Shown: piece by piece, positions 1-64,000 of the stretch | Layout of the letters: each line of letters starts with the position of its first letter | How positions within the stretch are numbered: the stretch's first letter is position 1 | Source of the DNA: Acidimicrobiales bacterium | GTDB lineage: Bacteria > Actinomycetota > Acidimicrobiia > Acidimicrobiales > UBA8190 | Direction of reading: 5' to 3' | NCBI GenBank assembly: GCA_030040015.1 | Contig: JASHUM010000123.1 | Location: 37,887-101,886 of the forward strand | DNA length: 64,000 nt | The notes under the pieces: generated by a model | The model's database searches: none | The model's input: the letters and a program-made list of their open reading frames with translations, nothing else | Told to the model about the DNA's origin: nothing | Translations under genes and position numbers: made by a program

Positions 1-128
1 CCGACGAGCTGTGGCGGTTCCGCATGATCACCGCCTACGGGGGGGAGGGCAACGCCGTGCCGAGACAACAGGACGTCGTCTCGTTCCTCGGCTGGTGCCG
101 GGACATGTGCCGCTGGCGCCGGACATGA
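1..128 (+). CDS. 3' end of an unidentified protein-coding gene (partial, runs off the left edge)
   Basis: Open frame from position 3 to TGA at 126-128 (...DELWRFRMITAYGGEGNAVPRQQDVVSFLGWCRDMCRWRRT*). G/C-rich third codon positions. No family recognised. Confidence 0.3.
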   Translation, partial: DELWRFRMITAYGGEGNAVPRQQDVVSFLGWCRDMCRWRRT

Positions 129-147
129 CCGGATAGCCTCTGGGCCG

Positions 148-684
148 ATGTCACCAGCGGTATCAGGGATGGTGGGGGCCAATCGGGCCTTGGTCCTGAA
201 CGCCACGTTCGAGCCGCTGGGGATCGTGTCGTCGCGCCGGGCCCTGCTCCTGGTGCTCGCCACCCGGGCCGAGCTCCTGCACGCCACCGAGGCGTTCTTC
301 CACGCCGAGCGGGCCTCCTTCCCCGAGCCGTCGGTGGTCCGCCTGTCGCGTTACGTGCGGGTACCCCACAACCGCACGGTGGCCGTCAACCGGCGGACGG
401 TGTTCGCCCGGGACGGGCACCGCTGTCAGTACTGCGGTCTACCGGCCGAGAGCATCGATCACGTGGTGCCGCGCAGCCGGGGAGGCCTGCACGTGTGGGA
501 CAACGTGGTGGCCGCCTGCCGGCGCTGCAACACCCGAAAGGAGGACCGGCTCCCGCACGAGGTTGGACTGGTCCTTCGGTGCCCGCCCGCCGCGCCACGC
601 CAGCGGGTGTGGCTCTTGGCCATGAGCGGCGGCGCCCGCGCCGACTGGGCCCCGTATCTCGGCGAGCAGTCGCTGACTGCGTGA
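148..684 (+). CDS. HNH endonuclease family protein
   Basis: 178-aa ORF with a His-Me finger signature: HRCQYCG...IDHVVPRSRGG...WDNVVAACRRCNTRK (two CxxC pairs plus H-N-H residues). Confidence 0.85.
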   Translation: MSPAVSGMVGANRALVLNATFEPLGIVSSRRALLLVLATRAELLHATEAFFHAERASFPEPSVVRLSRYVRVPHNRTVAVNRRTVFARDGHRCQYCGLPAESIDHVVPRSRGGLHVWDNVVAACRRCNTRKEDRLPHEVGLVLRCPPAAPRQRVWLLAMSGGARADWAPYLGEQSLTA

Positions 685-1388
685 GTCGCCGGGCCGCCTG
701 GCTCGTCGAGGAACGCTCCGGTACCGCCTCCGCTCTGCACGCGCCGTGGCCGGCGCCCGGCCACCAGGACCACCGGCTCCTGAGCCGATGTGAAGCCAGC
801 GCGCCGGCCTTGGTGCTGGGGAGCGCCCAGCCCCACACGATCGTCGCCGCCGGTGGCGACAGCGCGTCGGACCTGGAGGTGACGCGACGGGGGAGCGGCG
901 GAGGCGCAGTGTTGCTCCTGCCCGGACGCCAGCTGTGGCTCGATGCCTGGGTGCCGCGGAACGACCCGCTGTGGGACGACGACGTGGTGCGATCCTCGTG
1001 GTGGTTCGGTGATGTGTGGGCAGCGGCGCTGGAGTCGCTCGGGGTGACCGACGTGCACGTGCATCACGGCCGTGCGATTCCCGGCGAGTGGTCCGATCGC
1101 GTGTGCTTCGCCGGGACGGGGCCGGGCGAGGTGCAGGTGGCCGGGCGCAAGGTGGTGGGGCTGTCGCAGCGCCGCACCCGCGCCGGGGCGCGCCTGAGCG
1201 CGCTGGCGCTGTCGGTGTGGGATGCCGATGCGCTGCTCGAGCTCCTCGAGCTCACCCCCGACGAGAGAGGGCGCGCCGCCCCGGTCGTGGCCGAGGCCGC
1301 CGTCGGTCTCGAGTCCGTGGTCCCGTCGGTGCCGCCCTCCGAGCTGCTCGACCTGCTGGGCACGAGGCTCGTCTCCCGCATGCCCTGA
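681..1388 (+). CDS. Biotin/lipoate protein ligase (LplA/LipB-type catalytic domain) family protein
   Basis: GTG at 681 overlaps the HNH stop (GTGA). RRGSGGGAV and GRKVVGLSQRR resemble the two signature motifs of the BPL/LPL catalytic domain. The ORF-track start at 495 lies inside the HNH gene and is unlikely. Confidence 0.6.
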   Translation: MSRRAAWLVEERSGTASALHAPWPAPGHQDHRLLSRCEASAPALVLGSAQPHTIVAAGGDSASDLEVTRRGSGGGAVLLLPGRQLWLDAWVPRNDPLWDDDVVRSSWWFGDVWAAALESLGVTDVHVHHGRAIPGEWSDRVCFAGTGPGEVQVAGRKVVGLSQRRTRAGARLSALALSVWDADALLELLELTPDERGRAAPVVAEAAVGLESVVPSVPPSELLDLLGTRLVSRMP

Positions 1389-1550
1389 GCCGGACGGGCG
1401 CCGCCGCGCCTCGCCCTGGCCCAGAACCTCCCACCCCGGCCTCAGCCGGCCGCCGCCGTCCGCTGCCGGGCCCCATCTCTCCTCGCGCCCACCGCGTCGG
1501 CCCCTTGGGGCACGGCGGGCCAGGACCCGGGCGCAAGGTGCCGCCAAAGG

Positions 1551-1580
1551 TTGACGAAGTGGTGAATTAGGGCGTAAAGT
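1551..1580 (+). promoter_or_regulatory. Candidate sigma-70-type promoter of the mraZ/dcw operon
   Basis: TTGACG (1551-1556), an 18-nt spacer, then TAAAGT (1575-1580, fits TAnnnT). It sits in a locally AT-richer patch about 70 nt upstream of the mraZ start. Confidence 0.45.
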
Positions 1581-1594
1581 GGTGCGAAGTGGTG
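1557..1594 (+). promoter_or_regulatory. Three phased AAGTGGTG direct repeats (candidate MraZ operator)
   Basis: AAGTGGTG at 1557-1564, 1577-1584 and 1587-1594, spaced 20 and 10 bp. The last two belong to a tandem 10-bp unit AAGTGGTGCG. The repeats overlap the spacer, the -10 element and the predicted transcription start. Confidence 0.5.
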
Positions 1595-1647
1595 CGAAGG
1601 GGAGGTTCCCGCCACGATGACGGGACGCAGCAGGGGAGCAGCGCTTC

Positions 1648-2070
1648 GTGGTGGCACGGTTCTTCGGGACGTACGAGCACACGCTCGATGCGAAGGGGAG
1701 GGTCGTCCTCCCCGTTCGCTTCCGCGCCGCCTTCGCCGAGGGGGGGTTCCTCACGCAGAACCACGACGGGTGCCTGGCGCTGTGGACGCCCGAGCAATTC
1801 GACCGCCAGATGCAGGAGCGAGAAGAGCGCGAGTCCCAAGGTCGTCTCGAGCGCAACCACGCCCGGATGTGGGCGGCCACCTCACACGAGGTGGAGGTCG
1901 ACCGCCAGGGCCGGATGCCCATCCCCGGCCGGCTGCGCGAGTTCGCCGGCCTGCGGGAGAACGTGCTCGTCACCGGGATCATGAACCGCGTCGAGCTGTG
2001 GGACCCCGTCCGCTGGGAGGAGAAGATCGGCCCCGAGGAGCAGCGTCTTGCCGACGGGCTCGACCAGTGA
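1648..2070 (+). CDS. mraZ: Transcriptional regulator MraZ
   Basis: 140 aa. N-terminus (V)ARFFGTYEHTLDAKGRVVLP and second half-domain DRQGRMPIPGRLREFAGL match the duplicated SpoVT/AbrB-like MraZ fold. First gene of the dcw cluster. GGGGAG SD about 9 nt upstream. Confidence 0.95.
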   Translation: MVARFFGTYEHTLDAKGRVVLPVRFRAAFAEGGFLTQNHDGCLALWTPEQFDRQMQEREERESQGRLERNHARMWAATSHEVEVDRQGRMPIPGRLREFAGLRENVLVTGIMNRVELWDPVRWEEKIGPEEQRLADGLDQ

Positions 2071-2185
2071 GCAGCTCGCAGAAGATCGACACAGAGGAAA
2101 GGAACGCCCTACAGCCACAGCACGACACCCACCCCATCGCCCGCGCCCGGCACCGGCGCTCCTGGTCGCGCCGGTGCCGGACCTG

Positions 2186-2303
2186 GCTCATGCGCAGCCC
2201 CTCGACTGGTCCGGTGGAAGAATCCTCCTCCGCCCACTTCCAACCGAGTCGCTGGAGCACCCCTCCCAACGACACATGGCCCGTCGAGGGGCTGCGCATG
2301 AGC
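2186..2303 (+). repeat. 21-bp perfect inverted repeat (arms 2186-2206 and 2283-2303) in the mraZ-rsmH spacer
   Basis: GCTCATGCGCAGCCCCTCGAC at 2186-2206 is the exact reverse complement of GTCGAGGGGCTGCGCATGAGC at 2283-2303, with a 76-nt loop. The right arm contains the rsmH SD (GAGGGG 2286-2291) and ATG (2298-2300). Confidence 0.9.
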
Positions 2304-3257
2304 TCGGATTTCGCCCATCGCCCGGTGATGGCCGACGAGGTGGTGGCGCTCTTCGCCCCCGTGCCCCTCGGCGTCGTCGTGGACACCACCGCCGGGGCCG
2401 GAGGCCACTCCGTCGCCATTCTCGACGCCCACCCGCACCTCGAGGTGCTGGCCCTCGACCGCGATCCTGACGCCGTCGCCGCGGCGCGCCGGGCTCTGGC
2501 GCCCTACGGGCGTCGCGCTCGGGTGGTCCAGGCGCGCTTCGGCGCGTTGGACGAGGCGCTGGCCGGCTCGTCGGTGACGTCGGTGAGCGGTGTGCTGTTC
2601 GACCTCGGGGTGAGCTCGCCCCAGCTCGATCGCCCCGAGCGCGGCTTCTCCTATCGGAGCGCCGGCCCTCTCGACATGCGCATGGACCCGGCGCAGCCCC
2701 ACGACGCCGCCCACCTCGTCAACACCATGGACGAGAGGGAGCTGGCCCGCCTTCTGGCTGAGAACGGAGAAGCCCGCTTCGCCCGGCGCATCGCCCGTCG
2801 CGTGGTGTCCGCCCGACCCCTGCACACCACCGACGAGCTGGCATCGATCGTGGCCGGGGCCATTCCCGCCGCCGCCCGGCGAAGGGGACATCCGGCTCGC
2901 CGGGTGTTCCAGGCGCTGCGGGTGGCCGTCAACGACGAGCTCGGTGAGCTCGAGTCCGGTCTCTCCGCCGCCATCGAGGCGTTGGCACCCGGTGGCCGCT
3001 GCGTCGCCATCTCGTACCACTCCGGCGAGGACCGCTTGGTCAAGGCGGGCTTCGCCGAGGCTGTCTCGGGCGGGTGCGTGTGCCCGCCCGGACTGCCCTG
3101 CACCTGCGGGGCTGAGCCGCTCGGGCGACTCGTGTTCCGCGGTGCCCGCCGGCCCTCGCCGGCGGAGGTCGCCCACAACCCCAGAGCGCAGAGCGCCCGC
3201 CTGCGCGCCTTCGAGCGCTCCACCTCGTCATCGCCGGCGCCCACCGGGGACAGCTGA
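2298..3257 (+). CDS. rsmH: 16S rRNA (cytosine1402-N4)-methyltransferase RsmH
   Basis: HRPVMADEVV...DTTAGAGGHS SAM-binding region, DLGVSSPQLD and SYHSGEDRLVK motifs. Start chosen at ATG 2298 (SD GAGGGG 6 nt upstream). An in-frame ATG at 2190 is an alternative. Confidence 0.9.
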   Translation: MSSDFAHRPVMADEVVALFAPVPLGVVVDTTAGAGGHSVAILDAHPHLEVLALDRDPDAVAAARRALAPYGRRARVVQARFGALDEALAGSSVTSVSGVLFDLGVSSPQLDRPERGFSYRSAGPLDMRMDPAQPHDAAHLVNTMDERELARLLAENGEARFARRIARRVVSARPLHTTDELASIVAGAIPAAARRRGHPARRVFQALRVAVNDELGELESGLSAAIEALAPGGRCVAISYHSGEDRLVKAGFAEAVSGGCVCPPGLPCTCGAEPLGRLVFRGARRPSPAEVAHNPRAQSARLRAFERSTSSSPAPTGDS

Positions 3258-3667
3258 TGGCAGTGTCGGCCGCCCCCAGTGAGGTTCGGCGCGCCCCGGC
3301 GCAGCCCCGACCGGCGCCGTGGCGTGGGGCCGCGCTGGGTGTCGTCGGACCTCGCCGGCACCGCCCTGCGCCCGCCCGGCGCTCGCCGCTCATGCTCGCC
3401 CTGGGCACGCTCCTGGCCAGCCTGCTCCTCGTGGGCGGCGCCCACGCATATCTCACCGCCGGTCAGGTGCGTCTGGCTCGCCTGCAGGAGCAGCTCGGTT
3501 CGGCCCAGGCGCGTGAGCGGGGCCTGCAGGTGCAGGTGGCCCAGCTCGAGAACCCGTCGCACGTGGTGACCCAGGCCCAGCAGCAGGGCCTGACCGTGCC
3601 CTCGCAGGTGACGGATCTGCCCTTGGTGGGAGGGGAGAGCGGCTCAGGCTCTGCTCAGAAGCAGTGA
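3257..3667 (+). CDS. ftsL: FtsL-like cell division protein (septum formation initiator)
   Basis: 136 aa. Arg/Pro-rich tail, one TM helix (LMLALGTLLASLLLVGGAHAYL), then a Leu/Gln coiled coil. Canonical position between rsmH and ftsI. ATG overlaps the rsmH stop by 1 nt. Confidence 0.6.
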   Translation: MAVSAAPSEVRRAPAQPRPAPWRGAALGVVGPRRHRPAPARRSPLMLALGTLLASLLLVGGAHAYLTAGQVRLARLQEQLGSAQARERGLQVQVAQLENPSHVVTQAQQQGLTVPSQVTDLPLVGGESGSGSAQKQ

Positions 3668-5541
3668 TCACCGGGGCCGCCACCCGCGACGCGCTGCGCC
3701 GGCGGGGATACGAGCGGCGGCCTCCCGGACAGACGCCGGCGCCACGGGCCCAGGTCACCGGACCGCCCCGGCGCAAGCGCCTGGGCGTCATGCGCGTCGT
3801 TCTCCTCCTCGCCTTCGCCGCGCTGGCGCTGCGACTGGTCGTCGTGCAGGGCATCTCCGGAGGGCACTACTCGGCCATCGGCAGTGCCGAGGTCACGACG
3901 ACGGTGCGTGTCCCCGCCCCGCGCGGGACCATCTACGACCGCGACGGCGCCGTCCTCGCCGTGTCCGTCCCGACCTCGACGGTGGTGGCCGACCACTTCC
4001 TCATCACCCACCCAGCCGGTGAGGCCGCCACCTTGGCGCCGGTGCTCGGCGTGTCGCAGGCCACGCTCACGAGCGAGCTGTCGGAGCACTCGGGGTACGT
4101 CGTCCTCGCTCGCCAGGTCGACCAGGACACCTCGAAGAAGGTGCAGGTCCTCGACCTGGCCGGCATCGACCTGGTCCCCTCGAGCCAGCGGGTCGACCCC
4201 GCCGGGCAACTGGCCGCCCCCGTCCTCGGCGGCGTCGACGCTTCGGGCGCCGGCGACGGCGGGCTCGAGTACCGCTTCAATTCGCTCCTGGCCGGCCAGC
4301 CGGGAACCGAGGTGCTCCAACGCACCCCTGACGACGTCCCCCTCCCCGGCGGCACCAGTGGCACCGGAGCGGTGGCCGGCACCGGGCTCGAGCTCACCCT
4401 CGACGAGCAGCTCCAGTACGTGACCGAGCAGTCGCTCGGGGCCGAGGTGCTGGCGTCGCACGCCAAGAGCGGGGTCGCCGTGGTCATGGACACCCGCACC
4501 GGCCAGATCCTGTCCATGGCCGATCTCGCCGTGAACCCCGACACCGGCGCGCTGGAAGAGGCACCGTCCAACTATGCAGTGACCAAGGTGTACGAGCCGG
4601 GTTCGGTCTTCAAAGTGGTCACCTTCTCGGCCGCCTTGCAGGAAGGGCTCATCCAGCCCCAAGAGGAGTTCACCATCCCGGACACGCTGACCATCGACGG
4701 CTGGGTGTTCCACGACGCCGAGAGCCATCCCACCGAGCAGCTCACCGCCACGCAGATCCTGGCCCAGTCGTCCAACATCGGCACCATCGAGATCGCCAAC
4801 CTGGTCGGCAAGGACCGCCTCGTCCAACAGATCGCCGCCCTCGGTTTCGGGAAGCCAAGCGGGCTCGACTTCCCCGGTGAGTCGGCCGGCCTGGTGAACC
4901 TCGACCCGGACAGCTGGTCGGGGTCGGACATGGGATCGACGCCCATCGGCCAGGACGACGCCGTCACCGCCCAGCAGGTCCTCGACATGGTGAACACCGT
5001 CGCCACCGGCGGGGTGTTCGTCCCGCCCCGACTGGTGCGGGCCACGGTGAGCCCCGACGGGAAGGTGACGGCGACCAAGCCCGGGGCCACCCACCGGGTG
5101 CTCTCCACCTCGGTGTCCTCCACACTCACCACCATGATGGAGCAGGTGGTCCAGGACGGCACCGCCGTGGCCGCCGGGATCCCCGGGTACACGGTGGCGG
5201 GCAAGACCGGCACGGCCGAGGTCCCCAGTCCCCAGGGCGGCTACATCCCGGGTGCCTTCATGGCCACCTTCGCCGGCTTCGCCCCCGCCCAGCACCCGGT
5301 GCTCTCCGCCATCGTCGTCCTCGAGCAGCCCACACCCATCTACGGCGGCACCGTGGCGGCGCCGGTGTTCGCCCAGATCATGGGGTACGCCCTGCACCGC
5401 TACGGGGTGCCCACGTCCCAGCCCACCGGCCCGGGCGGCGCCTCGGCGGCCCCGCTGCCCCTGGGCACGGACGAAGCCGGGGGCACCGGCGGCGCCGCTA
5501 CGATCGGCGCCACCTCCGGCTCCGCCACGGGCACGCCGTGA
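3664..5541 (+). CDS. ftsI: Penicillin-binding protein, class B transpeptidase (FtsI-type)
   Basis: N-terminal TM anchor (VVLLLAFAALALRLVVV). SxxK (SVFK), SxN (SSN) and KTG (KTGT) active-site triad. GTG overlaps the ftsL stop (GTGA). Confidence 0.9.
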   Translation: MITGAATRDALRRRGYERRPPGQTPAPRAQVTGPPRRKRLGVMRVVLLLAFAALALRLVVVQGISGGHYSAIGSAEVTTTVRVPAPRGTIYDRDGAVLAVSVPTSTVVADHFLITHPAGEAATLAPVLGVSQATLTSELSEHSGYVVLARQVDQDTSKKVQVLDLAGIDLVPSSQRVDPAGQLAAPVLGGVDASGAGDGGLEYRFNSLLAGQPGTEVLQRTPDDVPLPGGTSGTGAVAGTGLELTLDEQLQYVTEQSLGAEVLASHAKSGVAVVMDTRTGQILSMADLAVNPDTGALEEAPSNYAVTKVYEPGSVFKVVTFSAALQEGLIQPQEEFTIPDTLTIDGWVFHDAESHPTEQLTATQILAQSSNIGTIEIANLVGKDRLVQQIAALGFGKPSGLDFPGESAGLVNLDPDSWSGSDMGSTPIGQDDAVTAQQVLDMVNTVATGGVFVPPRLVRATVSPDGKVTATKPGATHRVLSTSVSSTLTTMMEQVVQDGTAVAAGIPGYTVAGKTGTAEVPSPQGGYIPGAFMATFAGFAPAQHPVLSAIVVLEQPTPIYGGTVAAPVFAQIMGYALHRYGVPTSQPTGPGGASAAPLPLGTDEAGGTGGAATIGATSGSATGTP

Positions 5542-5569
5542 CCGGGCCGTCGGACCCCCGATCGTGCGC

Positions 5570-6982
5570 ATGGACCGGTTGCTCACAGGTGTCGAGCTCG
5601 TCGACACCATCGGCGATCCGTCCGTCGCCGAGGTGGCATCGGTCGAGCTCGACCACCATCTCGTCGGTCCGGGGGCGCTCTTCTGCTGCGTGGTGGGGAG
5701 CCGGTTCGACGGGCACGATTTCGCCCCGGACGCGGTGCGGGCCGGGGCGGTCGGGCTCTTGGTGGAGCGGCCTGTGGCCCTCGACGTCCCCCAGGCCGTG
5801 GTGCCGACAGGAAGGATGCGCACGGCCATGGCGCAGGTGTCCGCGGCGCTGTGGGAGCACCCGGCCCGCTCCCTGTGCATGGTCGGGGTGACCGGGACCA
5901 ACGGCAAGACCACGGTCACCCACCTCCTCGGGGCGATCTTCGACGCACACGGCGCACCGTGCGAGGTGATCGGGACGCTGGGCGGACCCCGCACCACCCC
6001 CGAGGCCCCCGACCTCCAACGCCAGCTGGCTCGGGCCCGCGACCGTGGGAAGAAGTCCGTGGCCATGGAGGTGTCGTCGCACGCCTTGGCCGCGGGGCGG
6101 GTGGAGGACATCGAGTTCGACTGTGCCGTCTTCACCAACTTGAGCCACGACCACCTCGACTTCCACGGCGACATGGAGTCCTACTTCGAGGCCAAGGCCT
6201 CGCTGTTTCGGCCCGGCCACGCCCGGCTCGGGGTCGTCAACGCCGACGACGAGTGGGGCAGGCGGCTCTTGGCACGGGCCACCATCCCCGCCGTGTCCTA
6301 CCGCGCCGGCGACGCCACCGACGTCGAGGTGAGCGTGCATCACAGCTCTTTCGGATGGCGCCGGCACCGGGTGGTCCTGGCCCTGAGCGGCACGTACCAC
6401 GTCGCCAACGCCGTGGCCGCCGCCACTGCGGCGAGCGCCCTGGGCGTTCCCGACGACGTGATCGTGGCCGGGCTCGAGGCGGCCCCTCCCGTTCCCGGAC
6501 GCTTCGAGGTGGTGACCACCGACGCACCGTTCACGGTGGTCGTCGACTACGCCCACACGCCCGACGGGCTCGCCAGCGCCCTGCGCAGCGCCCGGGCGCT
6601 GGCCGGTGGGCACCACGTGCTGTGCGTGTTCGGCTGCGGTGGCGATCGCGACGCCGCCAAGCGTCCGGAGATGGGACGGGTGGCCGCGGCCGGAGCCGAC
6701 GTCGTGGTCGTCACCTCCGACAACCCCCGGTCGGAGGATCCCATGGCCATCATCGACGCCGTTCTGGCCGGGATCGACGACCGGCACGCGGTCGCGGTCG
6801 AGCCCGACCGCCGAGCAGCCATCTCCCTGGCCGTGGAGGTGGCCCGTCCCGGTGACGTCGTGCTCGTGGCGGGCAAGGGCCACGAGCAGGCCATCGAGAT
6901 CGGTGGCGTGAGCCTGCCCTTCGACGACCGCCAGGAGGCCCAGGCGGCGGTGTCGGCGCGCCGGGGGAGGATCGACACGTGA
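5570..6982 (+). CDS. murE: UDP-N-acetylmuramoyl-L-alanyl-D-glutamate--2,6-diaminopimelate ligase MurE
   Basis: Mur ligase P-loop GVTGTNGKTT and DNPRSEDP (the MurE DNPR motif). Start at ATG 5570, with GTG 5564 also possible. The ORF-track start at 5252 overlaps ftsI and is unlikely. Confidence 0.9.
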   Translation: MDRLLTGVELVDTIGDPSVAEVASVELDHHLVGPGALFCCVVGSRFDGHDFAPDAVRAGAVGLLVERPVALDVPQAVVPTGRMRTAMAQVSAALWEHPARSLCMVGVTGTNGKTTVTHLLGAIFDAHGAPCEVIGTLGGPRTTPEAPDLQRQLARARDRGKKSVAMEVSSHALAAGRVEDIEFDCAVFTNLSHDHLDFHGDMESYFEAKASLFRPGHARLGVVNADDEWGRRLLARATIPAVSYRAGDATDVEVSVHHSSFGWRRHRVVLALSGTYHVANAVAAATAASALGVPDDVIVAGLEAAPPVPGRFEVVTTDAPFTVVVDYAHTPDGLASALRSARALAGGHHVLCVFGCGGDRDAAKRPEMGRVAAAGADVVVVTSDNPRSEDPMAIIDAVLAGIDDRHAVAVEPDRRAAISLAVEVARPGDVVLVAGKGHEQAIEIGGVSLPFDDRQEAQAAVSARRGRIDT

Positions 6983-8013
6983 TCTCGCTCATGTCGGCGG
7001 GCGGCATCGCCCTGTGGGTGGCCGGCCTGGGCACGCCCGCGCTCATCGGATGGCTGGTGCGCAACCGCATCGGCCAGCAGATCCGCACCGACGGTCCGTC
7101 CATGCACCAAGCCAAGGCGGGAACGCCCACCATGGGTGGCGTCGCCATCGTGGTGGCCATGGTGGCCGGGTACCTGCTCGGACACGCCGGGACGCACGTG
7201 GCCTTCACCCGCGGCGGGGTGCTGGTCGTGCTGGTCACGGTGGCGGCCGGCGGGGTCGGCGTGGTCGACGACTGGATCAAGGTCCATCGGCGGCGCAGCC
7301 TGGGCCTCAACAAGCGGGGCAAGTTCGGCGCCCTGCTCGTGATCGCCGTGGGCTACGCCATCGCCTCCGAGAAGTGGGCCCGGGTCGACACCCACCTCTC
7401 CTTCACCAGGTGGGACTCGATCGGCATCGAGCTCGGAGCGGTCTGGTGGGTGATATGGGCCACCTTGCTCCTCGTGGGCACGGCCAACGCCGTCAACCTC
7501 ACCGACGGCCTCGACGGTTTGGCATCTGGGGCAGCCACGTTCTGCTTCGCCATCCTGGCCATCATCGGCTACTGGCAGTTCCGGCACTTCTCCATCTACC
7601 GGGTGTCCTCGGCGCTCGACCTGGCGTTGGTCTCCGTGGCCCTGGCCGGGGCGTGTCTCGGCTTCCTGTGGTGGAACGCCGCTCCGGCGCGCATCTTCAT
7701 GGGGGACACCGGCTCTCTGGCCATCGGGACCGGACTGGCCGCCCTGTGCCTGCAGATGAACCTGCAGCTGCTGCTCGCCGTCATCGGCGGGCTGTTCGTA
7801 ATCGTCACGCTGTCGGTGGTGATCCAGGTGGTGAGTTTCTGGGTGTTCCACCGCCGGGTGTTCCGCATGGCCCCGCTCCATCACCACTTCGAGCTGTTGG
7901 GCTGGCCCGAGACCACCGTCATCGTGCGCTTCTGGATCCTGGCCGGACTGTTCGCCGCGCTCGGGCTGGGCATCTTCTACGCCGACTTCCTGTCGGTGTC
8001 GAGCCTGCACTGA
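6979..8013 (+). CDS. mraY: Phospho-N-acetylmuramoyl-pentapeptide-transferase MraY
   Basis: Polytopic membrane protein with NAVNLTDGLDGLA and APLHHHFELLGW motifs. GTG overlaps the murE stop (GTGA). Confidence 0.95.
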   Translation: MISLMSAGGIALWVAGLGTPALIGWLVRNRIGQQIRTDGPSMHQAKAGTPTMGGVAIVVAMVAGYLLGHAGTHVAFTRGGVLVVLVTVAAGGVGVVDDWIKVHRRRSLGLNKRGKFGALLVIAVGYAIASEKWARVDTHLSFTRWDSIGIELGAVWWVIWATLLLVGTANAVNLTDGLDGLASGAATFCFAILAIIGYWQFRHFSIYRVSSALDLALVSVALAGACLGFLWWNAAPARIFMGDTGSLAIGTGLAALCLQMNLQLLLAVIGGLFVIVTLSVVIQVVSFWVFHRRVFRMAPLHHHFELLGWPETTVIVRFWILAGLFAALGLGIFYADFLSVSSLH

Positions 8014-8021
8014 GGACGTCG

Positions 8022-9356
8022 GTGGCAGGGAAACGGGCACTGGTGTACGGCACCGGCGTGAGCGGGCGATCGGTGGCGCGCCACCTCGCCGACGACGGCG
8101 TGGAAGTCGTGCTCGCCGACGACGACACCGGCGAGGGGCCGAAGCAGGTGGCGGCCGAGCTCGGTGTCGAGCTGGTGGTCGCTCCCGGCCGTTCCGGCCT
8201 CGAGGCCCTGGCGTCGAGGGTCGACGAGGTGGTCGTGAGCCCGGGCGTGCCCGCCCACCATCTCGTCTTCGACATGGCGGCTTCCGTCCCCGTGGTGGGC
8301 GAGGTGGAGATCGCCTGGCGCCGGGCGCGCGTCCCGATCGTGGCCGTCACCGGGACGAACGGCAAGACGACGGTGGTGACCCTCGTCGCCGAGATGCTCG
8401 GGGCAGCGGGAAGGCGGGTGTTGTGCGCCGGCAACATCGGCCTGCCCCTGCTCGACGCCGTGGACAGCGACGCCGAGTTGCTCGTGGTCGAGGTGTCGTC
8501 CTTCCAGCTGGCGCTCACCAAGACCTTCCGGCCGGCAGTGGGGGCATGGGTGAACCTCGCTCCCGACCACCTCGACTGGCATCCGTCCTTCGAGCACTAC
8601 CGGGCCTCGAAGGCTCGGCTGTGGGCCAACGCCGGCCCCGGCGACGTGGTGGTGGCCAACGCCGAGGACCCGATGGTGATGGAGGAGAGCCGGGCTCCGG
8701 CCCGCCGGGGGGCCGAGGTCGTCACGTTCGGGTTGCGGACCGGGGATTTCACGGTGCGCGGCGACGAGTTGGTGGCGCCCCACGGCGCGCTGTGCACGGT
8801 GGGGGAGCTGGCGCGCCCGTTCCCCCACGAGATCGCCGACGGTCTGTGCGCGGCGGCGGCCGCCGTGTCCGTTGGTGCCGAGCTGGCGGCGTGCGGGTGC
8901 GCGCTCCGGCGGTTCCGGGGGCTCCCCCATCGGCTGGAGCTGGTGGGCGAGGCTAATGGGGTGCGGTTCTTCGACGACTCCAAGGCCACCACGCCCGATG
9001 CCGTGCTGGCCGCGCTCTCGGGGTTCGACGCCGCCGTGCTGATCGCCGGAGGCCGCAACAAGGGCCTCGACCTGTCGTCGCTCGGACAGCTGGCGCCCCG
9101 GCTGTCCGGGGTGGTGGCCATCGGCGAGGCGGCCGCCCAGGTGTCGGCGGTCTTCGACGGATCGGTTCCGGTGCGCAGCGCGTCCTCGATGGACGAGGCG
9201 GTGCGGGCCGCTTGCTCGCTGGCCCGGCCCGGGGACGCCGTGGTGCTGTCGCCCGCCTGCACCTCCTTCGACTGGTACGGGTCCTACGCCGAGCGGGGTG
9301 AGGACTTCGCTCGTGCCGTGCGCGCCGTGCTCGGCCCAGGGAGGCGAGCGCCGTGA
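8022..9356 (+). CDS. murD: UDP-N-acetylmuramoylalanine--D-glutamate ligase MurD
   Basis: N-terminal Rossmann fold ALVYGTGVSGRS and Mur ligase P-loop AVTGTNGKTT. GTG at 8022 lies just after the mraY stop. The long upstream ORF extension (from 7014) is out-of-frame overlap with mraY. Confidence 0.9.
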   Translation: MAGKRALVYGTGVSGRSVARHLADDGVEVVLADDDTGEGPKQVAAELGVELVVAPGRSGLEALASRVDEVVVSPGVPAHHLVFDMAASVPVVGEVEIAWRRARVPIVAVTGTNGKTTVVTLVAEMLGAAGRRVLCAGNIGLPLLDAVDSDAELLVVEVSSFQLALTKTFRPAVGAWVNLAPDHLDWHPSFEHYRASKARLWANAGPGDVVVANAEDPMVMEESRAPARRGAEVVTFGLRTGDFTVRGDELVAPHGALCTVGELARPFPHEIADGLCAAAAAVSVGAELAACGCALRRFRGLPHRLELVGEANGVRFFDDSKATTPDAVLAALSGFDAAVLIAGGRNKGLDLSSLGQLAPRLSGVVAIGEAAAQVSAVFDGSVPVRSASSMDEAVRAACSLARPGDAVVLSPACTSFDWYGSYAERGEDFARAVRAVLGPGRRAP

Positions 9357-10606
9357 GCCAGCTGTGGCCGGCCCGCCCAGGAGCCCAGCGCACGGCGCGG
9401 GGCGCTCCGGAGCTCACCGTGGTGCCGGGGGGCGCGGGCCGTGCTCCCAGGGCCGGCGGCCTGCTCACCGCCGTGAGCACGCGCGCCGCGCTGGTGTGGG
9501 TGGTCGGCATCCTGTGCGCTCTCGGGCTGGTGATGGTCCTCACCGCCTCGGCGTACACGTCGTTGCAGTACTACGGCTCGGTGTGGACGATCTTCGAGCG
9601 CCAGGTCCTGTGGATGGGCATCGGTGTCGTCGCCTTCTTGGTCGCCTGCCGGGTCGACTACAGGCGATGGCGCCGTTGGCGTGTCCTGATGTTGCTCGGA
9701 TCGGTGGTGCTGCTCGTCGCCGTCCTCGTGCCCGGCATCGGGGTGACCGCCGGCGGGTCGAGCAGGTGGATCGGCGTGGGGCTCTTGCGCATCCAGCCGT
9801 CCGAGCTGACCAAGCTCGCCCTGGCGGTCTTCGCCGCCGACCTGCTGACCACCCGGGCCGACCAGGTGTCGCTCACGCGGCGGGTGGTCGCCCCGTTGCT
9901 CCTGGTCCTCGCCTTCACCGGCCTCCTCGTGCTCGAGCAACCGGACATGGGCACCGCCGTCGTGCTCGTGTGCATCGCGTTCGGCGTGCTCTTCGCCGGT
10001 GGTGTGCCTCTGCGCCCCGTGCTGAAGGCGCTCGGCGCCGTGGCGGTGCTCGGGTTGGTGGTGGGGCTGGCCGAGCCGTACCGGCGTCAGCGCCTGTTGT
10101 CGTTCGTGAACCCCTTTGCCCACGCCCAGGGCTCGGGGTACCAGGTGGTGCAGTCGCTCGTGGGGCTGGGATCCGGACGGCTCTTCGGCCTCGGCCTCGG
10201 TGGCGGGCACGCCCAGTGGGGGCTGCTTCCCAACGCGCACACCGACTTCATCTTCTCGGTGATCGGCGAGGACGGAGGGCTCCTGGGGGCGCTCGTCGTC
10301 CTCGGCCTGTTCCTCGCCTTGGCCTGGTTGGGCCTGCGTGCGGCCGGCCGCGCCCCGGACCGCTTCGGCGCCTTGCTGGCGGTGGCGGTCACGTGCTGGA
10401 TCAGCAGCCAGGCGGTGATCAACATCGGCGCCGTCATCGGCATCCTGCCCGTGACGGGGATCCCGTTGCCCTTCGTGTCGTTCGGCGGCTCGTCGCTCGT
10501 CATCGTCATGGTCGCCGCCGGGATCCTGGTGAACGTGGCCGGCCACGAGCGTCCGCTGGCCGACGGGGCCGCCGTCCGCCTGCGCCGTCCCGCTCCGGCG
10601 TCGTGA
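9353..10606 (+). CDS. ftsW: Peptidoglycan glycosyltransferase FtsW (SEDS family)
   Basis: Multi-TM protein with SEDS motifs (QPSELTKLA, PDMGTAVVL, HTDFIFSVIGEDGG, GIPLPFVSFGGSS). GTG overlaps the murD stop. Confidence 0.9.
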   Translation: MSQLWPARPGAQRTARGAPELTVVPGGAGRAPRAGGLLTAVSTRAALVWVVGILCALGLVMVLTASAYTSLQYYGSVWTIFERQVLWMGIGVVAFLVACRVDYRRWRRWRVLMLLGSVVLLVAVLVPGIGVTAGGSSRWIGVGLLRIQPSELTKLALAVFAADLLTTRADQVSLTRRVVAPLLLVLAFTGLLVLEQPDMGTAVVLVCIAFGVLFAGGVPLRPVLKALGAVAVLGLVVGLAEPYRRQRLLSFVNPFAHAQGSGYQVVQSLVGLGSGRLFGLGLGGGHAQWGLLPNAHTDFIFSVIGEDGGLLGALVVLGLFLALAWLGLRAAGRAPDRFGALLAVAVTCWISSQAVINIGAVIGILPVTGIPLPFVSFGGSSLVIVMVAAGILVNVAGHERPLADGAAVRLRRPAPAS

Positions 10607-10610
10607 CCCC

Positions 10611-11786
10611 GTGAGCTCGAGGCGCTTCGCCCTGGTGACCGGGGGCGGGACCGGGGGGCATCTCATGCCCGCCCTGGCCGTGGCCCGTGCCCTGGCCGGG
10701 CGCCACTCGGCCGAAGCCGTCGAGCTGGTCGGCTCACGTCGCGGGTTGGAACGCCAGCTCCTGGCCGACGCCGAGGTGCCGGTGACGCTGCTTCCCGGCC
10801 GGGGCATCGCCCGGCGTCTCGATCCTCGCTCCTTGCTGGACAACGCCGCCGCCGTGTGCGCCTTGGCCTGGGCGCTGGTCCTCGCCCTCGTGCTCGTGGC
10901 CCGGCGCCAGCCGCGCGTGGTGGTGGCCGTGGGCGGGTACGCCTCGATCCCGCTGTCGATGGCGGCGGTGGTGGCAGCCGTGCCCGTGGTGCTGGTGAAC
11001 GTCGACGCCCGGCCCGGAGCAGCCAACCGCTTGCTGTCGCGCTTCGCCCGTGCCTCGGCGGTGGCCTTCTCCGGGACCGGCTTGCCCAGGGCAGTGGTCA
11101 CCGGTGCGCCCGTGCGCCCCGAGATCCTGGCCGCCGTGGGCGCCTCGAGCGAGGAACGTCGCTCGGCCCGCCGTGCCCTCGAGCTGCCCGAGGACCGCAA
11201 GGTGGTGGGCGTGGTGGGAGGCTCGCTCGGCGCCCGCCGGCTCAACCAGGCTGCCGTCGAGCTCGCCGGGCGATGGTCGGAGCGGGGGGACGTGGCCCTG
11301 TACCACGTGGTGGGGAGTCGCGACTTCGGCTGGGCCCGCGCCGGCTCGCCGTCCTCGTTCCCGGCCCTGTGCTACCGGCAGGTGGAGTTCGAGGAACACA
11401 TGAGGCTCTTTTATTTGTCTGCGGACGTGGTGGTGTGCCGAGCCGGCGCCCTCACCGTGGCCGAGCTGGCCGTGGTGGGAGTCCCGGCCGTGCTGGTCCC
11501 GCTCCCCGGGGCACCCGGGGACCATCAGCGGGCCAACGCCGAGGTGCTCGCCGGCGTGGGCGGCGCCGTGGTGGTCGAGGACGGTGAGTGCGACGGGGCT
11601 CGGCTCGACGCCGAGCTGACCACTCTCCTCGACGACCCGTCCCGCCTGGCCTCCATGGCGTCGGCGTCGGCCTCGGTGGGCCGCCCCGACGCTCTGGCGG
11701 CGGTGGTGGCGGTGGTGGAGGCGCACGCCCGGCGTCCACCCGAGCCGGCTGGTCCCGTCGGGGCGCTGGAACGAGGGCGGTGGTGA
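10611..11786 (+). CDS. murG: Undecaprenyldiphospho-muramoylpentapeptide beta-N-acetylglucosaminyltransferase MurG
   Basis: GGGTGGHLMPALAVA N-terminal glycine loop and CRAGALTVAELAVVGVPAVLVPLP C-terminal donor-binding region. Confidence 0.9.
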   Translation: MSSRRFALVTGGGTGGHLMPALAVARALAGRHSAEAVELVGSRRGLERQLLADAEVPVTLLPGRGIARRLDPRSLLDNAAAVCALAWALVLALVLVARRQPRVVVAVGGYASIPLSMAAVVAAVPVVLVNVDARPGAANRLLSRFARASAVAFSGTGLPRAVVTGAPVRPEILAAVGASSEERRSARRALELPEDRKVVGVVGGSLGARRLNQAAVELAGRWSERGDVALYHVVGSRDFGWARAGSPSSFPALCYRQVEFEEHMRLFYLSADVVVCRAGALTVAELAVVGVPAVLVPLPGAPGDHQRANAEVLAGVGGAVVVEDGECDGARLDAELTTLLDDPSRLASMASASASVGRPDALAAVVAVVEAHARRPPEPAGPVGALERGRW

Positions 11787-13153
11787 GCGAGCTCGACCTG
11801 TCCCACCGGCGCCGGGTGCACGTGGTCGGAGCAGGTGGCGCGGGGATGAGCGCCATCGCCACCGTGCTCGCCGCCATGGGCCATCACGTCACCGGGAGCG
11901 ACCTCAAGTGGTCGGCCTCGCTCGACCGCCTGCGCGCCGCCGGCGTGGACGTCGCCATCGGGCACGATGCCGCCAACGTCGGCGACGCCGAGCTCGTCAC
12001 CTACTCGACGGCGGTGCCCGAGTCCAACCCCGAGCTGGCCCAGGCGCGTCGACGAGGCCTTCCCACTCCGACGCGCGCCGACGTGCTGGCCGCCGTCTGT
12101 GCCTGCCGCCGGTGCGTGGCGGTGGCCGGGACCCATGGCAAGACCACCACCACGGCGATGTTGTCGCTCATCCTCGTCGAAGCCGGGATGCGCCCGAGCT
12201 TCCTCATCGGGGGGGACGTCAACGAGATCGGCACCAACGCCGTGTGGGACAGCGGGGAGTGGCTCGTGGTCGAGGCCGACGAGAGTGACGGGACGTTCCT
12301 GCAGCTCGACCCCGAGCTGGCCGTGCTCACCAACGTGGAGCCCGATCATCTCGACCACTACGGCAGCTTCGAGGCGTTGTTCTCGGCCTTCGACCGGTTC
12401 TGCACGGGCCGCCCGATGGGCGTGGTGGCCGGGGGGGACGACGCCGGCTCGGCCCAGGTGGGCCGGCGCCACGGCGCCACCTTGGTGGGCAGGGCCCCCG
12501 ACGTCACCGTCCGGCTCGTGGACGTGCGTGCCGGGCCCGATGGCGTGAGCTTCCGTCTCGAGGGCCCGGGTATGGATGGGGGGGGACTGGCGCTTCCCGT
12601 GGGCGGGGCGCGCACGGCGCAGAACGCGGCCGTGGCCACCGTGACCGCGGCCGCCGTGGGAGCGCCGCTGGCGGCGGCGGCACGTGCCCTGGCCCGCTTC
12701 GGGGGTGTGGCCCGCCGGTACCAGGCCCGCGGCGAGCGCGACGGCGTGCGCTTCGTCGACGACTACGCCCACTTGCCCACCGAGGTGGCCGCCGTCCTCG
12801 AGGCGGCGAGCACCGAGGGCCGTCGCCTGGTCGTGGTGTTCCAGCCCCATCGCTACACCCGGGTGGCTGCCTTGGCCGAGCGGTTCGCCGACGCCTTCGT
12901 CGGGGCGGACGTGGTGATCGTCACCGATGTCTTCGCGGCGGGGGAGACACCCATCCCCGGGGTGAGCGGCAGGCTGGTGGCGGAGACCGTCGTCCACGCG
13001 CATCCCGAGGCCGACGTTCGCTACGTCCCGGGGCGCCCCGAGCTGCGCGCCGAGCTGAGCTCGGTGCTGCGCCCCGGTGACCTCTGTCTCACGTTGGGGG
13101 CCGGCGACCTCACCACCCTCCCCGACGAGATGCTCGGGGGTCCGGGATGGTGA
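11780..13153 (+). CDS. murC: UDP-N-acetylmuramate--L-alanine ligase MurC
   Basis: VHVVGAGGAGMSAIA Rossmann fold and AGTHGKTTTTAM P-loop. GTG at 11780 or 11783 overlaps the murG stop. Confidence 0.9.
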   Translation: MVSELDLSHRRRVHVVGAGGAGMSAIATVLAAMGHHVTGSDLKWSASLDRLRAAGVDVAIGHDAANVGDAELVTYSTAVPESNPELAQARRRGLPTPTRADVLAAVCACRRCVAVAGTHGKTTTTAMLSLILVEAGMRPSFLIGGDVNEIGTNAVWDSGEWLVVEADESDGTFLQLDPELAVLTNVEPDHLDHYGSFEALFSAFDRFCTGRPMGVVAGGDDAGSAQVGRRHGATLVGRAPDVTVRLVDVRAGPDGVSFRLEGPGMDGGGLALPVGGARTAQNAAVATVTAAAVGAPLAAAARALARFGGVARRYQARGERDGVRFVDDYAHLPTEVAAVLEAASTEGRRLVVVFQPHRYTRVAALAERFADAFVGADVVIVTDVFAAGETPIPGVSGRLVAETVVHAHPEADVRYVPGRPELRAELSSVLRPGDLCLTLGAGDLTTLPDEMLGGPGW

Positions 13154-14118
13154 GCACACCCGCCCTGGAAGCCTTGTCGGCGGCACTCGACGACCGGGCG
13201 CGTCGTGACGAGCCCCTCGGGGTGCGCACGACCTATCGCGTCGGCGGCCCTGCGGCGCTCTGGGTGGAGGTGGAGGACGACGAGACGCTCGTGACGCTGC
13301 ACCGAGCGCTGGTGTCGGTGTCCGAGCCCGTCCCGGTGCTCGTGATCGGCAAGGGATCCAACCTCTTGGTGGCCGACGCCGGCTTTCCGGGGGTGGTGGT
13401 GTCGCTCGGCCCCGGCTACGACGGCGTCGATCTCCAGGGCACGACGGTGCGCGCCGGCGGGGCGACGGCCATGCCCGTGCTCGCTCGCAAGACGGCGAGC
13501 AGGGGTCTGCGCGGTCTCGAATGGGCGGTGGGCATCCCCGGATCGGTGGGCGGTGCCATGCGCATGAACGCGGGCGGGCACGGGTCGGACACCGCCGAAG
13601 TGCTCACCGGCTACCGGCTCTTCGACTTGTGCACCGGGGCGGCGACGTGGCGGCAGGCGGGCGACTTCGCGGCCCGGTACCGCCATTCCTCGCTCGGCCC
13701 CACCGACGTGGGGCTCGTGGCCGAGTTCGGCTTGGAGGCGGGGGACCCCGAGGAAGCCGGCGAGCTCGTGTCAGAGATCGTGCGATGGCGCCGGGAGCAC
13801 CAACCGGGGGGGTCCAACGCCGGCTCGGTGTTCACCAACCCGCCCGGGGAGAGCGCCGGGGAGCTCGTCGAGCGCTGCGGCCTGAAGGGCCGGCGCCTGG
13901 GGAGCGCCCAGGTGTCGCAAAAGCACGCCAACTTCATCCAGGCCGATGGGGGGGGATCGGCCGACGACGTGCGGCGGTTGGTGGACCTCGTCCGTGTCGA
14001 GGTGGCCCGCCTCACCGGTGTGGAGCTCGTCCCCGAGCTGCACATGGTGGGCTTCGCCGACAGCCCGCTCCACACGGTCTCGGCCCAACCCTCGACCTCC
14101 AGTGGAGGTCGAGGGTGA
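13147..14118 (+). CDS. murB: UDP-N-acetylenolpyruvoylglucosamine reductase MurB
   Basis: TYRVGGPA, GKGSNLLV and GSVGGAMRMNAGGHG FAD-binding motifs. ATG overlaps the murC 3' end. Confidence 0.9.
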   Translation: MVSTPALEALSAALDDRARRDEPLGVRTTYRVGGPAALWVEVEDDETLVTLHRALVSVSEPVPVLVIGKGSNLLVADAGFPGVVVSLGPGYDGVDLQGTTVRAGGATAMPVLARKTASRGLRGLEWAVGIPGSVGGAMRMNAGGHGSDTAEVLTGYRLFDLCTGAATWRQAGDFAARYRHSSLGPTDVGLVAEFGLEAGDPEEAGELVSEIVRWRREHQPGGSNAGSVFTNPPGESAGELVERCGLKGRRLGSAQVSQKHANFIQADGGGSADDVRRLVDLVRVEVARLTGVELVPELHMVGFADSPLHTVSAQPSTSSGGRG

Positions 14119-14903
14119 CGGCTCCGGTGCGGACCCGTCCCACCGTCCACCCCCGCATCGGGCACCGGCGCGTCGCCGTCACCCGCGCCCGCGGACGGCG
14201 CCGGCTCAAAGGCGTGGCCGTGCTCGGCGGCGTGGTCGTGGTCGCCGTGGCAGCGCTGTCGGTCCTGCACTCGCCGCTGTTCTCCGCTCGTCACGTGACC
14301 GTGCGCGGGGCCCACCACGTCTCGGTGCAGCAGGTGCTCGGCACGGCTCGTCTGGCTGGAGCGCCCCCCCTGCTCGACGTGAACGCAGGTGCCGACGCCG
14401 CCCGGTTGGAGTCGCTGCCCTGGGTGGCCCGGGCCAGCGTGGTGCGGCGATGGCCCGATTCGGTGGTGGTCACGGTGCACGAGCGCGTGCCGGTGGCGGT
14501 GGTGGCGCCATCTGCCTCTGGGACGGGTTTCGCCCTGGTGGACGGCGGTGGACACGTGATCGAGTGGCTGCCCGCCGCGCCGACCGGGCTCCCGGTGCTC
14601 GACTCGCCGGCCGTCGCCGGCCGGCCCGGGACCGTGCTCGGCTCGTCGGCTGCGCCCGGACTGGCGGTGGCGTCCGCCGTCCTCGCTTCCCTCCCCGGCC
14701 GAGTGCAGACGGTGACGGTCAGCGGGGGGACCGTGCGTCTCGAGTTGGGTGGGGGAGTCGAGGTCGTCGTGGGCCGAGCGGTCTCGCTCGGGTCCAAGAT
14801 GGCCGCATTGCGAAGCGTCCTCTCCGGGGCGCCACCGAAGGGGCCCGAGACGATCGACGTCACGGTGCCCGGCGAGCCCACGGTGGGCCCTGCGTCCTCT
14901 TGA
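14115..14903 (+). CDS. ftsQ: Cell division protein FtsQ/DivIB (POTRA domain)
   Basis: Basic tail, one TM helix (VAVLGGVVVVAVAALSVL), then a POTRA-like VTVRGAHHVSVQQVL segment. Sits immediately upstream of ftsZ. GTG overlaps the murB stop (GTGA). Confidence 0.75.
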   Translation: MTAPVRTRPTVHPRIGHRRVAVTRARGRRRLKGVAVLGGVVVVAVAALSVLHSPLFSARHVTVRGAHHVSVQQVLGTARLAGAPPLLDVNAGADAARLESLPWVARASVVRRWPDSVVVTVHERVPVAVVAPSASGTGFALVDGGGHVIEWLPAAPTGLPVLDSPAVAGRPGTVLGSSAAPGLAVASAVLASLPGRVQTVTVSGGTVRLELGGGVEVVVGRAVSLGSKMAALRSVLSGAPPKGPETIDVTVPGEPTVGPASS

Positions 14904-15051
14904 CCGGTTGAGGGGTCAGCCATAGGGTCTGGGCCGTCGGCACCGGATCAAGCTGTGGTCAAGGGTGAGGGCAGGCGGTGACCGACGTCAGCCCCGGAGC
15001 CCGATCGCAATCGGCGGCGACCTTGACACCCTGCGGACCCAGAGGAGAGCA

Positions 15052-16155
15052 ATGACCGGTCCTGCACAGAGCAGCTACTTCGCCGTCATCAAAGTGGTGG
15101 GAGTCGGCGGCGGTGGCGTGAATGCGGTGAACCGCATGATCGAGGCCAACCTGCGCGGCGTGGAGTTCATCGCCATGAACACCGATGCCCAGGCGCTGCT
15201 CATGAGCGATGCGGACCTGAAGCTCGACATCGGCCGTCAGCTGACGCGCGGGCTCGGTGCCGGGAGCGACCCCGAGATCGGCCGCCAAGCGGCCGAGGAG
15301 CACCGGGCCGAGATCGAAGAAGCGCTCAAGGGCGCCGACATGGTCTTCATCACCGCCGGCAAGGGTGGCGGAACCGGCACGGGTGCGGCCCCGATCGTGG
15401 CCGAGGTGGCCAAGTCGGTGGGCGCGCTGACCATCGGCGTGGTCACCCGCCCGTTCACCTTCGAAGGCAGGCGCCGATCGGTGCAGGCCGACTCGGGCAT
15501 CGAGCGGCTCAAGGAGAAGGTCGACGCCATCATCATCATCCCCAACGACCGGCTGCTGACCATCTCCACCGAGAAGACCTCGATGATGAGCGCCTTCAAG
15601 ATGGCCGACGAGGTCCTGCTCCAAGGGGTGCAGGGCATCACCGACCTCATCACCATTCCCGGCCAGATCAACACGGACTTCGCCGACGTGCGCACCGTGC
15701 TCTCCGAGGCCGGCACCGCCATCATGGGCATCGGCCAGGCCGCCGGGGACGGGCGCGCCGTGAACGCGGCGCGTTCGGCGATCACCAGCCCGTTGCTCGA
15801 GGCGTCCATCGAGGGGGCGAGAGGGATCCTGGTGAACATCTCAGGTGGTCCCGACCTCGGGCTGTTCGAGGTGAACGAGGCAATGGAGATCATCCACGGC
15901 GTGGCTCACCCCGACGCCAACATCATCTTCGGCACGGTGATCGACGATTCGGCCGGCGACGACGTGCGGGTCACGGTGATCGCGGCGGGATTCGAGCGGT
16001 GGGACGAAGGACGTCCGGGCGAGCCGAGGCCGGCCGAGCGCAGCCAGGTGCTCGGCCTCGACTCCATGCACGAGGACATCTTTGCCATGCCCGAGGAGGA
16101 CGAGGACGTCGCGCTCAGCGACGACGAATTCGACGTCCCTTCGTTCTTGCGCTGA
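15052..16155 (+). CDS. ftsZ: Cell division GTPase FtsZ
   Basis: [13 protein letters not shown] and the tubulin signature [13 protein letters not shown]. Conserved C-terminal peptide [21 protein letters not shown] upstream of ATG 15052. Confidence 0.97.
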
Positions 16156-16186
16156 GGGCCCGGGCCGGCTCGGTCCGGTCCCGGTC

Positions 16187-16834
16187 ATGGCCTGGTGGAC
16201 CACGCGGGCCCAGGGCGACCAGCGCGCCGCGGGCTCGGCGGCACTCCGTGGGGCACTGCCCCCCGGGACCCGGGTGGTGGCCCTGCGCCAGGTGCACGGG
16301 CCCGACGTGGTGGTGGTCGACGGCTCGGTGGTGAGTGTCTCGGGCCCCGGCGAGCGCAGCGGGGACGCCTTGGTGAGCACGGACTGGGACGTGGCGCTCA
16401 TGGTGCGCACGGCCGACTGCGCCGCGGTGGCCCTCGGCTCGCCCGAGGGGGTGTTCGCAGCGGTGCACGCCGGCTGGCGGGGACTGCTCCAAGGCGTGGT
16501 CGAGGCTTCCCTGGGCGCCGCCGGCGCGCTCGGTGCGTCGCAAATGGTGGCCGGGCTCGGTCCGTGCATCGGACCGTGTTGCTATCCCTTCGAGGGCCCC
16601 GTCCTCGACGAGTTGGCCGAGCGCTACGGCCCCGAGGTCCGGGGAAAGACCCGACAGGGGGAGCCGGCCCTCGACCTTCCCGCCGCGCTGCGCAGTGCGC
16701 TCGCCCGTGCCGGGGTCACGCTCGTGACCGGCAGCGCCCCTTGCACCGGTTGCGAGGCCGACACGTGGTCGCACCGGGTGCGCGGTGACGAGGCGCGCCA
16801 GGCACTGGTGGTGTGGCGCGCCGAGGCGTCGTGA
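16187..16834 (+). CDS. pgeF: Peptidoglycan editing factor PgeF / YfiH (laccase-domain) family protein
   Basis: TADCAAVAL...VHAGWRG...GPCIGPCCY motifs of the YfiH/DUF152 family. Canonical position after ftsZ in Gram-positive bacteria. Confidence 0.8.
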   Translation: MAWWTTRAQGDQRAAGSAALRGALPPGTRVVALRQVHGPDVVVVDGSVVSVSGPGERSGDALVSTDWDVALMVRTADCAAVALGSPEGVFAAVHAGWRGLLQGVVEASLGAAGALGASQMVAGLGPCIGPCCYPFEGPVLDELAERYGPEVRGKTRQGEPALDLPAALRSALARAGVTLVTGSAPCTGCEADTWSHRVRGDEARQALVVWRAEAS

Positions 16835-17496
16835 ACGACGACGAAGTCGCCCGACGGCTGGCCGAGGTTCGCCGTCGCATCGCCGACGCCGGTGGTGACC
16901 CCGGAGCCGTCGAAGTGGTGGCGGTGACCAAGGGGTTCGGTCCGTGGGCGGTGCGCGCCGGGCGCGCCGCCGGGCTGCGCGTCGTAGGGGAGAACTACGC
17001 CCAGGAGCTGTTGGCCAAGGCGGCCGACACCGCCGACATGGACGTGCACTGGCACTACCTGGGCGCCGTGCAGCGCCGCAAGGTGCGGGCCCTGGCGCCG
17101 GTGGTGGCCTGCTGGCAGGCGGTGTCCCGGGTGGAGGAGGGTGAGGCCATCGCCGCCGCCGCTCCGGGTGCGGCGGTGTTCGTCGAGGTCGACGTGACCG
17201 GCATCGCCGGGCGGCCCGGTGTCGCCCCCGAGGACGCTCCAGCCCTGGTGGCGACGTTGCAGGCGATGGGACTCGACGTGAGAGGGGTCATGGGTGTCGG
17301 ACCACCGGGTCCACCCGGGCAAGCACGCTCCGCGTTCCGGATGCTGGCCGAGACCAAACAGCGCCTGGGCCTGGCCGAACTGTCGGCGGGCATGAGCGAC
17401 GACCTCGAGGTGGCCGTGGCCGAGGGCTCGACCATGGTGCGGGTCGGTCGCGCCCTGTTCGGGGATCGCCCACTGGGGGGACACCCCGCGCATTAA
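16831..17496 (+). CDS. yggS: YggS-family pyridoxal-phosphate homeostasis protein (YlmE)
   Basis: VAVTKGF (PLP lysine), HYLGAVQRRK and SAGMSDDLEVAVAEGSTMVRVG. GTG 16831 overlaps the pgeF stop (GTGA). Confidence 0.85.
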   Translation: MNDDEVARRLAEVRRRIADAGGDPGAVEVVAVTKGFGPWAVRAGRAAGLRVVGENYAQELLAKAADTADMDVHWHYLGAVQRRKVRALAPVVACWQAVSRVEEGEAIAAAAPGAAVFVEVDVTGIAGRPGVAPEDAPALVATLQAMGLDVRGVMGVGPPGPPGQARSAFRMLAETKQRLGLAELSAGMSDDLEVAVAEGSTMVRVGRALFGDRPLGGHPAH

Positions 17497-17521
17497 CCTG
17501 TCGGGCGAGGGAGGCGATCAC

Positions 17522-18040
17522 ATGGCGCAAGGGTTCTTCAAGCGGGCCATGGTCTATCTGGGCCTGGTGGACGACGAGTACGACGAGTACGACGACATGT
17601 ACGACTCGAACGGCACGGCGCGCGTCACGACGCGCCCCACCGAGGAGGAGCCTGAGTCGGCTCCCACCATGGTGACGGCCAGCGTGCGACCGCTGCGCGA
17701 CGAGAACGGCTCGTCCGCCGCCCACGCCGGCAGCAACGTTCGGTCGCTCGTGCGTCCGTTCCCCGTCGCCGACCGGGTGCACGTGGTGGCGCCGACGCAA
17801 TTCGGCGACGCTCGCCTGATCGCCGACCGGCTCATGGGCAACCAACCCGTGATCGTCAACCTGCAGGTCGCCGATCGCGAGCTCATGCGACGGATGATCG
17901 ACTTCTGCAGCGGTGTCGCCTACGCGCTGAGCGGCAAGATGGAGCGCGTGGCCGACAAGGTGTTCCTCGTCACCCCTTCCAACGTGAAGGTGTCGGCTGA
18001 GGAGCGCCAACGCCTGCAGGAGAACCTCCTGCAGGCCTGA
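17522..18040 (+). CDS. sepF: Cell division protein SepF
   Basis: MAQGFFKRAMVYLGL N-terminal membrane-targeting helix, acidic linker, and C-terminal domain PVIVNL...RRMIDFCSGVAYALSG. SD GAGGGAGG upstream. Confidence 0.85.
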   Translation: MAQGFFKRAMVYLGLVDDEYDEYDDMYDSNGTARVTTRPTEEEPESAPTMVTASVRPLRDENGSSAAHAGSNVRSLVRPFPVADRVHVVAPTQFGDARLIADRLMGNQPVIVNLQVADRELMRRMIDFCSGVAYALSGKMERVADKVFLVTPSNVKVSAEERQRLQENLLQA

Positions 18041-18074
18041 CGGGCTGACCGTCCTCCCTGTCGGGCCTCCCACC

Positions 18075-18350
18075 GTGGTCACGTTCGGCGTCGTGAGCGG
18101 CGTCCAGATCGTTCGGGACGTCCTCGAGCTCTACGTCGTCATCCTCATCGCCCGGGCGCTGCTCAGCTGGTTCCCCATCCACGGCGACAGCGCCCTCGTA
18201 CCCGTGGTCCGGGTCCTCGATCGCCTCACCGAGCCGGTGCTGGCCCCCATCCGCCGGATCCTGCCGCCCATGCGGGCCGGGGGCATGGCCATCGACCTCT
18301 CCATCATCGTGGCCGTGATCGTGATCCAGATCGTGGCCTCTCTCATCTGA
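18075..18350 (+). CDS. yggT: YggT-family membrane protein (YlmG)
   Basis: 91 aa, two TM segments, LLSWFP and PVLAPIRRILPP motifs. Position between sepF and divIVA. Confidence 0.75.
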   Translation: MVTFGVVSGVQIVRDVLELYVVILIARALLSWFPIHGDSALVPVVRVLDRLTEPVLAPIRRILPPMRAGGMAIDLSIIVAVIVIQIVASLI

Positions 18351-18392
18351 CCCGGAGCTACTCCCATCCGTCGCCCGGCCTGGTGCTTTAGC

Positions 18393-18398
18393 TAGGAT
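18393..18398 (+). promoter_or_regulatory. Candidate -10 element (TAGGAT) for a leaderless divIVA transcript
   Basis: TAGGAT fits TAnnnT. Six nt separate it from ATG 18405, and there is no SD in between. Confidence 0.25.
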
Positions 18399-18404
18399 CC
18401 GCGC

Positions 18405-19160
18405 ATGCCCAGTCCACAGCCCATGTCCGCTCTCGAGAGCTTGCGGACCGTCGAGTTCCGCCAGACGTTACGCGGGTACCACATCGACGACGTCGACGAG
18501 TACCTGGAGCGGGTGGCGGTCGAGGCCGAAGCGCTCCAGGAGCAGTTGCGTCAGGCGCACGAGCGCGTGCGCCAAGCCACCGAGCGGATCACCCAGCTCG
18601 AGAGCAGCGATCGTCCTGCGCCACCCCCGGCGGACGCCGAGAGCGGCGCCGACAGCCTGCAGCGCACCTTGGCCCTGGCCCAGAAGTTCGTCGAGCAGAC
18701 CGAGGCTGAGGCCCAGGCGCAGGCCCGGTCCCTGGTCGACGAGGCTCAGCAGCGGGCGCGCACCGTCCTCGAGGAGGCCGAGCAGCGGGCCGAGAGCATG
18801 GCGACAGAGTCGGAGAAGCGGTTGCGTGACGAGGTGACGCGACTGGAGGGCCTGCGCGGGAAGTTGGCCGGGGACGTGGACGCCATATCCCGCCATCTCG
18901 AGGCGGAGCGGTCGCGACTGCGCGGGGCGCTCGGCGAGATGCTGCACTGGATCGACGAGAACATGCAGCCCTCGGCCACACTCAAGCCCACGGGAGCCGC
19001 ATCGGCACCACCGCCGGGCGGGCCGGCACCTTCGCCTCCTGGGGGTGACGGACGTCCTCGGGAGGAGACCGCCGGCACCCCGACGGCGCAAGGGCAACAG
19101 AACACCCCGCGGCCGTCAGGGCTGCACACGCTGGCTCACGGGAACACGGCCAACCGCTAG
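18405..19160 (+). CDS. divIVA: DivIVA/Wag31 domain-containing cell-pole protein
   Basis: N-terminal DivIVA motif VEFRQTLRGYHIDDVDEYLERV followed by a long coiled coil and a Pro/Gly-rich tail. Confidence 0.85.
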   Translation: MPSPQPMSALESLRTVEFRQTLRGYHIDDVDEYLERVAVEAEALQEQLRQAHERVRQATERITQLESSDRPAPPPADAESGADSLQRTLALAQKFVEQTEAEAQAQARSLVDEAQQRARTVLEEAEQRAESMATESEKRLRDEVTRLEGLRGKLAGDVDAISRHLEAERSRLRGALGEMLHWIDENMQPSATLKPTGAASAPPPGGPAPSPPGGDGRPREETAGTPTAQGQQNTPRPSGLHTLAHGNTANR

Positions 19161-22100
19161 CCCAGGCGGCGAACCTCGACCGACAACTCGGCCGCCACCT
19201 CGACCTCGAACGACTCGGCCAGCGTCTGCTCCATGACGTAGGTGCGGTGGCGCTCGACGGCGGCGGCCATCTCGGGAGGACACGTTAGGCGCACCGCCAC
19301 CCGGTCGGCCACGTGGAAGCCGGCGTCGCGGCGCGCCTTCTGGACCTCCCGCACGGCGTCGCGGGCCAACCCCTCGGCGGCGAGGTCGTCGTCCACGTCG
19401 GTGTCGAGCACCACCACACCGGCGTCACCGGGGAGGGTGCGTCCCCGCACGGAGTCGAGCGGCCGCAGCGCCAGGGCGTACTCGCCCGGCTCGAGCCCCA
19501 CGCCGTCGACGCTGACACCGTCGGGGCCGGACTCCCAGCGCCCCCGGCGCACGGCGGCGATGACCCCTTGGGTGGCGGGCCCGAGTCTCGGGCCGAGCAC
19601 GGACGGGACGAGGGTGAGGACCCGCTCGGCCAAGTCGCCCACGTCGGCAGTGAGCTCCACCGCTTTGACATTCACCTCGTCGGCGATGAGCTGGCGGTAG
19701 GGGGCGAGCTGGTCCGGGTCGTCGGTGGCCACCGTGAGCTTGCGCAAGGGAAGGCGCACCCGCCGTCCCTCCGCCTTGCGCACGGCGTGGGCCGCCGAGC
19801 ACACGTGTCTCACCAGGTCCATGGCCGCCACCAGGTCGGGATCGGGGCCCAGCTCCTCGACCGACGGCCAGTCGGCCAGGTGCACGCTCCGTTCGCCGGT
19901 GAGCCCCTGGTAGACGGTCTCGGTGAGCATGGGCAACAGGGGAGCGGCCACTCGGCACAGCACGCTGAGCACGGTGGCCAACGCGTCGTAGGCACCGGCC
20001 TTGTCCGCCTCCACCGGGGCTGACCCGTCCCGGCGGCGCCAGAAGCGGTCCCGGCTGCGGCGCACGTACCAATTGGTGAGGGCGTCGAGGTAGTCGGTGA
20101 TGACGGCACAGGCGCCGTAGAGGTCGTACTCGTCGAGCGCCCGGCCCACCTCGTCGACCAGGGCTGCGGTCTTGGCCAGCACGTAGCGATCCAGCGTGCC
20201 CTCGGCCCGGCTGGACGTCCGGCCCCGGATGCCGTCCACGTTGGCGTACAGGGAGAGGAAGTACCACGTGTTCCAGATGGGGTTGAGGACCTGGCGCCGA
20301 ACCTCCTCGAAACCCTTGGCGTGCACGATCAGGTCCTGCCCCCGCAGGACCGGCGAGGAGAGCAGGAACCAGCGCATGGCGTCGGCTCCCCACATGTCGA
20401 ACACCACGTCGGGCTCGGGGTAGTTGCCCAGGCGCTTCGACATCTTCCGGCCGTCGTCGCCGAGGACGATCCCATGGGCGATGCAGTGGGAGAACGGGGG
20501 CCGGTCGAAGAGGGCGGTGGAGAGCACGTGGAGGGTGTAGAACCACCCCCGGGTCTGGCCGACGTACTCGACGATGAAATCGGCCGGGAAGTGCGACTCG
20601 AACCAGTCCCGGTGCTCGAAGGGGTAGTGCACCTGGGCGAAGGGCATGGAGCCGGACTCGAACCAGCAGTCGAGGACGTCGTCCACCCGCCGCATCGTCG
20701 ACCGCCCGGTGGGATCGTCGGGGTTGGGCCGCACCAACTCGTCGATGGCGGGGCGGTGCAGGTCCCGGGGGCGCACGCCGAAGTCGCGTTCCAGCTCGTC
20801 GAGGCTCCCGTAGACGTCCAGGCGCGGGTACCGGGGGTCGTCGCTCTTCCACACCGGGATGGGGGCACCCCAGAAGCGGTTGCGGCTGATCGACCAGTCC
20901 CGGGCTCCCTCGAGCCATTTCCCGAATGCGCCGTCGCGTACGTGGGCCGGCACCCAGTCGATGTGCTGGTTGAGCTCGAGCATGCGCTCCTTGATGGCGG
21001 TCACCTTGACGAACCACGAGCTCAAGGCCTTGTAGATGAGCGGGGTGTCGGTACGCCAGCAGTGCGGATAGCTGTGCACGTAGGGGACCGCCTCGACCAA
21101 CGATCCCTTGTGACGCAGGTCTTCGGTGATGGCTGCGTTGGCGTCGAACACCTGGACGCCGGCATAGGGCGGCACGTCCGAGGTGAAGCGGGCCTGGTCG
21201 TCCACCGGGCACACCACGGCGATCCCGTTGGCGGCGCACAGGTCGTAGTCGTCCTCCCCGAACCCCGGCGCGATGTGGACGACCCCGGTCCCTTCGTCGG
21301 TGGTCACGAAATCGGCCGGGAACACCACGAAGGCACCGGCGCGGCCGGCGAAGAAGTCGAAGAGGGGGTGGTACCGCCGTCCCACCAGCCGGCTGCCGGG
21401 GAAGCGGAGCACCGGCTCGCGCTCGGCGAACAGCGACGGGTAGGCGGCTGCCCGCTCGGCGGCCACCACCACCGGACCGGTGTCGGTGTCGTAGAGCTGG
21501 TACTCGACCTCGGGCCCCACGGCCAGAGCGAGGTTGGAGGGCAGGGTCCAGGGCGTGGTGGTCCACACCAGCAGGCGCAGTGGTCCGGCCAGCGGGTCGG
21601 AGCCGTCCGTGTCGCCGTCGGCGCCGTGGAGGTCGAAGGCCACGGTCACCGCCGGGTCCTCCCGGGGTCGATAGGCGTCGTCCTGGCGGGTCTCGAAGTT
21701 CGACAGCGGCGTCTCGCACTCCCAGCAGTAGGGAAGGACCCGTTCGCCCTCGTAGAGAAGGCCCTTGTCCCAGAGCGCCTTGAACGCCCACAGCACGCTC
21801 TCCATGTAGGGCGGGTCCATGGTCTTGTAGTCGTCGGCGAAGTCCACCCACCTGGCCTGGCGGGTGACGTAGCGCTCCCAAGAGTCGGTGGTGCGTTGGA
21901 CCAGGGCCCGGCAGTAATCGTTGAAGCGCTCGATCCCGTACTCGACGATGCGGGCTCGGCCGTGCAGCTCGAGCTCCTTCTCCGCCTCCATCTCGGCGGG
22001 AAGCCCGTGGCAGTCCCAGCCGAAACGCCGCTCGACACGCCGTCCCCGCATGGTCCGGAACCGCGGAACGGCGTCCTTCACGAACCCGGTGAGCAGATGG

Positions 22101-22300
22101 CCGTAGTGGGGCAACCCATTGGCGAAAGGCGGGCCGTCGTAGAAGACGTACTCGTTGCCGGCACCCGGACGCTGCGACACCGAGGCGGCGAACGTGCCGT
22201 CCTTGACCCAGAACTCGAGAACGCGCTCTTCGAGTCGCGGGTAGTCGGGCTGAGGTTCGACCTCGGGGTACGGCGTGAGCTCCGCGCCGGGTTCGGACAT
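19157..22300 (-). CDS. ileS: Isoleucine--tRNA ligase (type 2)
   Basis: 1047 aa from ATG (complement of 22298-22300). HIGH-type motif PHYGHLLTG and KMSKS motif KMSKRLGN. The ORF-track extension to 23068 is the antisense of an Ala/Lys repeat and is not coding. Confidence 0.95.
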   Translation of the reverse strand: MSEPGAELTPYPEVEPQPDYPRLEERVLEFWVKDGTFAASVSQRPGAGNEYVFYDGPPFANGLPHYGHLLTGFVKDAVPRFRTMRGRRVERRFGWDCHGLPAEMEAEKELELHGRARIVEYGIERFNDYCRALVQRTTDSWERYVTRQARWVDFADDYKTMDPPYMESVLWAFKALWDKGLLYEGERVLPYCWECETPLSNFETRQDDAYRPREDPAVTVAFDLHGADGDTDGSDPLAGPLRLLVWTTTPWTLPSNLALAVGPEVEYQLYDTDTGPVVVAAERAAAYPSLFAEREPVLRFPGSRLVGRRYHPLFDFFAGRAGAFVVFPADFVTTDEGTGVVHIAPGFGEDDYDLCAANGIAVVCPVDDQARFTSDVPPYAGVQVFDANAAITEDLRHKGSLVEAVPYVHSYPHCWRTDTPLIYKALSSWFVKVTAIKERMLELNQHIDWVPAHVRDGAFGKWLEGARDWSISRNRFWGAPIPVWKSDDPRYPRLDVYGSLDELERDFGVRPRDLHRPAIDELVRPNPDDPTGRSTMRRVDDVLDCWFESGSMPFAQVHYPFEHRDWFESHFPADFIVEYVGQTRGWFYTLHVLSTALFDRPPFSHCIAHGIVLGDDGRKMSKRLGNYPEPDVVFDMWGADAMRWFLLSSPVLRGQDLIVHAKGFEEVRRQVLNPIWNTWYFLSLYANVDGIRGRTSSRAEGTLDRYVLAKTAALVDEVGRALDEYDLYGACAVITDYLDALTNWYVRRSRDRFWRRRDGSAPVEADKAGAYDALATVLSVLCRVAAPLLPMLTETVYQGLTGERSVHLADWPSVEELGPDPDLVAAMDLVRHVCSAAHAVRKAEGRRVRLPLRKLTVATDDPDQLAPYRQLIADEVNVKAVELTADVGDLAERVLTLVPSVLGPRLGPATQGVIAAVRRGRWESGPDGVSVDGVGLEPGEYALALRPLDSVRGRTLPGDAGVVVLDTDVDDDLAAEGLARDAVREVQKARRDAGFHVADRVAVRLTCPPEMAAAVERHRTYVMEQTLAESFEVEVAAELSVEVRRLG

Positions 22301-22364
22301 GAGGGCCAAGCGTATTCGGAGCTGTTTGCCCCTCGGTCGGCCCGACGCTAGGGTCGCCCCCTCC

Positions 22365-23183
22365 ATGAGCCCGGCCAAGAAGAGCGCTGCCGTCCGCCGC
22401 CCGGCGGGAAAGAAGGCGGCGGCGAAGAAGGCGGCCGGCAAGAAGGTCTCAGCCAAGAAGACCCCGGCCAAGAAGCCAGCTCCCAAGAAGGCACCGGCGA
22501 AGAAGGCGGCGGCGAAGAAGACGGCGCCGGCCAAGAAGCCAGCTCCCAAGAAGGCACCGGCCAAGAAGGCGGCGGCGAAGAAGACGGCGCCGGCCAAGGC
22601 GGCTGCAGCCAAGAAGGCAGCGCCCAAAGCCACCGCAGTGAGGACCGCAGGCGCAAGGGCGGCTCCGGCACAGTCCAAGACGGCGAGCGCGCCGGCCAAG
22701 GCGGCTTCGGCGCCCTCGACCTCCAGCGTCCGCCCCGGGCGCCGCGGCCTCGAGCGGGGGCCGGCCACCCTGCCCAGGGCCAAGCCGCCGCCGGTCCTCA
22801 GACCGTATGCCGATGACCAGAAGTTCCTCGACGAGCAGCGCCAGCTCCTCCTCGAGGAGCGCGAGGTGTACAAGCACCAAGCCGAGGACCTGCGCGCCGA
22901 GGCCGAATCGCTGGCCCAGGAGCGCGAGCCCGGCGACGTGCAGTTCGACGAGGAGTCGGGCGAGGGCGGGACCATCGCCGTGGACCGGGAGCGCGATCTC
23001 ACCCTGTCTGCGCAGGCCCTGGTGGCCATCGAGGAGATCGACGTCGCCCTGGCCGCCATAGACGACAAGACTTACGGGTCGTGCGAGAACTGCGGCCAGC
23101 CCATCCCGAAAGCTCGGCTGCGGGCCCTTCCCTACGCCCGCCTGTGCGTGGCGTGCAAGAGCGGGGGATTGCACAGGCGCTGA
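22365..23183 (+). CDS. DksA/TraR-family C4 zinc-finger protein with N-terminal histone-H1-like Lys/Ala/Pro repeat tail
   Basis: 272 aa. The first ~90 residues are AKKA/PAKK repeats, followed by an Ala/Ser/Pro linker and a coiled coil. C-terminus is CENCGQPIPKARLRALPYARLCVACK (CxxC-x17-CxxC). Confidence 0.8.
   Translation: MSPAKKSAAVRRPAGKKAAAKKAAGKKVSAKKTPAKKPAPKKAPAKKAAAKKTAPAKKPAPKKAPAKKAAAKKTAPAKAAAAKKAAPKATAVRTAGARAAPAQSKTASAPAKAASAPSTSSVRPGRRGLERGPATLPRAKPPPVLRPYADDQKFLDEQRQLLLEEREVYKHQAEDLRAEAESLAQEREPGDVQFDEESGEGGTIAVDRERDLTLSAQALVAIEEIDVALAAIDDKTYGSCENCGQPIPKARLRALPYARLCVACKSGGLHRR
22467..22592 (+). repeat. 63-bp tandem duplication (2 copies, 62/63 identical) inside the histone-like tail
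   Basis: Units 22467-22529 and 22530-22592 each encode AKKPAPKKAPAKKAAAKKTAP. The single difference is a synonymous gcg/gcc change. Confidence 0.9.
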
Positions 23184-23674
23184 GCGCCGAGCGACAGGGC
23201 CGACGCCGGCGCCCGGTCGTCGTGTGCCTGGTCACTGCCGCCGTCGTGGTGGCCGCCGACCAGGCGTCGAAGAGCTGGGCCGTGCACCGCCTGTCGCGGG
23301 GGCCCATCCACGTGGTGTGGAAGCTCGACCTGGTGCTGTCGTACAACACGGGCAGTGCCTTCGGCTTGGCCCAGGGGTGGGCGCCGGTGCTCGCCGCCCT
23401 GGCCGCCGTCATCGTGGTGGGCCTGCTCGCCGCGCTGCGAGGGGTTCGGCGTACGTCCATGGCCCTCGCCCTCGGTCTCGTCCTGGGTGGTGCCCTCGGC
23501 AACCTGTCCGACCGTGTCCTGCGCGGGCATCACGGGGCGGTCGTCGACTTCATCGCCCTGCACTTCTGGCCCACCTTCAACGTGGCCGACTCGTGCATCG
23601 TGGTCGGCGTGATCCTGGCCGCCGCGCTGTCCTGGGGTGACGACCGGGCTCGCGCCGGGCCCCAGACGGGGTGA
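23153..23674 (+). CDS. lspA: Lipoprotein signal peptidase (signal peptidase II)
   Basis: DQASK, SYNTGSAFGL and VVDFI...FNVAD motifs with four TM segments. Start is uncertain (GTG 23153, CTG 23180 or GTG 23222). 23153 keeps the Arg-rich N-tail. Confidence 0.85.
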   Translation: MQERGIAQALSAERQGRRRRPVVVCLVTAAVVVAADQASKSWAVHRLSRGPIHVVWKLDLVLSYNTGSAFGLAQGWAPVLAALAAVIVVGLLAALRGVRRTSMALALGLVLGGALGNLSDRVLRGHHGAVVDFIALHFWPTFNVADSCIVVGVILAAALSWGDDRARAGPQTG

Positions 23675-24645
23675 GCGATCTCGGCACGGACATCGACCTC
23701 GACCTCGAGGTGCCGGCTGCCCTTGACGGACAGCGCGTCGACCGGGTCCTGTCCATGCTCACCGGCGTGTCCCGTCGGTCCGCTGCCGACGCCATCGACA
23801 GGGGAGCGGTGTGGATCGAGGACGAGCGGGCGCGCACCCGGAGCACGGTGTTGCGCACCGGGCAGCGTCTGCGCGCCGCCCTGTCCGGCTCGCAGGCACC
23901 GAGGCCTTCCGCCGACCCGGATGTCCCTCTCGCCGTGGTCTACGCCGACGACGACCTCATCGTGGTGGACAAGCCGGCGGGCGTGGTCGTCCATCACGGT
24001 GCCGGTCATCGCGGCGGGACGCTCGTCGACGGGTTGCTGGCCCGGTTCGCCGACCTGGCCCGGCTTCCGGCGCTCGTGGACGGTGACCCGACGAGGCCGG
24101 GCATCGTCCATCGTCTGGACAAGGGGACCTCTGGGCTTCTCGTGGTGGCACGCTCGCCACAGGCGTACCGACTCTTGGCCGAGCAGTTCCGCCGCCACCG
24201 CGCCGAGCGAAGGTACGTGGCCCTGGTGGCGGGGACGCTCGAAGAGGAGCGAGGAGTGGTCGACGCGCCCGTGGGGCGCTCTACGCGCCGACCCGATCGC
24301 ATGGCCGTCGTCGCCACCGGCCGTCCGGCCCGCACCGCCTACCGCGTGCTCGGGCGTTTCGCCGGACCTGTCCCGGCCACCCTCGTCGAGGCGCAGCTGG
24401 AGTCGGGCCGCACCCACCAGGTGCGGGTGCACCTCGCCTCCATCGGCCACCCCGTCGTGGGGGACGAGCGTTATGGCGTGCCGGCGTCACGCCCGCCGGC
24501 GCTCGTGTCGATGTTGGCTCCGGGACGAGTGTTCCTCCATGCCCGGGTGCTCGGCCTCGTCCATCCCGACGGGACGGCCCGGCGTTGGGAGTCGCCGTTG
24601 CCCGCGGATCTGGAGGCGGTACTACGGGAGCTGCTCCCGGGCTGA
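23671..24645 (+). CDS. rluD: RluA-family 23S rRNA pseudouridine synthase (RluD-like)
   Basis: N-terminal S4 domain (RVDRVLS), catalytic HRLDKGTSGLLVVAR, and GRTHQVRVHL. GTG overlaps the lspA stop. Confidence 0.9.
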   Translation: MSDLGTDIDLDLEVPAALDGQRVDRVLSMLTGVSRRSAADAIDRGAVWIEDERARTRSTVLRTGQRLRAALSGSQAPRPSADPDVPLAVVYADDDLIVVDKPAGVVVHHGAGHRGGTLVDGLLARFADLARLPALVDGDPTRPGIVHRLDKGTSGLLVVARSPQAYRLLAEQFRRHRAERRYVALVAGTLEEERGVVDAPVGRSTRRPDRMAVVATGRPARTAYRVLGRFAGPVPATLVEAQLESGRTHQVRVHLASIGHPVVGDERYGVPASRPPALVSMLAPGRVFLHARVLGLVHPDGTARRWESPLPADLEAVLRELLPG

Positions 24646-24647
24646 GC

Positions 24648-24671
24648 GTGGCGGCGCAACCGCGCCGGCAC
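24648..24671. terminator. GC-rich hairpin between convergent rluD and sigma-factor genes (candidate bidirectional terminator, no U-tract)
   Basis: GTGGCGGCGC-aacc-GCGCCGGCAC: a 10-bp stem with one mismatch and a 4-nt loop. It lies within the 37-nt convergent spacer. Confidence 0.3.
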
Positions 24672-24682
24672 CGCCGGGGGCG

Positions 24683-25516
24683 TCAGGCGGCGCGCAGCGC
24701 CGCTTCCACCTCGGGGACCGTGGCCAGCTGCTCGAGCGCCCTGGCCTCGGCCTGGCGGGCGCGTCGTACCCCGATGCCCAACCGAGAGGCCGTGGCCTGT
24801 AGCGAGGCAGGGTCACCACCGTCGAGCCCGAAGCGGATGCGCACCACGTCCCGGGCCAGATCGTCGAGCCGGTCCACGGCTCGGCGCACCTGGTCGAGCA
24901 CCAACTGGCGCTCCACCTCTTCCTCGAAGGCGTGATCGTCGACCCCGACGAGGTCGCCCAGCGGCGTGCCGGTGTCGACACCCGCAGGCTGATCGAGACT
25001 GGCGACCACTCGGGCCATGTCGTGCAGGTTCTCCATGGTGGCCTCGTCCACGCCGCTGGCCTCGGCCAGCTCCTCGGGCGTGGGCTCGCGCCGAAGCTCG
25101 GCGGCCAGCTCCCAGGACAGGCGGTCGACGCGCTGGGCTTGCTCGGCGACCTCCATGGGCACCCGGATGGTGTTGCCGTGCTGCTGGACGGCACGCTGAA
25201 GCGCTTGGCGGATCCACCACGTGGCATAGGTCGAGAACCGGAAGCCCCGCTCCCAGTCGAACTTGTCGACGGCCCGCATGAGGCCGAAGGTGCCCTCCTG
25301 GACGAGGTCGGCGAAGTCCACCCCGCGGTCCTGGTAGCGCCGGGCCCAGTGGACCACCAGGCGGAGGTTGGCGGCGATCATCTGGCGACGCGCCTCGTCG
25401 TCCCCGGCGGCCACCCGCTTGGCCAGCTCGACTTGCTGCTCGGGGTCGGGCAGGGGATACCGGTCGAGGTCGTCGAGGAACAGCCTGATGCTGTCGTGGG
25501 TGCTCGCCTGCGCCAT
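24683..25516 (-). CDS. RNA polymerase sigma factor, sigma-70 family (group 2/3-like)
   Basis: 277 aa. Region 2 is DLVQEGTFGLMRAVDKFDWERGFRFSTYATWWIRQA. Regions 3 and 4 (HTH ...LQATASRLGIGVRRARQAE...) are present. SD GAGGGAGA upstream of the ATG. Confidence 0.9.
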   Translation of the reverse strand: MAQASTHDSIRLFLDDLDRYPLPDPEQQVELAKRVAAGDDEARRQMIAANLRLVVHWARRYQDRGVDFADLVQEGTFGLMRAVDKFDWERGFRFSTYATWWIRQALQRAVQQHGNTIRVPMEVAEQAQRVDRLSWELAAELRREPTPEELAEASGVDEATMENLHDMARVVASLDQPAGVDTGTPLGDLVGVDDHAFEEEVERQLVLDQVRRAVDRLDDLARDVVRIRFGLDGGDPASLQATASRLGIGVRRARQAEARALEQLATVPEVEAALRAA

Positions 25517-25662
25517 GTCTCCCTCTCTGTGCGCGTGACCTGGTCCGCGTCACTCCGAACAACACCGGTGTGGTGCCCGGCATTCCTGCCATTCCCTCAC
25601 CCGGGGAGCCTCATTCGAAACCCGAATTGCCCAACCCCGGTGCCCGGTGGTGCGCTTCCCGG

Positions 25663-26271
25663 ATGCTTGACGACCGGCCCCGGCCCCGGCTGGTGGTGGT
25701 GCGCCACGGGTCGACCGAGTGGAGCGCCTCGGGGCGCCACACCGGGCGCACGGACGTCCCCCTCGACCCCGAAGGCGAGGCCCAGGCCCGTGCCCTGGCG
25801 CAGCGCCTGGCCGGCCACCCCTTCACCAGGGTCCTGGTGAGCCCGCTCGGCCGGGCCCGCCGGACCTGCGAGCTGGCCGGGTTCGGCCACCGGGCCGAGG
25901 TCACGGGGGACCTCGCCGAATGGGATTACGGGGAGTACGAGGGCCTGACCACTCCCGAGATCCGGGCCCGTCGACCGGGGTGGCGGCTGTGGCACGACGG
26001 GGTCCCGGCAGGCGAGCGCATCGGGGAGGTGGCGGCGAGGGCCGAGCGGGTGATCGCCAGCGTGCGCTCGGGCCGCGGTGACGCGCTCGCCTTCGCCCAC
26101 GGGCACCTGCTCCGGGTCCTCGCCGCCCGGTGGCTGGACATGCCCCCCGCCGCCGGCGGGCAACTCCTTCTCGCTCCGGCCGCGCTCGGGGTCCTCTCCT
26201 GGGAGCACGGTGTCCCCGTGCTCGGCCGGTGGGACGACGACGGGGCCGACCCCCTGGTTGAGGACGTCTAG
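25663..26271 (+). CDS. Histidine phosphatase (phosphoglycerate mutase-like) family protein
   Basis: RHG catalytic motif VVVRHGSTEWSASGRHTGRTDVPL and a second His in AFAHGHLLR. Confidence 0.8.
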   Translation: MLDDRPRPRLVVVRHGSTEWSASGRHTGRTDVPLDPEGEAQARALAQRLAGHPFTRVLVSPLGRARRTCELAGFGHRAEVTGDLAEWDYGEYEGLTTPEIRARRPGWRLWHDGVPAGERIGEVAARAERVIASVRSGRGDALAFAHGHLLRVLAARWLDMPPAAGGQLLLAPAALGVLSWEHGVPVLGRWDDDGADPLVEDV

Positions 26272-26714
26272 TGGAGGGCGGGGGCCGGGACCGAGGTGTT
26301 GCGGGCCCGGCGCACCATGTCGGCCAGCGTGAAGGAGTCGAGATGCTCGCGCATGTGCTCGCCGACGTCGGCCCACACCGCCAGCAGGGCGCACTGTCCC
26401 TCGTGCTCGCAGGCGCCGTTCTCGTGGGGGCGGCCGAAGTCCCCGGCGACGATGGGACCGTCCACGGCGCTCACGATCTCCCCCAGGGTGATGGCCGAGG
26501 GTTCTCTGGCGAGCACGTACCCGCCGCCGACCCCCCGCTTGGAGCGGACCAGGCCGGCCCCCTTCAGGGCCAGGAGGATCTGCTCCAGGTAGGGCTGGGG
26601 CAGCCCGGTGCGCTCGGCGATGTCGCGCACCGACGTGGGTGCCTGGCTCCCCTCGTGCAGCGCCAGCGACAACAGCGCCCGGCTGGCGTAGTCGCCCCGG
26701 GTGGAGACCTTCAC
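26268..26714 (-). CDS. Rrf2-family transcriptional regulator
   Basis: MKVSTRGDYASRALLSLA...SVRDIAERTGLPQPYLEQILLALKGAGLVRSKRGVGGGYVLAR, a winged-HTH typical of Rrf2/IscR/NsrR. GTG start. Confidence 0.85.
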   Translation of the reverse strand: MKVSTRGDYASRALLSLALHEGSQAPTSVRDIAERTGLPQPYLEQILLALKGAGLVRSKRGVGGGYVLAREPSAITLGEIVSAVDGPIVAGDFGRPHENGACEHEGQCALLAVWADVGEHMREHLDSFTLADMVRRARNTSVPAPALH

Positions 26715-26789
26715 GTTCCGATGCTACCGGCCGCAGGGGGCCGGTCCCCGGAGGCTGGGTACAGTGCCGCGGTGGTGACCGACGAGCCG

Positions 26790-27911
26790 ATGCTCCCCGA
26801 TTACCGGGGGGCGTGCGTCTCCCGGGTGGTTCCGGCGCTTCTCCGTGGCGGCGGCGTCGCCGAGCCGTGGATGGCCCCCTCGCTCGCAGACGCCACCCAG
26901 GTCCTCCTCCTGGTCGTCGACGGACTCGGCTGGGAGCAGTTCCTCGAGCACCGCCCCGAGCTGCCTTGCCTGGCGCAGGGAGAGGGCGGGGCCATCACTT
27001 CCGTCGTCCCCACCACCACGGCCACCGCCCTCACCTCGATCACCACCGGGAAGACCCCGGCCGAGCACGGGGTCCTGGGCTACCGGCTCGGGCTGGACGC
27101 CGAGGACGTGGCGGGCCCGGGCCCCCGGCGCCGGCCCGTGCTCAACGTCCTGCACTGGAGCGCGGGATCGGGCGACATGCGCAGCCGTCTGCCGGCCCGC
27201 ACCCTGCAGCCGAACGAGCCCTTCGGCCGCCCCGGTGTCCCGGTCGTCACCCGTTCCGAGTTCGCCCCCACCGGCTTCACCGCCGTGCACCTGGGCGGGG
27301 CGCGCCTGGCGGGGTGGCGCATGCCGTCCACCTTGGTGGTCGAGGCGCGGCGGCTGCTGCACCAGGGCGCGCCGTTCGTGTACGCCTACTACGACGGCGT
27401 CGACAAGGTGGCACACGAGCACGGGCTGGGCGAGCACTACCGAGCCGAGCTGCGCGCCGTGGACCGACTCGTCTCCGACCTGGTGGAATCCCTGCCCCCC
27501 GGTGCCGCCCTCGTGATCACCTCCGACCACGGGCAAGTCGAGGTGAAGGGCACGCCGCTGCTCCCCGGCGCCGACGTCATGGACCTCACCGAGCTGCTCT
27601 CGGGCGAGGGGCGGTTCCGGTGGCTGCACGCGCGGCCCGGGTCGGCCGACGACCTTCTGAAGGCGGCCGAACAGGCCTACGGCGAGGACGCCTGGGTGCG
27701 AAGCCGCGAACAGGTCGTCGACGAGGGGTGGTTCGGCGGGCCCCTGTCGCAGACGTTCTCGGACCGCCTGGGTGACGTCGCCGTGGTGGCGCGCCGCGCC
27801 GTAGCCTTCCTCGACCCCGCCGACCCCGGGGAGTCGAGTCTGGTGGCCCGGCACGGGTCGCTCACCTCGGCCGAGATGCTCGTCCCCTTCCTCGCCTTCA
27901 CCAACTCGTGA
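26790..27911 (+). CDS. Alkaline phosphatase superfamily protein (nucleotide pyrophosphatase/phosphodiesterase-like)
   Basis: LLLVVDGLGWEQ (metal-binding Asp), PTTTATALTSITTG (nucleophile Thr region), and YYDGVDKVAHEHG...ITSDHGQ distal metal ligands. Start is ATG 26790 or GTG 26772. Confidence 0.7.
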   Translation: MLPDYRGACVSRVVPALLRGGGVAEPWMAPSLADATQVLLLVVDGLGWEQFLEHRPELPCLAQGEGGAITSVVPTTTATALTSITTGKTPAEHGVLGYRLGLDAEDVAGPGPRRRPVLNVLHWSAGSGDMRSRLPARTLQPNEPFGRPGVPVVTRSEFAPTGFTAVHLGGARLAGWRMPSTLVVEARRLLHQGAPFVYAYYDGVDKVAHEHGLGEHYRAELRAVDRLVSDLVESLPPGAALVITSDHGQVEVKGTPLLPGADVMDLTELLSGEGRFRWLHARPGSADDLLKAAEQAYGEDAWVRSREQVVDEGWFGGPLSQTFSDRLGDVAVVARRAVAFLDPADPGESSLVARHGSLTSAEMLVPFLAFTNS

Positions 27912-28438
27912 CCGACCGAGGAGCCATGACCGAACACACCACCGTCCCGCCTGGACCCGAGCCCGCCGAGGCGGTGCTCCTCCACCCGAGCGATGCGACC
28001 GGCGCCGGCCAGGTCCCGGAGGAGCCGGTCGAGTCGGTGGAGCAGCCGGCCAAGGTGATGCGCATCGGCTCGATGGTGAAGCAGCTTCTCGACGAGGTGC
28101 GCAACGCCCCGCTCGACGAGGCCAGTCGGGTGCGCCTGAGGGAGATCTACGAGCAGTCGGTGCGTGAGCTCGCCGGCGCCCTCAGCCCCGACCTCGCTGC
28201 CGAGCTCGACCGCATGGCGCTGCCCTTCGACGAGTCGGCCCCTTCGGAGAGCCAGCTCCGGGTGGCCCAGGCGCAGCTGGTGGGGTGGCTCGAGGGCCTC
28301 TTCCACGGCATCCAGGCCACCTTGTTGGCCCAGCAGATGGCGGCCCGGGCCCAGCTCGACGAGATGCGGCAGCGGGGCCTCCCCCCCGGGGCGCGCCCCG
28401 AAGGTGGCACGCCCGAGCGGCCGGGCACCTACCTCTGA
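27908..28438 (+). CDS. bpa: Bacterial proteasome activator Bpa/PafE family (DUF2587-like)
   Basis: About 176 aa. Helical core (MRIGSMVKQLLDEVR...QLVGWLEGLFHGIQ), a flexible Pro/Gly tail, and C-terminus ...PGTYL, which resembles the GQYL proteasome-docking motif. GTG overlaps the upstream stop. Confidence 0.65.
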   Translation: MTDRGAMTEHTTVPPGPEPAEAVLLHPSDATGAGQVPEEPVESVEQPAKVMRIGSMVKQLLDEVRNAPLDEASRVRLREIYEQSVRELAGALSPDLAAELDRMALPFDESAPSESQLRVAQAQLVGWLEGLFHGIQATLLAQQMAARAQLDEMRQRGLPPGARPEGGTPERPGTYL

Positions 28439-28507
28439 GCGACGGCCGACGAGCCCGGGCACCGGCACAGCCGGTGCGCTATCGTCGAATGACACAGTTG
28501 TAGTTCT

Positions 28508-28549
28508 CCACAGGTTGTGCACATTCAGGTGTGCACATCCGGCCTGTGG
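28508..28549 (+). promoter_or_regulatory. Composite palindrome / extended hairpin upstream of dnaE (operator, 5'-UTR structure or bpa terminator)
   Basis: CCACAGG-t-TGTGCACA-ttcagg-TGTGCACA-tccgg-CCTGTGG. Two copies of the self-complementary octamer (28516-28523 and 28530-28537) are nested in a 7-bp inverted repeat (28508-28514 / 28543-28549). It sits in the lowest-GC patch of the region, 30 nt before the dnaE ATG. Confidence 0.4.
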
Positions 28550-28578
28550 TGGGGCCCGCCGAGGGAGGACGGGGGCGC

Positions 28579-31500
28579 ATGAGCGGCTCGGGCAGCTTCG
28601 CCCATCTCCACACCCACACCGAGTACTCGATGCTCGACGGAGCCGCTCGTATCGCCGAGCTCGTGGCCGCTGCCGCCGCCGACGGGCAGCCGGCGCTCGG
28701 CATCACCGACCACGGGAACATGTACGGGGTGCTCGACTTCTACCGGCTCTGCCGGGAGGCGGGCATCAACCCGGTGATCGGCACCGAGGCGTACATGGCA
28801 GCCGACAGCCGTCACGAGCGACCGGTGCGAAGGGGGCGCATCGACGACACCGGTGGTGACGTGGAAGGAGGGCAGAAGCTCTACTACCACCTGACGCTCC
28901 TGGCCGAGACGACGGCCGGGTACGGCAACCTCATGAAGCTGTCGTCCGAGGCTTTCCTGAGTGGCTACTACCACAAGCCCCGGTGCGACTGGGAGTTGCT
29001 CGACCGGTTCCACGACGGCCTCATCGCCACCACCGGCTGCCTGGGCGGCGTGGTGCTGCAGGCGCTGCTCGCCGACGACGAGCCACGGGCTCAGGCGCTG
29101 GCGGGCCGGCTCCAGGACATCTTCGGGCGCGACTCGCTGTTCGTCGAGCTCCAGGACCACGGCCTTGCCGAGCAGCGCCGCACCAACCCGGCGCTGGTGC
29201 GCATCGCCCGCAACCTCGGCGCGCCGCTGCTCGCCACCAACGACAGCCACTACACCCACAGGTCCGACGCCGTCGCCCATGACGCCCTGCTGTGCGTGCA
29301 GACCGGCGCCAAGATCGACGACCCGAAGCGGTTCAAGTTCGAGGGGGAGGAGCACTACCTGAAGAGCGCGGCGGAGATGCGCACCCTCTTCGGAGAGCTG
29401 CCCGAGGCGTGCGACAACACGCTCGTCATCGCAGGTCGCGCCGACGTGGACATCGAGTTCGGTGTCGACGCCCTGCCCGAGTTCCCGATTCCCCCCGACG
29501 TCCCCGGGAACGGCAACGAGGAGCGGGCTTCGGCGTACCTGCGCAAGCTCGCCCTGCAGGGAGCCGGCGACCGCTACGGCTCGCCGCTGCCTTCGACGGT
29601 GGTCGAGCGTCTCGACTACGAGCTCGGCGTCATCGCCTCCATGGGCTTCTCCGCCTACTTCCTGGTGGTGTGGGACCTGATCCACCATGCCCGGACCTCC
29701 GGCATCCGGGTGGGGCCGGGCCGGGGATCGGCGGCTGGGTGCTGCGTGGCCTACTGCCTGGGCATCGTCGACCTGGACCCCATCCGCTACGACCTGCTCT
29801 TCGAGCGCTTCCTCAACCCGGGCCGCAAGCAGATGCCCGACATCGACATGGACTTCGACGAGCGCTCCCGGAGCGAGATGATCCGGTACGCGACGGAGCG
29901 CTACGGGTCGGACCACGTGGCCCAGATCGTCACGTTCTCGACCATCAAGGCCCGGGCCGCTGTGCGCGACGCGGCGCGGGTGCTGGGGCTGCCCTACGTG
30001 GTGGGGGACAAGATCGCCAAGGCCATGCCGCCGCTGGTCATGGGCCGCGACACCCCCCTTCGTGCCTGCCTCGAGAAGGCCGAGGGCCACGAGGACGGGT
30101 ACGTGAGCGCCCAGGGGCTGCGCGAGATGTACGCCAGTGACCCTGAGGCGGCCCGGGTCATCGACGTGGCCAAGGGTCTCGAAGGCCTGCGCCGCCAGGA
30201 CGGCATCCACGCCGCAGCCGTGGTCATCACCAAGGACCCGCTCACCGAGTACCTGCCCGTCCAGCGCAAGCCCGAAGCGGGGCAGGACCCGGGCGAGGCA
30301 CCCATCGTCACCCAGTACGAGATGCACGCCGTGGAGCAGCTCGGGCTGCTCAAGATGGACTTCCTGGGACTGCGGAACCTGTCCGTGATCGAGCGTGCCC
30401 TGGACCTGGTGGAGCGGACCGAGGGTGTGCGGCCCGACATCGACGCCGTCGCCCTCGACGACGAGGCCACGTTCGAGATGCTGCGCAGGGCCGAGACCAT
30501 CGGCGTGTTCCAGCTCGAGGGCGGGCCCATGCGCTCCACCCTCCGGGCGCTCGCCCCGACCTCCTTCGACGACGTCGCCGCCCTGGTCGCCCTGTACCGA
30601 CCGGGCCCCATGGCGGCCAACATGCACCGCGACTACCCCGAGCTGAAGAACGGCCGCAAGGCGCTCTCCTACATCCATCCCGACATGGAGGCCATCCTCG
30701 GCGACACCTACGGGCTCATGCTCTACCAGGAGTCGGTGATGCGGGTGGCCCAGCGCTTCGCCGGTTACACGCTCGAGGAGGCCGACAACCTGCGCAAGGC
30801 GTGCGGGAAGAAGAACCGTGCCCTCATCGCCGCCGAGCGCGAGAAATTCGTGAAGGGATGCGTCGAGCGGGGATACGACGATCGGCTCGGCACCGAGCTG
30901 TTCGACATCATCGAGCCCTTCGCCGACTACGCCTTCAACAAGTCGCACGCCTACGGCTACGGGCTCGTCGCCTACCAGACGGCGTGGCTCAAGGCCCACC
31001 ACCCGGTGGAGTACCTGGCCGCCCTGCTCACCTCGGTGAAGGACGACAAGGACCGCACCGCTGTCTACCTGGCCGAGTGCCGGGCAATGGGGATCGAGGT
31101 GCTCGTTCCCGACGTGAACCGGTCCGCCGCCGAATTCACCCCGCTGACCGGCGAGGACGGTTGCCGGCGCATCGTCTTCGGGCTGGCCGCCGTGCGCAAC
31201 GTGGGGGAGAGCCTGGTCGAACGGATCGTGGCCGAGCGCCAGGGGGGCGGTGCCTTCACCGATTTCTACGATTTCTGCCGGCGGGTGGACCCGGTCGTGC
31301 TCAACAAACGCACGGTGGAGTCACTGGTCAAGGCGGGCGCCTTCGACTCGCTCGGCCATCCCCGCCAGGGGCTGTTCCTGGTCTTCGAGGAGATCGTCGA
31401 CCGCACCCTCGAACGCCGGCGCGAGGAGCAGGCGGGGATCTCAACGCTGTTCTCCGCCCTGGAGGAGCCGGGCGACGTGCAGGGCAACGGGCATGCCGCC

Positions 31501-32175
31501 TTCGCCGAGGCTCGCCGTCCCATCCCCGACACCGAGTTCGCCAAGGGACCCCGCCTCGCTTTCGAGAAGGAGATGCTCGGCCTCTACGTGAGCGACCATC
31601 CGCTTCGGGGCTTCGAGGGGGCGCTGGCCCGGCTCACCGACTGCCCGATCGCCGAGCTGAAGGACTTCGACGACCCGGTCGAGACCGGGATGGGACGCGA
31701 CGGCCAGGTCCGCACCGTGGGCGGGGTGATCACCGGCCTCAACCGCCGCTACACGAAACGGGGCGAGCTCATGGCCACCTTCCAGCTCGAGGACGTGGCC
31801 GCCTCGGTCGAGGTGTTCGTCTTCCCCAAGGTGATGGCGGAATTGGGCCACAAGCTCGAGAACGACGCCGTGGTGGTGGTGCGGGGACGGATCGACACCC
31901 GCGACGAGGAGCTCAAGCTGTCGTGCATGGGCCTCGAGCGCCACGAGCTCAAGGAAGGCACCGGGCCGCTCAAGGTGCAGCTGCCCATGGGGCTGAGCGA
32001 CGACGTCCTGGAGCGGCTCAAGGGGGTCCTGGTCGAGCACCCCGGCGACGAACCGGTGCACGTGCAGGTGGGCCAGACGACGTTGCAGCTGCCCGCAGAA
32101 TTCAACGTCGACAGCCGTCGCGGGCTGGTGGGGGAACTCCGGGTGCTTCTCGGCCCGCACGCCGTGCTGGCCTGA
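28579..32175 (+). CDS. dnaE: DNA polymerase III subunit alpha (DnaE1)
   Basis: PHP domain HLHTHTEYSMLDGA...ITDHGNMYG, polymerase core PDIDMDF, GLLKMDFLGLRNL and HAAAVVI, and a C-terminal OB fold. SD GAGGGAGG upstream of ATG 28579. Confidence 0.97.
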   Translation: MSGSGSFAHLHTHTEYSMLDGAARIAELVAAAAADGQPALGITDHGNMYGVLDFYRLCREAGINPVIGTEAYMAADSRHERPVRRGRIDDTGGDVEGGQKLYYHLTLLAETTAGYGNLMKLSSEAFLSGYYHKPRCDWELLDRFHDGLIATTGCLGGVVLQALLADDEPRAQALAGRLQDIFGRDSLFVELQDHGLAEQRRTNPALVRIARNLGAPLLATNDSHYTHRSDAVAHDALLCVQTGAKIDDPKRFKFEGEEHYLKSAAEMRTLFGELPEACDNTLVIAGRADVDIEFGVDALPEFPIPPDVPGNGNEERASAYLRKLALQGAGDRYGSPLPSTVVERLDYELGVIASMGFSAYFLVVWDLIHHARTSGIRVGPGRGSAAGCCVAYCLGIVDLDPIRYDLLFERFLNPGRKQMPDIDMDFDERSRSEMIRYATERYGSDHVAQIVTFSTIKARAAVRDAARVLGLPYVVGDKIAKAMPPLVMGRDTPLRACLEKAEGHEDGYVSAQGLREMYASDPEAARVIDVAKGLEGLRRQDGIHAAAVVITKDPLTEYLPVQRKPEAGQDPGEAPIVTQYEMHAVEQLGLLKMDFLGLRNLSVIERALDLVERTEGVRPDIDAVALDDEATFEMLRRAETIGVFQLEGGPMRSTLRALAPTSFDDVAALVALYRPGPMAANMHRDYPELKNGRKALSYIHPDMEAILGDTYGLMLYQESVMRVAQRFAGYTLEEADNLRKACGKKNRALIAAEREKFVKGCVERGYDDRLGTELFDIIEPFADYAFNKSHAYGYGLVAYQTAWLKAHHPVEYLAALLTSVKDDKDRTAVYLAECRAMGIEVLVPDVNRSAAEFTPLTGEDGCRRIVFGLAAVRNVGESLVERIVAERQGGGAFTDFYDFCRRVDPVVLNKRTVESLVKAGAFDSLGHPRQGLFLVFEEIVDRTLERRREEQAGISTLFSALEEPGDVQGNGHAAFAEARRPIPDTEFAKGPRLAFEKEMLGLYVSDHPLRGFEGALARLTDCPIAELKDFDDPVETGMGRDGQVRTVGGVITGLNRRYTKRGELMATFQLEDVAASVEVFVFPKVMAELGHKLENDAVVVVRGRIDTRDEELKLSCMGLERHELKEGTGPLKVQLPMGLSDDVLERLKGVLVEHPGDEPVHVQVGQTTLQLPAEFNVDSRRGLVGELRVLLGPHAVLA

Positions 32176-32308
32176 GGGAACCCCAGGTGGCACGGTCGCT
32201 CGGACCGGGGCGCCAGAGATGCGCGCCGGAGACCCGGCCTCGTGGGGAACCCCTTCTCGGGGGGAAGTATCCTGGGTGGAACCCCGTGGCCAGGAGGTGG
32301 GCTTTCCC

Positions 32309-32998
32309 ATGTCGTTCGAAGTCGGGACCAAGGACTGCACAGCACTGAGCGACGCCGAGCTGGCCGAGATGGCCGACCTGTGCGTCGACCGCGATCCCGG
32401 GTTCGACATCGGATTCCTGTCCAAGCAGTGCGAGGAGTGGGTCCTCGTCACCCACGCCCGGGAGGGGTCGAAGCTGCGGGGCTACTCCTTCTCCACTCTC
32501 GAGCGCATCGGGGGCACCCCGTCGCTGCTCATCGGGCTGGCCACCGTGGACCGCACCGCCAAGGCCGACCAGGCGCTCAAGCTCATGCTGGGCGACCAGT
32601 ACCGCCGGGCCCTGCTCGCCTTCCCCGACGAGGACGTGCTCGTGGGCACCCGCCTGGCCGGCCCCTGTGGGTATCAGGCCTTCGGCGGCCTGAGCGACGT
32701 CGTCCCCCGCCCCGAGCACAAGCCCACGGGCGAGGAGCGGGCGTGGGGACGGCGCCTGGCCAAACGTTTCGGCGCCGACGGACGGATCGACGACCGCACC
32801 TTCGTGCTGGCCGGCGACAGCGCCACGACCGGCGCCCTGGACTTCGACGGCCCCAAGGTGAAGGAGCCGGCAGACGGGGTGGCCAAGCTCTTCGCCGCCG
32901 TCAAAGCCGGTCGGGGCGACCGCCTGGTCACGTTCGGCTGGGCCATGGCCGAGGACCTGGCTTCGGGGACCCTGGTCTCCGGACGCGCCGCGCGCTGA
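32309..32998 (+). CDS. Hypothetical protein (229 aa, no family recognised)
   Basis: ATG preceded by SD CAGGAGGTGG (32291-32300). Strong G/C third-position bias throughout. No motifs I can assign. Confidence 0.6.
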   Translation: MSFEVGTKDCTALSDAELAEMADLCVDRDPGFDIGFLSKQCEEWVLVTHAREGSKLRGYSFSTLERIGGTPSLLIGLATVDRTAKADQALKLMLGDQYRRALLAFPDEDVLVGTRLAGPCGYQAFGGLSDVVPRPEHKPTGEERAWGRRLAKRFGADGRIDDRTFVLAGDSATTGALDFDGPKVKEPADGVAKLFAAVKAGRGDRLVTFGWAMAEDLASGTLVSGRAAR

Positions 32999-33020
32999 GC
33001 CGGGGCGTCGACCGGGCGCG

Positions 33021-33653
33021 CTAGGGGCGGGGCAGCAGCGCAGCGACCGTCTTGTAGCAGTGCCCCTGGCGGGGCCGGCTCAAGGTGACGAGCACGAAGT
33101 GGGGACGGTACCCCAGCGCGCCGGCCAGGGCCCGACCCGAGAGCCGGTCCCGGCTCGCCGCCCACATGCAGGTCAGGGCGCGGCGATCCTCGACCGGCAG
33201 CCAGTGGTCGCTTCCGGGCCAGCCGAAGCGGGCCCAGACCGAGGTGTCGTCCCGCTTGAACAGCGCCGGGCCCCGGCTCGGGACGACCAGCGCCACCGAC
33301 GGGCGCATCCCGTGGAACTCCCAGTAGGGAGCGGCTGACCCGGTGAAGCCGAGGAGCTGCTGTTGGGGCGGTGCCACCAGCGACTTGAGCAGGCCCCGGG
33401 CCCGGCGTCCCCGCAGGGCACCGGCCAGGGCAGGGGGACCGGCCAGGCTCACCGCTTCGGGCTGGGCCATGTCGTCGCGTTGAGGATCGTCGGCCCACAC
33501 GGCGTCGATCACGTCGTAGGGCAGGAAAGCGCCCTCCTCGAGGAGCCCGTCCCCGGTGCGCAGCCGCACGAACGCTCCGTTGCGCAGCTCCACGGCGGTG
33601 AGGTCGTCGGGCCCCGAGGCGAGGACCAGGAGCCGGCGGGTCCCTCGCGACAT
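33021..33653 (-). CDS. Hypothetical protein (210 aa, no family recognised)
   Basis: ATG at the complement of 33651-33653 (MSRGTRRLLVLASGPDD...). The longer ORF-track version (to 34349) would overlap the upstream YyaL-like gene in another frame. Coding-like codon bias. Confidence 0.55.
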   Translation of the reverse strand: MSRGTRRLLVLASGPDDLTAVELRNGAFVRLRTGDGLLEEGAFLPYDVIDAVWADDPQRDDMAQPEAVSLAGPPALAGALRGRRARGLLKSLVAPPQQQLLGFTGSAAPYWEFHGMRPSVALVVPSRGPALFKRDDTSVWARFGWPGSDHWLPVEDRRALTCMWAASRDRLSGRALAGALGYRPHFVLVTLSRPRQGHCYKTVAALLPRP

Positions 33654-33733
33654 CGGAGCCAGGTGTCTCTTCCGGCGCACCTCGTCGGGGGCTGCCGAGT
33701 GCCGGCCGCTACGGCGCCGGCGACGCGCCGGGC

Positions 33734-35788
33734 TCATCGGGGGTCGAGAAGACCGGGCTCGAGTCGCCGAGCCGACGCCGCCTCGAGCCGCTCGGTCAGG
33801 GCTTCGGGGGTGTCGGCCGGAGCGCTGCACACGCGGCGACGGCACACATAGCCGTACCCGTCGTCGCGTCCCTCCCACAGCGGGGAGGTGGTGCGCTCGC
33901 CCCAGAGCACCACGGCGTCGGGTTGGTAGCGGCGCCGGACCGTCTCGAGGAGGTCGGGCCGCTCTCCCGTCACGACCACTTCGGTCGTGCCCTCGGCCAC
34001 CAGCTCCGAGGCGGCCACGGCGAAGGCACCGGCCAGCGGCTGGCGCTCGAGGAGTGTGTCCAACGAGGCGAGGAGGCCGGCCCCGGTCTCGGCCATGGCG
34101 TCGTCGCCGCGCATGGCCCCCAGTCGTACCAGGGCCATCCCCCCCACGGCGGTGGCCGAAGGAGTGGCGTCGTCCATGGCCTCCACGGGACGCACGATGA
34201 GCATCTCGGCGTCGGAACCGGTGGTGCGCAACGGTCCGTCGTCGGGACGGAACAGCGCCACCAGGTCGGAGGCGACGGCAGCCGCCTCGTCCAACCAGCT
34301 CGCCTTGCCGGTGAGCTCCGACAGGCGAGTGAAGGCGTCGACCAGCCACGCGTAGTCACCGGCGTAGGCGAGTGTCCCGGCCCGCCCGCCCTGCCAGGAA
34401 CGCAGCCACCGGCCCCGCCGGTCACGCAGGTTGGCGAGGAGGAAGCCGGCCATCTCCTCGGCGGCGCGCCCCCACTCGGGCCGGGCCGTGGCTGCCGCCG
34501 TTTCGGCCAGCGCCGAGCAGAACATGGCGTTCCACTCGGTGAGGACCTTGTCGTCGAGCCCGGGGCGGACCCGACCGGTGCGCGCCGCGAGAAGGGCACG
34601 ACGCCAACCCTCTTCTTCGCCAGAGCGCACGAGCGACGCGGCGGGGTCCAGGCGCAGGATGCTGCGCCCCTCGAAGTTGGGGCCGGCGTCGACGCCGTAG
34701 CGGCGAGCGGCGCCTCGTGCATCGGGCCCGAGCACGGTCGCCAGCTCCTGCGCCGTCCACAGGTAGAAGCGCCCCTCCTCGCCTTCGGAGTCGGCGTCTT
34801 CGGCCGAGTAGCACCCGCCGGCGTCGTCGCGCAGGTCGCGCAGCACGTAGGTCACGGTGTCGTCCACCACCTGCAGCCATTCGCGCCGCCCGGTGGCCTG
34901 CCAGGCATGCAGGTAGGCGCGGAGCAGTCCGGCTTGGTCGTAGAGCATCTTCTCGAAGTGCGGGACGGTCCACGTGTCGTCGGTGGAGTAGCGGGCGAAG
35001 CCGCCGCCCAGCTGGTCGTGCATGCCGCCGGCTGCCATGGCCCGAAGGGTGTGCTCGGCCATGTGACGAGCGGCGTCGTCACCTTCGAGCCGCCAGGCGC
35101 GCAGGCACAGCTCGACCAGCGCCGGTTGGGGGAATTTGGGGGCGGAGCCGAAGCCTCCCCACACCGGGTCGAAACGCGCCGCCAGCTCCGACACGGCGCC
35201 GCGCAGACGCGTCCGGTACTCCGAGCTCGCCGCCGCGCCGTCGCCGCCCGTGACCCCGTGGCGGGTGGCGAGGTCGGGTGCGGCCTGCTGGGCGGCGGCG
35301 CGAGCCAGGGCGTCGGCCTGGCGCTCCACGTCGTGGCGTCGCCCCGTCCATGCCTCGCTCACCGCGCCGAGGAGGCGCCGGAACCCCGGGAGCCCGTGGC
35401 GGTCGGTGGGCGGGAAGTACGTGCCGGCGAAGAAGGGACGACCGTCGGGGGTCAGGAAGACGCTCATCGGCCATCCTCCCTGTCCGTTCACGGCCAGCAC
35501 CGCCGACATGTACACCGCGTCGACATCGGGCCGTTCCTCGCGGTCGACCTTCACCGCCACGAACCCGTCGTTCAGGACCCGGGCCACCCCCTCGTCCTCG
35601 AACGACTCGTGAGCCATGACGTGGCACCAGTGACAGGCGGAGTACCCGACGGACAGGAACACGGGGACGTCACGATCGGCCGCCGTGCTGAACGCTTCTT
35701 CTCCCCACGGGAACCAGTCGACGGGGTTCCCGGCGTGCTGGCGGAGATAGGGGCTTCGCTCGGTCGCCAGGCGGTTTCCTGTCACCAC
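33734..35788 (-). CDS. Thioredoxin-domain-containing protein, YyaL/DUF255 family (N-terminal Trx-like domain plus six-hairpin glycosidase-like domain)
   Basis: [22 protein letters not shown]...[20 protein letters not shown] is the hallmark N-terminus of the family. 684 aa from GTG 35788. Confidence 0.85.
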
Positions 35789-35860
35789 CGGGCCAGCGTA
35801 CCGACGGCGGCCTGCCGCCCCGGTTCGCCTGCGGTGCGCCGAGGCCCAGGGCGCGGGCCG

Positions 35861-35866
35861 TAGGGT
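35861..35866 (+). promoter_or_regulatory. Candidate -10 element (TAGGGT) for a leaderless SDR-tyrS operon transcript
   Basis: TAGGGT fits TAnnnT. Eight nt separate it from GTG 35875, and there is no SD. Confidence 0.25.
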
Positions 35867-35874
35867 GTGGCGCC

Positions 35875-36639
35875 GTGGACCTGCGGCTCGATGGCAAGGT
35901 GGCGCTGGTGACGGGGGCGTCGCGAGGCATCGGCCGAGCCGTGTCCGAGCGCTTCGCCGAGGCCGGAGCACGAGTCATGCTCAGCGCCCGCAAGGCGCCC
36001 GATCTCGAGGAGGCGGCGGCGGCCATGGTCGGCTCCGGGGCCGAGGTCGACGTCTTTCCCGCCAATGCCGGCGATCCGGACGCCGCCGAGGCGTGCGTGG
36101 CAGCCACGTTGTCGCGATTCGGGGCGCTCGACGTGCTGGTGAACAACGCCGCCACCAATCCCTACTTCGGTCGCACCGTGGACATCGACCGCCCTCGCGC
36201 CGAGAAGACGCTGTCGGTCAACCTCGAGGGCGTGCTGGCCTGGACGCAGTGTGCCTGGCGAGCGGCCATGGAGGCAGGTGGCGGCACGGTGGTCAACGTG
36301 GCTTCCATCGGCGGCCTGTCCGTCGAGCCCGGCATCGGCTGGTACAACGTCACCAAGGCCGCCCTCGTCCACCTCACACGCCAGCTCGCCTGGGAGCTCG
36401 GCCCGGCCGTGCGGGTCAACGCCGTCGCCCCGGGTCTGGTCAGGACCGACTTTGCCCGGGCCTTGTGGGAGGACCATGGGGACCGGGTGGCGTCCCGCCT
36501 GCCGTTGAGGCGGATCGGCGCACCCGACGACGTGGCTCGTGTGGTCCTCTTCCTCGCCTCGGACGCCGCTTCGTGGATGACCGGGACGACGGTGGTCGTG
36601 GACGGCGGGGCCATGTCCTCACCTTCGGGGGGCACGTGA
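35875..36639 (+). CDS. Short-chain dehydrogenase/reductase (FabG-like)
   Basis: [16 protein letters not shown] cofactor motif, NNAA, and catalytic YNVTKAA (YxxxK). Confidence 0.85.
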
Positions 36640-37928
36640 GCGGCCCAGCAGCCGACCTCGTCGGCGACCTCGAGTTCCGGGGACTATGGCACCAGGAGGC
36701 GGGCACCAGGTTGTCCGACCGGCTGCGGGCCGGGCCGGTGACGGCCTACGTGGGCTTCGACCCTTCCAACGACAGCCTGCACGTCGGGAACCTGCTCCAG
36801 CTGTGCCTGCTCCGGCGCCTGCAGCTGGCCGGGCACCGGCCCATCTTCCTGGCCGGCGGGGGCACCGCCATGGTGGGCGACCCGGGTGGGAAATCCGAGG
36901 AGCGCGTGCTTCTCTCCGAGGAGCGGCTGCGGGCCAACCTCGAGTCGGTCCGTCCCCAACTCGAGCGCTTCGTCGACCTGGGCGCTCCAGGTGGCTCGGC
37001 CGCCCTGCTGCTCGACAACGGCGACTGGCTTCGACCCCTCACGTTGCTGGGCTTCCTGCGCGACATCGCCAAGCACTTCACCGTCAACGACATGGTGCAC
37101 AAGGAGTCGGTGCGCGCCCGGCTCGAGCGGCCCGACCACGGCATCTCCTTCACCGAGTTCAGCTACATGCTCCTCCAGGCCTACGACTTCCTCCACCTTT
37201 TCGAGCACCACGACTGCAGGCTGCAGCTCGGGGGGAGCGACCAGTACGGCAACATCACCATGGGCATCGAGCTCATCCGCAAGGTGCGCGGGGCCCAGGC
37301 CCACGGGCTGACCACGCCCCTGGTGCTGAAGGCCGACGGGACCAAGTTCGGCAAGACCGAGTCGGGCACGGTGTGGCTCGACTCCACCCGCACCAGCCCT
37401 TTCGCCCTCTACCAATTCCTCTTGCGCACCGAGGACGTCGTGGTGGGCGCCTACCTGCGCTACTTCACGTTCCTCGACCACGCCGCCATCCTCGAGCTCG
37501 ACGCCGCCACCGCCGAGCGCCCGGCCGAGCGCGCCGCCCAGCGGGTGCTCGCTCGTGAGCTGTGCACGCTCGTGCACGGCGAGGACGAAGCGGGCCGGGC
37601 CGAGCAAGCCTCGGAGGCGCTCTACACCGACGAGATCACGTCACTGGACGAGCAGACCCTGCTCGAGGTGTGCGCCGAGGCTCCCACCAGCGAGCGCTCC
37701 CGCGCCGAGCTCGACAGCGGGCTCAGCCTGGTGGACGCCCTGGCCGCCAGCGGCCTGGTGGGGTCGAAGTCCCAGGCCCGCACCACGATCACCCAAGGGG
37801 GGGCGTACGTGAACAACCGTCGCCAGTCCGACCCTGAGCGGGTGCTCCGACGCGAGGACCTCCTTCTCGATCGCTACGTGGTCCTGCGTCGCGGAAGGCG
37901 GGAGTACCACCTGTTGCGGTTCGCATGA
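36636..37928 (+). CDS. tyrS: Tyrosine--tRNA ligase
   Basis: HIGH-type motif SLHVGNL, GGSDQYGNI, KMSKS-type KFGKTESG, and a C-terminal S4 domain. GTG overlaps the SDR stop (GTGA). Confidence 0.95.
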   Translation: MSGPAADLVGDLEFRGLWHQEAGTRLSDRLRAGPVTAYVGFDPSNDSLHVGNLLQLCLLRRLQLAGHRPIFLAGGGTAMVGDPGGKSEERVLLSEERLRANLESVRPQLERFVDLGAPGGSAALLLDNGDWLRPLTLLGFLRDIAKHFTVNDMVHKESVRARLERPDHGISFTEFSYMLLQAYDFLHLFEHHDCRLQLGGSDQYGNITMGIELIRKVRGAQAHGLTTPLVLKADGTKFGKTESGTVWLDSTRTSPFALYQFLLRTEDVVVGAYLRYFTFLDHAAILELDAATAERPAERAAQRVLARELCTLVHGEDEAGRAEQASEALYTDEITSLDEQTLLEVCAEAPTSERSRAELDSGLSLVDALAASGLVGSKSQARTTITQGGAYVNNRRQSDPERVLRREDLLLDRYVVLRRGRREYHLLRFA

Positions 37929-38011
37929 TCGCGCTGGTTGCCATCGCCATCGTCGTCGTGGCCATCGTGGTGGTGGTGTTCGCCGCCACCCTCTTCGGGG
38001 CGCAGCGATGA
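37925..38011 (+). CDS. 28-codon micro-ORF encoding a single hydrophobic helix (MIALVAIAIVVVAIVVVVFAATLFGAQR)
   Basis: Absent from the ORF track because it is too short. Its ATG overlaps the tyrS stop (ATGA) and its TGA overlaps the next gene's ATG (ATGA). G/C-ending codons in 27 of 28 positions. Confidence 0.4.
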   Translation: MIALVAIAIVVVAIVVVVFAATLFGAQR

Positions 38012-38454
38012 GCGAGTCGCTGGGCATCACGGCGGGTCCACCCGAGACCGTGCTGCCACCGGCTCCACCCGAGGCGGTCGCCCGGTTGGACGGTGCCGTG
38101 GCAACGGCGGGCGGGCGCCGGCGCCCGGCGCTCGAGTCCGTGGCGCGCGCCTATCCGCAGTGGCCGGCGGCGTGGGCCGCCTTGGGCACGCTGGCTCTCC
38201 AGAGCGGGGAGGAGGTCCAGGCGTACGCCTACTTCCGAGCGGGCTATCACCGGGGTCTCGACGCACTGCGCAAGGCTGGATGGCGTGGGAGCGGTTACGT
38301 CCGGTGGTCGGCGCCCGACAACCGTGGTTTCCTTCGCTGCCTGCACGGGCTCGAACGGGCCGCTGCCGCCATCGGCGAGGACGACGAAGCCGAGCGCTGC
38401 GCCCTGTTCCTGCGACAGCTCGATCCAGCCTGGCCGCCGGCCGATCCCCGATGA
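38008..38454 (+). CDS. Conserved actinobacterial protein, DUF3151-like
   Basis: 148 aa (…YPQWPAAWAALG…AYAYFRAGYHRGLDALRKAGWRG…FLRCLHGL…AERCALFLRQLDP). This resembles my recollection of DUF3151. Not verified. Confidence 0.55.
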   Translation: MSESLGITAGPPETVLPPAPPEAVARLDGAVATAGGRRRPALESVARAYPQWPAAWAALGTLALQSGEEVQAYAYFRAGYHRGLDALRKAGWRGSGYVRWSAPDNRGFLRCLHGLERAAAAIGEDDEAERCALFLRQLDPAWPPADPR

Positions 38455-38897
38455 CGCGACCGTGCCGCATCGCCCTCTCGGGACTAGCGGCCGGGCTCGC
38501 CCTGACGGCGTGCTCCTCCGGTCCGACGTCGCTCTCCGCTCAGGTGCAGAGCTGGTCGAGCTCGACCGGGTTCCTGAGCGGGCTGCAGCAACTGCGCTCC
38601 GATCTGCGCGGGCTCTCCACCCTCCCGGCCGACAACGCCGGGGAACGGCGTACGGTGTGCGACGTCCTGGTCACTGACGCCCTGAACGACAACGAGCAGC
38701 TCCCCAGTCCCGACTCGACGTTGACGTCGCTGTTGTCCCGGGCGTACACGAAGGCGGCGACGGCGGGGCGGGACTGCTACCGGAGCGCGGCGTCGCTCCC
38801 GGCCACGCAGGCGGACGCCCAGGAGGCCACCAGCCTGCTGGTGGCGGCGGAAGCGCGTTACGACGGGATCACCTCCGAGCTCCCGGGATCCTCGTGA
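38451..38897 (+). CDS. Putative lipoprotein
   Basis: Signal peptide with lipobox MTRPCRIALSGLAAGLALTAC|SSG. ATG overlaps the upstream stop (ATGA). Confidence 0.7.
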   Translation: MTRPCRIALSGLAAGLALTACSSGPTSLSAQVQSWSSSTGFLSGLQQLRSDLRGLSTLPADNAGERRTVCDVLVTDALNDNEQLPSPDSTLTSLLSRAYTKAATAGRDCYRSAASLPATQADAQEATSLLVAAEARYDGITSELPGSS

Positions 38898-39481
38898 CCC
38901 CCGGCCCGGGCCCGGTGGTGGGGCCCGTGCCCGACGGCCGTCAACCGGAGGAGTACGACCGCCTGCGTCGACGAATCCTGTGGTCGCTCCCCACCGGCCT
39001 GTACGTGCTCGGCTCGTGCCGTGGCGCCGAGCGCAACCTCATGACCATCAGCTGGGTCACCCAGGTGTGCCTCGAGCCCAAGCTGGTGGCCGTGGGGATC
39101 GAGTCGACGGCGGTGACCGCCGGCCTGGTGCGGGCCGGGAGGTGCTTCTCGGTGAGCATCCTGCCCCGAAGTGAGCGCACGGTGGTCCGCAAGTTCGCCA
39201 AGCCGGTGCGCGACGCCGAGTTCGACGAGGAGGCGGGAACGGGCACCATGCACGGCGAGGCGGTGCGCATCGCCCCGAGCGGGACACCCGTGCTCTCGGC
39301 GGCGGCGGCGTGGATCGAGTGCGCCGTGCGCCACCAGGCGGAGCTCGGGTCCCACGCACTGTTCCTGGGCGAGGTGACCGACTGTGGCCTCGGTGCGCCG
39401 GGATCGGACCCGGGGCCGGCAGCGAGGGAGATCGGCGAGGTCCTGCGCATGGAGGACACCCGCATGAACTACGGCGGCTAG
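38894..39481 (+). CDS. Flavin reductase family protein (FMN-binding split barrel)
   Basis: LPTGLYVLGSC...NLMTISWVTQVCLEPKLVAVGI...HALFLGEV pattern typical of the flavin reductase-like domain. GTG overlaps the upstream stop (GTGA). Confidence 0.8.
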   Translation: MTPGPGPVVGPVPDGRQPEEYDRLRRRILWSLPTGLYVLGSCRGAERNLMTISWVTQVCLEPKLVAVGIESTAVTAGLVRAGRCFSVSILPRSERTVVRKFAKPVRDAEFDEEAGTGTMHGEAVRIAPSGTPVLSAAAAWIECAVRHQAELGSHALFLGEVTDCGLGAPGSDPGPAAREIGEVLRMEDTRMNYGG

Positions 39482-39491
39482 GTCGGCTCGT

Positions 39492-39725
39492 CTAGGACCG
39501 GTCCTCGGACCGGGGCCGCAAGTCGATGCGCAAGGTCAGGATGCCGTCGTCCAAGCTGGCCTCGGCGTCACCCACCATGGCGAAGTCCATGAAGTCGGTC
39601 TGGGCCTGTTCCATGAACCGGCGCCGCTCGGGCCCCTCCACCGGTGGGAGCCCCCGGTCCCGGACGGCTGCCGCCCGGTCCCGGAAACGAGCCACCATGG
39701 CCTGCGGGTCGAACTCGTCAGGCAC
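39492..39725 (-). CDS. Small hypothetical protein (about 68-77 aa)
   Basis: ORF with coding-like third-position bias. Plausible starts are GTG 39725 or ATG 39698. The longer ORF-track N-terminus (to 40025) looks non-coding. No family recognised. Confidence 0.35.
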   Translation of the reverse strand: MPDEFDPQAMVARFRDRAAAVRDRGLPPVEGPERRRFMEQAQTDFMDFAMVGDAEASLDDGILTLRIDLRPRSEDRS

Positions 39726-39839
39726 CGGGGCGACTGTAGCGGCCGGGGCACACGAGCCCCTGGCCGGGCCCGCCGCCCACGGCCCGCGCAACCCGGCTGA
39801 GCTGGGCCTGGGCCCGAAGGTGGGCCAACGGGTGGAAGG

Positions 39840-39845
39840 TAGAAT
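39840..39845 (+). promoter_or_regulatory. Candidate -10 element TAGAAT upstream of the 69-aa gene
   Basis: Near-consensus TAGAAT in an otherwise GC-rich spacer, about 70 nt upstream of GTG 39915. Confidence 0.3.
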
Positions 39846-39914
39846 GGGCGGGTCGCTGGCGACATGACTGCACAGGCAGTCCGTGGCTGGTCGGGCCCGA
39901 CGAAGGAGTCGCTC

Positions 39915-40124
39915 GTGAAAAAGGGTCGGCATCGCCGCTTCGAAGAGGCACGCTCGCTGAAGCGTTCCGTGGCCACCGCCAATCGCCGCTGTCCCGAGTG
40001 CGGTGCCGAGCCCGAGGACGAGCACGCGTCGTGGTGCATGGCGGAGTCCGACGAGTTCGAGCAGATCCTGGGCATCGACTCGGGGGACGACGACACCGGC
40101 GACGACGACCCGCTGAGCGACTGA
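39915..40124 (+). CDS. Small protein, basic N-terminus / CPxC...WC motif / poly-acidic C-terminus (69 aa)
   Basis: GTG 39915 preceded by a perfect SD GAAGGAG (39902-39908). VKKGRHRRFEEARSLKR...CPECGAEPEDEHASWC...DSGDDDTGDDDPLSD. Confidence 0.55.
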   Translation: MKKGRHRRFEEARSLKRSVATANRRCPECGAEPEDEHASWCMAESDEFEQILGIDSGDDDTGDDDPLSD

Positions 40125-40134
40125 TCAGGGCGCC

Positions 40135-40974
40135 TCAGCGGCGGCGCAACGCCGGATGGGGCAACGGGGTGACCGTTGGTGCCGGCTCCTCGCCGAGCCC
40201 GGTGGCCGTGGACCGGGCCTCGAAGTAGCGCAGCAGTCGCCGGTACACCTTTTCGCCCACCAGGGCCACGAGCTCGTCCTTGAGCTCGCGGTACACGGGC
40301 CGGTCCCCCACGAAGGCGTCGGGCGCCTCGGTGCACCACCAGTGGAACTCGGCGCCGCCGTCCCCCCAGTCACGACGGTCCCACTGCCGGATGACAGAGG
40401 TCACGTGCCCGTCGTCAGCCACCTCGTCCTCGCGTCGGAGCGGCAGCTGCCAGCACACCTCGGGCTTGAGCTCGAGGGGTGCCGTTCCCCGCTCCAACGC
40501 GGCGCGGTGCAAGGCGCAGCCGGCACCGCCGGGGAACCCGGGGCGGTTCAGGAAGATGCAGGCTTGTCGCACCACCCTGGTGGACAGCTCACCGCCGGCC
40601 GTGTGCTCGAAGATGCGCAGCTTCTTGCCCTGCCGCGGTTGTCCCTGCTTCCAGAACTGCCACTGTTCGGGCGTCAAGGTGGCAGCCGCCTTCTCCACCC
40701 GGCGGGCGTCCTTGCCTCCGGTGAGGTGTGCCCCGTACGAGCAGCAGCCCTGCTCGAGCTCGGGTGCCGGGCCGGTGAGCACGCCTTGGCACCCCCGACC
40801 GAAGATGCACGTCCAGTTGCTCTCCAGGAAGGTCAGGTCGAAGAGCCAGGTGCGCTCTTCCTCGGGGTCGGGGAAGCTCACCCACTCGTGCGTGTCTGCG
40901 GGGGCGCGTTTCCACGCCGCCACCTCGACGCCCGTCGCCGCACCGTGGCGGAGTCGGACCGGGGCGCGCGCCAT
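40135..40974 (-). CDS. Cysteine-cluster protein (279 aa, 8 Cys), possibly a YkgJ-like Fe-S/Zn-binding fold
   Basis: Its ATG shares one nucleotide with the radical SAM stop (TGATG). Cys pattern is C-x6-C-x14-CC ... C-x13-C-x20-C ... WWC. CIFLNRPGFPGGAGCALH...KPEVCWQLP is reminiscent of the CxxCxxCC zinc/iron-chelating domain. Confidence 0.65.
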   Translation of the reverse strand: MARAPVRLRHGAATGVEVAAWKRAPADTHEWVSFPDPEEERTWLFDLTFLESNWTCIFGRGCQGVLTGPAPELEQGCCSYGAHLTGGKDARRVEKAAATLTPEQWQFWKQGQPRQGKKLRIFEHTAGGELSTRVVRQACIFLNRPGFPGGAGCALHRAALERGTAPLELKPEVCWQLPLRREDEVADDGHVTSVIRQWDRRDWGDGGAEFHWWCTEAPDAFVGDRPVYRELKDELVALVGEKVYRRLLRYFEARSTATGLGEEPAPTVTPLPHPALRRR

Positions 40975-42434
40975 CAGCGCACTCCCGCCGTGCTCGACAG
41001 CGGTGTCGTCGTGGACGGCGCACCTCGCCGCTGGGAGGACGAGGGCTCGGCACAGCAGAACCAGGCCTCCGACAGCCGGGGGCGGCGTCCGGGCTCGAGC
41101 GAGGACTGCAGCGTGGGGAGGGCGGCGGCGATCGGCCGCAGTGCGCCGGAGCCGAGCACGTCGCAGACCTCCCTGCGAAGCGCGTCGTGGGCGGCGCCGG
41201 GGTCCCGGTTCTCGCTCCCGGCCCGCTCCGCCAGCGCCGCCAGCCGGCCCTGGAGCTCGTCGAGCCGAGGATCGGCGCTTCGCCACGACCAGGTCAGGTG
41301 CTCCGGGTCGTAGGGGCCGAGGCGTCCCTCGAGGGCGTCGCCGTCGAGCAGCAACGAGCCGGGCGGCACGAGAAGGCGGATGCTCCACTGCACGGGGTCC
41401 ACGTTCCCCACCAGGTCGCAGCGCTCGACGAGCTCCACCAAGTCGGCCAGGTCGGCCGGTGTCGTCCACGGCGTGAAGGGGAGGAGCGACGGCCGCGGCT
41501 CGATGCCGCTCGAGCGCAGCACCTCCACCGCCTCGACCTCATCGGCGCAGGTGTGTCCCTTGTCGAGGAGGGCCAGCAGCTCGTCGCTCGCCGACTCGAA
41601 GGCGGACACCACGAAGAGGCATCCCATCGAGGCCATCTCGGGCCAGGCGTGGCGATGGGCGAGCACGTGGCTGACCTTGGCCGTGACGTCGAAGGTCAGG
41701 TCGGGGAATGCGTGGTGCACCGCGGCGAGCACCCGCCTCGAGTGCTGGGGCCCGTTCAGGAAGTCGGGGTCCCCAAAGGTGACGTGTCGCGCTCCCAGGC
41801 CGACCAGCTGGGCCACGTCGGCCAGGACGTCCTCCACGCCGACCAGGCGCGTCCGGCCGTCGTAGACCACCGGGACCGGGCAGTGGCGGCAGCGATGGGC
41901 ACATCCGTGACTCGCCTCGACGTACCCGGCCACGCGCTCCTCGCCGTCGACCAACAGCCGGGCGTAGCGATCCAGCGGCGGCACGAGGCGCCGTGCCGGC
42001 AGGCCGAAACGCTGGCGGTCCAGGCGCACGCGGACCCGCTGGGCCGGGGCGGGAGCGTCACCATGGCCCTCGGCCAGGTCGTCGGCCAGTGCCACGAGTT
42101 CAGCCTCGTACTCGCCGATCACGCGCACGTCCGAGCCGGCACCGTGGTCCGATCCGTCGTCGACACCGGCGTACAGCCCGTACAGCCACACCGGGACGTC
42201 ACGCCGATGCCGGCGCACCGACGTGATGGCGTCACGAGCCAGCTGCAGCGCCGTGTGCATGGGAACCGACACGGCCACGGCGTCGGCCCACTGCACGCTC
42301 GGCGGGTCGAGGGTCTCCACGGCGAGGTCGAGGCAGCGCACCTCGTGCCCGGCGCGCGTCAGCGCGCCAGCCGGAGAGGCCAGGTGCAGTGGTTGGTGCC
42401 CGAGCTCGTAGGTGGAGAGCAGCAGGACGCGCAC
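40974..42434 (-). CDS. B12-binding-domain radical SAM protein with C-terminal CCAEP motif (CUAEP/CCAEP-tail radical SAM family)
   Basis: N-terminal Rossmann-like B12-binding-type domain (MRVLLLSTYELGHQPL...). Radical SAM cluster motif CAHRCRHC (CxxxCxxC). WFCCAEP lies 22 residues from the C-terminus (codons at 41043-41057). Confidence 0.85.
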   Translation of the reverse strand: MRVLLLSTYELGHQPLHLASPAGALTRAGHEVRCLDLAVETLDPPSVQWADAVAVSVPMHTALQLARDAITSVRRHRRDVPVWLYGLYAGVDDGSDHGAGSDVRVIGEYEAELVALADDLAEGHGDAPAPAQRVRVRLDRQRFGLPARRLVPPLDRYARLLVDGEERVAGYVEASHGCAHRCRHCPVPVVYDGRTRLVGVEDVLADVAQLVGLGARHVTFGDPDFLNGPQHSRRVLAAVHHAFPDLTFDVTAKVSHVLAHRHAWPEMASMGCLFVVSAFESASDELLALLDKGHTCADEVEAVEVLRSSGIEPRPSLLPFTPWTTPADLADLVELVERCDLVGNVDPVQWSIRLLVPPGSLLLDGDALEGRLGPYDPEHLTWSWRSADPRLDELQGRLAALAERAGSENRDPGAAHDALRREVCDVLGSGALRPIAAALPTLQSSLEPGRRPRLSEAWFCCAEPSSSQRRGAPSTTTPLSSTAGVR

Positions 42435-42486
42435 CAGCGCAACCGTAGCGGGCGAGCGTCGCGACAGGTTCGATCGTCGCTGGCGC

Positions 42487-43758
42487 TCACGAGCACGTGG
42501 CTCGCGACTGCGTCACTGCGCCGACGGGATCGGGCTCGATGCGCACCTTGAGGCGTCTTCCTGCCTCTCGCAGCGACCGTTCGACCTCGTCGGGCTCACG
42601 AGCGCGGGCGAAGACGAACCCGAGGTACCGGTTCCCCTCGGGAGGCGGGGACACGAAACGACCCGGGGCGACGGTGATGTCCACGGCGTGGACTCCGGGG
42701 ACCTCGAGCGCCTCCTCCTGCCCGTCCACCCGGCGCAGGAGCCCGGGACCGGGGATGGGGATCATGAGCACGCCCGAGGCGCCCGCCACCGGGGCCCGGT
42801 CCGGGACGCTCAGCCCCAGCGCCTGGGCCAACACGAGCTCCTCCAGGCTTCGCCCGTGCCCGAAGGCGAGGGCCCGGCCGCAGTGCCCGCCGATGGTCCG
42901 CGCCGCCACCTCGATGACGCTGGCCTTGCCCTCCGACACGCGCAGCTCGCCGTGCACCGGGCCCTCGACCAGCCCGAGCGACCGGGTGGCGGCGGCCAAG
43001 GTGCGGCGCGCTGCCTCCTGGTCGGCGGGTGACAGCCGGCTCGGGGTCACGTAGATCGTCTCCTCGAAGGCGGGGCCGTCCAGGGGGTCGGGCTTGTCGA
43101 AGACGGCGAGCACCTCGAGCTCCCCGTCGGACAGGAGTCCCTCGACCGCCACCTCGGGGCCCGGCACGAACCGTTCGACGAGGAGCGACGCTTCGGGATC
43201 GACGCCGGCCTCGGTGGCGATGGACCGCACGCGCCGGGCGACGGCAGCCACCTCGCCCGGGCCCTCGGCCCGGAGCACCCCCTGGCTCGCCGACAACGTG
43301 GCCGGCTTCACCACACAGGGGAACCCCACGCCCGCGGCGTGGCGCACCACCTCGTCGTCGCTCGCCGAAGCCGGGATCTCGGCGAAGGTCGGTTGGCCCA
43401 CCTCGCCCCGGTCGAGGAGCCGCCGCATGTGCAGCTTGTCGGCCGCCGCCGCCAGTGCCTCGGGTGGGTTGTGGCGCAGTCCCAGCATGCGAGCGGCGCG
43501 ACCGGCCACCTGGGCACCCCGGTCGTCGACGGCCACCACGGCGTCGATCCCCAGCGCGGCGTCGTGGGCGGTGACGGCCCGGGCTGCGCCCTCGGGGTCG
43601 TCGAGGTCGACCTGGAGGCTCCGGGCGCCCATGACTTCGGCCAGGGGCGGAGCCTCCTCCCCGGCCACGATCACCTCCACGCCCAGCCGGCGCGCCGCCT
43701 CGAGGAAGTCGCCGGCCTTGTAGGTGGAGGACGGGACGAGCAGGAGGACGCGGGCCAC
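42487..43758 (-). CDS. ATP-grasp domain protein (carboxylate-amine ligase type)
   Basis: Pre-ATP-grasp Rossmann region VLLLVPSSTYKAGDFLEAARRLGVEVIV. DKLHMRRLL...FPCVVKP...LVERFVPGPEVAVEGL...IEVAAR is typical of the ATP-grasp fold. Start is GTG 43758 or 43785. Confidence 0.8.
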   Translation of the reverse strand: MARVLLLVPSSTYKAGDFLEAARRLGVEVIVAGEEAPPLAEVMGARSLQVDLDDPEGAARAVTAHDAALGIDAVVAVDDRGAQVAGRAARMLGLRHNPPEALAAAADKLHMRRLLDRGEVGQPTFAEIPASASDDEVVRHAAGVGFPCVVKPATLSASQGVLRAEGPGEVAAVARRVRSIATEAGVDPEASLLVERFVPGPEVAVEGLLSDGELEVLAVFDKPDPLDGPAFEETIYVTPSRLSPADQEAARRTLAAATRSLGLVEGPVHGELRVSEGKASVIEVAARTIGGHCGRALAFGHGRSLEELVLAQALGLSVPDRAPVAGASGVLMIPIPGPGLLRRVDGQEEALEVPGVHAVDITVAPGRFVSPPPEGNRYLGFVFARAREPDEVERSLREAGRRLKVRIEPDPVGAVTQSRATCS

Positions 43759-43778
43759 CCCCCTATGATGGCGGCGAG

Positions 43779-44441
43779 GTGCCACCCGTGGAACCGGAAC
43801 CCGCCGGCACCGGAGCGCCGGTGCCCCCCGTGATCGACGTCACCCCGGCGGCGCGCGCCGTCGTGCTCGAGGCCCGCGCCGAAGAGGATGGTGCCGAGAG
43901 CCTGGCCCTGTGGGTCGAGGTCAGCGGCGCCCAGGGGGCGACGTTCAGCTACGACATCTACTTCCAGGCGCGCGCCGACGCCTCGGACGGCGACGCCGTC
44001 TCCGACCTCGGCGGTCTGGCCGTGGTGGTGCCCGAGACCAGCGTCACCCACCTGAGCGGGGCGCGGCTCGACTACTCCGAGGAGGGCGAGGGCGGGCTCG
44101 TCATCGTGAACCCCAACACCCCGTCCCGGGCCGAACGGGTGCTCCCCGAAGGAGCCGACCTTTCCAGCGAGCTGGCCCAGCGCATCGTGGCCGTGCTCGA
44201 AGAGCAGGTGAACCCTTCCATCGCCATGCACGGCGGCTACGCCGAGCTCGTGGGGGTGGACGCCGGCACCGCCTACCTGCAGTTGAGCGGAGGGTGTCAG
44301 GGCTGCGGCCTGGCCAAGGTCACCCTGAGCCAGGGCATCGAGGTGGCGCTGCGCGACGCCATTCCCGAGTTGGTGTCGGTCGTCGACGTGACCGACCACG
44401 CCAGCGGGACCAACCCCTACTTCGAAGCAGCCAAGAAGTAG
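43779..44441 (+). CDS. NfuA-type Fe-S cluster carrier (degenerate A-type domain plus Nfu CxxC domain)
   Basis: C-terminal Nfu domain VNPSIAMHGGYAELVGVD...LQLSGGCQGCGLAKVTL. The N-terminal HesB/IscA-like domain lacks the Cys ligands. Confidence 0.8.
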   Translation: MPPVEPEPAGTGAPVPPVIDVTPAARAVVLEARAEEDGAESLALWVEVSGAQGATFSYDIYFQARADASDGDAVSDLGGLAVVVPETSVTHLSGARLDYSEEGEGGLVIVNPNTPSRAERVLPEGADLSSELAQRIVAVLEEQVNPSIAMHGGYAELVGVDAGTAYLQLSGGCQGCGLAKVTLSQGIEVALRDAIPELVSVVDVTDHASGTNPYFEAAKK

Positions 44442-44451
44442 GGTCGCCGCC

Positions 44452-45138
44452 ATGGAGGCGGCGGTCACGGGCGTGTGCGCCGCAGGGGGCCTCGTGCTCG
44501 GTGCCCCACTCGAGTTCGTGGCCGAGCGGGTCGCGGCCCGCACGTCGCTGGCGCCACCGTTGCGCATCGAGCGGGGCCGTCGCGCCCTCGTGCTCGGCGC
44601 GTCGTCGGCTGTCGTGTGCGGCGCCTTCGCCGCCCGCCTGGGCGACGACGTCGTCCTGTCGGCCTACTGCGTGCTGGCCTTGGCGTTGGTGGCGATGTCG
44701 GCCGTCGACCTCGAGCGGTACCTGATCCCCAACCGGATCCTCTATCCGGCCGCCGGGTTGGTCCTGCCCCTCTTCGTGGTGTCCTCGGCGGTCGACCATC
44801 GTTGGGGTTCCCTGGCCAGAGCCGCCATCGCCGCTGGCGCGGCCTTCGCCGCCTTTCTGGTCGTCCACCTGGCCGTGCCCCAGGGCATGGGCTTCGGTGA
44901 CGTCCGCCTGGCCGGGCTGCTCGGGTTCGCCACCGGATGGCTCGGACTCGGGCATGCCTTCGTCGGGTTCTTCGCCGCCTTCGTGCTGGGAGCGGCGCTC
45001 GGCCTCGGGGTCATGGCCGCCGGTCGTGGCGGGCGCAAGACGCGCATCCCCTTCGGCCCCTTCCTGGCTGCCGGGGCGGTGGTGTCGGTGTTGTGGGGAA
45101 GCCCGATCTCGAACGCCCTGTTCCATCGGGGGATGTAG
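44452..45138 (+). CDS. A24-family prepilin (type IV leader) peptidase
   Basis: Polytopic membrane protein with both catalytic Asp motifs (AVDLERYLIPN and GMGFGDVRLAG) and IPFGPFLAAG. No N-terminal methyltransferase or zinc domain. Confidence 0.8.
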   Translation: MEAAVTGVCAAGGLVLGAPLEFVAERVAARTSLAPPLRIERGRRALVLGASSAVVCGAFAARLGDDVVLSAYCVLALALVAMSAVDLERYLIPNRILYPAAGLVLPLFVVSSAVDHRWGSLARAAIAAGAAFAAFLVVHLAVPQGMGFGDVRLAGLLGFATGWLGLGHAFVGFFAAFVLGAALGLGVMAAGRGGRKTRIPFGPFLAAGAVVSVLWGSPISNALFHRGM

Positions 45139-45160
45139 AGGTGGGCGGTAAATTCGCGGC

Positions 45161-46369
45161 ATGCTCCGCTTCCTCACCGCCGGTGAGTCGCACGGCAAGG
45201 CCCTGGTGGTGGTCGTGGAGGGCCTGCCGTCAGGGCTCCCCGTCACCGCCGAGGAGGTAGCCGGCGAGCTGGCGAGACGCCGGCTGGGCTTCGGCCGTGG
45301 ACCGCGGATGCGCTTCGAGGCGGACGAGATCGAGTTGTTGGCCGGCGTCCGCCACGGACGCACCCTGGGCTCGCCGGTGGCGATCGTGATCGCCAACACC
45401 GAATGGCCCAAATGGGAGGAGGAGATGTCGCCTCGTCCCGGGCGCCCGTCGAAGGTGCTCACCGCCCCGCGCCCGGGGCACGCCGATCTTGCCGGGATGC
45501 AGAAGTACGGCTTCGCCGACGCCCGCGACGTGCTCGAGCGGGCCTCGGCGCGCGAGACGGCGGCACGGGTGGCGGCCGGGTCGCTGGCCAAGGCGCTGCT
45601 GTCGCAGCTGGGGATGACGGTGCTGAGCCACGTCGTCGCACTGGGGGGCGAGCACGCTGCCGACGGGAGGCGCCCCGAGCCCGGGCAGCTCGACACCGTC
45701 GACGAGTCGCCGGTGCGCTGCTTCGACCCCGAGGCCGAGACGCGCATGGTGGCCGCCGTCAAGGCGGCCGCCAAAGCCGGGGACTCACTCGGTGGCGTGG
45801 TCGAGGTGCTCGCCTACGGCGTGCCCGTCGGTCTCGGGAGCCACGTGCACTGGGACCGCCGGCTCGACGGTCTCTTGGCCCAGGCGCTCATGAGCGTCCA
45901 GGCGGTGAAGCACGTCGAGATCGGCGAGGGGGCCAGCGTGACCGAGCGACGCGGTTCGGAGGCGCACGACCCCATCTCGTGGGACGCCGAGGCCCAGCGC
46001 TACCGCCGGCGCACCACCCGTGCCGGAGGGATCGAGGGTGGCATCTCGACGGGTGAGCTGGTGGTGGCCAAGGTCGGCATGAAGCCGCTCGCCACGCTGA
46101 ACCGGCCCGTGCTGGGCACGGTGGACGTGGCCACCAAGGAGGAGACGGTGTCGTTCAAGGAACGCACCGACGTCACCGCCGTGCCGGCCATGGGTGTGGT
46201 GGCCGAGACCATGACCGCGCTCGTGCTGGCGTCCGAGGCGCTGCGCAAGTTCGGGGGGGACTCGCTGGCCGAGGTGGTGCGCAACTTCGAGGGAACTCGC
46301 CGGCACCTGGACGAAGCGCCCTCGGCCGTTCCCGGCGAGGCGCCTTCGCCGGCCTCCTCCGGTGGCTGA
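45161..46369 (+). CDS. aroC: Chorismate synthase
   Basis: [15 protein letters not shown]..., [19 protein letters not shown] and GGISTGE motifs. Confidence 0.95.
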
Positions 46370-46898
46370 CCGTCTGGTCCTCGTCGGCATGATGGGGACC
46401 GGCAAGACGACGGTGGGGAACGAGGTGGCGGCCCGTCTCGGGTGGCGCTTCGCCGACGTGGACGAGCTGGTCGAAGAGGGAAGCGGCCGCAGCGTCCCGG
46501 AGCTGTTCGCCTCGGTCGGGGAGGCCGGGTTCCGGGCCCTCGAGGCGCGCTGGCTGGCCGAGTCGCTGGCCGAATCCGGTCCCGCCGTGGTGGCGGTGGG
46601 GGGTGGAGCCGTGCTGGATCCCGGCAACCGCACCCGCATCTGCGGTGCCGGCACGGTGGTGTGGCTGCGGGCCAGGCCCGAGACGTTGCAGCTCCGGGTG
46701 GGCGCCGGCGCCGGCCGCCCGCTGTTGTCCGCCGGTGAGGGCGAGCCGGAGGAGGTCCTTGGCCGGCTGGCCGCGGCGCGCTCCCGGTGGTACGAGGAAG
46801 TGGCCGACGTCGTGGTGGACGTGGACGACCTCTCCGTCGAACAAGTGGCGCAGCGGGTGTGCGCGCTGGCCGGAGCTGCGTGGGAGGGACCCCGCTGA
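46362..46898 (+). CDS. aroK: Shikimate kinase
   Basis: P-loop [18 protein letters not shown] and GGGAV motifs. GTG overlaps the aroC 3' end. Confidence 0.9.
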
Positions 46899-47941
46899 TC
46901 ACCGTCCCGGTCGAGCTCGGCCCTCGCTCCTACGACGTGACGATCGGCGCCGGTGCCAGCCGGCTGCTCGCCTCGGTGCTCCCGTCCGGGGTGCGTCAGG
47001 CCGCCGTCGTGACCCAGGCCGCCGTCCTGACGTCCGTCGACGCCGGGGTGCCGAGCGACGTCTTCGTCCTCCCCGACGGCGAGAAGGCCAAGACGCTTTC
47101 CTCGGTGGAGGAGCTGTGCCGGGGCTTCGCCCGGGCCGGGCTGGCCCGGGGCGACGTCGTGGTGGCGGTGGGAGGCGGCGTGGTGACCGACGTCGCCGGA
47201 TTCGCCGCCGCCAGCTACCTGCGGGGGGTGGCGCTCGTCAACGTGCCCACCACGCTGGTGGGACAGGTCGACGCCGCCATCGGGGGCAAGACGGGGGTGA
47301 ACCTCCCCGAGGGCAAGAACCTCCTCGGCGCCTACTGGCAGCCGGGCGCCGTGCTGTGCGACACCGACGCCCTGGCCACGCTTCCCGAGCGCGAGTGGGC
47401 GTCGGGACGCGGGGAGATGGCCAAGTGCGCCTTCCTCGAGCCTCGCCCCGGGGCCGGCGCCCCCCGGGCCGCCTTGGCCGAGATGACGCTCGAGGATCAG
47501 GTGGCGTGGTGCGTCGCCCTGAAGGCGGCGGTGGTGTCCGAGGACGAGCGGGAAGGCGGCCGTCGGATGCTGCTCAATTACGGCCACACCCTCGCTCATG
47601 CGCTGGAGGCGCTGGGCCTGGCCGGCGGTCCGGTCGACCTCCGCCACGGCGAGGCGGTGGGGGTCGGCCTCGTCTTCGCCGCCCGGCTGGCCCGCCGCCT
47701 CGGGCGCATCGACGACGCCCGGGTCGAGGAGCACGTCACCCTCCTCGACGCCTTCGGGCTCCCGCAGGAGATCCCCGGCGGGGTGCGCTCCGGCGAGGTG
47801 CTCGAGTACATGGCCCGCGACAAGAAAGCGCGCCACGACCTCACCTTCGTCCTCGACGGGCCCCGAGGCGTCGAGCCCGTGCACGGAGTGGGGGAAGGGG
47901 ACGTGGTGGCTACCCTGAGCGCCATGGGAGCCCTGTCGTGA
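46880..47941 (+). CDS. aroB: 3-dehydroquinate synthase
   Basis: GEKAKT, GGGVVTDVAGFAAASYLRGV, NYGHTLAHALE and HGEAV metal/NAD motifs. Start is GTG 46880 or CTG 46895. Confidence 0.9.
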   Translation: MGGTPLITVPVELGPRSYDVTIGAGASRLLASVLPSGVRQAAVVTQAAVLTSVDAGVPSDVFVLPDGEKAKTLSSVEELCRGFARAGLARGDVVVAVGGGVVTDVAGFAAASYLRGVALVNVPTTLVGQVDAAIGGKTGVNLPEGKNLLGAYWQPGAVLCDTDALATLPEREWASGRGEMAKCAFLEPRPGAGAPRAALAEMTLEDQVAWCVALKAAVVSEDEREGGRRMLLNYGHTLAHALEALGLAGGPVDLRHGEAVGVGLVFAARLARRLGRIDDARVEEHVTLLDAFGLPQEIPGGVRSGEVLEYMARDKKARHDLTFVLDGPRGVEPVHGVGEGDVVATLSAMGALS

Positions 47942-48396
47942 CCGGGCCGGGGCCGCTCGTGCTGCTCCTCTCCGGGCCCAACCTGGACCTGCTCGGCGAG
48001 CGCCAACCCGAGGTGTACGGAAAGCGGACCCTCGACGAGCTGGCCCAGGACGCCGCCGAGGAGGCGAGCGGGCTCGGCCTGTCCCTGGAGCACCACCAGA
48101 CCAATCACGAGGGTGAGCTGGTCGAGCTGGTGCACGGTGCCCGGGGACGGGCGCAGGCCATCGTCGTGAACGCCGGCGCCCTGAGCCATTACTCCTGGAC
48201 CCTGCACGACGCGCTGGCCGCGTTCGAGGGTGTGGTGGTGGAACTGCATCTCACCAACCCCGCCGCTCGTGAGCCCTGGCGCCACACGTCGGTGGTGGCT
48301 CCGGTCGCCGACGGTGTGGTGGCCGGCTTCGGTCCCCTCGGGTACCGGCTGGCGGTGGTGGCGGTGGCTCGGCTCCTGGCGGACACCGGGCGATGA
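47938..48396 (+). CDS. aroQ: Type II 3-dehydroquinate dehydratase
   Basis: LSGPNLDLLGERQPEVYG, HQTNHEGELV, NAGALSHYS and HLTNPAAREPWRH motifs. GTG overlaps the aroB stop (GTGA). Confidence 0.92.
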   Translation: MTGPGPLVLLLSGPNLDLLGERQPEVYGKRTLDELAQDAAEEASGLGLSLEHHQTNHEGELVELVHGARGRAQAIVVNAGALSHYSWTLHDALAAFEGVVVELHLTNPAAREPWRHTSVVAPVADGVVAGFGPLGYRLAVVAVARLLADTGR

Positions 48397-49517
48397 CCGT
48401 GCTGGCCACCCGCCCCGACGAGGCGATGTCGGTGGCCGGCCGCCTGGACGAGCTGCGGCCACTGCTTCCCGGTGCCGGCGTGGACGCCCTGTGGGTGAGC
48501 GAGCGGGCCAACGTCCGGTACCTGACGGGCTTCTCGGGATCGGCGGGCTCGCTGCTCGTCACGTCCGCCGGCGCCCTTCTCGTCACCGACGGCCGGTACC
48601 GCACGCAGGCCGCCGAGGAGCTGGATCGGTCCGGCGCCAGCGACGTCGAGGTGTCCGTGGGCGGTGGCGCCGAGCAGCGCCAGGCACTGGAGCGCGCCGT
48701 GGGCGCCAGCGAGCTGTCGCGACTCGGCCTCGAGGCCGAGAGCGTGAGCTGGGCGGCGATGCGGCGCATGGAGGCGACGCTCGACGGTGTCGAGCTGGTT
48801 GCGACCTCGGGTCTGGTGGAAGGACTTCGCCAGGTGAAGGACGACCAGGAGTTGGAGCGGATGGCGTACGCCGCCGCCCTGGCCGACGCCGCCCTGGCCG
48901 AGGTGCGTCCCCTGGTGCGCCAGGGGAGCAGCGAACGGGAGGTGTCGTTCGCACTCGACACCGCCATGCGCCGCCTGGGAGCGGAGGACCGAGCCTTCGA
49001 GACGATCGTGGCGTCGGGGCCGAACGCGGCGAAGCCTCACGCCCGTCCCACCGACCGCCTGTTCCAGGCCGGCGACGCCGTGATCGTCGACTTCGGTGCC
49101 CTCTTCGACGGGTACCGCTCGGACATGACCCGCACGTTCTTCGTGGGCGAGGTCCCCTCCGGCGTCATGGGGCGCGTCCTCGAAGTGGTGTCTCGGGCCC
49201 AGGCGGCCGGGGTCGGCGCCGTGCGGGCCGGCGTGGCGGCGGGAGAGGTGGACAGGGTGTGTCGGGAGTCGATCACCGAAGCCGGGTTCGGCGAGATGTT
49301 CGAGCACGGGACGGGGCACGGAGTGGGGCTCGACGTCCACGAGGCCCCGGCGGTCGGCCGCTCGTCCACTGCTATCCTCGGCGCCGGCGCGGTGATCACC
49401 GTCGAGCCCGGGGTGTACCTGGCCGGTGTGGGCGGCGTACGCGTCGAGGACACCGTGGTGGTGACCGACGGCGGCTGCCGGCCGCTCACCTGCTTCCCCA
49501 AGGACCCCGTGGCCTGA
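48393..49517 (+). CDS. M24-family Xaa-Pro aminopeptidase/dipeptidase
   Basis: Pita-bread fold metal ligands: DFGALFDGYRSDMTRT, HGTGHGVGLDVHE, and EPGVY...GGVRVED. Confidence 0.85.
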   Translation: MTVLATRPDEAMSVAGRLDELRPLLPGAGVDALWVSERANVRYLTGFSGSAGSLLVTSAGALLVTDGRYRTQAAEELDRSGASDVEVSVGGGAEQRQALERAVGASELSRLGLEAESVSWAAMRRMEATLDGVELVATSGLVEGLRQVKDDQELERMAYAAALADAALAEVRPLVRQGSSEREVSFALDTAMRRLGAEDRAFETIVASGPNAAKPHARPTDRLFQAGDAVIVDFGALFDGYRSDMTRTFFVGEVPSGVMGRVLEVVSRAQAAGVGAVRAGVAAGEVDRVCRESITEAGFGEMFEHGTGHGVGLDVHEAPAVGRSSTAILGAGAVITVEPGVYLAGVGGVRVEDTVVVTDGGCRPLTCFPKDPVA

Positions 49518-50077
49518 TGGCAGTCACCACCAACGACTTGAGAAACGGGATGACCCTCGACCTCCCCGAAGGGCTCTTCGGTGTGGTCGAGTTCCAACAC
49601 GTGAAGCCGGGCAAGGGCGGGGCGTTCGTGCGCACCAAGCTCAAGAACGTCCGCACCGGGGCGGTGATCGAGCGCACCTTCCGTGCCGACGAGCGTGTCG
49701 AACAGGCCATCGTCGAGAAGCGCGACATGCAGTACCTGTACCGTGACGGAGCGGACTACGTGTTCATGGACACGGTGTCCTACGACCAGATCCACGTGAG
49801 CCCCGCCGCGCTCGGCGACGCCGCCCACTACCTGAAGGAGGGCGACTCGGCCGTGCTCCAGCTCTACGGCCAGGAGATCGTGGGCGTCGACCTCCCCGCC
49901 GCCGTCGAGCTGATCGTTGCCCAGACCGAGCCCGGCATCCAAGGCGACAGGGTCTCGGGTGCCCGCAAGCCGGCCACCTTGGAGACCGGGCTCGTCATCC
50001 AGGTCCCGCTCTTCGTGAATCCCGGTGACCGGGTGAAGGTCGACACCCGGTCCGCCGAGTACCTCACCCGGGCCTGA
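49517..50077 (+). CDS. efp: Translation elongation factor P
   Basis: MAVTTNDLRNGMTL...HVKPGKGGAFVRTKLKN...; 186 aa. ATG shares one nt with the upstream stop (TGATG). Confidence 0.95.
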   Translation: MAVTTNDLRNGMTLDLPEGLFGVVEFQHVKPGKGGAFVRTKLKNVRTGAVIERTFRADERVEQAIVEKRDMQYLYRDGADYVFMDTVSYDQIHVSPAALGDAAHYLKEGDSAVLQLYGQEIVGVDLPAAVELIVAQTEPGIQGDRVSGARKPATLETGLVIQVPLFVNPGDRVKVDTRSAEYLTRA

Positions 50078-50181
50078 GCCGGGCGACAGGCAGCCGGGCG
50101 GCGAGCGCGCTGTCGGGAACCTCGCCCGCCGGCCCCCGTCCCGGCCCGCGTCACCAGGCCCGAGAGCGGGCACTGGGCCTG

Positions 50182-50532
50182 TTGTACGAGGCGGAGATGA
50201 AGCAGGTCCCGCTGCCCGAGGTGCTCGACGGCCTTCCTGCCGAGCCCGACCCCTACGCCGTGACCCTGGTGTCGGGGGTGTGCCGGCACCTGGAGCAGAT
50301 CGACGCCCTGGTGTCCGGGGCGGCACGGGGTTGGGAGCTCGACCGCATGCCGGCCGTGGACCGCGCCGTTCTCCGCCTGGCCGTCTACGAACTGCTCGAG
50401 GAGCCGGCCGTCCCCACCGCCGTCGTCCTCGACGAGGCGGTGGCGCTCGCCGCCCAGTACTCGACCGAGGACTCCGGCCGGTTCGTGAACGGGGTGCTCG
50501 CCACGGTGGCCGCCGCCGTTCGGCTACCATGA
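50182..50532 (+). CDS. nusB: Transcription antitermination factor NusB (minimal coordinates; N-terminus probably extends upstream to a non-canonical start)
   Basis: DRMPAVDRAVLRLAVYELL, DEAVALAAQYSTEDSGRFVNGVL. The conserved N-terminal helix RHQARERALGLLYEAE begins upstream of the first TTG/ATG/GTG (50182). In-frame CTGs occur at 50110 and 50074. Confidence 0.85.
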   Translation: MYEAEMKQVPLPEVLDGLPAEPDPYAVTLVSGVCRHLEQIDALVSGAARGWELDRMPAVDRAVLRLAVYELLEEPAVPTAVVLDEAVALAAQYSTEDSGRFVNGVLATVAAAVRLP

Positions 50533-50548
50533 CCCCTCGACCGTGAAG

Positions 50549-50566
50549 CGGGTCCCGAGAGGCCCG
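50549..50566 (+). promoter_or_regulatory. PyrR-binding-loop-like RNA hairpin in the pyrR leader
   Basis: CGGG-UCCCGAGAGG-CCCG. The loop/upper stem GUCCCGAGAGGCC resembles the PyrR binding-loop consensus (..UCCAGAGAGGC..). It lies 10 nt upstream of the pyrR SD GAGGAG (50576-50581). Confidence 0.55.
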
Positions 50567-50586
50567 AACGGACGTAGAGGAGCCGC

Positions 50587-51156
50587 GTGGCCGAGCGCGA
50601 ACGCAGACTGACCCCACCGCGAGGTGGGGTTTTCGTTCCCAGGGTCCAGGTCCTCTCCGCCGAGGACGTCCAGCGCGCCCTGGTGCGCATCGCGCATGAG
50701 ATCGTGGAGCGCAACCGGGGGTTGGAGGACCTCGTCCTCATCGGGCTCCAGACCGGCGGGGTGCCGCTGGCCCAGCGCATGGGGCGCTCGCTGGAGGAGA
50801 TCGAGGGCACCACCGTGCCCGTCGGAATGCTCGACGTCGCCTTCTACCGCGACGACATCGGCATCCGGCCCGTGCTCCCCGAAGCGGTCACCGACATCCC
50901 CGGGGACTTGGCCGGCGCCCTCGTGGTACTCGTCGACGACGTCCTCTTCACCGGGCGCACCGTGCGCGCCGCCCTCAACGCCCTGGCCGACTACGGACGA
51001 GCCCGGGCCGTGCAGCTGGCGGTGATGGTCGACCGGGGACATCGGGAGCTGCCCATCCGGCCCGACTACGTCGGCAAGAACATGCCCACACGCATCGACG
51101 AGCAGGTCGACGTCAGCCTCGACGGCGTGGTGCTCGGGGACGTGGTGCCCCGGTGA
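50587..51156 (+). CDS. pyrR: Bifunctional pyr operon regulator / uracil phosphoribosyltransferase PyrR
   Basis: IAHEIVERN...[12 protein letters not shown]...[18 protein letters not shown] (PRPP-binding motif). Confidence 0.92.
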
Positions 51157-51175
51157 TCGCGCTCGGGGGCGACCG

Positions 51176-52189
51176 GTGAGCGGCGCGCCGGCGGACGGCG
51201 GCCGCCACCTGCTGTCGGTGTCGGACCTGGGCTCCGAGGGCATCGAGGAGGTGCTGCGGGTCGCCGACGCCTTCGTCGAGGTGGCGCGCCGGCCCATCCC
51301 CAAGGTCCCTGCCCTCCGGGGCCGGACGGTGGTGACGCTGTTCGCCGAGGAGTCGACCCGGACCCGGCTCTCCTTCGAGACCGCGGCGCGGCGCCTGTCG
51401 GCCGACGTCATGAGTTTCTCCATGGCCGGCTCGTCGGCGAAGAAGGGCGAGTCACTGCGCGACACGGTCGAGACGGTGACCGCCATGGGCGTCGACGCCC
51501 TGGTGGTCCGACACCCGTGCGCAGGCGCTGCCCACCAAGTCGCCCGCTGGGTCGACGCCGCCGTGGTGAACGCCGGCGACGGCTGGCACGAGCACCCGAC
51601 CCAGGCGCTGCTCGACTGCTACACCATCCGCCAGGTGCTCGCCGAGCGCGCCGGGCGCGACCCCGCCTCGGTCGGAATGGAGTGCTTCGACGGCCTGCGC
51701 GTGGCCATCGTGGGCGACATCCGCCACAGCAGGGTTGCCCGCTCAGGCATCTGGGCCCTGGCCGCACTCGGGGCCAGGGTCACGCTGGTCGCGCCGGGTT
51801 CGCTGCTCCCCACGTCGCTCCAGGGCTGGCCGGTCGAGCGCACCGCCTCCGACCTCGACACCGTGCTCCCCGAGGTCGACGTCTGTTATCTCTTGCGCCT
51901 CCAGCTCGAGCGAGGGGTCGGTGCCCACCTGCCTTCGCTGCGGGAGTACACCGCCGGCTACGGCCTGACGGCGCGGCGCGCCGGCTTGCTGGCCGAGGAC
52001 GCGCTGGTCATGCACCCCGGGCCGATGAACCGGGGCGTCGAGATCGCCGACGAGGTGGCCGACCTTCCTCGATCGGTGGTCCTGCGCCAAGTGGCGAACG
52101 GCGTGGCCGTGCGCATGGCGGTCCTCTTCCTGCTCCTGGGGGCCGGCGTGGGCGCCGACGTCGGCGCCTTGGTGGGGGAGGGCGAGTGA
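51176..52189 (+). CDS. pyrB: Aspartate carbamoyltransferase catalytic subunit
   Basis: [30 protein letters not shown] and HPGPMNRG motifs. Confidence 0.93.
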
Positions 52190-53490
52190 CCGACGCCGCC
52201 TCCACGGTCCTTCTCCGCGGGGGCACCGTCGTCGACGAGCACGGGGAGCGCCGCGCCGACGTCCTCGTGCACGGGACGGCCATCGCCGACGTCGGCTCCG
52301 GGCTCGACGCGCCGGCGGGTTCGAGGGTGCTCGACGCCGGAGGGTGCCTGGTGGCCCCGGGGCTGGTCGACCTTCACGCCCATCTCCGTCAGCCCGGCGC
52401 CGAGGAGGCCGAGACCGTCGAGACCGGGTCGCGCGCCGCCGCCCGGGGTGGGTACACGGCCGTGCTCGCCATGCCCAACACCGACCCGCCGGTGGACAGC
52501 GCCGCGGTCGCCTCGGAGGTCCTGGCCCTCGGGCGTGGCGCCCTGTGCCGGGTGGCGGTGGCGGGGGCCATCACCGTGGGCCGTGCCGGGGAGCACCTGG
52601 CGCCCATGGCCGAGCTCTCGGCGCTGGGGGTGCGGCTCTTCACCGACGACGGAGCCGGCGTCCAGGACCCGGAGGTGATGCGCCGGGCTTTCGAGTACGC
52701 CCGGGGGCTCGGGGTCACGCTGGCCCAGCATTGCGAGGTGTCGGACCTCTCGGCTGGCGGGGCCATGCACGAGGGGGCGTGGTCGAGCCGGCTGGGAGTG
52801 CCCGGCGTGCCGGCCGAGGCTGAGGAGCTCATGGTGGCACGCGACATCGCCCTGGCCCGCATGACGGGAGGGCGGGCGCACTTCCTCCACCTGTCGACGG
52901 CGCGCTCGCTCGACATGGTGGCGGCGGCCAAGAGCGAGGGCCTGGCGGTCACCGCCGAGGTGACCCCGCACCACCTGAGCCTGACCGACGCCGAGCTCGC
53001 CGGCTACGACCCGTTGTACAAGGTGAGTCCTCCGCTGCGCTCGCCCGAGGACGTGTCCGCGCTGCGACAGGGCTGTGTCACCGGAGTCGTCGACGCCATC
53101 GCCACCGACCACGCCCCCCATCCACCCGAGGCGAAGGAGACCACCCTGCAGGAGGCGGCTCCGGGGATGCTCGGCCTGGAGACGTCGCTGGCGGTGTCGC
53201 TCGGCGCCCTGACCGACGGCACGGGCATGGCGCTCGTGGACGTGGTGGGCCTGCTGTCGTGGAGACCGGCCCGGGTGGCCGGCCTCCACGACCAGGGCGG
53301 CCCGCTGGCGGCGGGCGCGGCAGCCAACATCTGCGTGATCGATCCCGGTGAGCGCTGGGAGGTCACCCCCGCCCGCCTGGCCAGCCGCAGCCGGAACACG
53401 CCGTGGGCGGGAAAGACCTTGACCGGCAAGGTCCGCCACACGCTCTTCCGGGGTGAGGCCGTGGTCGTCGACGGGGAGGCGCAGCGGTGA
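52186..53490 (+). CDS. pyrC: Dihydroorotase
   Basis: [15 protein letters not shown] metal-binding motif, and ATDHAPH. GTG overlaps the pyrB stop (GTGA). Confidence 0.9.
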
Positions 53491-54595
53491 GGCCACAGCC
53501 CGACCTCGACGAGGAGCGCCCTCCCGCCCTTCTCGTGCTGGCCGACGGCGAGGTGTTCGAGGGCGAGGCCATCGGGGCGCCGGCCGAAGGAGGGGTGCGC
53601 ACCGGCGAGCTCGTGTTCAACACCGTGCTGTCGGGATACCAGGAGGTGCTCACCGACCCCAGCTACGCCGGGCAGGTCGTGGCCTTCACCTATCCCCACA
53701 TCGGCAACTACGGCGTGACCCCCGACGACGACGAGGCGGCCCGGCCCTTCTGCCGTGGCGTGGTGGTGCGCGACGTGCCGCCCCGGCCCTCGAGCTGGCG
53801 GGCACGCGCCTCGCTCGAGGAATTCCTCGTCCGCCAAGGGGTCCCCGGCATCTGCGGCGTCGACACCCGGCGTCTCACCCGTCACATCAGGGAGGCCGGC
53901 GCCATCGGCTGCGCCATGGGCACCGCCGACGAACGCGTCCTGGCCCGGGCGGCGGCGGCCGAACCGGGCACCACAGGGAAGGACCTGGTCTCGGGTGTCA
54001 CCACGTCCCGGCCCTACGTGCGCGGCAGCGGGCGGTGGCGGGTGGTCGCCTACGACTTCGGAGTCAAGGAGACGATGCTTCGCTGCCTGGAGCAGGTGGC
54101 CACCATCAGCGTGGTGCCCGCCTCGTTCCCCGCCGAGGACGCCCTGGCGATGGAGCCCGACGGCGTCTTCCTCTCCAACGGCCCGGGTGATCCCGCCGCC
54201 CTGGGACCGCAGTCTCAGGTCGTGTCCGATCTGCTCGGCAGGGTCCCGGTGTTCGGCATCTGCCTCGGGCATCAACTGCTCGGCACCGCCCTCGGGGGCC
54301 GCACCTTCAAGCTGCCGTTCGGCCATCACGGCGGGAACCATCCCGTGCGCCGGCTGGCCGGTGGCCAGGTGGAGATCACCAGCCAGAACCACAACTACGC
54401 GCTGTCCGAGGACTCGCTGGCCGGGGTGGCGGAGGTGACGCACGTCAACTTGAACGACGGCGTGGTCGAGGGCATCCGGGCCACGGGCGTCCCCGCCTTC
54501 GGCGTGCAATACCATCCCGAGGCGGGTCCCGGCCCCCACGACGCCCGCTATCTCTTCTCCCGTTTCACCGAGCTCATGGCTTCGGCGAGGTCCTG

Positions 54596-54596
<1 letters not shown>
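53487..54596 (+). CDS. carA: Carbamoyl-phosphate synthase small (glutaminase) subunit
   Basis: [17 protein letters not shown], class-I amidotransferase GICLGHQLL (Cys nucleophile), and QYHPEA. Confidence 0.93.
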
Positions 54597-57936
<3,340 letters not shown>

Positions 57937-57940
<4 letters not shown>

Positions 57941-58944
57941 GCCCGCTCACGCGCCGGCCGGTCATGCAGGCCACGGTGGGTTCGCTGTCGCTGCCCAACC
58001 CGGTGCTCACCGCGTCGGGGACGGCCGGCCACGGCGCCGAGCTGGCCGGGTACGTCGACCTCGACCGGCTCGGCGCCGTGGTGGTCAAGTCGCTCGCCGC
58101 CGAGCCGTGGGCGGGGAACCCTGCGCCCCGGGTGCACGAGACCCCGGCCGGGATGCTCAATTCGGTGGGGCTGCAGGGGCCCGGCATCGACACCTGGCTG
58201 AACAGCGAGCTGCCCGAGCTGGCCGACCGCGGCGCCAGGGTGGTGGTGAGCATCTGGGGAAGGCGGGTGGAGGATTTCGCCCGGGCGGCGACCATGGTGC
58301 GTGGCGCTCCGGCCGTGGTTGCCGTCGAGGTCAACGTGAGCTGTCCCAATCTGGAGGACCGCAGCCGCATGTTCGCCCACTCGCCGACCGCCACGGCCGA
58401 GGCCGTCTCGGCGGCGGCGGGGGCCGGGTTGCCGCGGTGGGCCAAGTTGAGCCCCAACACCGACGCCCTCCTCGAGGTGGCGGGGGCGGCGCTCAGCGCC
58501 GGGGCAGAGGCGCTGGTTCTCGTGAACACGATCCTGGGCATGGCCATGGACATCCGACGAAGGACCTATGCGCTCGGGAGCGGGCCGGCGGGCGGCGGCC
58601 TCTCGGGCCCGGCCATCCGCCCGGTGGCGGTGCGCGCCGTCCACGACTGCCGGGCTGCGTTCCCCGCCGCGGGAATCGTCGGGGTGGGCGGGGTCAGCCG
58701 GGGAGTCGACGCCGTCGAGCTCCTCATGGCCGGCGCCGATGCCGTCGAGGTCGGCACGGCCACCTTCCGCGACCCCCGGGCGCCACTGCGGGTCCTGGGC
58801 GAGCTCGAGCGGTGGTGCCGCCGTCGCGGCGTCCGCTCGGTCCGTGACATGGTGGGCGTCGTGCACGAGGGAGCTCGGGACGCGGCCGGGGGCCCGGCCG
58901 GGCCGGAGCCCGGGGTGGCAGCGGAGGAGCGGGCACGTGGCTGA
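57937..58944 (+). CDS. pyrD: Dihydroorotate dehydrogenase (class 1 type)
   Basis: [26 protein letters not shown], and [12 protein letters not shown]...GVGGV motifs. ATG overlaps the carB stop (ATGA). No pyrK-like partner in the operon. Confidence 0.88.
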
Positions 58945-59641
58945 GCACCCGCGTCAGCGTCTCGCCCTGGCCCTGGACTTCGACGACCTCGTCGTCGCCC
59001 TGCGCATGGCCCGGCGACTGCGGCCCTACTTCGGTGTGGCCAAGGTCGGCCTGGAGCTCTTCGGCGCTGCCGGTCCCGAGACGGTCTCGGCGCTCACCGT
59101 CGAGGGCTATCGGGTCTTCCTCGACTTGAAGCTGCACGACATCCCCACCACCGTCCGCCGCGCCGCAACCGTGCTCGGGGGCTTGGGCGCGGCCTACTCC
59201 ACCGTCCACACCCAAGGCGGTTTGGACATGGTGCGCGCCGCGGCGGAGGGCATGGCCGCCGGTGCCGCGGCGGCCGGTGCGCCGGCGCCGGTCGTGCTCG
59301 GGGTCACGGTGCTCACCGCCGACGTGTCGGCACCCGGTGACGTCCTCGCCGAGCGGGCCGCCCTGGCGGCGCAAGCGGGGTGTGGCGGGATCGTGTGCGC
59401 GGCCAGTGATCTGGGAATAACGCGGCGCGTGGCGCCCGACCTCCTGAAGGTCGTCCCGGGGATCAGGCCGGTGGGCACGGGCCACCACGATCAAGCGCGC
59501 GCTGCGACGCCGGCGGCGGCGCTCGCCGCCGGGGCCGATCTGCTCGTGATAGGACGGGCGGTCACGGCCGCCGAGGACCCCGAGCGCGTTGCCGACGCGT
59601 TGGTCAAAGAGGTGGCCGAATCACAGCTCACCCCCAGGTGA
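58937..59641 (+). CDS. pyrF: Orotidine 5'-phosphate decarboxylase
   Basis: LALALDF, FLDLKLHDIPTT and LLVIGRAV motifs. GTG overlaps the pyrD 3' end. Confidence 0.9.
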   Translation: MAEHPRQRLALALDFDDLVVALRMARRLRPYFGVAKVGLELFGAAGPETVSALTVEGYRVFLDLKLHDIPTTVRRAATVLGGLGAAYSTVHTQGGLDMVRAAAEGMAAGAAAAGAPAPVVLGVTVLTADVSAPGDVLAERAALAAQAGCGGIVCAASDLGITRRVAPDLLKVVPGIRPVGTGHHDQARAATPAAALAAGADLLVIGRAVTAAEDPERVADALVKEVAESQLTPR

Positions 59642-59673
59642 ACCCCTCCGAGGAGGACGCTAAGGTGGCCGAC

Positions 59674-59994
59674 ATGCCGCAACCTCCCGCACTCACCCCT
59701 GAGCAGCGCCAGGCGGCGCTCGACAAGGCCGCCAAGGTCCGACGCGAACGGGCCGAGGTGAAGGAGAAGCTGAAGATGGGCTCGATGAGCCTCTCCGAGT
59801 TGTTGAACCAAGCGGACGCCAACGAGACGGTGGGGAAGATGAAGGTTCTCTCCGTCCTCGAGTCGCTCCCCGGGCTCGGAAAGGTGAAGGCCCGCCGCCT
59901 CATGGACTCGGTCGGCATCAGCGAGAGCCGCCGCTTGCAAGGGCTCGGGGTGAACCAGCGCGAGGCGTTGCTGGCTCACACGAACAAGCCCTGA
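59674..59994 (+). CDS. mihF: Actinobacterial integration host factor MihF
   Basis: MPQPPALTPEQRQAALDKAAKVRRERAEVK...VLESLPGLGKVKARRLM matches the mIHF family. Canonical position before gmk-rpoZ. The upstream GTG 59638 is less likely. Confidence 0.85.
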   Translation: MPQPPALTPEQRQAALDKAAKVRRERAEVKEKLKMGSMSLSELLNQADANETVGKMKVLSVLESLPGLGKVKARRLMDSVGISESRRLQGLGVNQREALLAHTNKP

Positions 59995-60000
59995 TCCTCG

Positions 60001-60576
60001 CTGATCGTCATCATCTCCGGCCCGGGCGGGGCGGGGAAGGGGACGGTCGCAGCCCGCCTCGTCGAGCGAGATCCGGCGCTGTGGCTCAGCCGCTCGTGGA
60101 CCACGCGGCCGCGCCGTGCCGGCGAGGACGCCGACGCGTACACCTTCGTCGACGACGCCACCTTCGACGCTGCCGTCGACGCCGGGCAATTCCTCGAATG
60201 GGCCGAGTTCCTCGGTCATCGCTACGGCACGCCGCACCCGTCGCCACCACCCGGGTCCGACGTCCTGCTCGAGATCGACCTTCAAGGCGCACGCCAGGTC
60301 GTGGCCCGCCACCCCGACGCTCTGCTCGTGCTGCTCGTGCCCCCTTCGCCCGAGGTGCAGGCGCGCCGGCTGCGTCACCGGGGTGACTCCGAGGAGGACC
60401 TCGAGCGGCGCCTGGCCAAGGGCCGCGACGAAGAGCGCCTGGGACGGGACCTCACGCCGTACGTCGTGGTGAACGACGACCTGGAACGGGCCGTAGCCGA
60501 GGTGGCCGGTATACTGGAACGCCACCGAAGAGGCACCCCGCTCGACGGGGGCGCCGGACCCCGGAGAGGAAGCTGA
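60001..60576 (+). CDS. gmk: Guanylate kinase (apparent non-canonical start)
   Basis: [16 protein letters not shown]-loop (60019-60045), [13 protein letters not shown], and [12 protein letters not shown]. There is no ATG/GTG/TTG in frame between the stop at 59992-59994 and GTG 60301. CTG 60001 or ATC 60004 are the only plausible starts. Confidence 0.85.
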
Positions 60577-60950
60577 TGGCTCAGCGCCGCGCCACCCTGA
60601 TGGACCCCCCGATCGAGGACCTGTTGGACAAGGTCGACTCGAAGTTCACGTTGGTGGCGCTCTCCGCCAAGCGGGCGCGCCAGATCAACTCGTACTACAA
60701 CCAGCTCGGCGAAGGCCTGGGCGTGGTGGTGCCTCCCCAGGTGACGTCGATCTCTGGCAAGCCCCTCACCATCGCCTTCGAGGAGATCGCCACGGCCAAG
60801 GCGTCGTTCCACCGCCCCGATCCCGACGCCGAGCCGGAGTCGGTGGAGGACGGCGCCGGGGAGCCGGTGCTGGCCGCCATCGACACCGACACCGACAGCG
60901 GCGACGGCGTCCCGGCCGACGCCGAGGACGAGCCCGGCTCGGGCGCCTGA
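60576..60950 (+). CDS. rpoZ: DNA-directed RNA polymerase subunit omega (with acidic C-terminal extension)
   Basis: [26 protein letters not shown] core. ATG shares one nt with the gmk stop (TGATG). Confidence 0.9.
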
Positions 60951-60984
60951 GCCGGACGGCGACGTCCCCCCGAGTGAGGGGAGG

Positions 60985-62244
60985 GTGATGACCGGGGCGG
61001 ACCCGCTTGCTTCCAAGCGCGTCGTGCTCGGCGTCACCGGGGGCATCGCTGCCTACAAGGCGGTGGAGCTGTGCCGCCGGCTGGTCGACGCCGGCGCCCA
61101 CGTGTCGCCGGTCATGACCGAGGACGCCACTCGCTTCGTGGGCGAGGTCACCTTCTCGGCGCTGGCGTCGGAGCCGGTGCGACGGTCGCTGTGGGGAGGG
61201 CCCGAGCCCATCCCCCACACGCGCCTGGGACAGAACGCCGACGTCGTGGTGGTGGCGCCGGCCACGGCGCGCTTCATCGGCTGCTACGCGCACGGGATCT
61301 CCGACGACCTGCTCACCGCCACGGTGCTCGCCACCCGCGCCCCGGTGGTGGTGTGCCCGGCCATGCACACCGAGATGTGGGAGCACGGCGCCGTGCAGGA
61401 CAACCTGGCGCTCTTGCGCCGGCGCGGCGTGGTGGTGGTCCCTCCCGCCCAGGGCAGGCTGGCCGGGGGCGACACCGGGGTGGGGCGGCTGGCCGAGGTC
61501 GACGACATCGTGCGATCCGTGCGCGCCGTGCTCGGCGGGCCCGACGCCGCCGGCGACCTCTCAGGGGTCAAGGTGGTGGTGAGCGCAGGCGGGACGCGCG
61601 AGCCCATCGACCCGGTCCGATTCATCACCAACCGTTCGTCGGGCAAGCAGGGTCACGCCTTGGCCGACGCCGCCGCCCGACGGGGGGCCCGCGTCGTGCT
61701 GGTGACGACGACGGAGCGTCCGGTTGCGGCCGGGGTGGACGTCGTGCGCGTCGACACGGCCGCCGAGATGGAGCAGGCGGTGTTGTCGGCCGCAGCAGAC
61801 GCCGGCGTCGTGGTCATGGCCGCCGCCGTGGCCGACTTCCGGGCCAAGGCCCCGGCGACGTCCAAGCTGTCCAAGGCCGACGGCGTGCCCGATCTCGTCC
61901 TCGAGCCGACGCCCGACATCCTGGCCGAGCTCGGTCGCAGGCGGCGCCCGGGCCAGGTTCTGGTGGGGTTCGCCGCCGAGACGGACGAGGTCGAGGACCG
62001 GGCCCGGGCCAAGCTCGGCGCCAAGGGCGTGGACCTGGTCGTGGCCAACGACGTGGCTGCGCCCGGGGCGGGATTTGACCACGACACCAATGCCGTGACC
62101 ATCCTGGGGGCCGGCGGCGGCTCGACCAGGGTGGGGCTGACGTCGAAGGAGGCGGTGGCCGACGCCGTGCTGGACGCGGTGGCCGAGTGCCTCTCGGCAG
62201 GTCCGGAAGGTCCGGACGAGCGGGGAGCCAGGAGGGCTCGATGA
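60985..62244 (+). CDS. coaBC: Bifunctional phosphopantothenoylcysteine decarboxylase / phosphopantothenate--cysteine ligase
   Basis: N-terminal flavoprotein domain [16 protein letters not shown]...PAMHTEMW. C-terminal CoaB domain [26 protein letters not shown]. Confidence 0.93.
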
Positions 62245-63437
62245 GCAGGCGACACACGTTCACCTCGGAGTCGGTGACCGAGGGCCATCCCGACAAGATG
62301 GCGGACCAGATCTCCGACTCGGTGCTCGACGCGGTCATCGAGCAGGACCCCAGGGCCCGTGTGGCGTGCGAGACCATGCTCACGACCGGCTTGGTGCTCG
62401 TGGCGGGCGAGATCTCGACCAACTGCTATGTGGACATCCCCTCCCTGGTGCGCGACGTCGTGTGCGACATCGGCTACGACGCCGATGCGCACGGCTTCAA
62501 CGGGCACACCTGCGGCGTCATGGTCGCCCTCGACGAGCAGTCCCCCGACATCGCCCAGGGCGTCACGGCTGCCCACGAGGTCCGCACCGGCTCGGGCGGC
62601 GAGGACCAGCTCAACGCCCAGGGCGCCGGCGACCAGGGGATGATGTTCGGCTTCGCCTGCGACGAGACGCCGGACCTCATGCCGCTGCCCATCTGGTTGG
62701 CGCACCGCCTGGCCCAGCGCCTGGCCCAGGTGCGCCGGGTGGGCGTGCTGCCTTATCTGCGACCCGACGGCAAGACCCAGGTGAGCGTGGTCTACGAGGA
62801 CGGCCGGCCCATGGCGCTCGACACCGTGCTCGTGTCCACCCAGCACGCCCCGGGGGTCGACATCGAGACCCTGCTCCTCCCCGACCTGCGCGAGCACGTC
62901 GTCCACCCGCTGCTCCCACCCGACCTCGATTCCTCCCGCATGCGCCTGCTGGCCAACCCCACGGGACGGTTCGAGCTCGGCGGTCCTCACGCCGACACCG
63001 GGCTCACCGGGCGCAAGATCATCGTCGACACGTACGGGGGGATGGCCCGGCACGGCGGGGGCGCCTTCTCGGGCAAGGACCCGTCGAAGGTCGACCGCTC
63101 GGCTGCCTACGCGGCGCGCTGGGTGGCCAAGCACGTGGTGGCGGCCGGCGCGGCGCGCCGGTGCGAGGTGCAAGTGGCCTACGCCATCGGCGTCGCCCAT
63201 CCGGTGTCGCTCATGGTGGAGACGTTCGGCACCGAAGCGGTCGACCCCGTCGCCATCGAGCGGGCCGTGCGTGACCTGTTCGACCTGCGGCCGGCGGCCA
63301 TCGTGCGCGATCTCGACCTCCAGCGCCCCATCTACCGTCGCACCGCCGCCTATGGGCACTTCGGTCGCTCCGACAAGGAGCTCACCTGGGAGACCACTCC
63401 ACGGGTCGAGGACCTGAAGCGAGCCCTGAGCCTGTAG
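62241..63437 (+). CDS. metK: S-adenosylmethionine synthase
   Basis: [41 protein letters not shown] motifs. ATG overlaps the coaBC stop (ATGA). Confidence 0.97.
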
Positions 63438-63481
63438 CGCCCCAGCCCACCCTCGTCGCCGCCGGGGGCGCGCCGCCCCGG

Positions 63482-64000
63482 GTGGTGCGCGTCCTCCCCG
63501 ACGTGGGGGGCCTGGGAAAGGCGTTCGACTACGAGGTGCCTCCCGAGATGGCCACCCAGGTCGAGGTGGGCACGTCGGTGCGGGTGTTGCTCCACAACCG
63601 GAGCGTGGCCGGGTGGGTGGTCGCCGACGACGTGGAGCCCCCGCCCGGGGTGTCACCGCGTCCGCTGTCGTCGGTCCGAGGGCTGGGCCCGCCACCCGCC
63701 GTCGTGTCGCTGGCCCAGTGGGCGGCTTGGCGATGGGCAGGGCCGCCGTCGCGACTGCTGCGCACCGCCTCGTCACCGGTGCTGGTGCGTGCTCTGCCGC
63801 CGACGCGTCGCCGAGCCGGTGCGGGCGACCGGGCGACGTCGGCGCCGCCCGGCGAAGGCGATCCCGCCGGTGCTCTGGCGGGCGAGGCCCTGGCCGGGGC
63901 GGCGACGGTGGTTCGCCTCGCCCCGGCGCACGATCCCTTCGCGTTGGTGCAAGCGGCGTGCCGACGCGTCACGCCTGACGCCGGGTGCCTGGTGCTCGTT
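63482..64000 (+). CDS. priA: Primosomal protein N' (PriA), 5' partial (runs off the right edge)
   Basis: VVRVLPDVGGLGKAFDYEVPPEMATQVEVGTSVRVLLHNRSVAGWVV is the typical PriA N-terminal winged-helix/3'-binding region. Canonical position after metK in actinobacteria. Absent from the ORF track because no stop lies within the window. Confidence 0.7.
   Translation, partial: MVRVLPDVGGLGKAFDYEVPPEMATQVEVGTSVRVLLHNRSVAGWVVADDVEPPPGVSPRPLSSVRGLGPPPAVVSLAQWAAWRWAGPPSRLLRTASSPVLVRALPPTRRRAGAGDRATSAPPGEGDPAGALAGEALAGAATVVRLAPAHDPFALVQAACRRVTPDAGCLVLV

Follow-up and report, generated by a model that had tools for sequence, protein, structure and literature searches.

A conserved pairing of an L-amino-acid ligase with an ArsL-like radical SAM enzyme in an Acidimicrobiales bacterium points to an undescribed small-molecule pathway

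An ATP-grasp ligase gene and a radical SAM gene lie side by side in the genome of an Acidimicrobiales bacterium, and this pair points to a small-molecule pathway that has not been described. By sequence comparison, the radical SAM enzyme is a sister of ArsL, which forms an arsenic-carbon bond. The widely conserved unit is the pair and not the three-gene operon in which it was noticed: the ligase gene immediately precedes the radical SAM gene in 55 of 65 informative related loci, whereas only 10 of the 65, all from one syntenic Acidimicrobiales clade, have the third gene, encoding a protein with eight cysteines (8-Cys protein), after the radical SAM gene.

Organization of the locus

The window (the whole stretch of 64,000 nucleotides that was analyzed) carries on its minus strand three co-directional genes, at the coordinates given in the preliminary description. 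These ORFs and associated features are as follows.

39864-40124, plus strand: convergent small ORF with a CPECG motif, 86 aa (ORF list)
40135-40974, minus strand: gene of the 8-Cys protein, related to Rv0495c/DUF3109, 279 aa (homologues match PF11307)
40974-42434, minus strand: radical SAM gene with CUAEP/CCAEP tail, ArsL sister, 486 aa (NF040546)
41043-41057, minus strand: codons of the signature tail C460-C461-A-E-P, residues 460-464 (sequence and 27 homologues)
41880-41903, minus strand: codons of the CxxxCxxC motif (C178, C182, C185), the radical SAM [4Fe-4S] ligand motif, in GCAHRCRHCPV
42435-42486, minus strand: spacer from the ATP-grasp stop to the radical SAM start, 52 nt (from sequence)
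42487-43758, minus strand: ATP-grasp gene of the L-amino-acid-ligase (LAL) type, 423 aa (Pfam and PDB matches)
43779-44441, plus strand: gene of an NfuA-like Fe-S carrier, 220 aa from the first GTG (Pfam NifU)

Each of the three minus-strand genes has homologues in the thousands, so none of them is a chance ORF. The ATP-grasp ORF could be extended to an upstream first GTG at 43785 (42487-43785, 432 aa); position 43758 is probably the better start, since an AGGGGG Shine-Dalgarno-like run lies 4 nt upstream of it and homologues start there. The radical SAM stop and the ATG of the 8-Cys gene have one base in common (cgcTGATGg). This overlap and the 52-nt gap, both as initially reported, are compatible with one transcript as far as sequence can tell; in related loci, the median gap between the aligned ends of the ligase and radical SAM genes is 46 nt. 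Rfam gave no matches in 38000-46000, the spacer included, and a promoter and terminator scan of 39400-44500 detected nothing, the spacer being free of terminator-like sites. The 86-aa convergent ORF ends 10 nt from the stop of the 8-Cys gene and delimits the minus-strand unit on its downstream side; 12 syntenic Acidimicrobiales loci keep it, and in two loci (L081 and L082) it has a gene call. Within Acidimicrobiales, the region from aroK to tyrS is syntenic as a whole.

Conservation of the neighborhood

The survey covered 80 related genome loci, 65 of which were informative for the flanks of the radical SAM gene and 63 for the NfuA-like gene. Loci with an upstream ligase belong to Acidimicrobiia, Thermoleophilia, and MAGs labeled 'Chloroflexota'; the radical SAM gene is solitary in 8 of the 65. 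In Catenulispora and a Thermoanaerobaculia MAG, a ligase of this subfamily, 37-38% identical over the full length, is encoded downstream of the radical SAM gene, and locus L088 shows this downstream order again; protein P0382 is a ligase-radical SAM fusion. Clusters that lack an LAL ligase have another ATP-dependent ligase nearby (GCS2, CP_ATPgrasp, or AMP-binding).

It could be argued that the three genes are functionally unrelated neighbors, inherited together in a conserved aro-nfuA-...-tyrS region. Consistent with this are the synteny of the entire aroK-to-tyrS region in Acidimicrobiales and the lack of a regulator and a transporter, and for the 8-Cys gene synteny is the sole evidence of linkage. 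However, the adjacency of ligase and radical SAM genes outlasts changes of flanks, gene order, and phylum, and the two also occur fused. The 52-nt gap and 1-nt overlap, moreover, fit a single transcript, and we regard this alternative as highly improbable.

As a conserved unit, the proposed operon stands for its first two genes, which co-occur across genomes, and not for the third, a clade-specific addition to the transcription unit that lies outside the widely conserved module. The family of this third gene takes its name from Mycobacterium tuberculosis Rv0495c. The third protein contains exactly 8 cysteines, as originally counted, all invariant in 20 homologues. It scores 15.6 bits against PF11307, below the cut-off of 33.5, but homologues at 62-85% identity do carry this match; its predicted structure is unreliable (pLDDT 41). 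M. tuberculosis that has lost Rv0495c shows a disturbed redox balance. The 8-Cys protein may act as a partner in redox or metal chemistry, or may simply be a neighbor on the same transcript.

The right flank had been described as housekeeping. It begins, however, with the NfuA-like gene, which is divergent and adjacent in 54 of 63 related loci, with the genes beyond it varying by lineage, and which belongs to the conserved neighborhood. Its true start may be up to about 50 nt downstream of the first GTG. The protein matches Pfam NifU (71.9 bits) and, below the cut-off of 269, NCBIfam NfuA TIGR03341 (102 bits); its N-terminal domain resembles A-type (IscA-like) Fe-S carriers but is free of cysteines, a CxxC lies in its C-terminal Nfu domain, and its PDB matches are Nfu domains and the IscA-like HI1723. 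This adjacency is absent from the distant family clusters and could be inherited synteny. Neither this conserved divergent gene nor the strong ArsL homology had been noted in the preliminary description.

The radical SAM enzyme and its kinship to ArsL

With 532 bits against NCBIfam NF040546 (cut-off 500), the radical SAM protein is a member of this family. As the preliminary description stated for CUAEP/CCAEP proteins, the family is not known to have an assigned substrate or pathway: the one paper found to mention NF040546 still describes it as uncharacterized, and none of the other papers searched gives it a function. Against the ArsL model NF040542, the protein scores 261 bits (cut-off 450) over residues 3-396, and an alignment of 408 aa with the ArsL-family protein P0387 shows 32% identity. 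Pfam matches to Radical_SAM (51.8 bits) and B12-binding (36.6 bits) both exceed their cut-offs. C178, C182, and C185 of the CAHRCRHC motif, present as initially reported, are invariant in 27 homologues.

The AlphaFold model (pLDDT 84) has AprD4 as its best fold match (6fd2, TM 0.64-0.69), followed by TsrM and OxsB. The protein thus resembles AprD4 and the cobalamin-dependent radical SAM enzymes (TsrM, OxsB, MgmA/QCMT) in fold and in its B12-binding match, but sequence identity to this group is 13-23%, and AprD4 has no cysteine tail. The initial 'B12-type' designation is only the label of this Pfam domain; according to a 2026 review, cobalamin is not bound by AprD4 and ArsL homologues.

ArsL, an enzyme of arsinothricin biosynthesis, shares with the window protein an N-terminal Rossmann-like 'B12-binding' domain, the CxxxCxxC core, and a cysteine-rich C-terminal tail. 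Experiments have established both the chemistry of ArsL and the binding of its substrate by the cysteine tail, As(III) being bound by three cysteines. The tail is the sole part that differs between the two families: RCCLKC, with three cysteines, in ArsL, and WFC(C/U)AEP, with two reactive residues, in NF040546. The window protein also has about 65 extra residues (395-450) before the tail, remains below the ArsL cut-off, lies outside any ars operon context, and is partnered instead by an amino-acid ligase and an NfuA-like gene.

The Cys-Cys/Cys-Sec tail

The WFCCAEP motif (residues 458-464; 41043-41063, minus strand) is present as described, and its CCAEP part is invariant in 27 homologues. It is not the C-terminus, however, since 22 further residues follow CCAEP (SSSQRRGAPSTTTPLSSTAGVR). 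The codon of C461 is TGT here, while in many relatives the same position is selenocysteine (TGA). An in-frame C-TGA-AEP is found in 29 of 80 genome loci, and among 87 representative proteins with a readable C-terminus, 37 terminate right after the first tail cysteine (W[FY]C); overall, the second tail cysteine is selenocysteine in about 40% of family members. In Sec-type loci, a SECIS-like hairpin begins 12 nt after the UGA. Such alternation of Cys and Sec is as expected of a reactive residue.

The segment after AEP is conserved (T-E/D-x-Q-F/L-G-P-L), often with an acidic end, whereas the extreme C-terminus varies between clades; in the AlphaFold model, the tail is predicted to be flexible (pLDDT 27-59 after residue 460). 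Conservation, acidity, and flexibility would suit a protein target. The ligase would then join an amino acid to the C-terminal tail of the radical SAM protein or of another protein, for which LysW/LysX and RimK, systems of amino-acid ligation onto a protein C-terminal tail, offer a comparison; or the radical SAM enzyme would alkylate its own tail Cys or Sec as a covalent carrier. The ligase-radical SAM fusion agrees with this as well. Nevertheless, the architecture of the ligase is LAL (ATPgrasp_N, ATP-grasp_4, LAL_C2) and not RimK/LysX (rimK_fam, 18.8 bits only), the SECIS-like hairpin largely accounts for the post-AEP conservation in Sec-type genes, the extreme C-terminus differs between clades, and distant clusters encode enzymes of free amino acids. 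In our opinion, a protein or carrier target is improbable.

The ligase and the distant family clusters

The ligase matches ATP-grasp_4 (99 bits), LAL_C2 (65.8 bits), and ATPgrasp_N (38.8 bits), and reached no NCBIfam equivalog cut-off. Its closest solved relative, over the full length, is the L-amino-acid ligase BL00235 (3VOT; E 7e-31). BL00235 makes Met-Gly and Met-Met, accepting methionine as the N-terminal residue, and thus accepts a 2-amino-4-X-butanoate. The window ligase has the three-domain architecture of the LALs (BL00235, BacD, RizA, TabS, DdaF), among which alanine--anticapsin ligase BacD and dapdiamide synthase DdaF build dipeptide antimetabolites. It differs from these enzymes in its low similarity (111 bits) and in its core-genome position beside a radical SAM gene; the window contains neither an exporter nor a resistance gene.

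Nine distant contexts, the top matches of one query and hence a small and biased sample, include clusters in which a methyltransferase gene immediately follows the radical SAM gene; genes for an aminotransferase, a PLP decarboxylase, and transporters of the MFS and ABC types also occur among them. The methyltransferase recalls ArsM, which accompanies ArsL. Radical SAM-MerB fusions form five 90%-identity clusters; separate MerB genes, DUF169, MerR/ArsR, and MerT also occur in distant clusters, and about 17 loci, including ones from Solirubrobacterales, have a SaoD/DsrE-family gene (NF040913, 194 bits) after the radical SAM gene. Together, these fusions and the MerB, MerT, MerR, DUF169, and SaoD neighbors point to a soft element that would be bound by the enzyme. 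The window itself has no MerB, SaoD, DUF169, methyltransferase, exporter, or metal regulator.

These features overlap with those of the SAO system and of the HgcAB 'CU-motif' proteins (Haft 2022 preprint), with which the family shares the rare Cys-Sec dipeptide and neighbor families (SaoD/DsrE in Solirubrobacterales loci, MerB-like lyase domains); DUF169, seen in distant NF040546 clusters, also adjoins Nitrospina hgcAB. Unlike those systems, the locus has neither SAO genes nor hgcAB, and the window tail carries Cys in place of Sec.

The preliminary description favored a small-molecule, cofactor, or protein-side-chain route over a classical RiPP cluster, and we prefer a small-molecule pathway to a RiPP cluster on the grounds of the LAL-type ATP-grasp, the lack of a precursor ORF, and the amino-acid enzymes and exporters of the distant clusters. 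Some RiPP pathways do have radical SAM and ATP-grasp pairs, and a C39-peptidase-domain ABC exporter occurs in two distant clusters; here, a ribosomal precursor peptide would be modified by the two enzymes. Yet neither a short conserved or precursor-like ORF nor a transporter or regulator is found in or beside the unit, as initially noted, and the radical SAM protein groups with ArsL and AprD4 and has no recognizable peptide-binding or SPASM domain. A RiPP cluster is, in our view, extremely improbable.

Proposed function

[quoted passage not shown] At the [4Fe-4S] cluster held by C178, C182, and C185, the radical SAM enzyme would cut the C-gamma-S bond of SAM, yielding methylthioadenosine and the ACP fragment; this type of cleavage is an extrapolation from 32% identity to the ArsL family. 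The flexible Cys460-Cys461 pair would offer the fragment a soft nucleophile, for which a metal or metalloid bound there, a chalcogen, and a persulfide or perselenide are candidates. This would yield a 2-amino-4-(X)-butanoate, a non-proteinogenic amino acid resembling methionine. The ligase would activate a carboxylate with ATP and couple this amino acid to a second amino acid or amine, while the NfuA-like protein would load or repair the Fe-S cluster.

It should be noted that this tail offers two cysteines, one fewer than ArsL uses to bind As(III), and that a Cys-Sec pair would serve equally well in a tail for redox chemistry or H-atom donation. Thioredoxin reductase, with its GCUG tail, is a precedent for such an arm. 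The pair would then form a small-molecule module of other chemistry, in which the tail does not hold the substrate, and either the 5'-deoxyadenosyl radical acts on a substrate or the ACP radical is quenched to give 2-aminobutyrate for the ligase. Substrate-free ArsL does release 2-aminobutyrate when its ACP radical is quenched, redox-active residues typically interchange between Cys and Sec, the tail lacks a third ligand, the window locus lacks metal-related genes, and the family of the Rv0495c-like neighbor is tied to redox homeostasis in M. tuberculosis. Against this reading, the tail binds substrate in ArsL, the closest characterized relative; MerB fusions and the MerB, MerT, MerR, DUF169, and SaoD neighbors suggest a bound soft element; and the methyltransferase right after the radical SAM gene parallels ArsL-ArsM. 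We consider a redox arm unlikely, though the most probable of the alternatives.

Further points weigh against the ArsL-like transfer and ligation that we prefer: the window lacks metal-related genes, the radical SAM gene is solitary in some related loci, and the position of the window locus among housekeeping genes fits better with a primary-metabolic role than with an antimetabolite. The homology to ArsL provides a concrete mechanistic lead.

Locus organization and flanking genes

The earlier observation is confirmed, with small corrections: the three co-directional minus-strand genes, the 52-nt gap from the stop of the ATP-grasp gene to the GTG of the radical SAM gene, the CAHRCRHC motif and the TGATG overlap of the preliminary description are all read in the sequence. 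The radical SAM stop and the ATG of the third gene have one base in common (cgcTGATGg). The features of the locus, in a window of ~72% G+C, are listed below.

36684-37928, plus strand, tyrS
38008-38454, plus strand, gene for a DUF3151 protein
38894-39481, plus strand, flavin reductase gene
40135-40974, minus strand, third gene (8-Cys, Rv0495c-like protein, 279 aa), within a longer frame of the ORF list
40974-42434, minus strand, radical SAM ORF (486 aa)
41043-41057, minus strand, CCAEP part of WFCCAEP (residues 458-464 of the radical SAM protein)
42487-43785, minus strand, ATP-grasp ORF as counted from the first GTG
43779-44441, plus strand, NfuA-like gene
44452-45138, plus strand, type IV prepilin-peptidase-like gene
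45161-48396, plus strand, shikimate-pathway block

For the ATP-grasp gene, the start at 43758 given in the preliminary description is a better choice than the first GTG at 43785, judging from the AGGGGG that precedes it 4 nt upstream and from homologues in related loci, which start 2-5 residues ahead of a conserved LLL..PS..Y segment. An Rfam scan of 38000-46000 returned no family and no riboswitch, and a promoter and terminator scan of 39400-44500 found neither a sigma-70-like promoter nor an intrinsic terminator, so that no clear transcript boundaries could be drawn in that interval.

The flanks are ordinary and syntenic across Acidimicrobiales. The shikimate-pathway block contains chorismate synthase and shikimate kinase (Pfam matches in the related loci L081 and L082); by reading, the ORFs that come next are 3-dehydroquinate synthase and dehydroquinase. 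Two further ORFs lie on the tyrS side. An 86-aa ORF (39864-40124, plus strand), convergent on the stop of the 8-Cys gene and running from KKGRHRRFEEARSLKR through CPECG to an acidic tail, is kept in 12 syntenic Acidimicrobiales loci and carries no family assignment. In the ORF at 39492-40025 (minus strand), which has no match in Pfam or NCBIfam, conservation is confined to the C-terminal ~70-80 residues (DEFDP..MVERFR..RGLPP.EGPE..F.EQAQ.DFMD), and the true gene is probably ~80-90 aa long.

The radical SAM protein and its relation to ArsL

The radical SAM protein belongs to NF040546, the NCBIfam equivalog family of CUAEP/CCAEP-tail radical SAM (seleno)proteins: the HMM search that had been proposed gave 532.4 bits against a curated cut-off of 500 (residues 3-469 aligned to model positions 1-466 of 468), and the C(U/C)AEP motif and the expected domains are present. 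The CAHRCRHC motif carries C178, C182 and C185 (CxxxCxxC), and the Pfam scores of PF04055 (51.8 bits) and of the B12-binding domain PF02310 (36.6 bits) exceed the respective cut-offs. The closest relatives in sequence are from Acidimicrobiales MAGs. The preliminary description had presented the family as one with no assigned substrate or pathway, and this agrees with the sole paper that mentions it, in which it is 'uncharacterized', its structure and function 'not well known'; no functional study emerged from our literature search, which covered CUAEP, CCAEP and homologues of ArsL.

The second-best NCBIfam match is the ArsL model NF040542, which covers residues 3-396, i.e., all but the tail. 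Likewise, a true ArsL-family protein (P0387; 655.6 bits on NF040542, C-terminus KRCCLKC) is 32% identical to the window protein over 408 residues (E 2e-66). The window enzyme and ArsL are alike throughout except for the tail. Nevertheless, the window protein reaches just 260.7 bits on the ArsL model, whose curated cut-off is 450, and its CCAEP tail offers two cysteines, whereas the arsenite-binding RCCLKC (CCxxC) tail of ArsL uses three. With neither the score nor the tail of an ArsL, the protein is not a member of that family. The setting differs as well: the unit lies outside any ars operon and has no arsM or arsQ, i.e., no methyltransferase or permease, its neighbors being instead the ATP-grasp, NfuA-like and Rv0495c-like genes.

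An AlphaFold model of the protein (pLDDT 84) has AprD4 as its top fold match (TM 0.64-0.69), followed by TsrM, OxsB and MgmA. According to a 2026 review, AprD4 and the ArsL homologues have Rossmann-like domains that do not bind cobalamin. For this reason, the term "B12-type" used in the preliminary description holds as a domain label, given the PF02310 call, but not as a cofactor assignment, and a reading as a cobalamin-dependent methyltransferase is unsupported.

ArsL converts SAM to methylthioadenosine and a 3-amino-3-carboxypropyl (ACP) radical or an Fe-C organometallic species, and adds the ACP fragment to As(III), for which the RCCLKC tail supplies three cysteine ligands. Deletion or mutation of that tail abolishes product formation, while SAM cleavage is retained. 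In our opinion, the most economical reading of the window enzyme would be ArsL-type chemistry with a different acceptor.

The Cys/Sec tail

The motif that the preliminary description had termed a tail is indeed near the C-terminus, but the protein continues past it: 22 residues follow C(U/C)AEP in the window protein, where most relatives have 8-15 and members of the window's clade 18-24. In 29 of the best 80 related loci, the second tail cysteine is represented by an in-frame TGA, followed by AEP and further conserved residues (loci L013, L014, L018-L020, L026, L027, L029-L031, L038 and L040 are among them); the codon at 41052-41054 of the window is the Cys counterpart of this TGA. A stop falls exactly past W[FY]C in 37 of the 87 representative proteins with a readable C-terminus. 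Gene callers cut the proteins of the TGA type short at ..W[FY]C. Overall, ~40% of NF040546 members are selenoproteins.

A hairpin, GAGGRCC-AGUUY-GGYCCUC, begins 12 nt past the UGA and is conserved in the TGA-type loci; judged by sequence, it looks like a bacterial SECIS element with the expected spacing. Together, the TGA and the hairpin of the relatives indicate that C461, the second tail cysteine of the window protein, sits at a Cys/Sec site. The only cysteines that are invariant family-wide are the three cluster ligands and the two tail cysteines.

The main rival explanation keeps the module but takes the Cys-Sec pair as a redox or hydrogen-atom-donating arm, which fits both the use of selenocysteine and the presence of two cysteines in the tail. 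Under the ArsL-type reading, by comparison, Cys460-Cys461 would present the acceptor.

The clade's C-terminal GGR/GGS/GGK was considered as a ThiS/MoaD-like GG tail and rejected, since this ending is not conserved beyond the clade; the window codons that match it contain a GGGAG Shine-Dalgarno-like run just ahead of the overlapping start of the next gene. One family member, P0283 (623 aa), has odd repeated HVARGTLHVARGT / STPHVSAS insertions at its N-terminus and inside the N-terminal domain; these may represent either a repeat insertion or an artefact of assembly or translation.

The ATP-grasp ligase and the conserved unit

The ATP-grasp protein is predicted to be of the L-amino-acid-ligase (LAL) type, as it carries the full domain set above the cut-offs (ATPgrasp_N, 38.8 bits; ATP-grasp_4, 99.2 bits; LAL_C2, 65.8 bits). 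Its closest solved relative is BL00235 (3VOT; E 7e-31, full-length alignment), with BacD next. The products of BL00235 are Met-Gly and Met-Met.

With the window radical SAM protein as query, phmmer retrieved 375 representatives, each of a 50%-identity cluster, with E-values no higher than 1e-30. In a census of one genome per GTDB species, at least 548 genomes encode a relative; the 80 best matches, which for that reason lie close to the window, were kept, and all are from MAGs labelled as Acidimicrobiales, Solirubrobacterales/Thermoleophilia, Chloroflexota and others. Among the 65 loci with enough upstream sequence, tblastn placed an ATP-grasp gene on the same strand and directly upstream in 53, and in 55 when L008 and L028, missed by the automatic gap filter alone, are included; in L043 and L057, the ATP-grasp gene is within 7 kb of the radical SAM gene. 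An adjacent, divergent NfuA-like gene is present in 54 of 63 loci, an arrangement confined to the window's own branch. In 8 loci, the radical SAM gene stands alone.

An 8-Cys gene after the radical SAM gene is seen in just 10 of 65 loci, namely the closest Acidimicrobiales relatives, in which the stretch from aroK to tyrS is wholly syntenic. Outside this clade, lineages differ in the genes past the NfuA-like gene and past the radical SAM gene. These variable outer flanks define the widely conserved unit as the NfuA-like gene, divergent, then ligase and radical SAM gene. Thus, the proposal of a conserved trio stands for the ligase/radical SAM pair (55/65) but not for the 8-Cys gene (10/65, one clade), and the Rv0495c-like gene forms a third cistron specific to that clade. 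Across the Acidimicrobiales clade, it keeps the start-stop overlap with the radical SAM gene, which makes co-transcription of the two genes likely there; the related loci give no evidence of the 8-Cys protein as an obligate partner.

All 8 cysteines of this third protein are invariant across 20 homologues. PF11307 (formerly DUF3109, renamed Rv0495c) scores 15.6 bits on the window protein (hmmscan, E 0.015), below the gathering threshold of 33.5, and a PF11307 match is recorded in homologues at 62-85% identity. Loss of Rv0495c in M. tuberculosis leads to an oxidised cytosol. The AlphaFold model, built with 20 homologues, has a pLDDT of 41, and a PDB sequence search returned noise only.

The NfuA-like protein has the architecture of NfuA, with an N-terminal A-type (IscA-like) Fe-S carrier-like domain that lacks cysteines and a C-terminal Nfu domain that holds the CxxC; its TIGR03341 score is 102 bits against an equivalog cut-off of 269, in an alignment spanning both domains (residues 19-215). 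Most simply, this gene would supply or repair the [4Fe-4S] cluster of the radical SAM enzyme.

The absence of a precursor-peptide ORF, which had been taken to argue against a RiPP pathway, holds in the unit and across the 80 related loci, where no conserved short ORF was found. Since the ATP-grasp is, in addition, of the LAL type, a RiPP cluster was rejected; this reading is less likely than the ArsL-type one, as are a carrier-protein and a pure-synteny reading.

Fusions and distant contexts

P0382 (850 aa), a single representative judged from its protein sequence, joins in one chain a LAL ligase and a radical SAM domain whose tail reads CCAAP. Fusions of the radical SAM protein with a C-terminal MerB domain form five 90%-identity clusters (P0268, P0390-P0393) that are mutually 60-73% identical; P0268 scores 623 bits on NF040546 and 54.7 bits on PF03243 (MerB). 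Only P0382 and the MerB fusions were retained. The further long candidates P0345, P0272, P0329 and P0351 were rejected, their extra parts looking like off-frame, low-complexity translation.

Nine distant contexts, in which the radical SAM protein is ~40% identical to that of the window, were drawn from the top matches of one MerB-fusion query.

Catenulispora rubra: MerR, MerB, ArsR / radical SAM-DUF169-ArsR-LAL ligase-PLP decarboxylase-ABC exporter
A 7.3-Mb genome: MerB-DUF169 / radical SAM-methyltransferase-aminotransferase-unknown-MerB-LAL-MFS-LAL
Thermoanaerobaculia MAG (Sec form): MerR, CopZ-like gene / radical SAM-DUF169-LAL/GNAT-decarboxylase-MerT
Nonomuraea: GCS2 ligase / radical SAM-methyltransferase-aminotransferase-unknown-MerB-DUF169-MerB
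L088: bare radical SAM-LAL pair beside a YggX-like iron-trafficking gene (11355-11693)
L089 and L090: DUF169, with MerB x2, TauD/PhyH oxygenases and other ligases
L083: MerB-fusion gene (4792-6921) beside a sulfotransferase gene; P450, AMP-binding ligase and PhyH oxygenase nearby
P0268 contig: MerB-fusion gene adjoining a sulfotransferase gene, with a second MerB gene

Among these nine matches to one query, DUF169 is present in six, MerB in six and a LAL ligase in four; four of the five contexts that lack LAL have another ATP-dependent ligase. Over the full length, the window's ligase shares 37-38% identity with the LAL ligases of Catenulispora and Thermoanaerobaculia. The surroundings of the L083 fusion resemble a natural-product cluster. 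L088, from a different lineage, also has aconitase and peroxiredoxin genes within a few kb of its YggX-like (Iron_traffic) gene, making it the second context in which an Fe-S-maintenance gene adjoins a radical SAM-ligase pair.

Nearer to the window, a 121-aa SaoD/DsrE-family gene (NF040913, 194 bits against a cut-off of 152) lies convergent right after the radical SAM gene in ~17 Solirubrobacterales-type loci (among them L011, L015-L017, L019-L022, L025, L026, L032-L036), and 13 of the 80 loci have DUF169 close to the radical SAM gene. The SaoD/DsrE family has been tied to metal-import and organometallic contexts (Haft preprint), and DUF169 has also been drawn adjoining Nitrospina hgcAB. The MerB, MerT, MerR, ArsR, DUF169 and SaoD neighbors suggest a soft element as the acceptor. 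A tblastn search of the 64-kb window found no MerB-like, DUF169 or SaoD-like gene; the metal flavor of the distant clusters is therefore not directly transferable to the window locus, and a window that has no metal genes fits the rival in which the tail is a redox or hydrogen-atom-donating arm.

The ArsL-type reading, with ligase coupling, draws support from the constancy of the ligase partner and from the ligase fusion. Further support comes from the distant clusters, in which a methyltransferase occupies the position of ArsM, and amino-acid-modifying enzymes and exporters are found. The neighbors that suggest a soft element also count in its favor.

Implications

We rate the locus as a predicted radical SAM pathway of the ArsL type in which tail and partners differ from those of ArsL. 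SAM would be cleaved as in ArsL and the ACP fragment passed to an acceptor other than that of ArsL; the enzyme would thereby form an amino acid resembling methionine, for the ligase to couple. A more specific version, to which we give a low probability, is that NF040546 enzymes join ACP to an element other than As (Se, Te, Sb, Hg or persulfide sulfur) on the Cys-Sec or Cys-Cys tail, and that the resulting organo-element amino acid, of a new class, becomes a dipeptide through the dedicated L-amino-acid ligase, in a pathway widespread in soil Actinomycetota, Chloroflexota and Acidobacteriota and so far unseen by chemistry.

The window locus represents the minimal form, of the Cys type and in the core genome; near-identical arrangements number in the thousands. 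We found no description of the linkage to the ligase and NfuA-like genes, of the fusions or of the MerB/DUF169 association in the searchable literature. To our knowledge, ArsL is so far the sole CxxxCxxC radical SAM enzyme shown to make an ACP radical and a carbon-metalloid bond. NF040546 is a large sister group of ArsL, with an amino-acid ligase as its constant partner and MerB, DUF169, MerR/ArsR and MerT as occasional ones. These partners, together with the share of selenoproteins, pose a testable question, namely which element or nucleophile the tail holds and which dipeptide results, and the family has cultured carriers in Catenulispora rubra and Nonomuraea sp. Answering it could bring to light new chemistry of carbon-heteroatom bonds, what a radical SAM enzyme uses selenocysteine for, and a novel metabolite, either an antimetabolite or one that handles metals, in soil bacteria that are abundant but poorly cultured.
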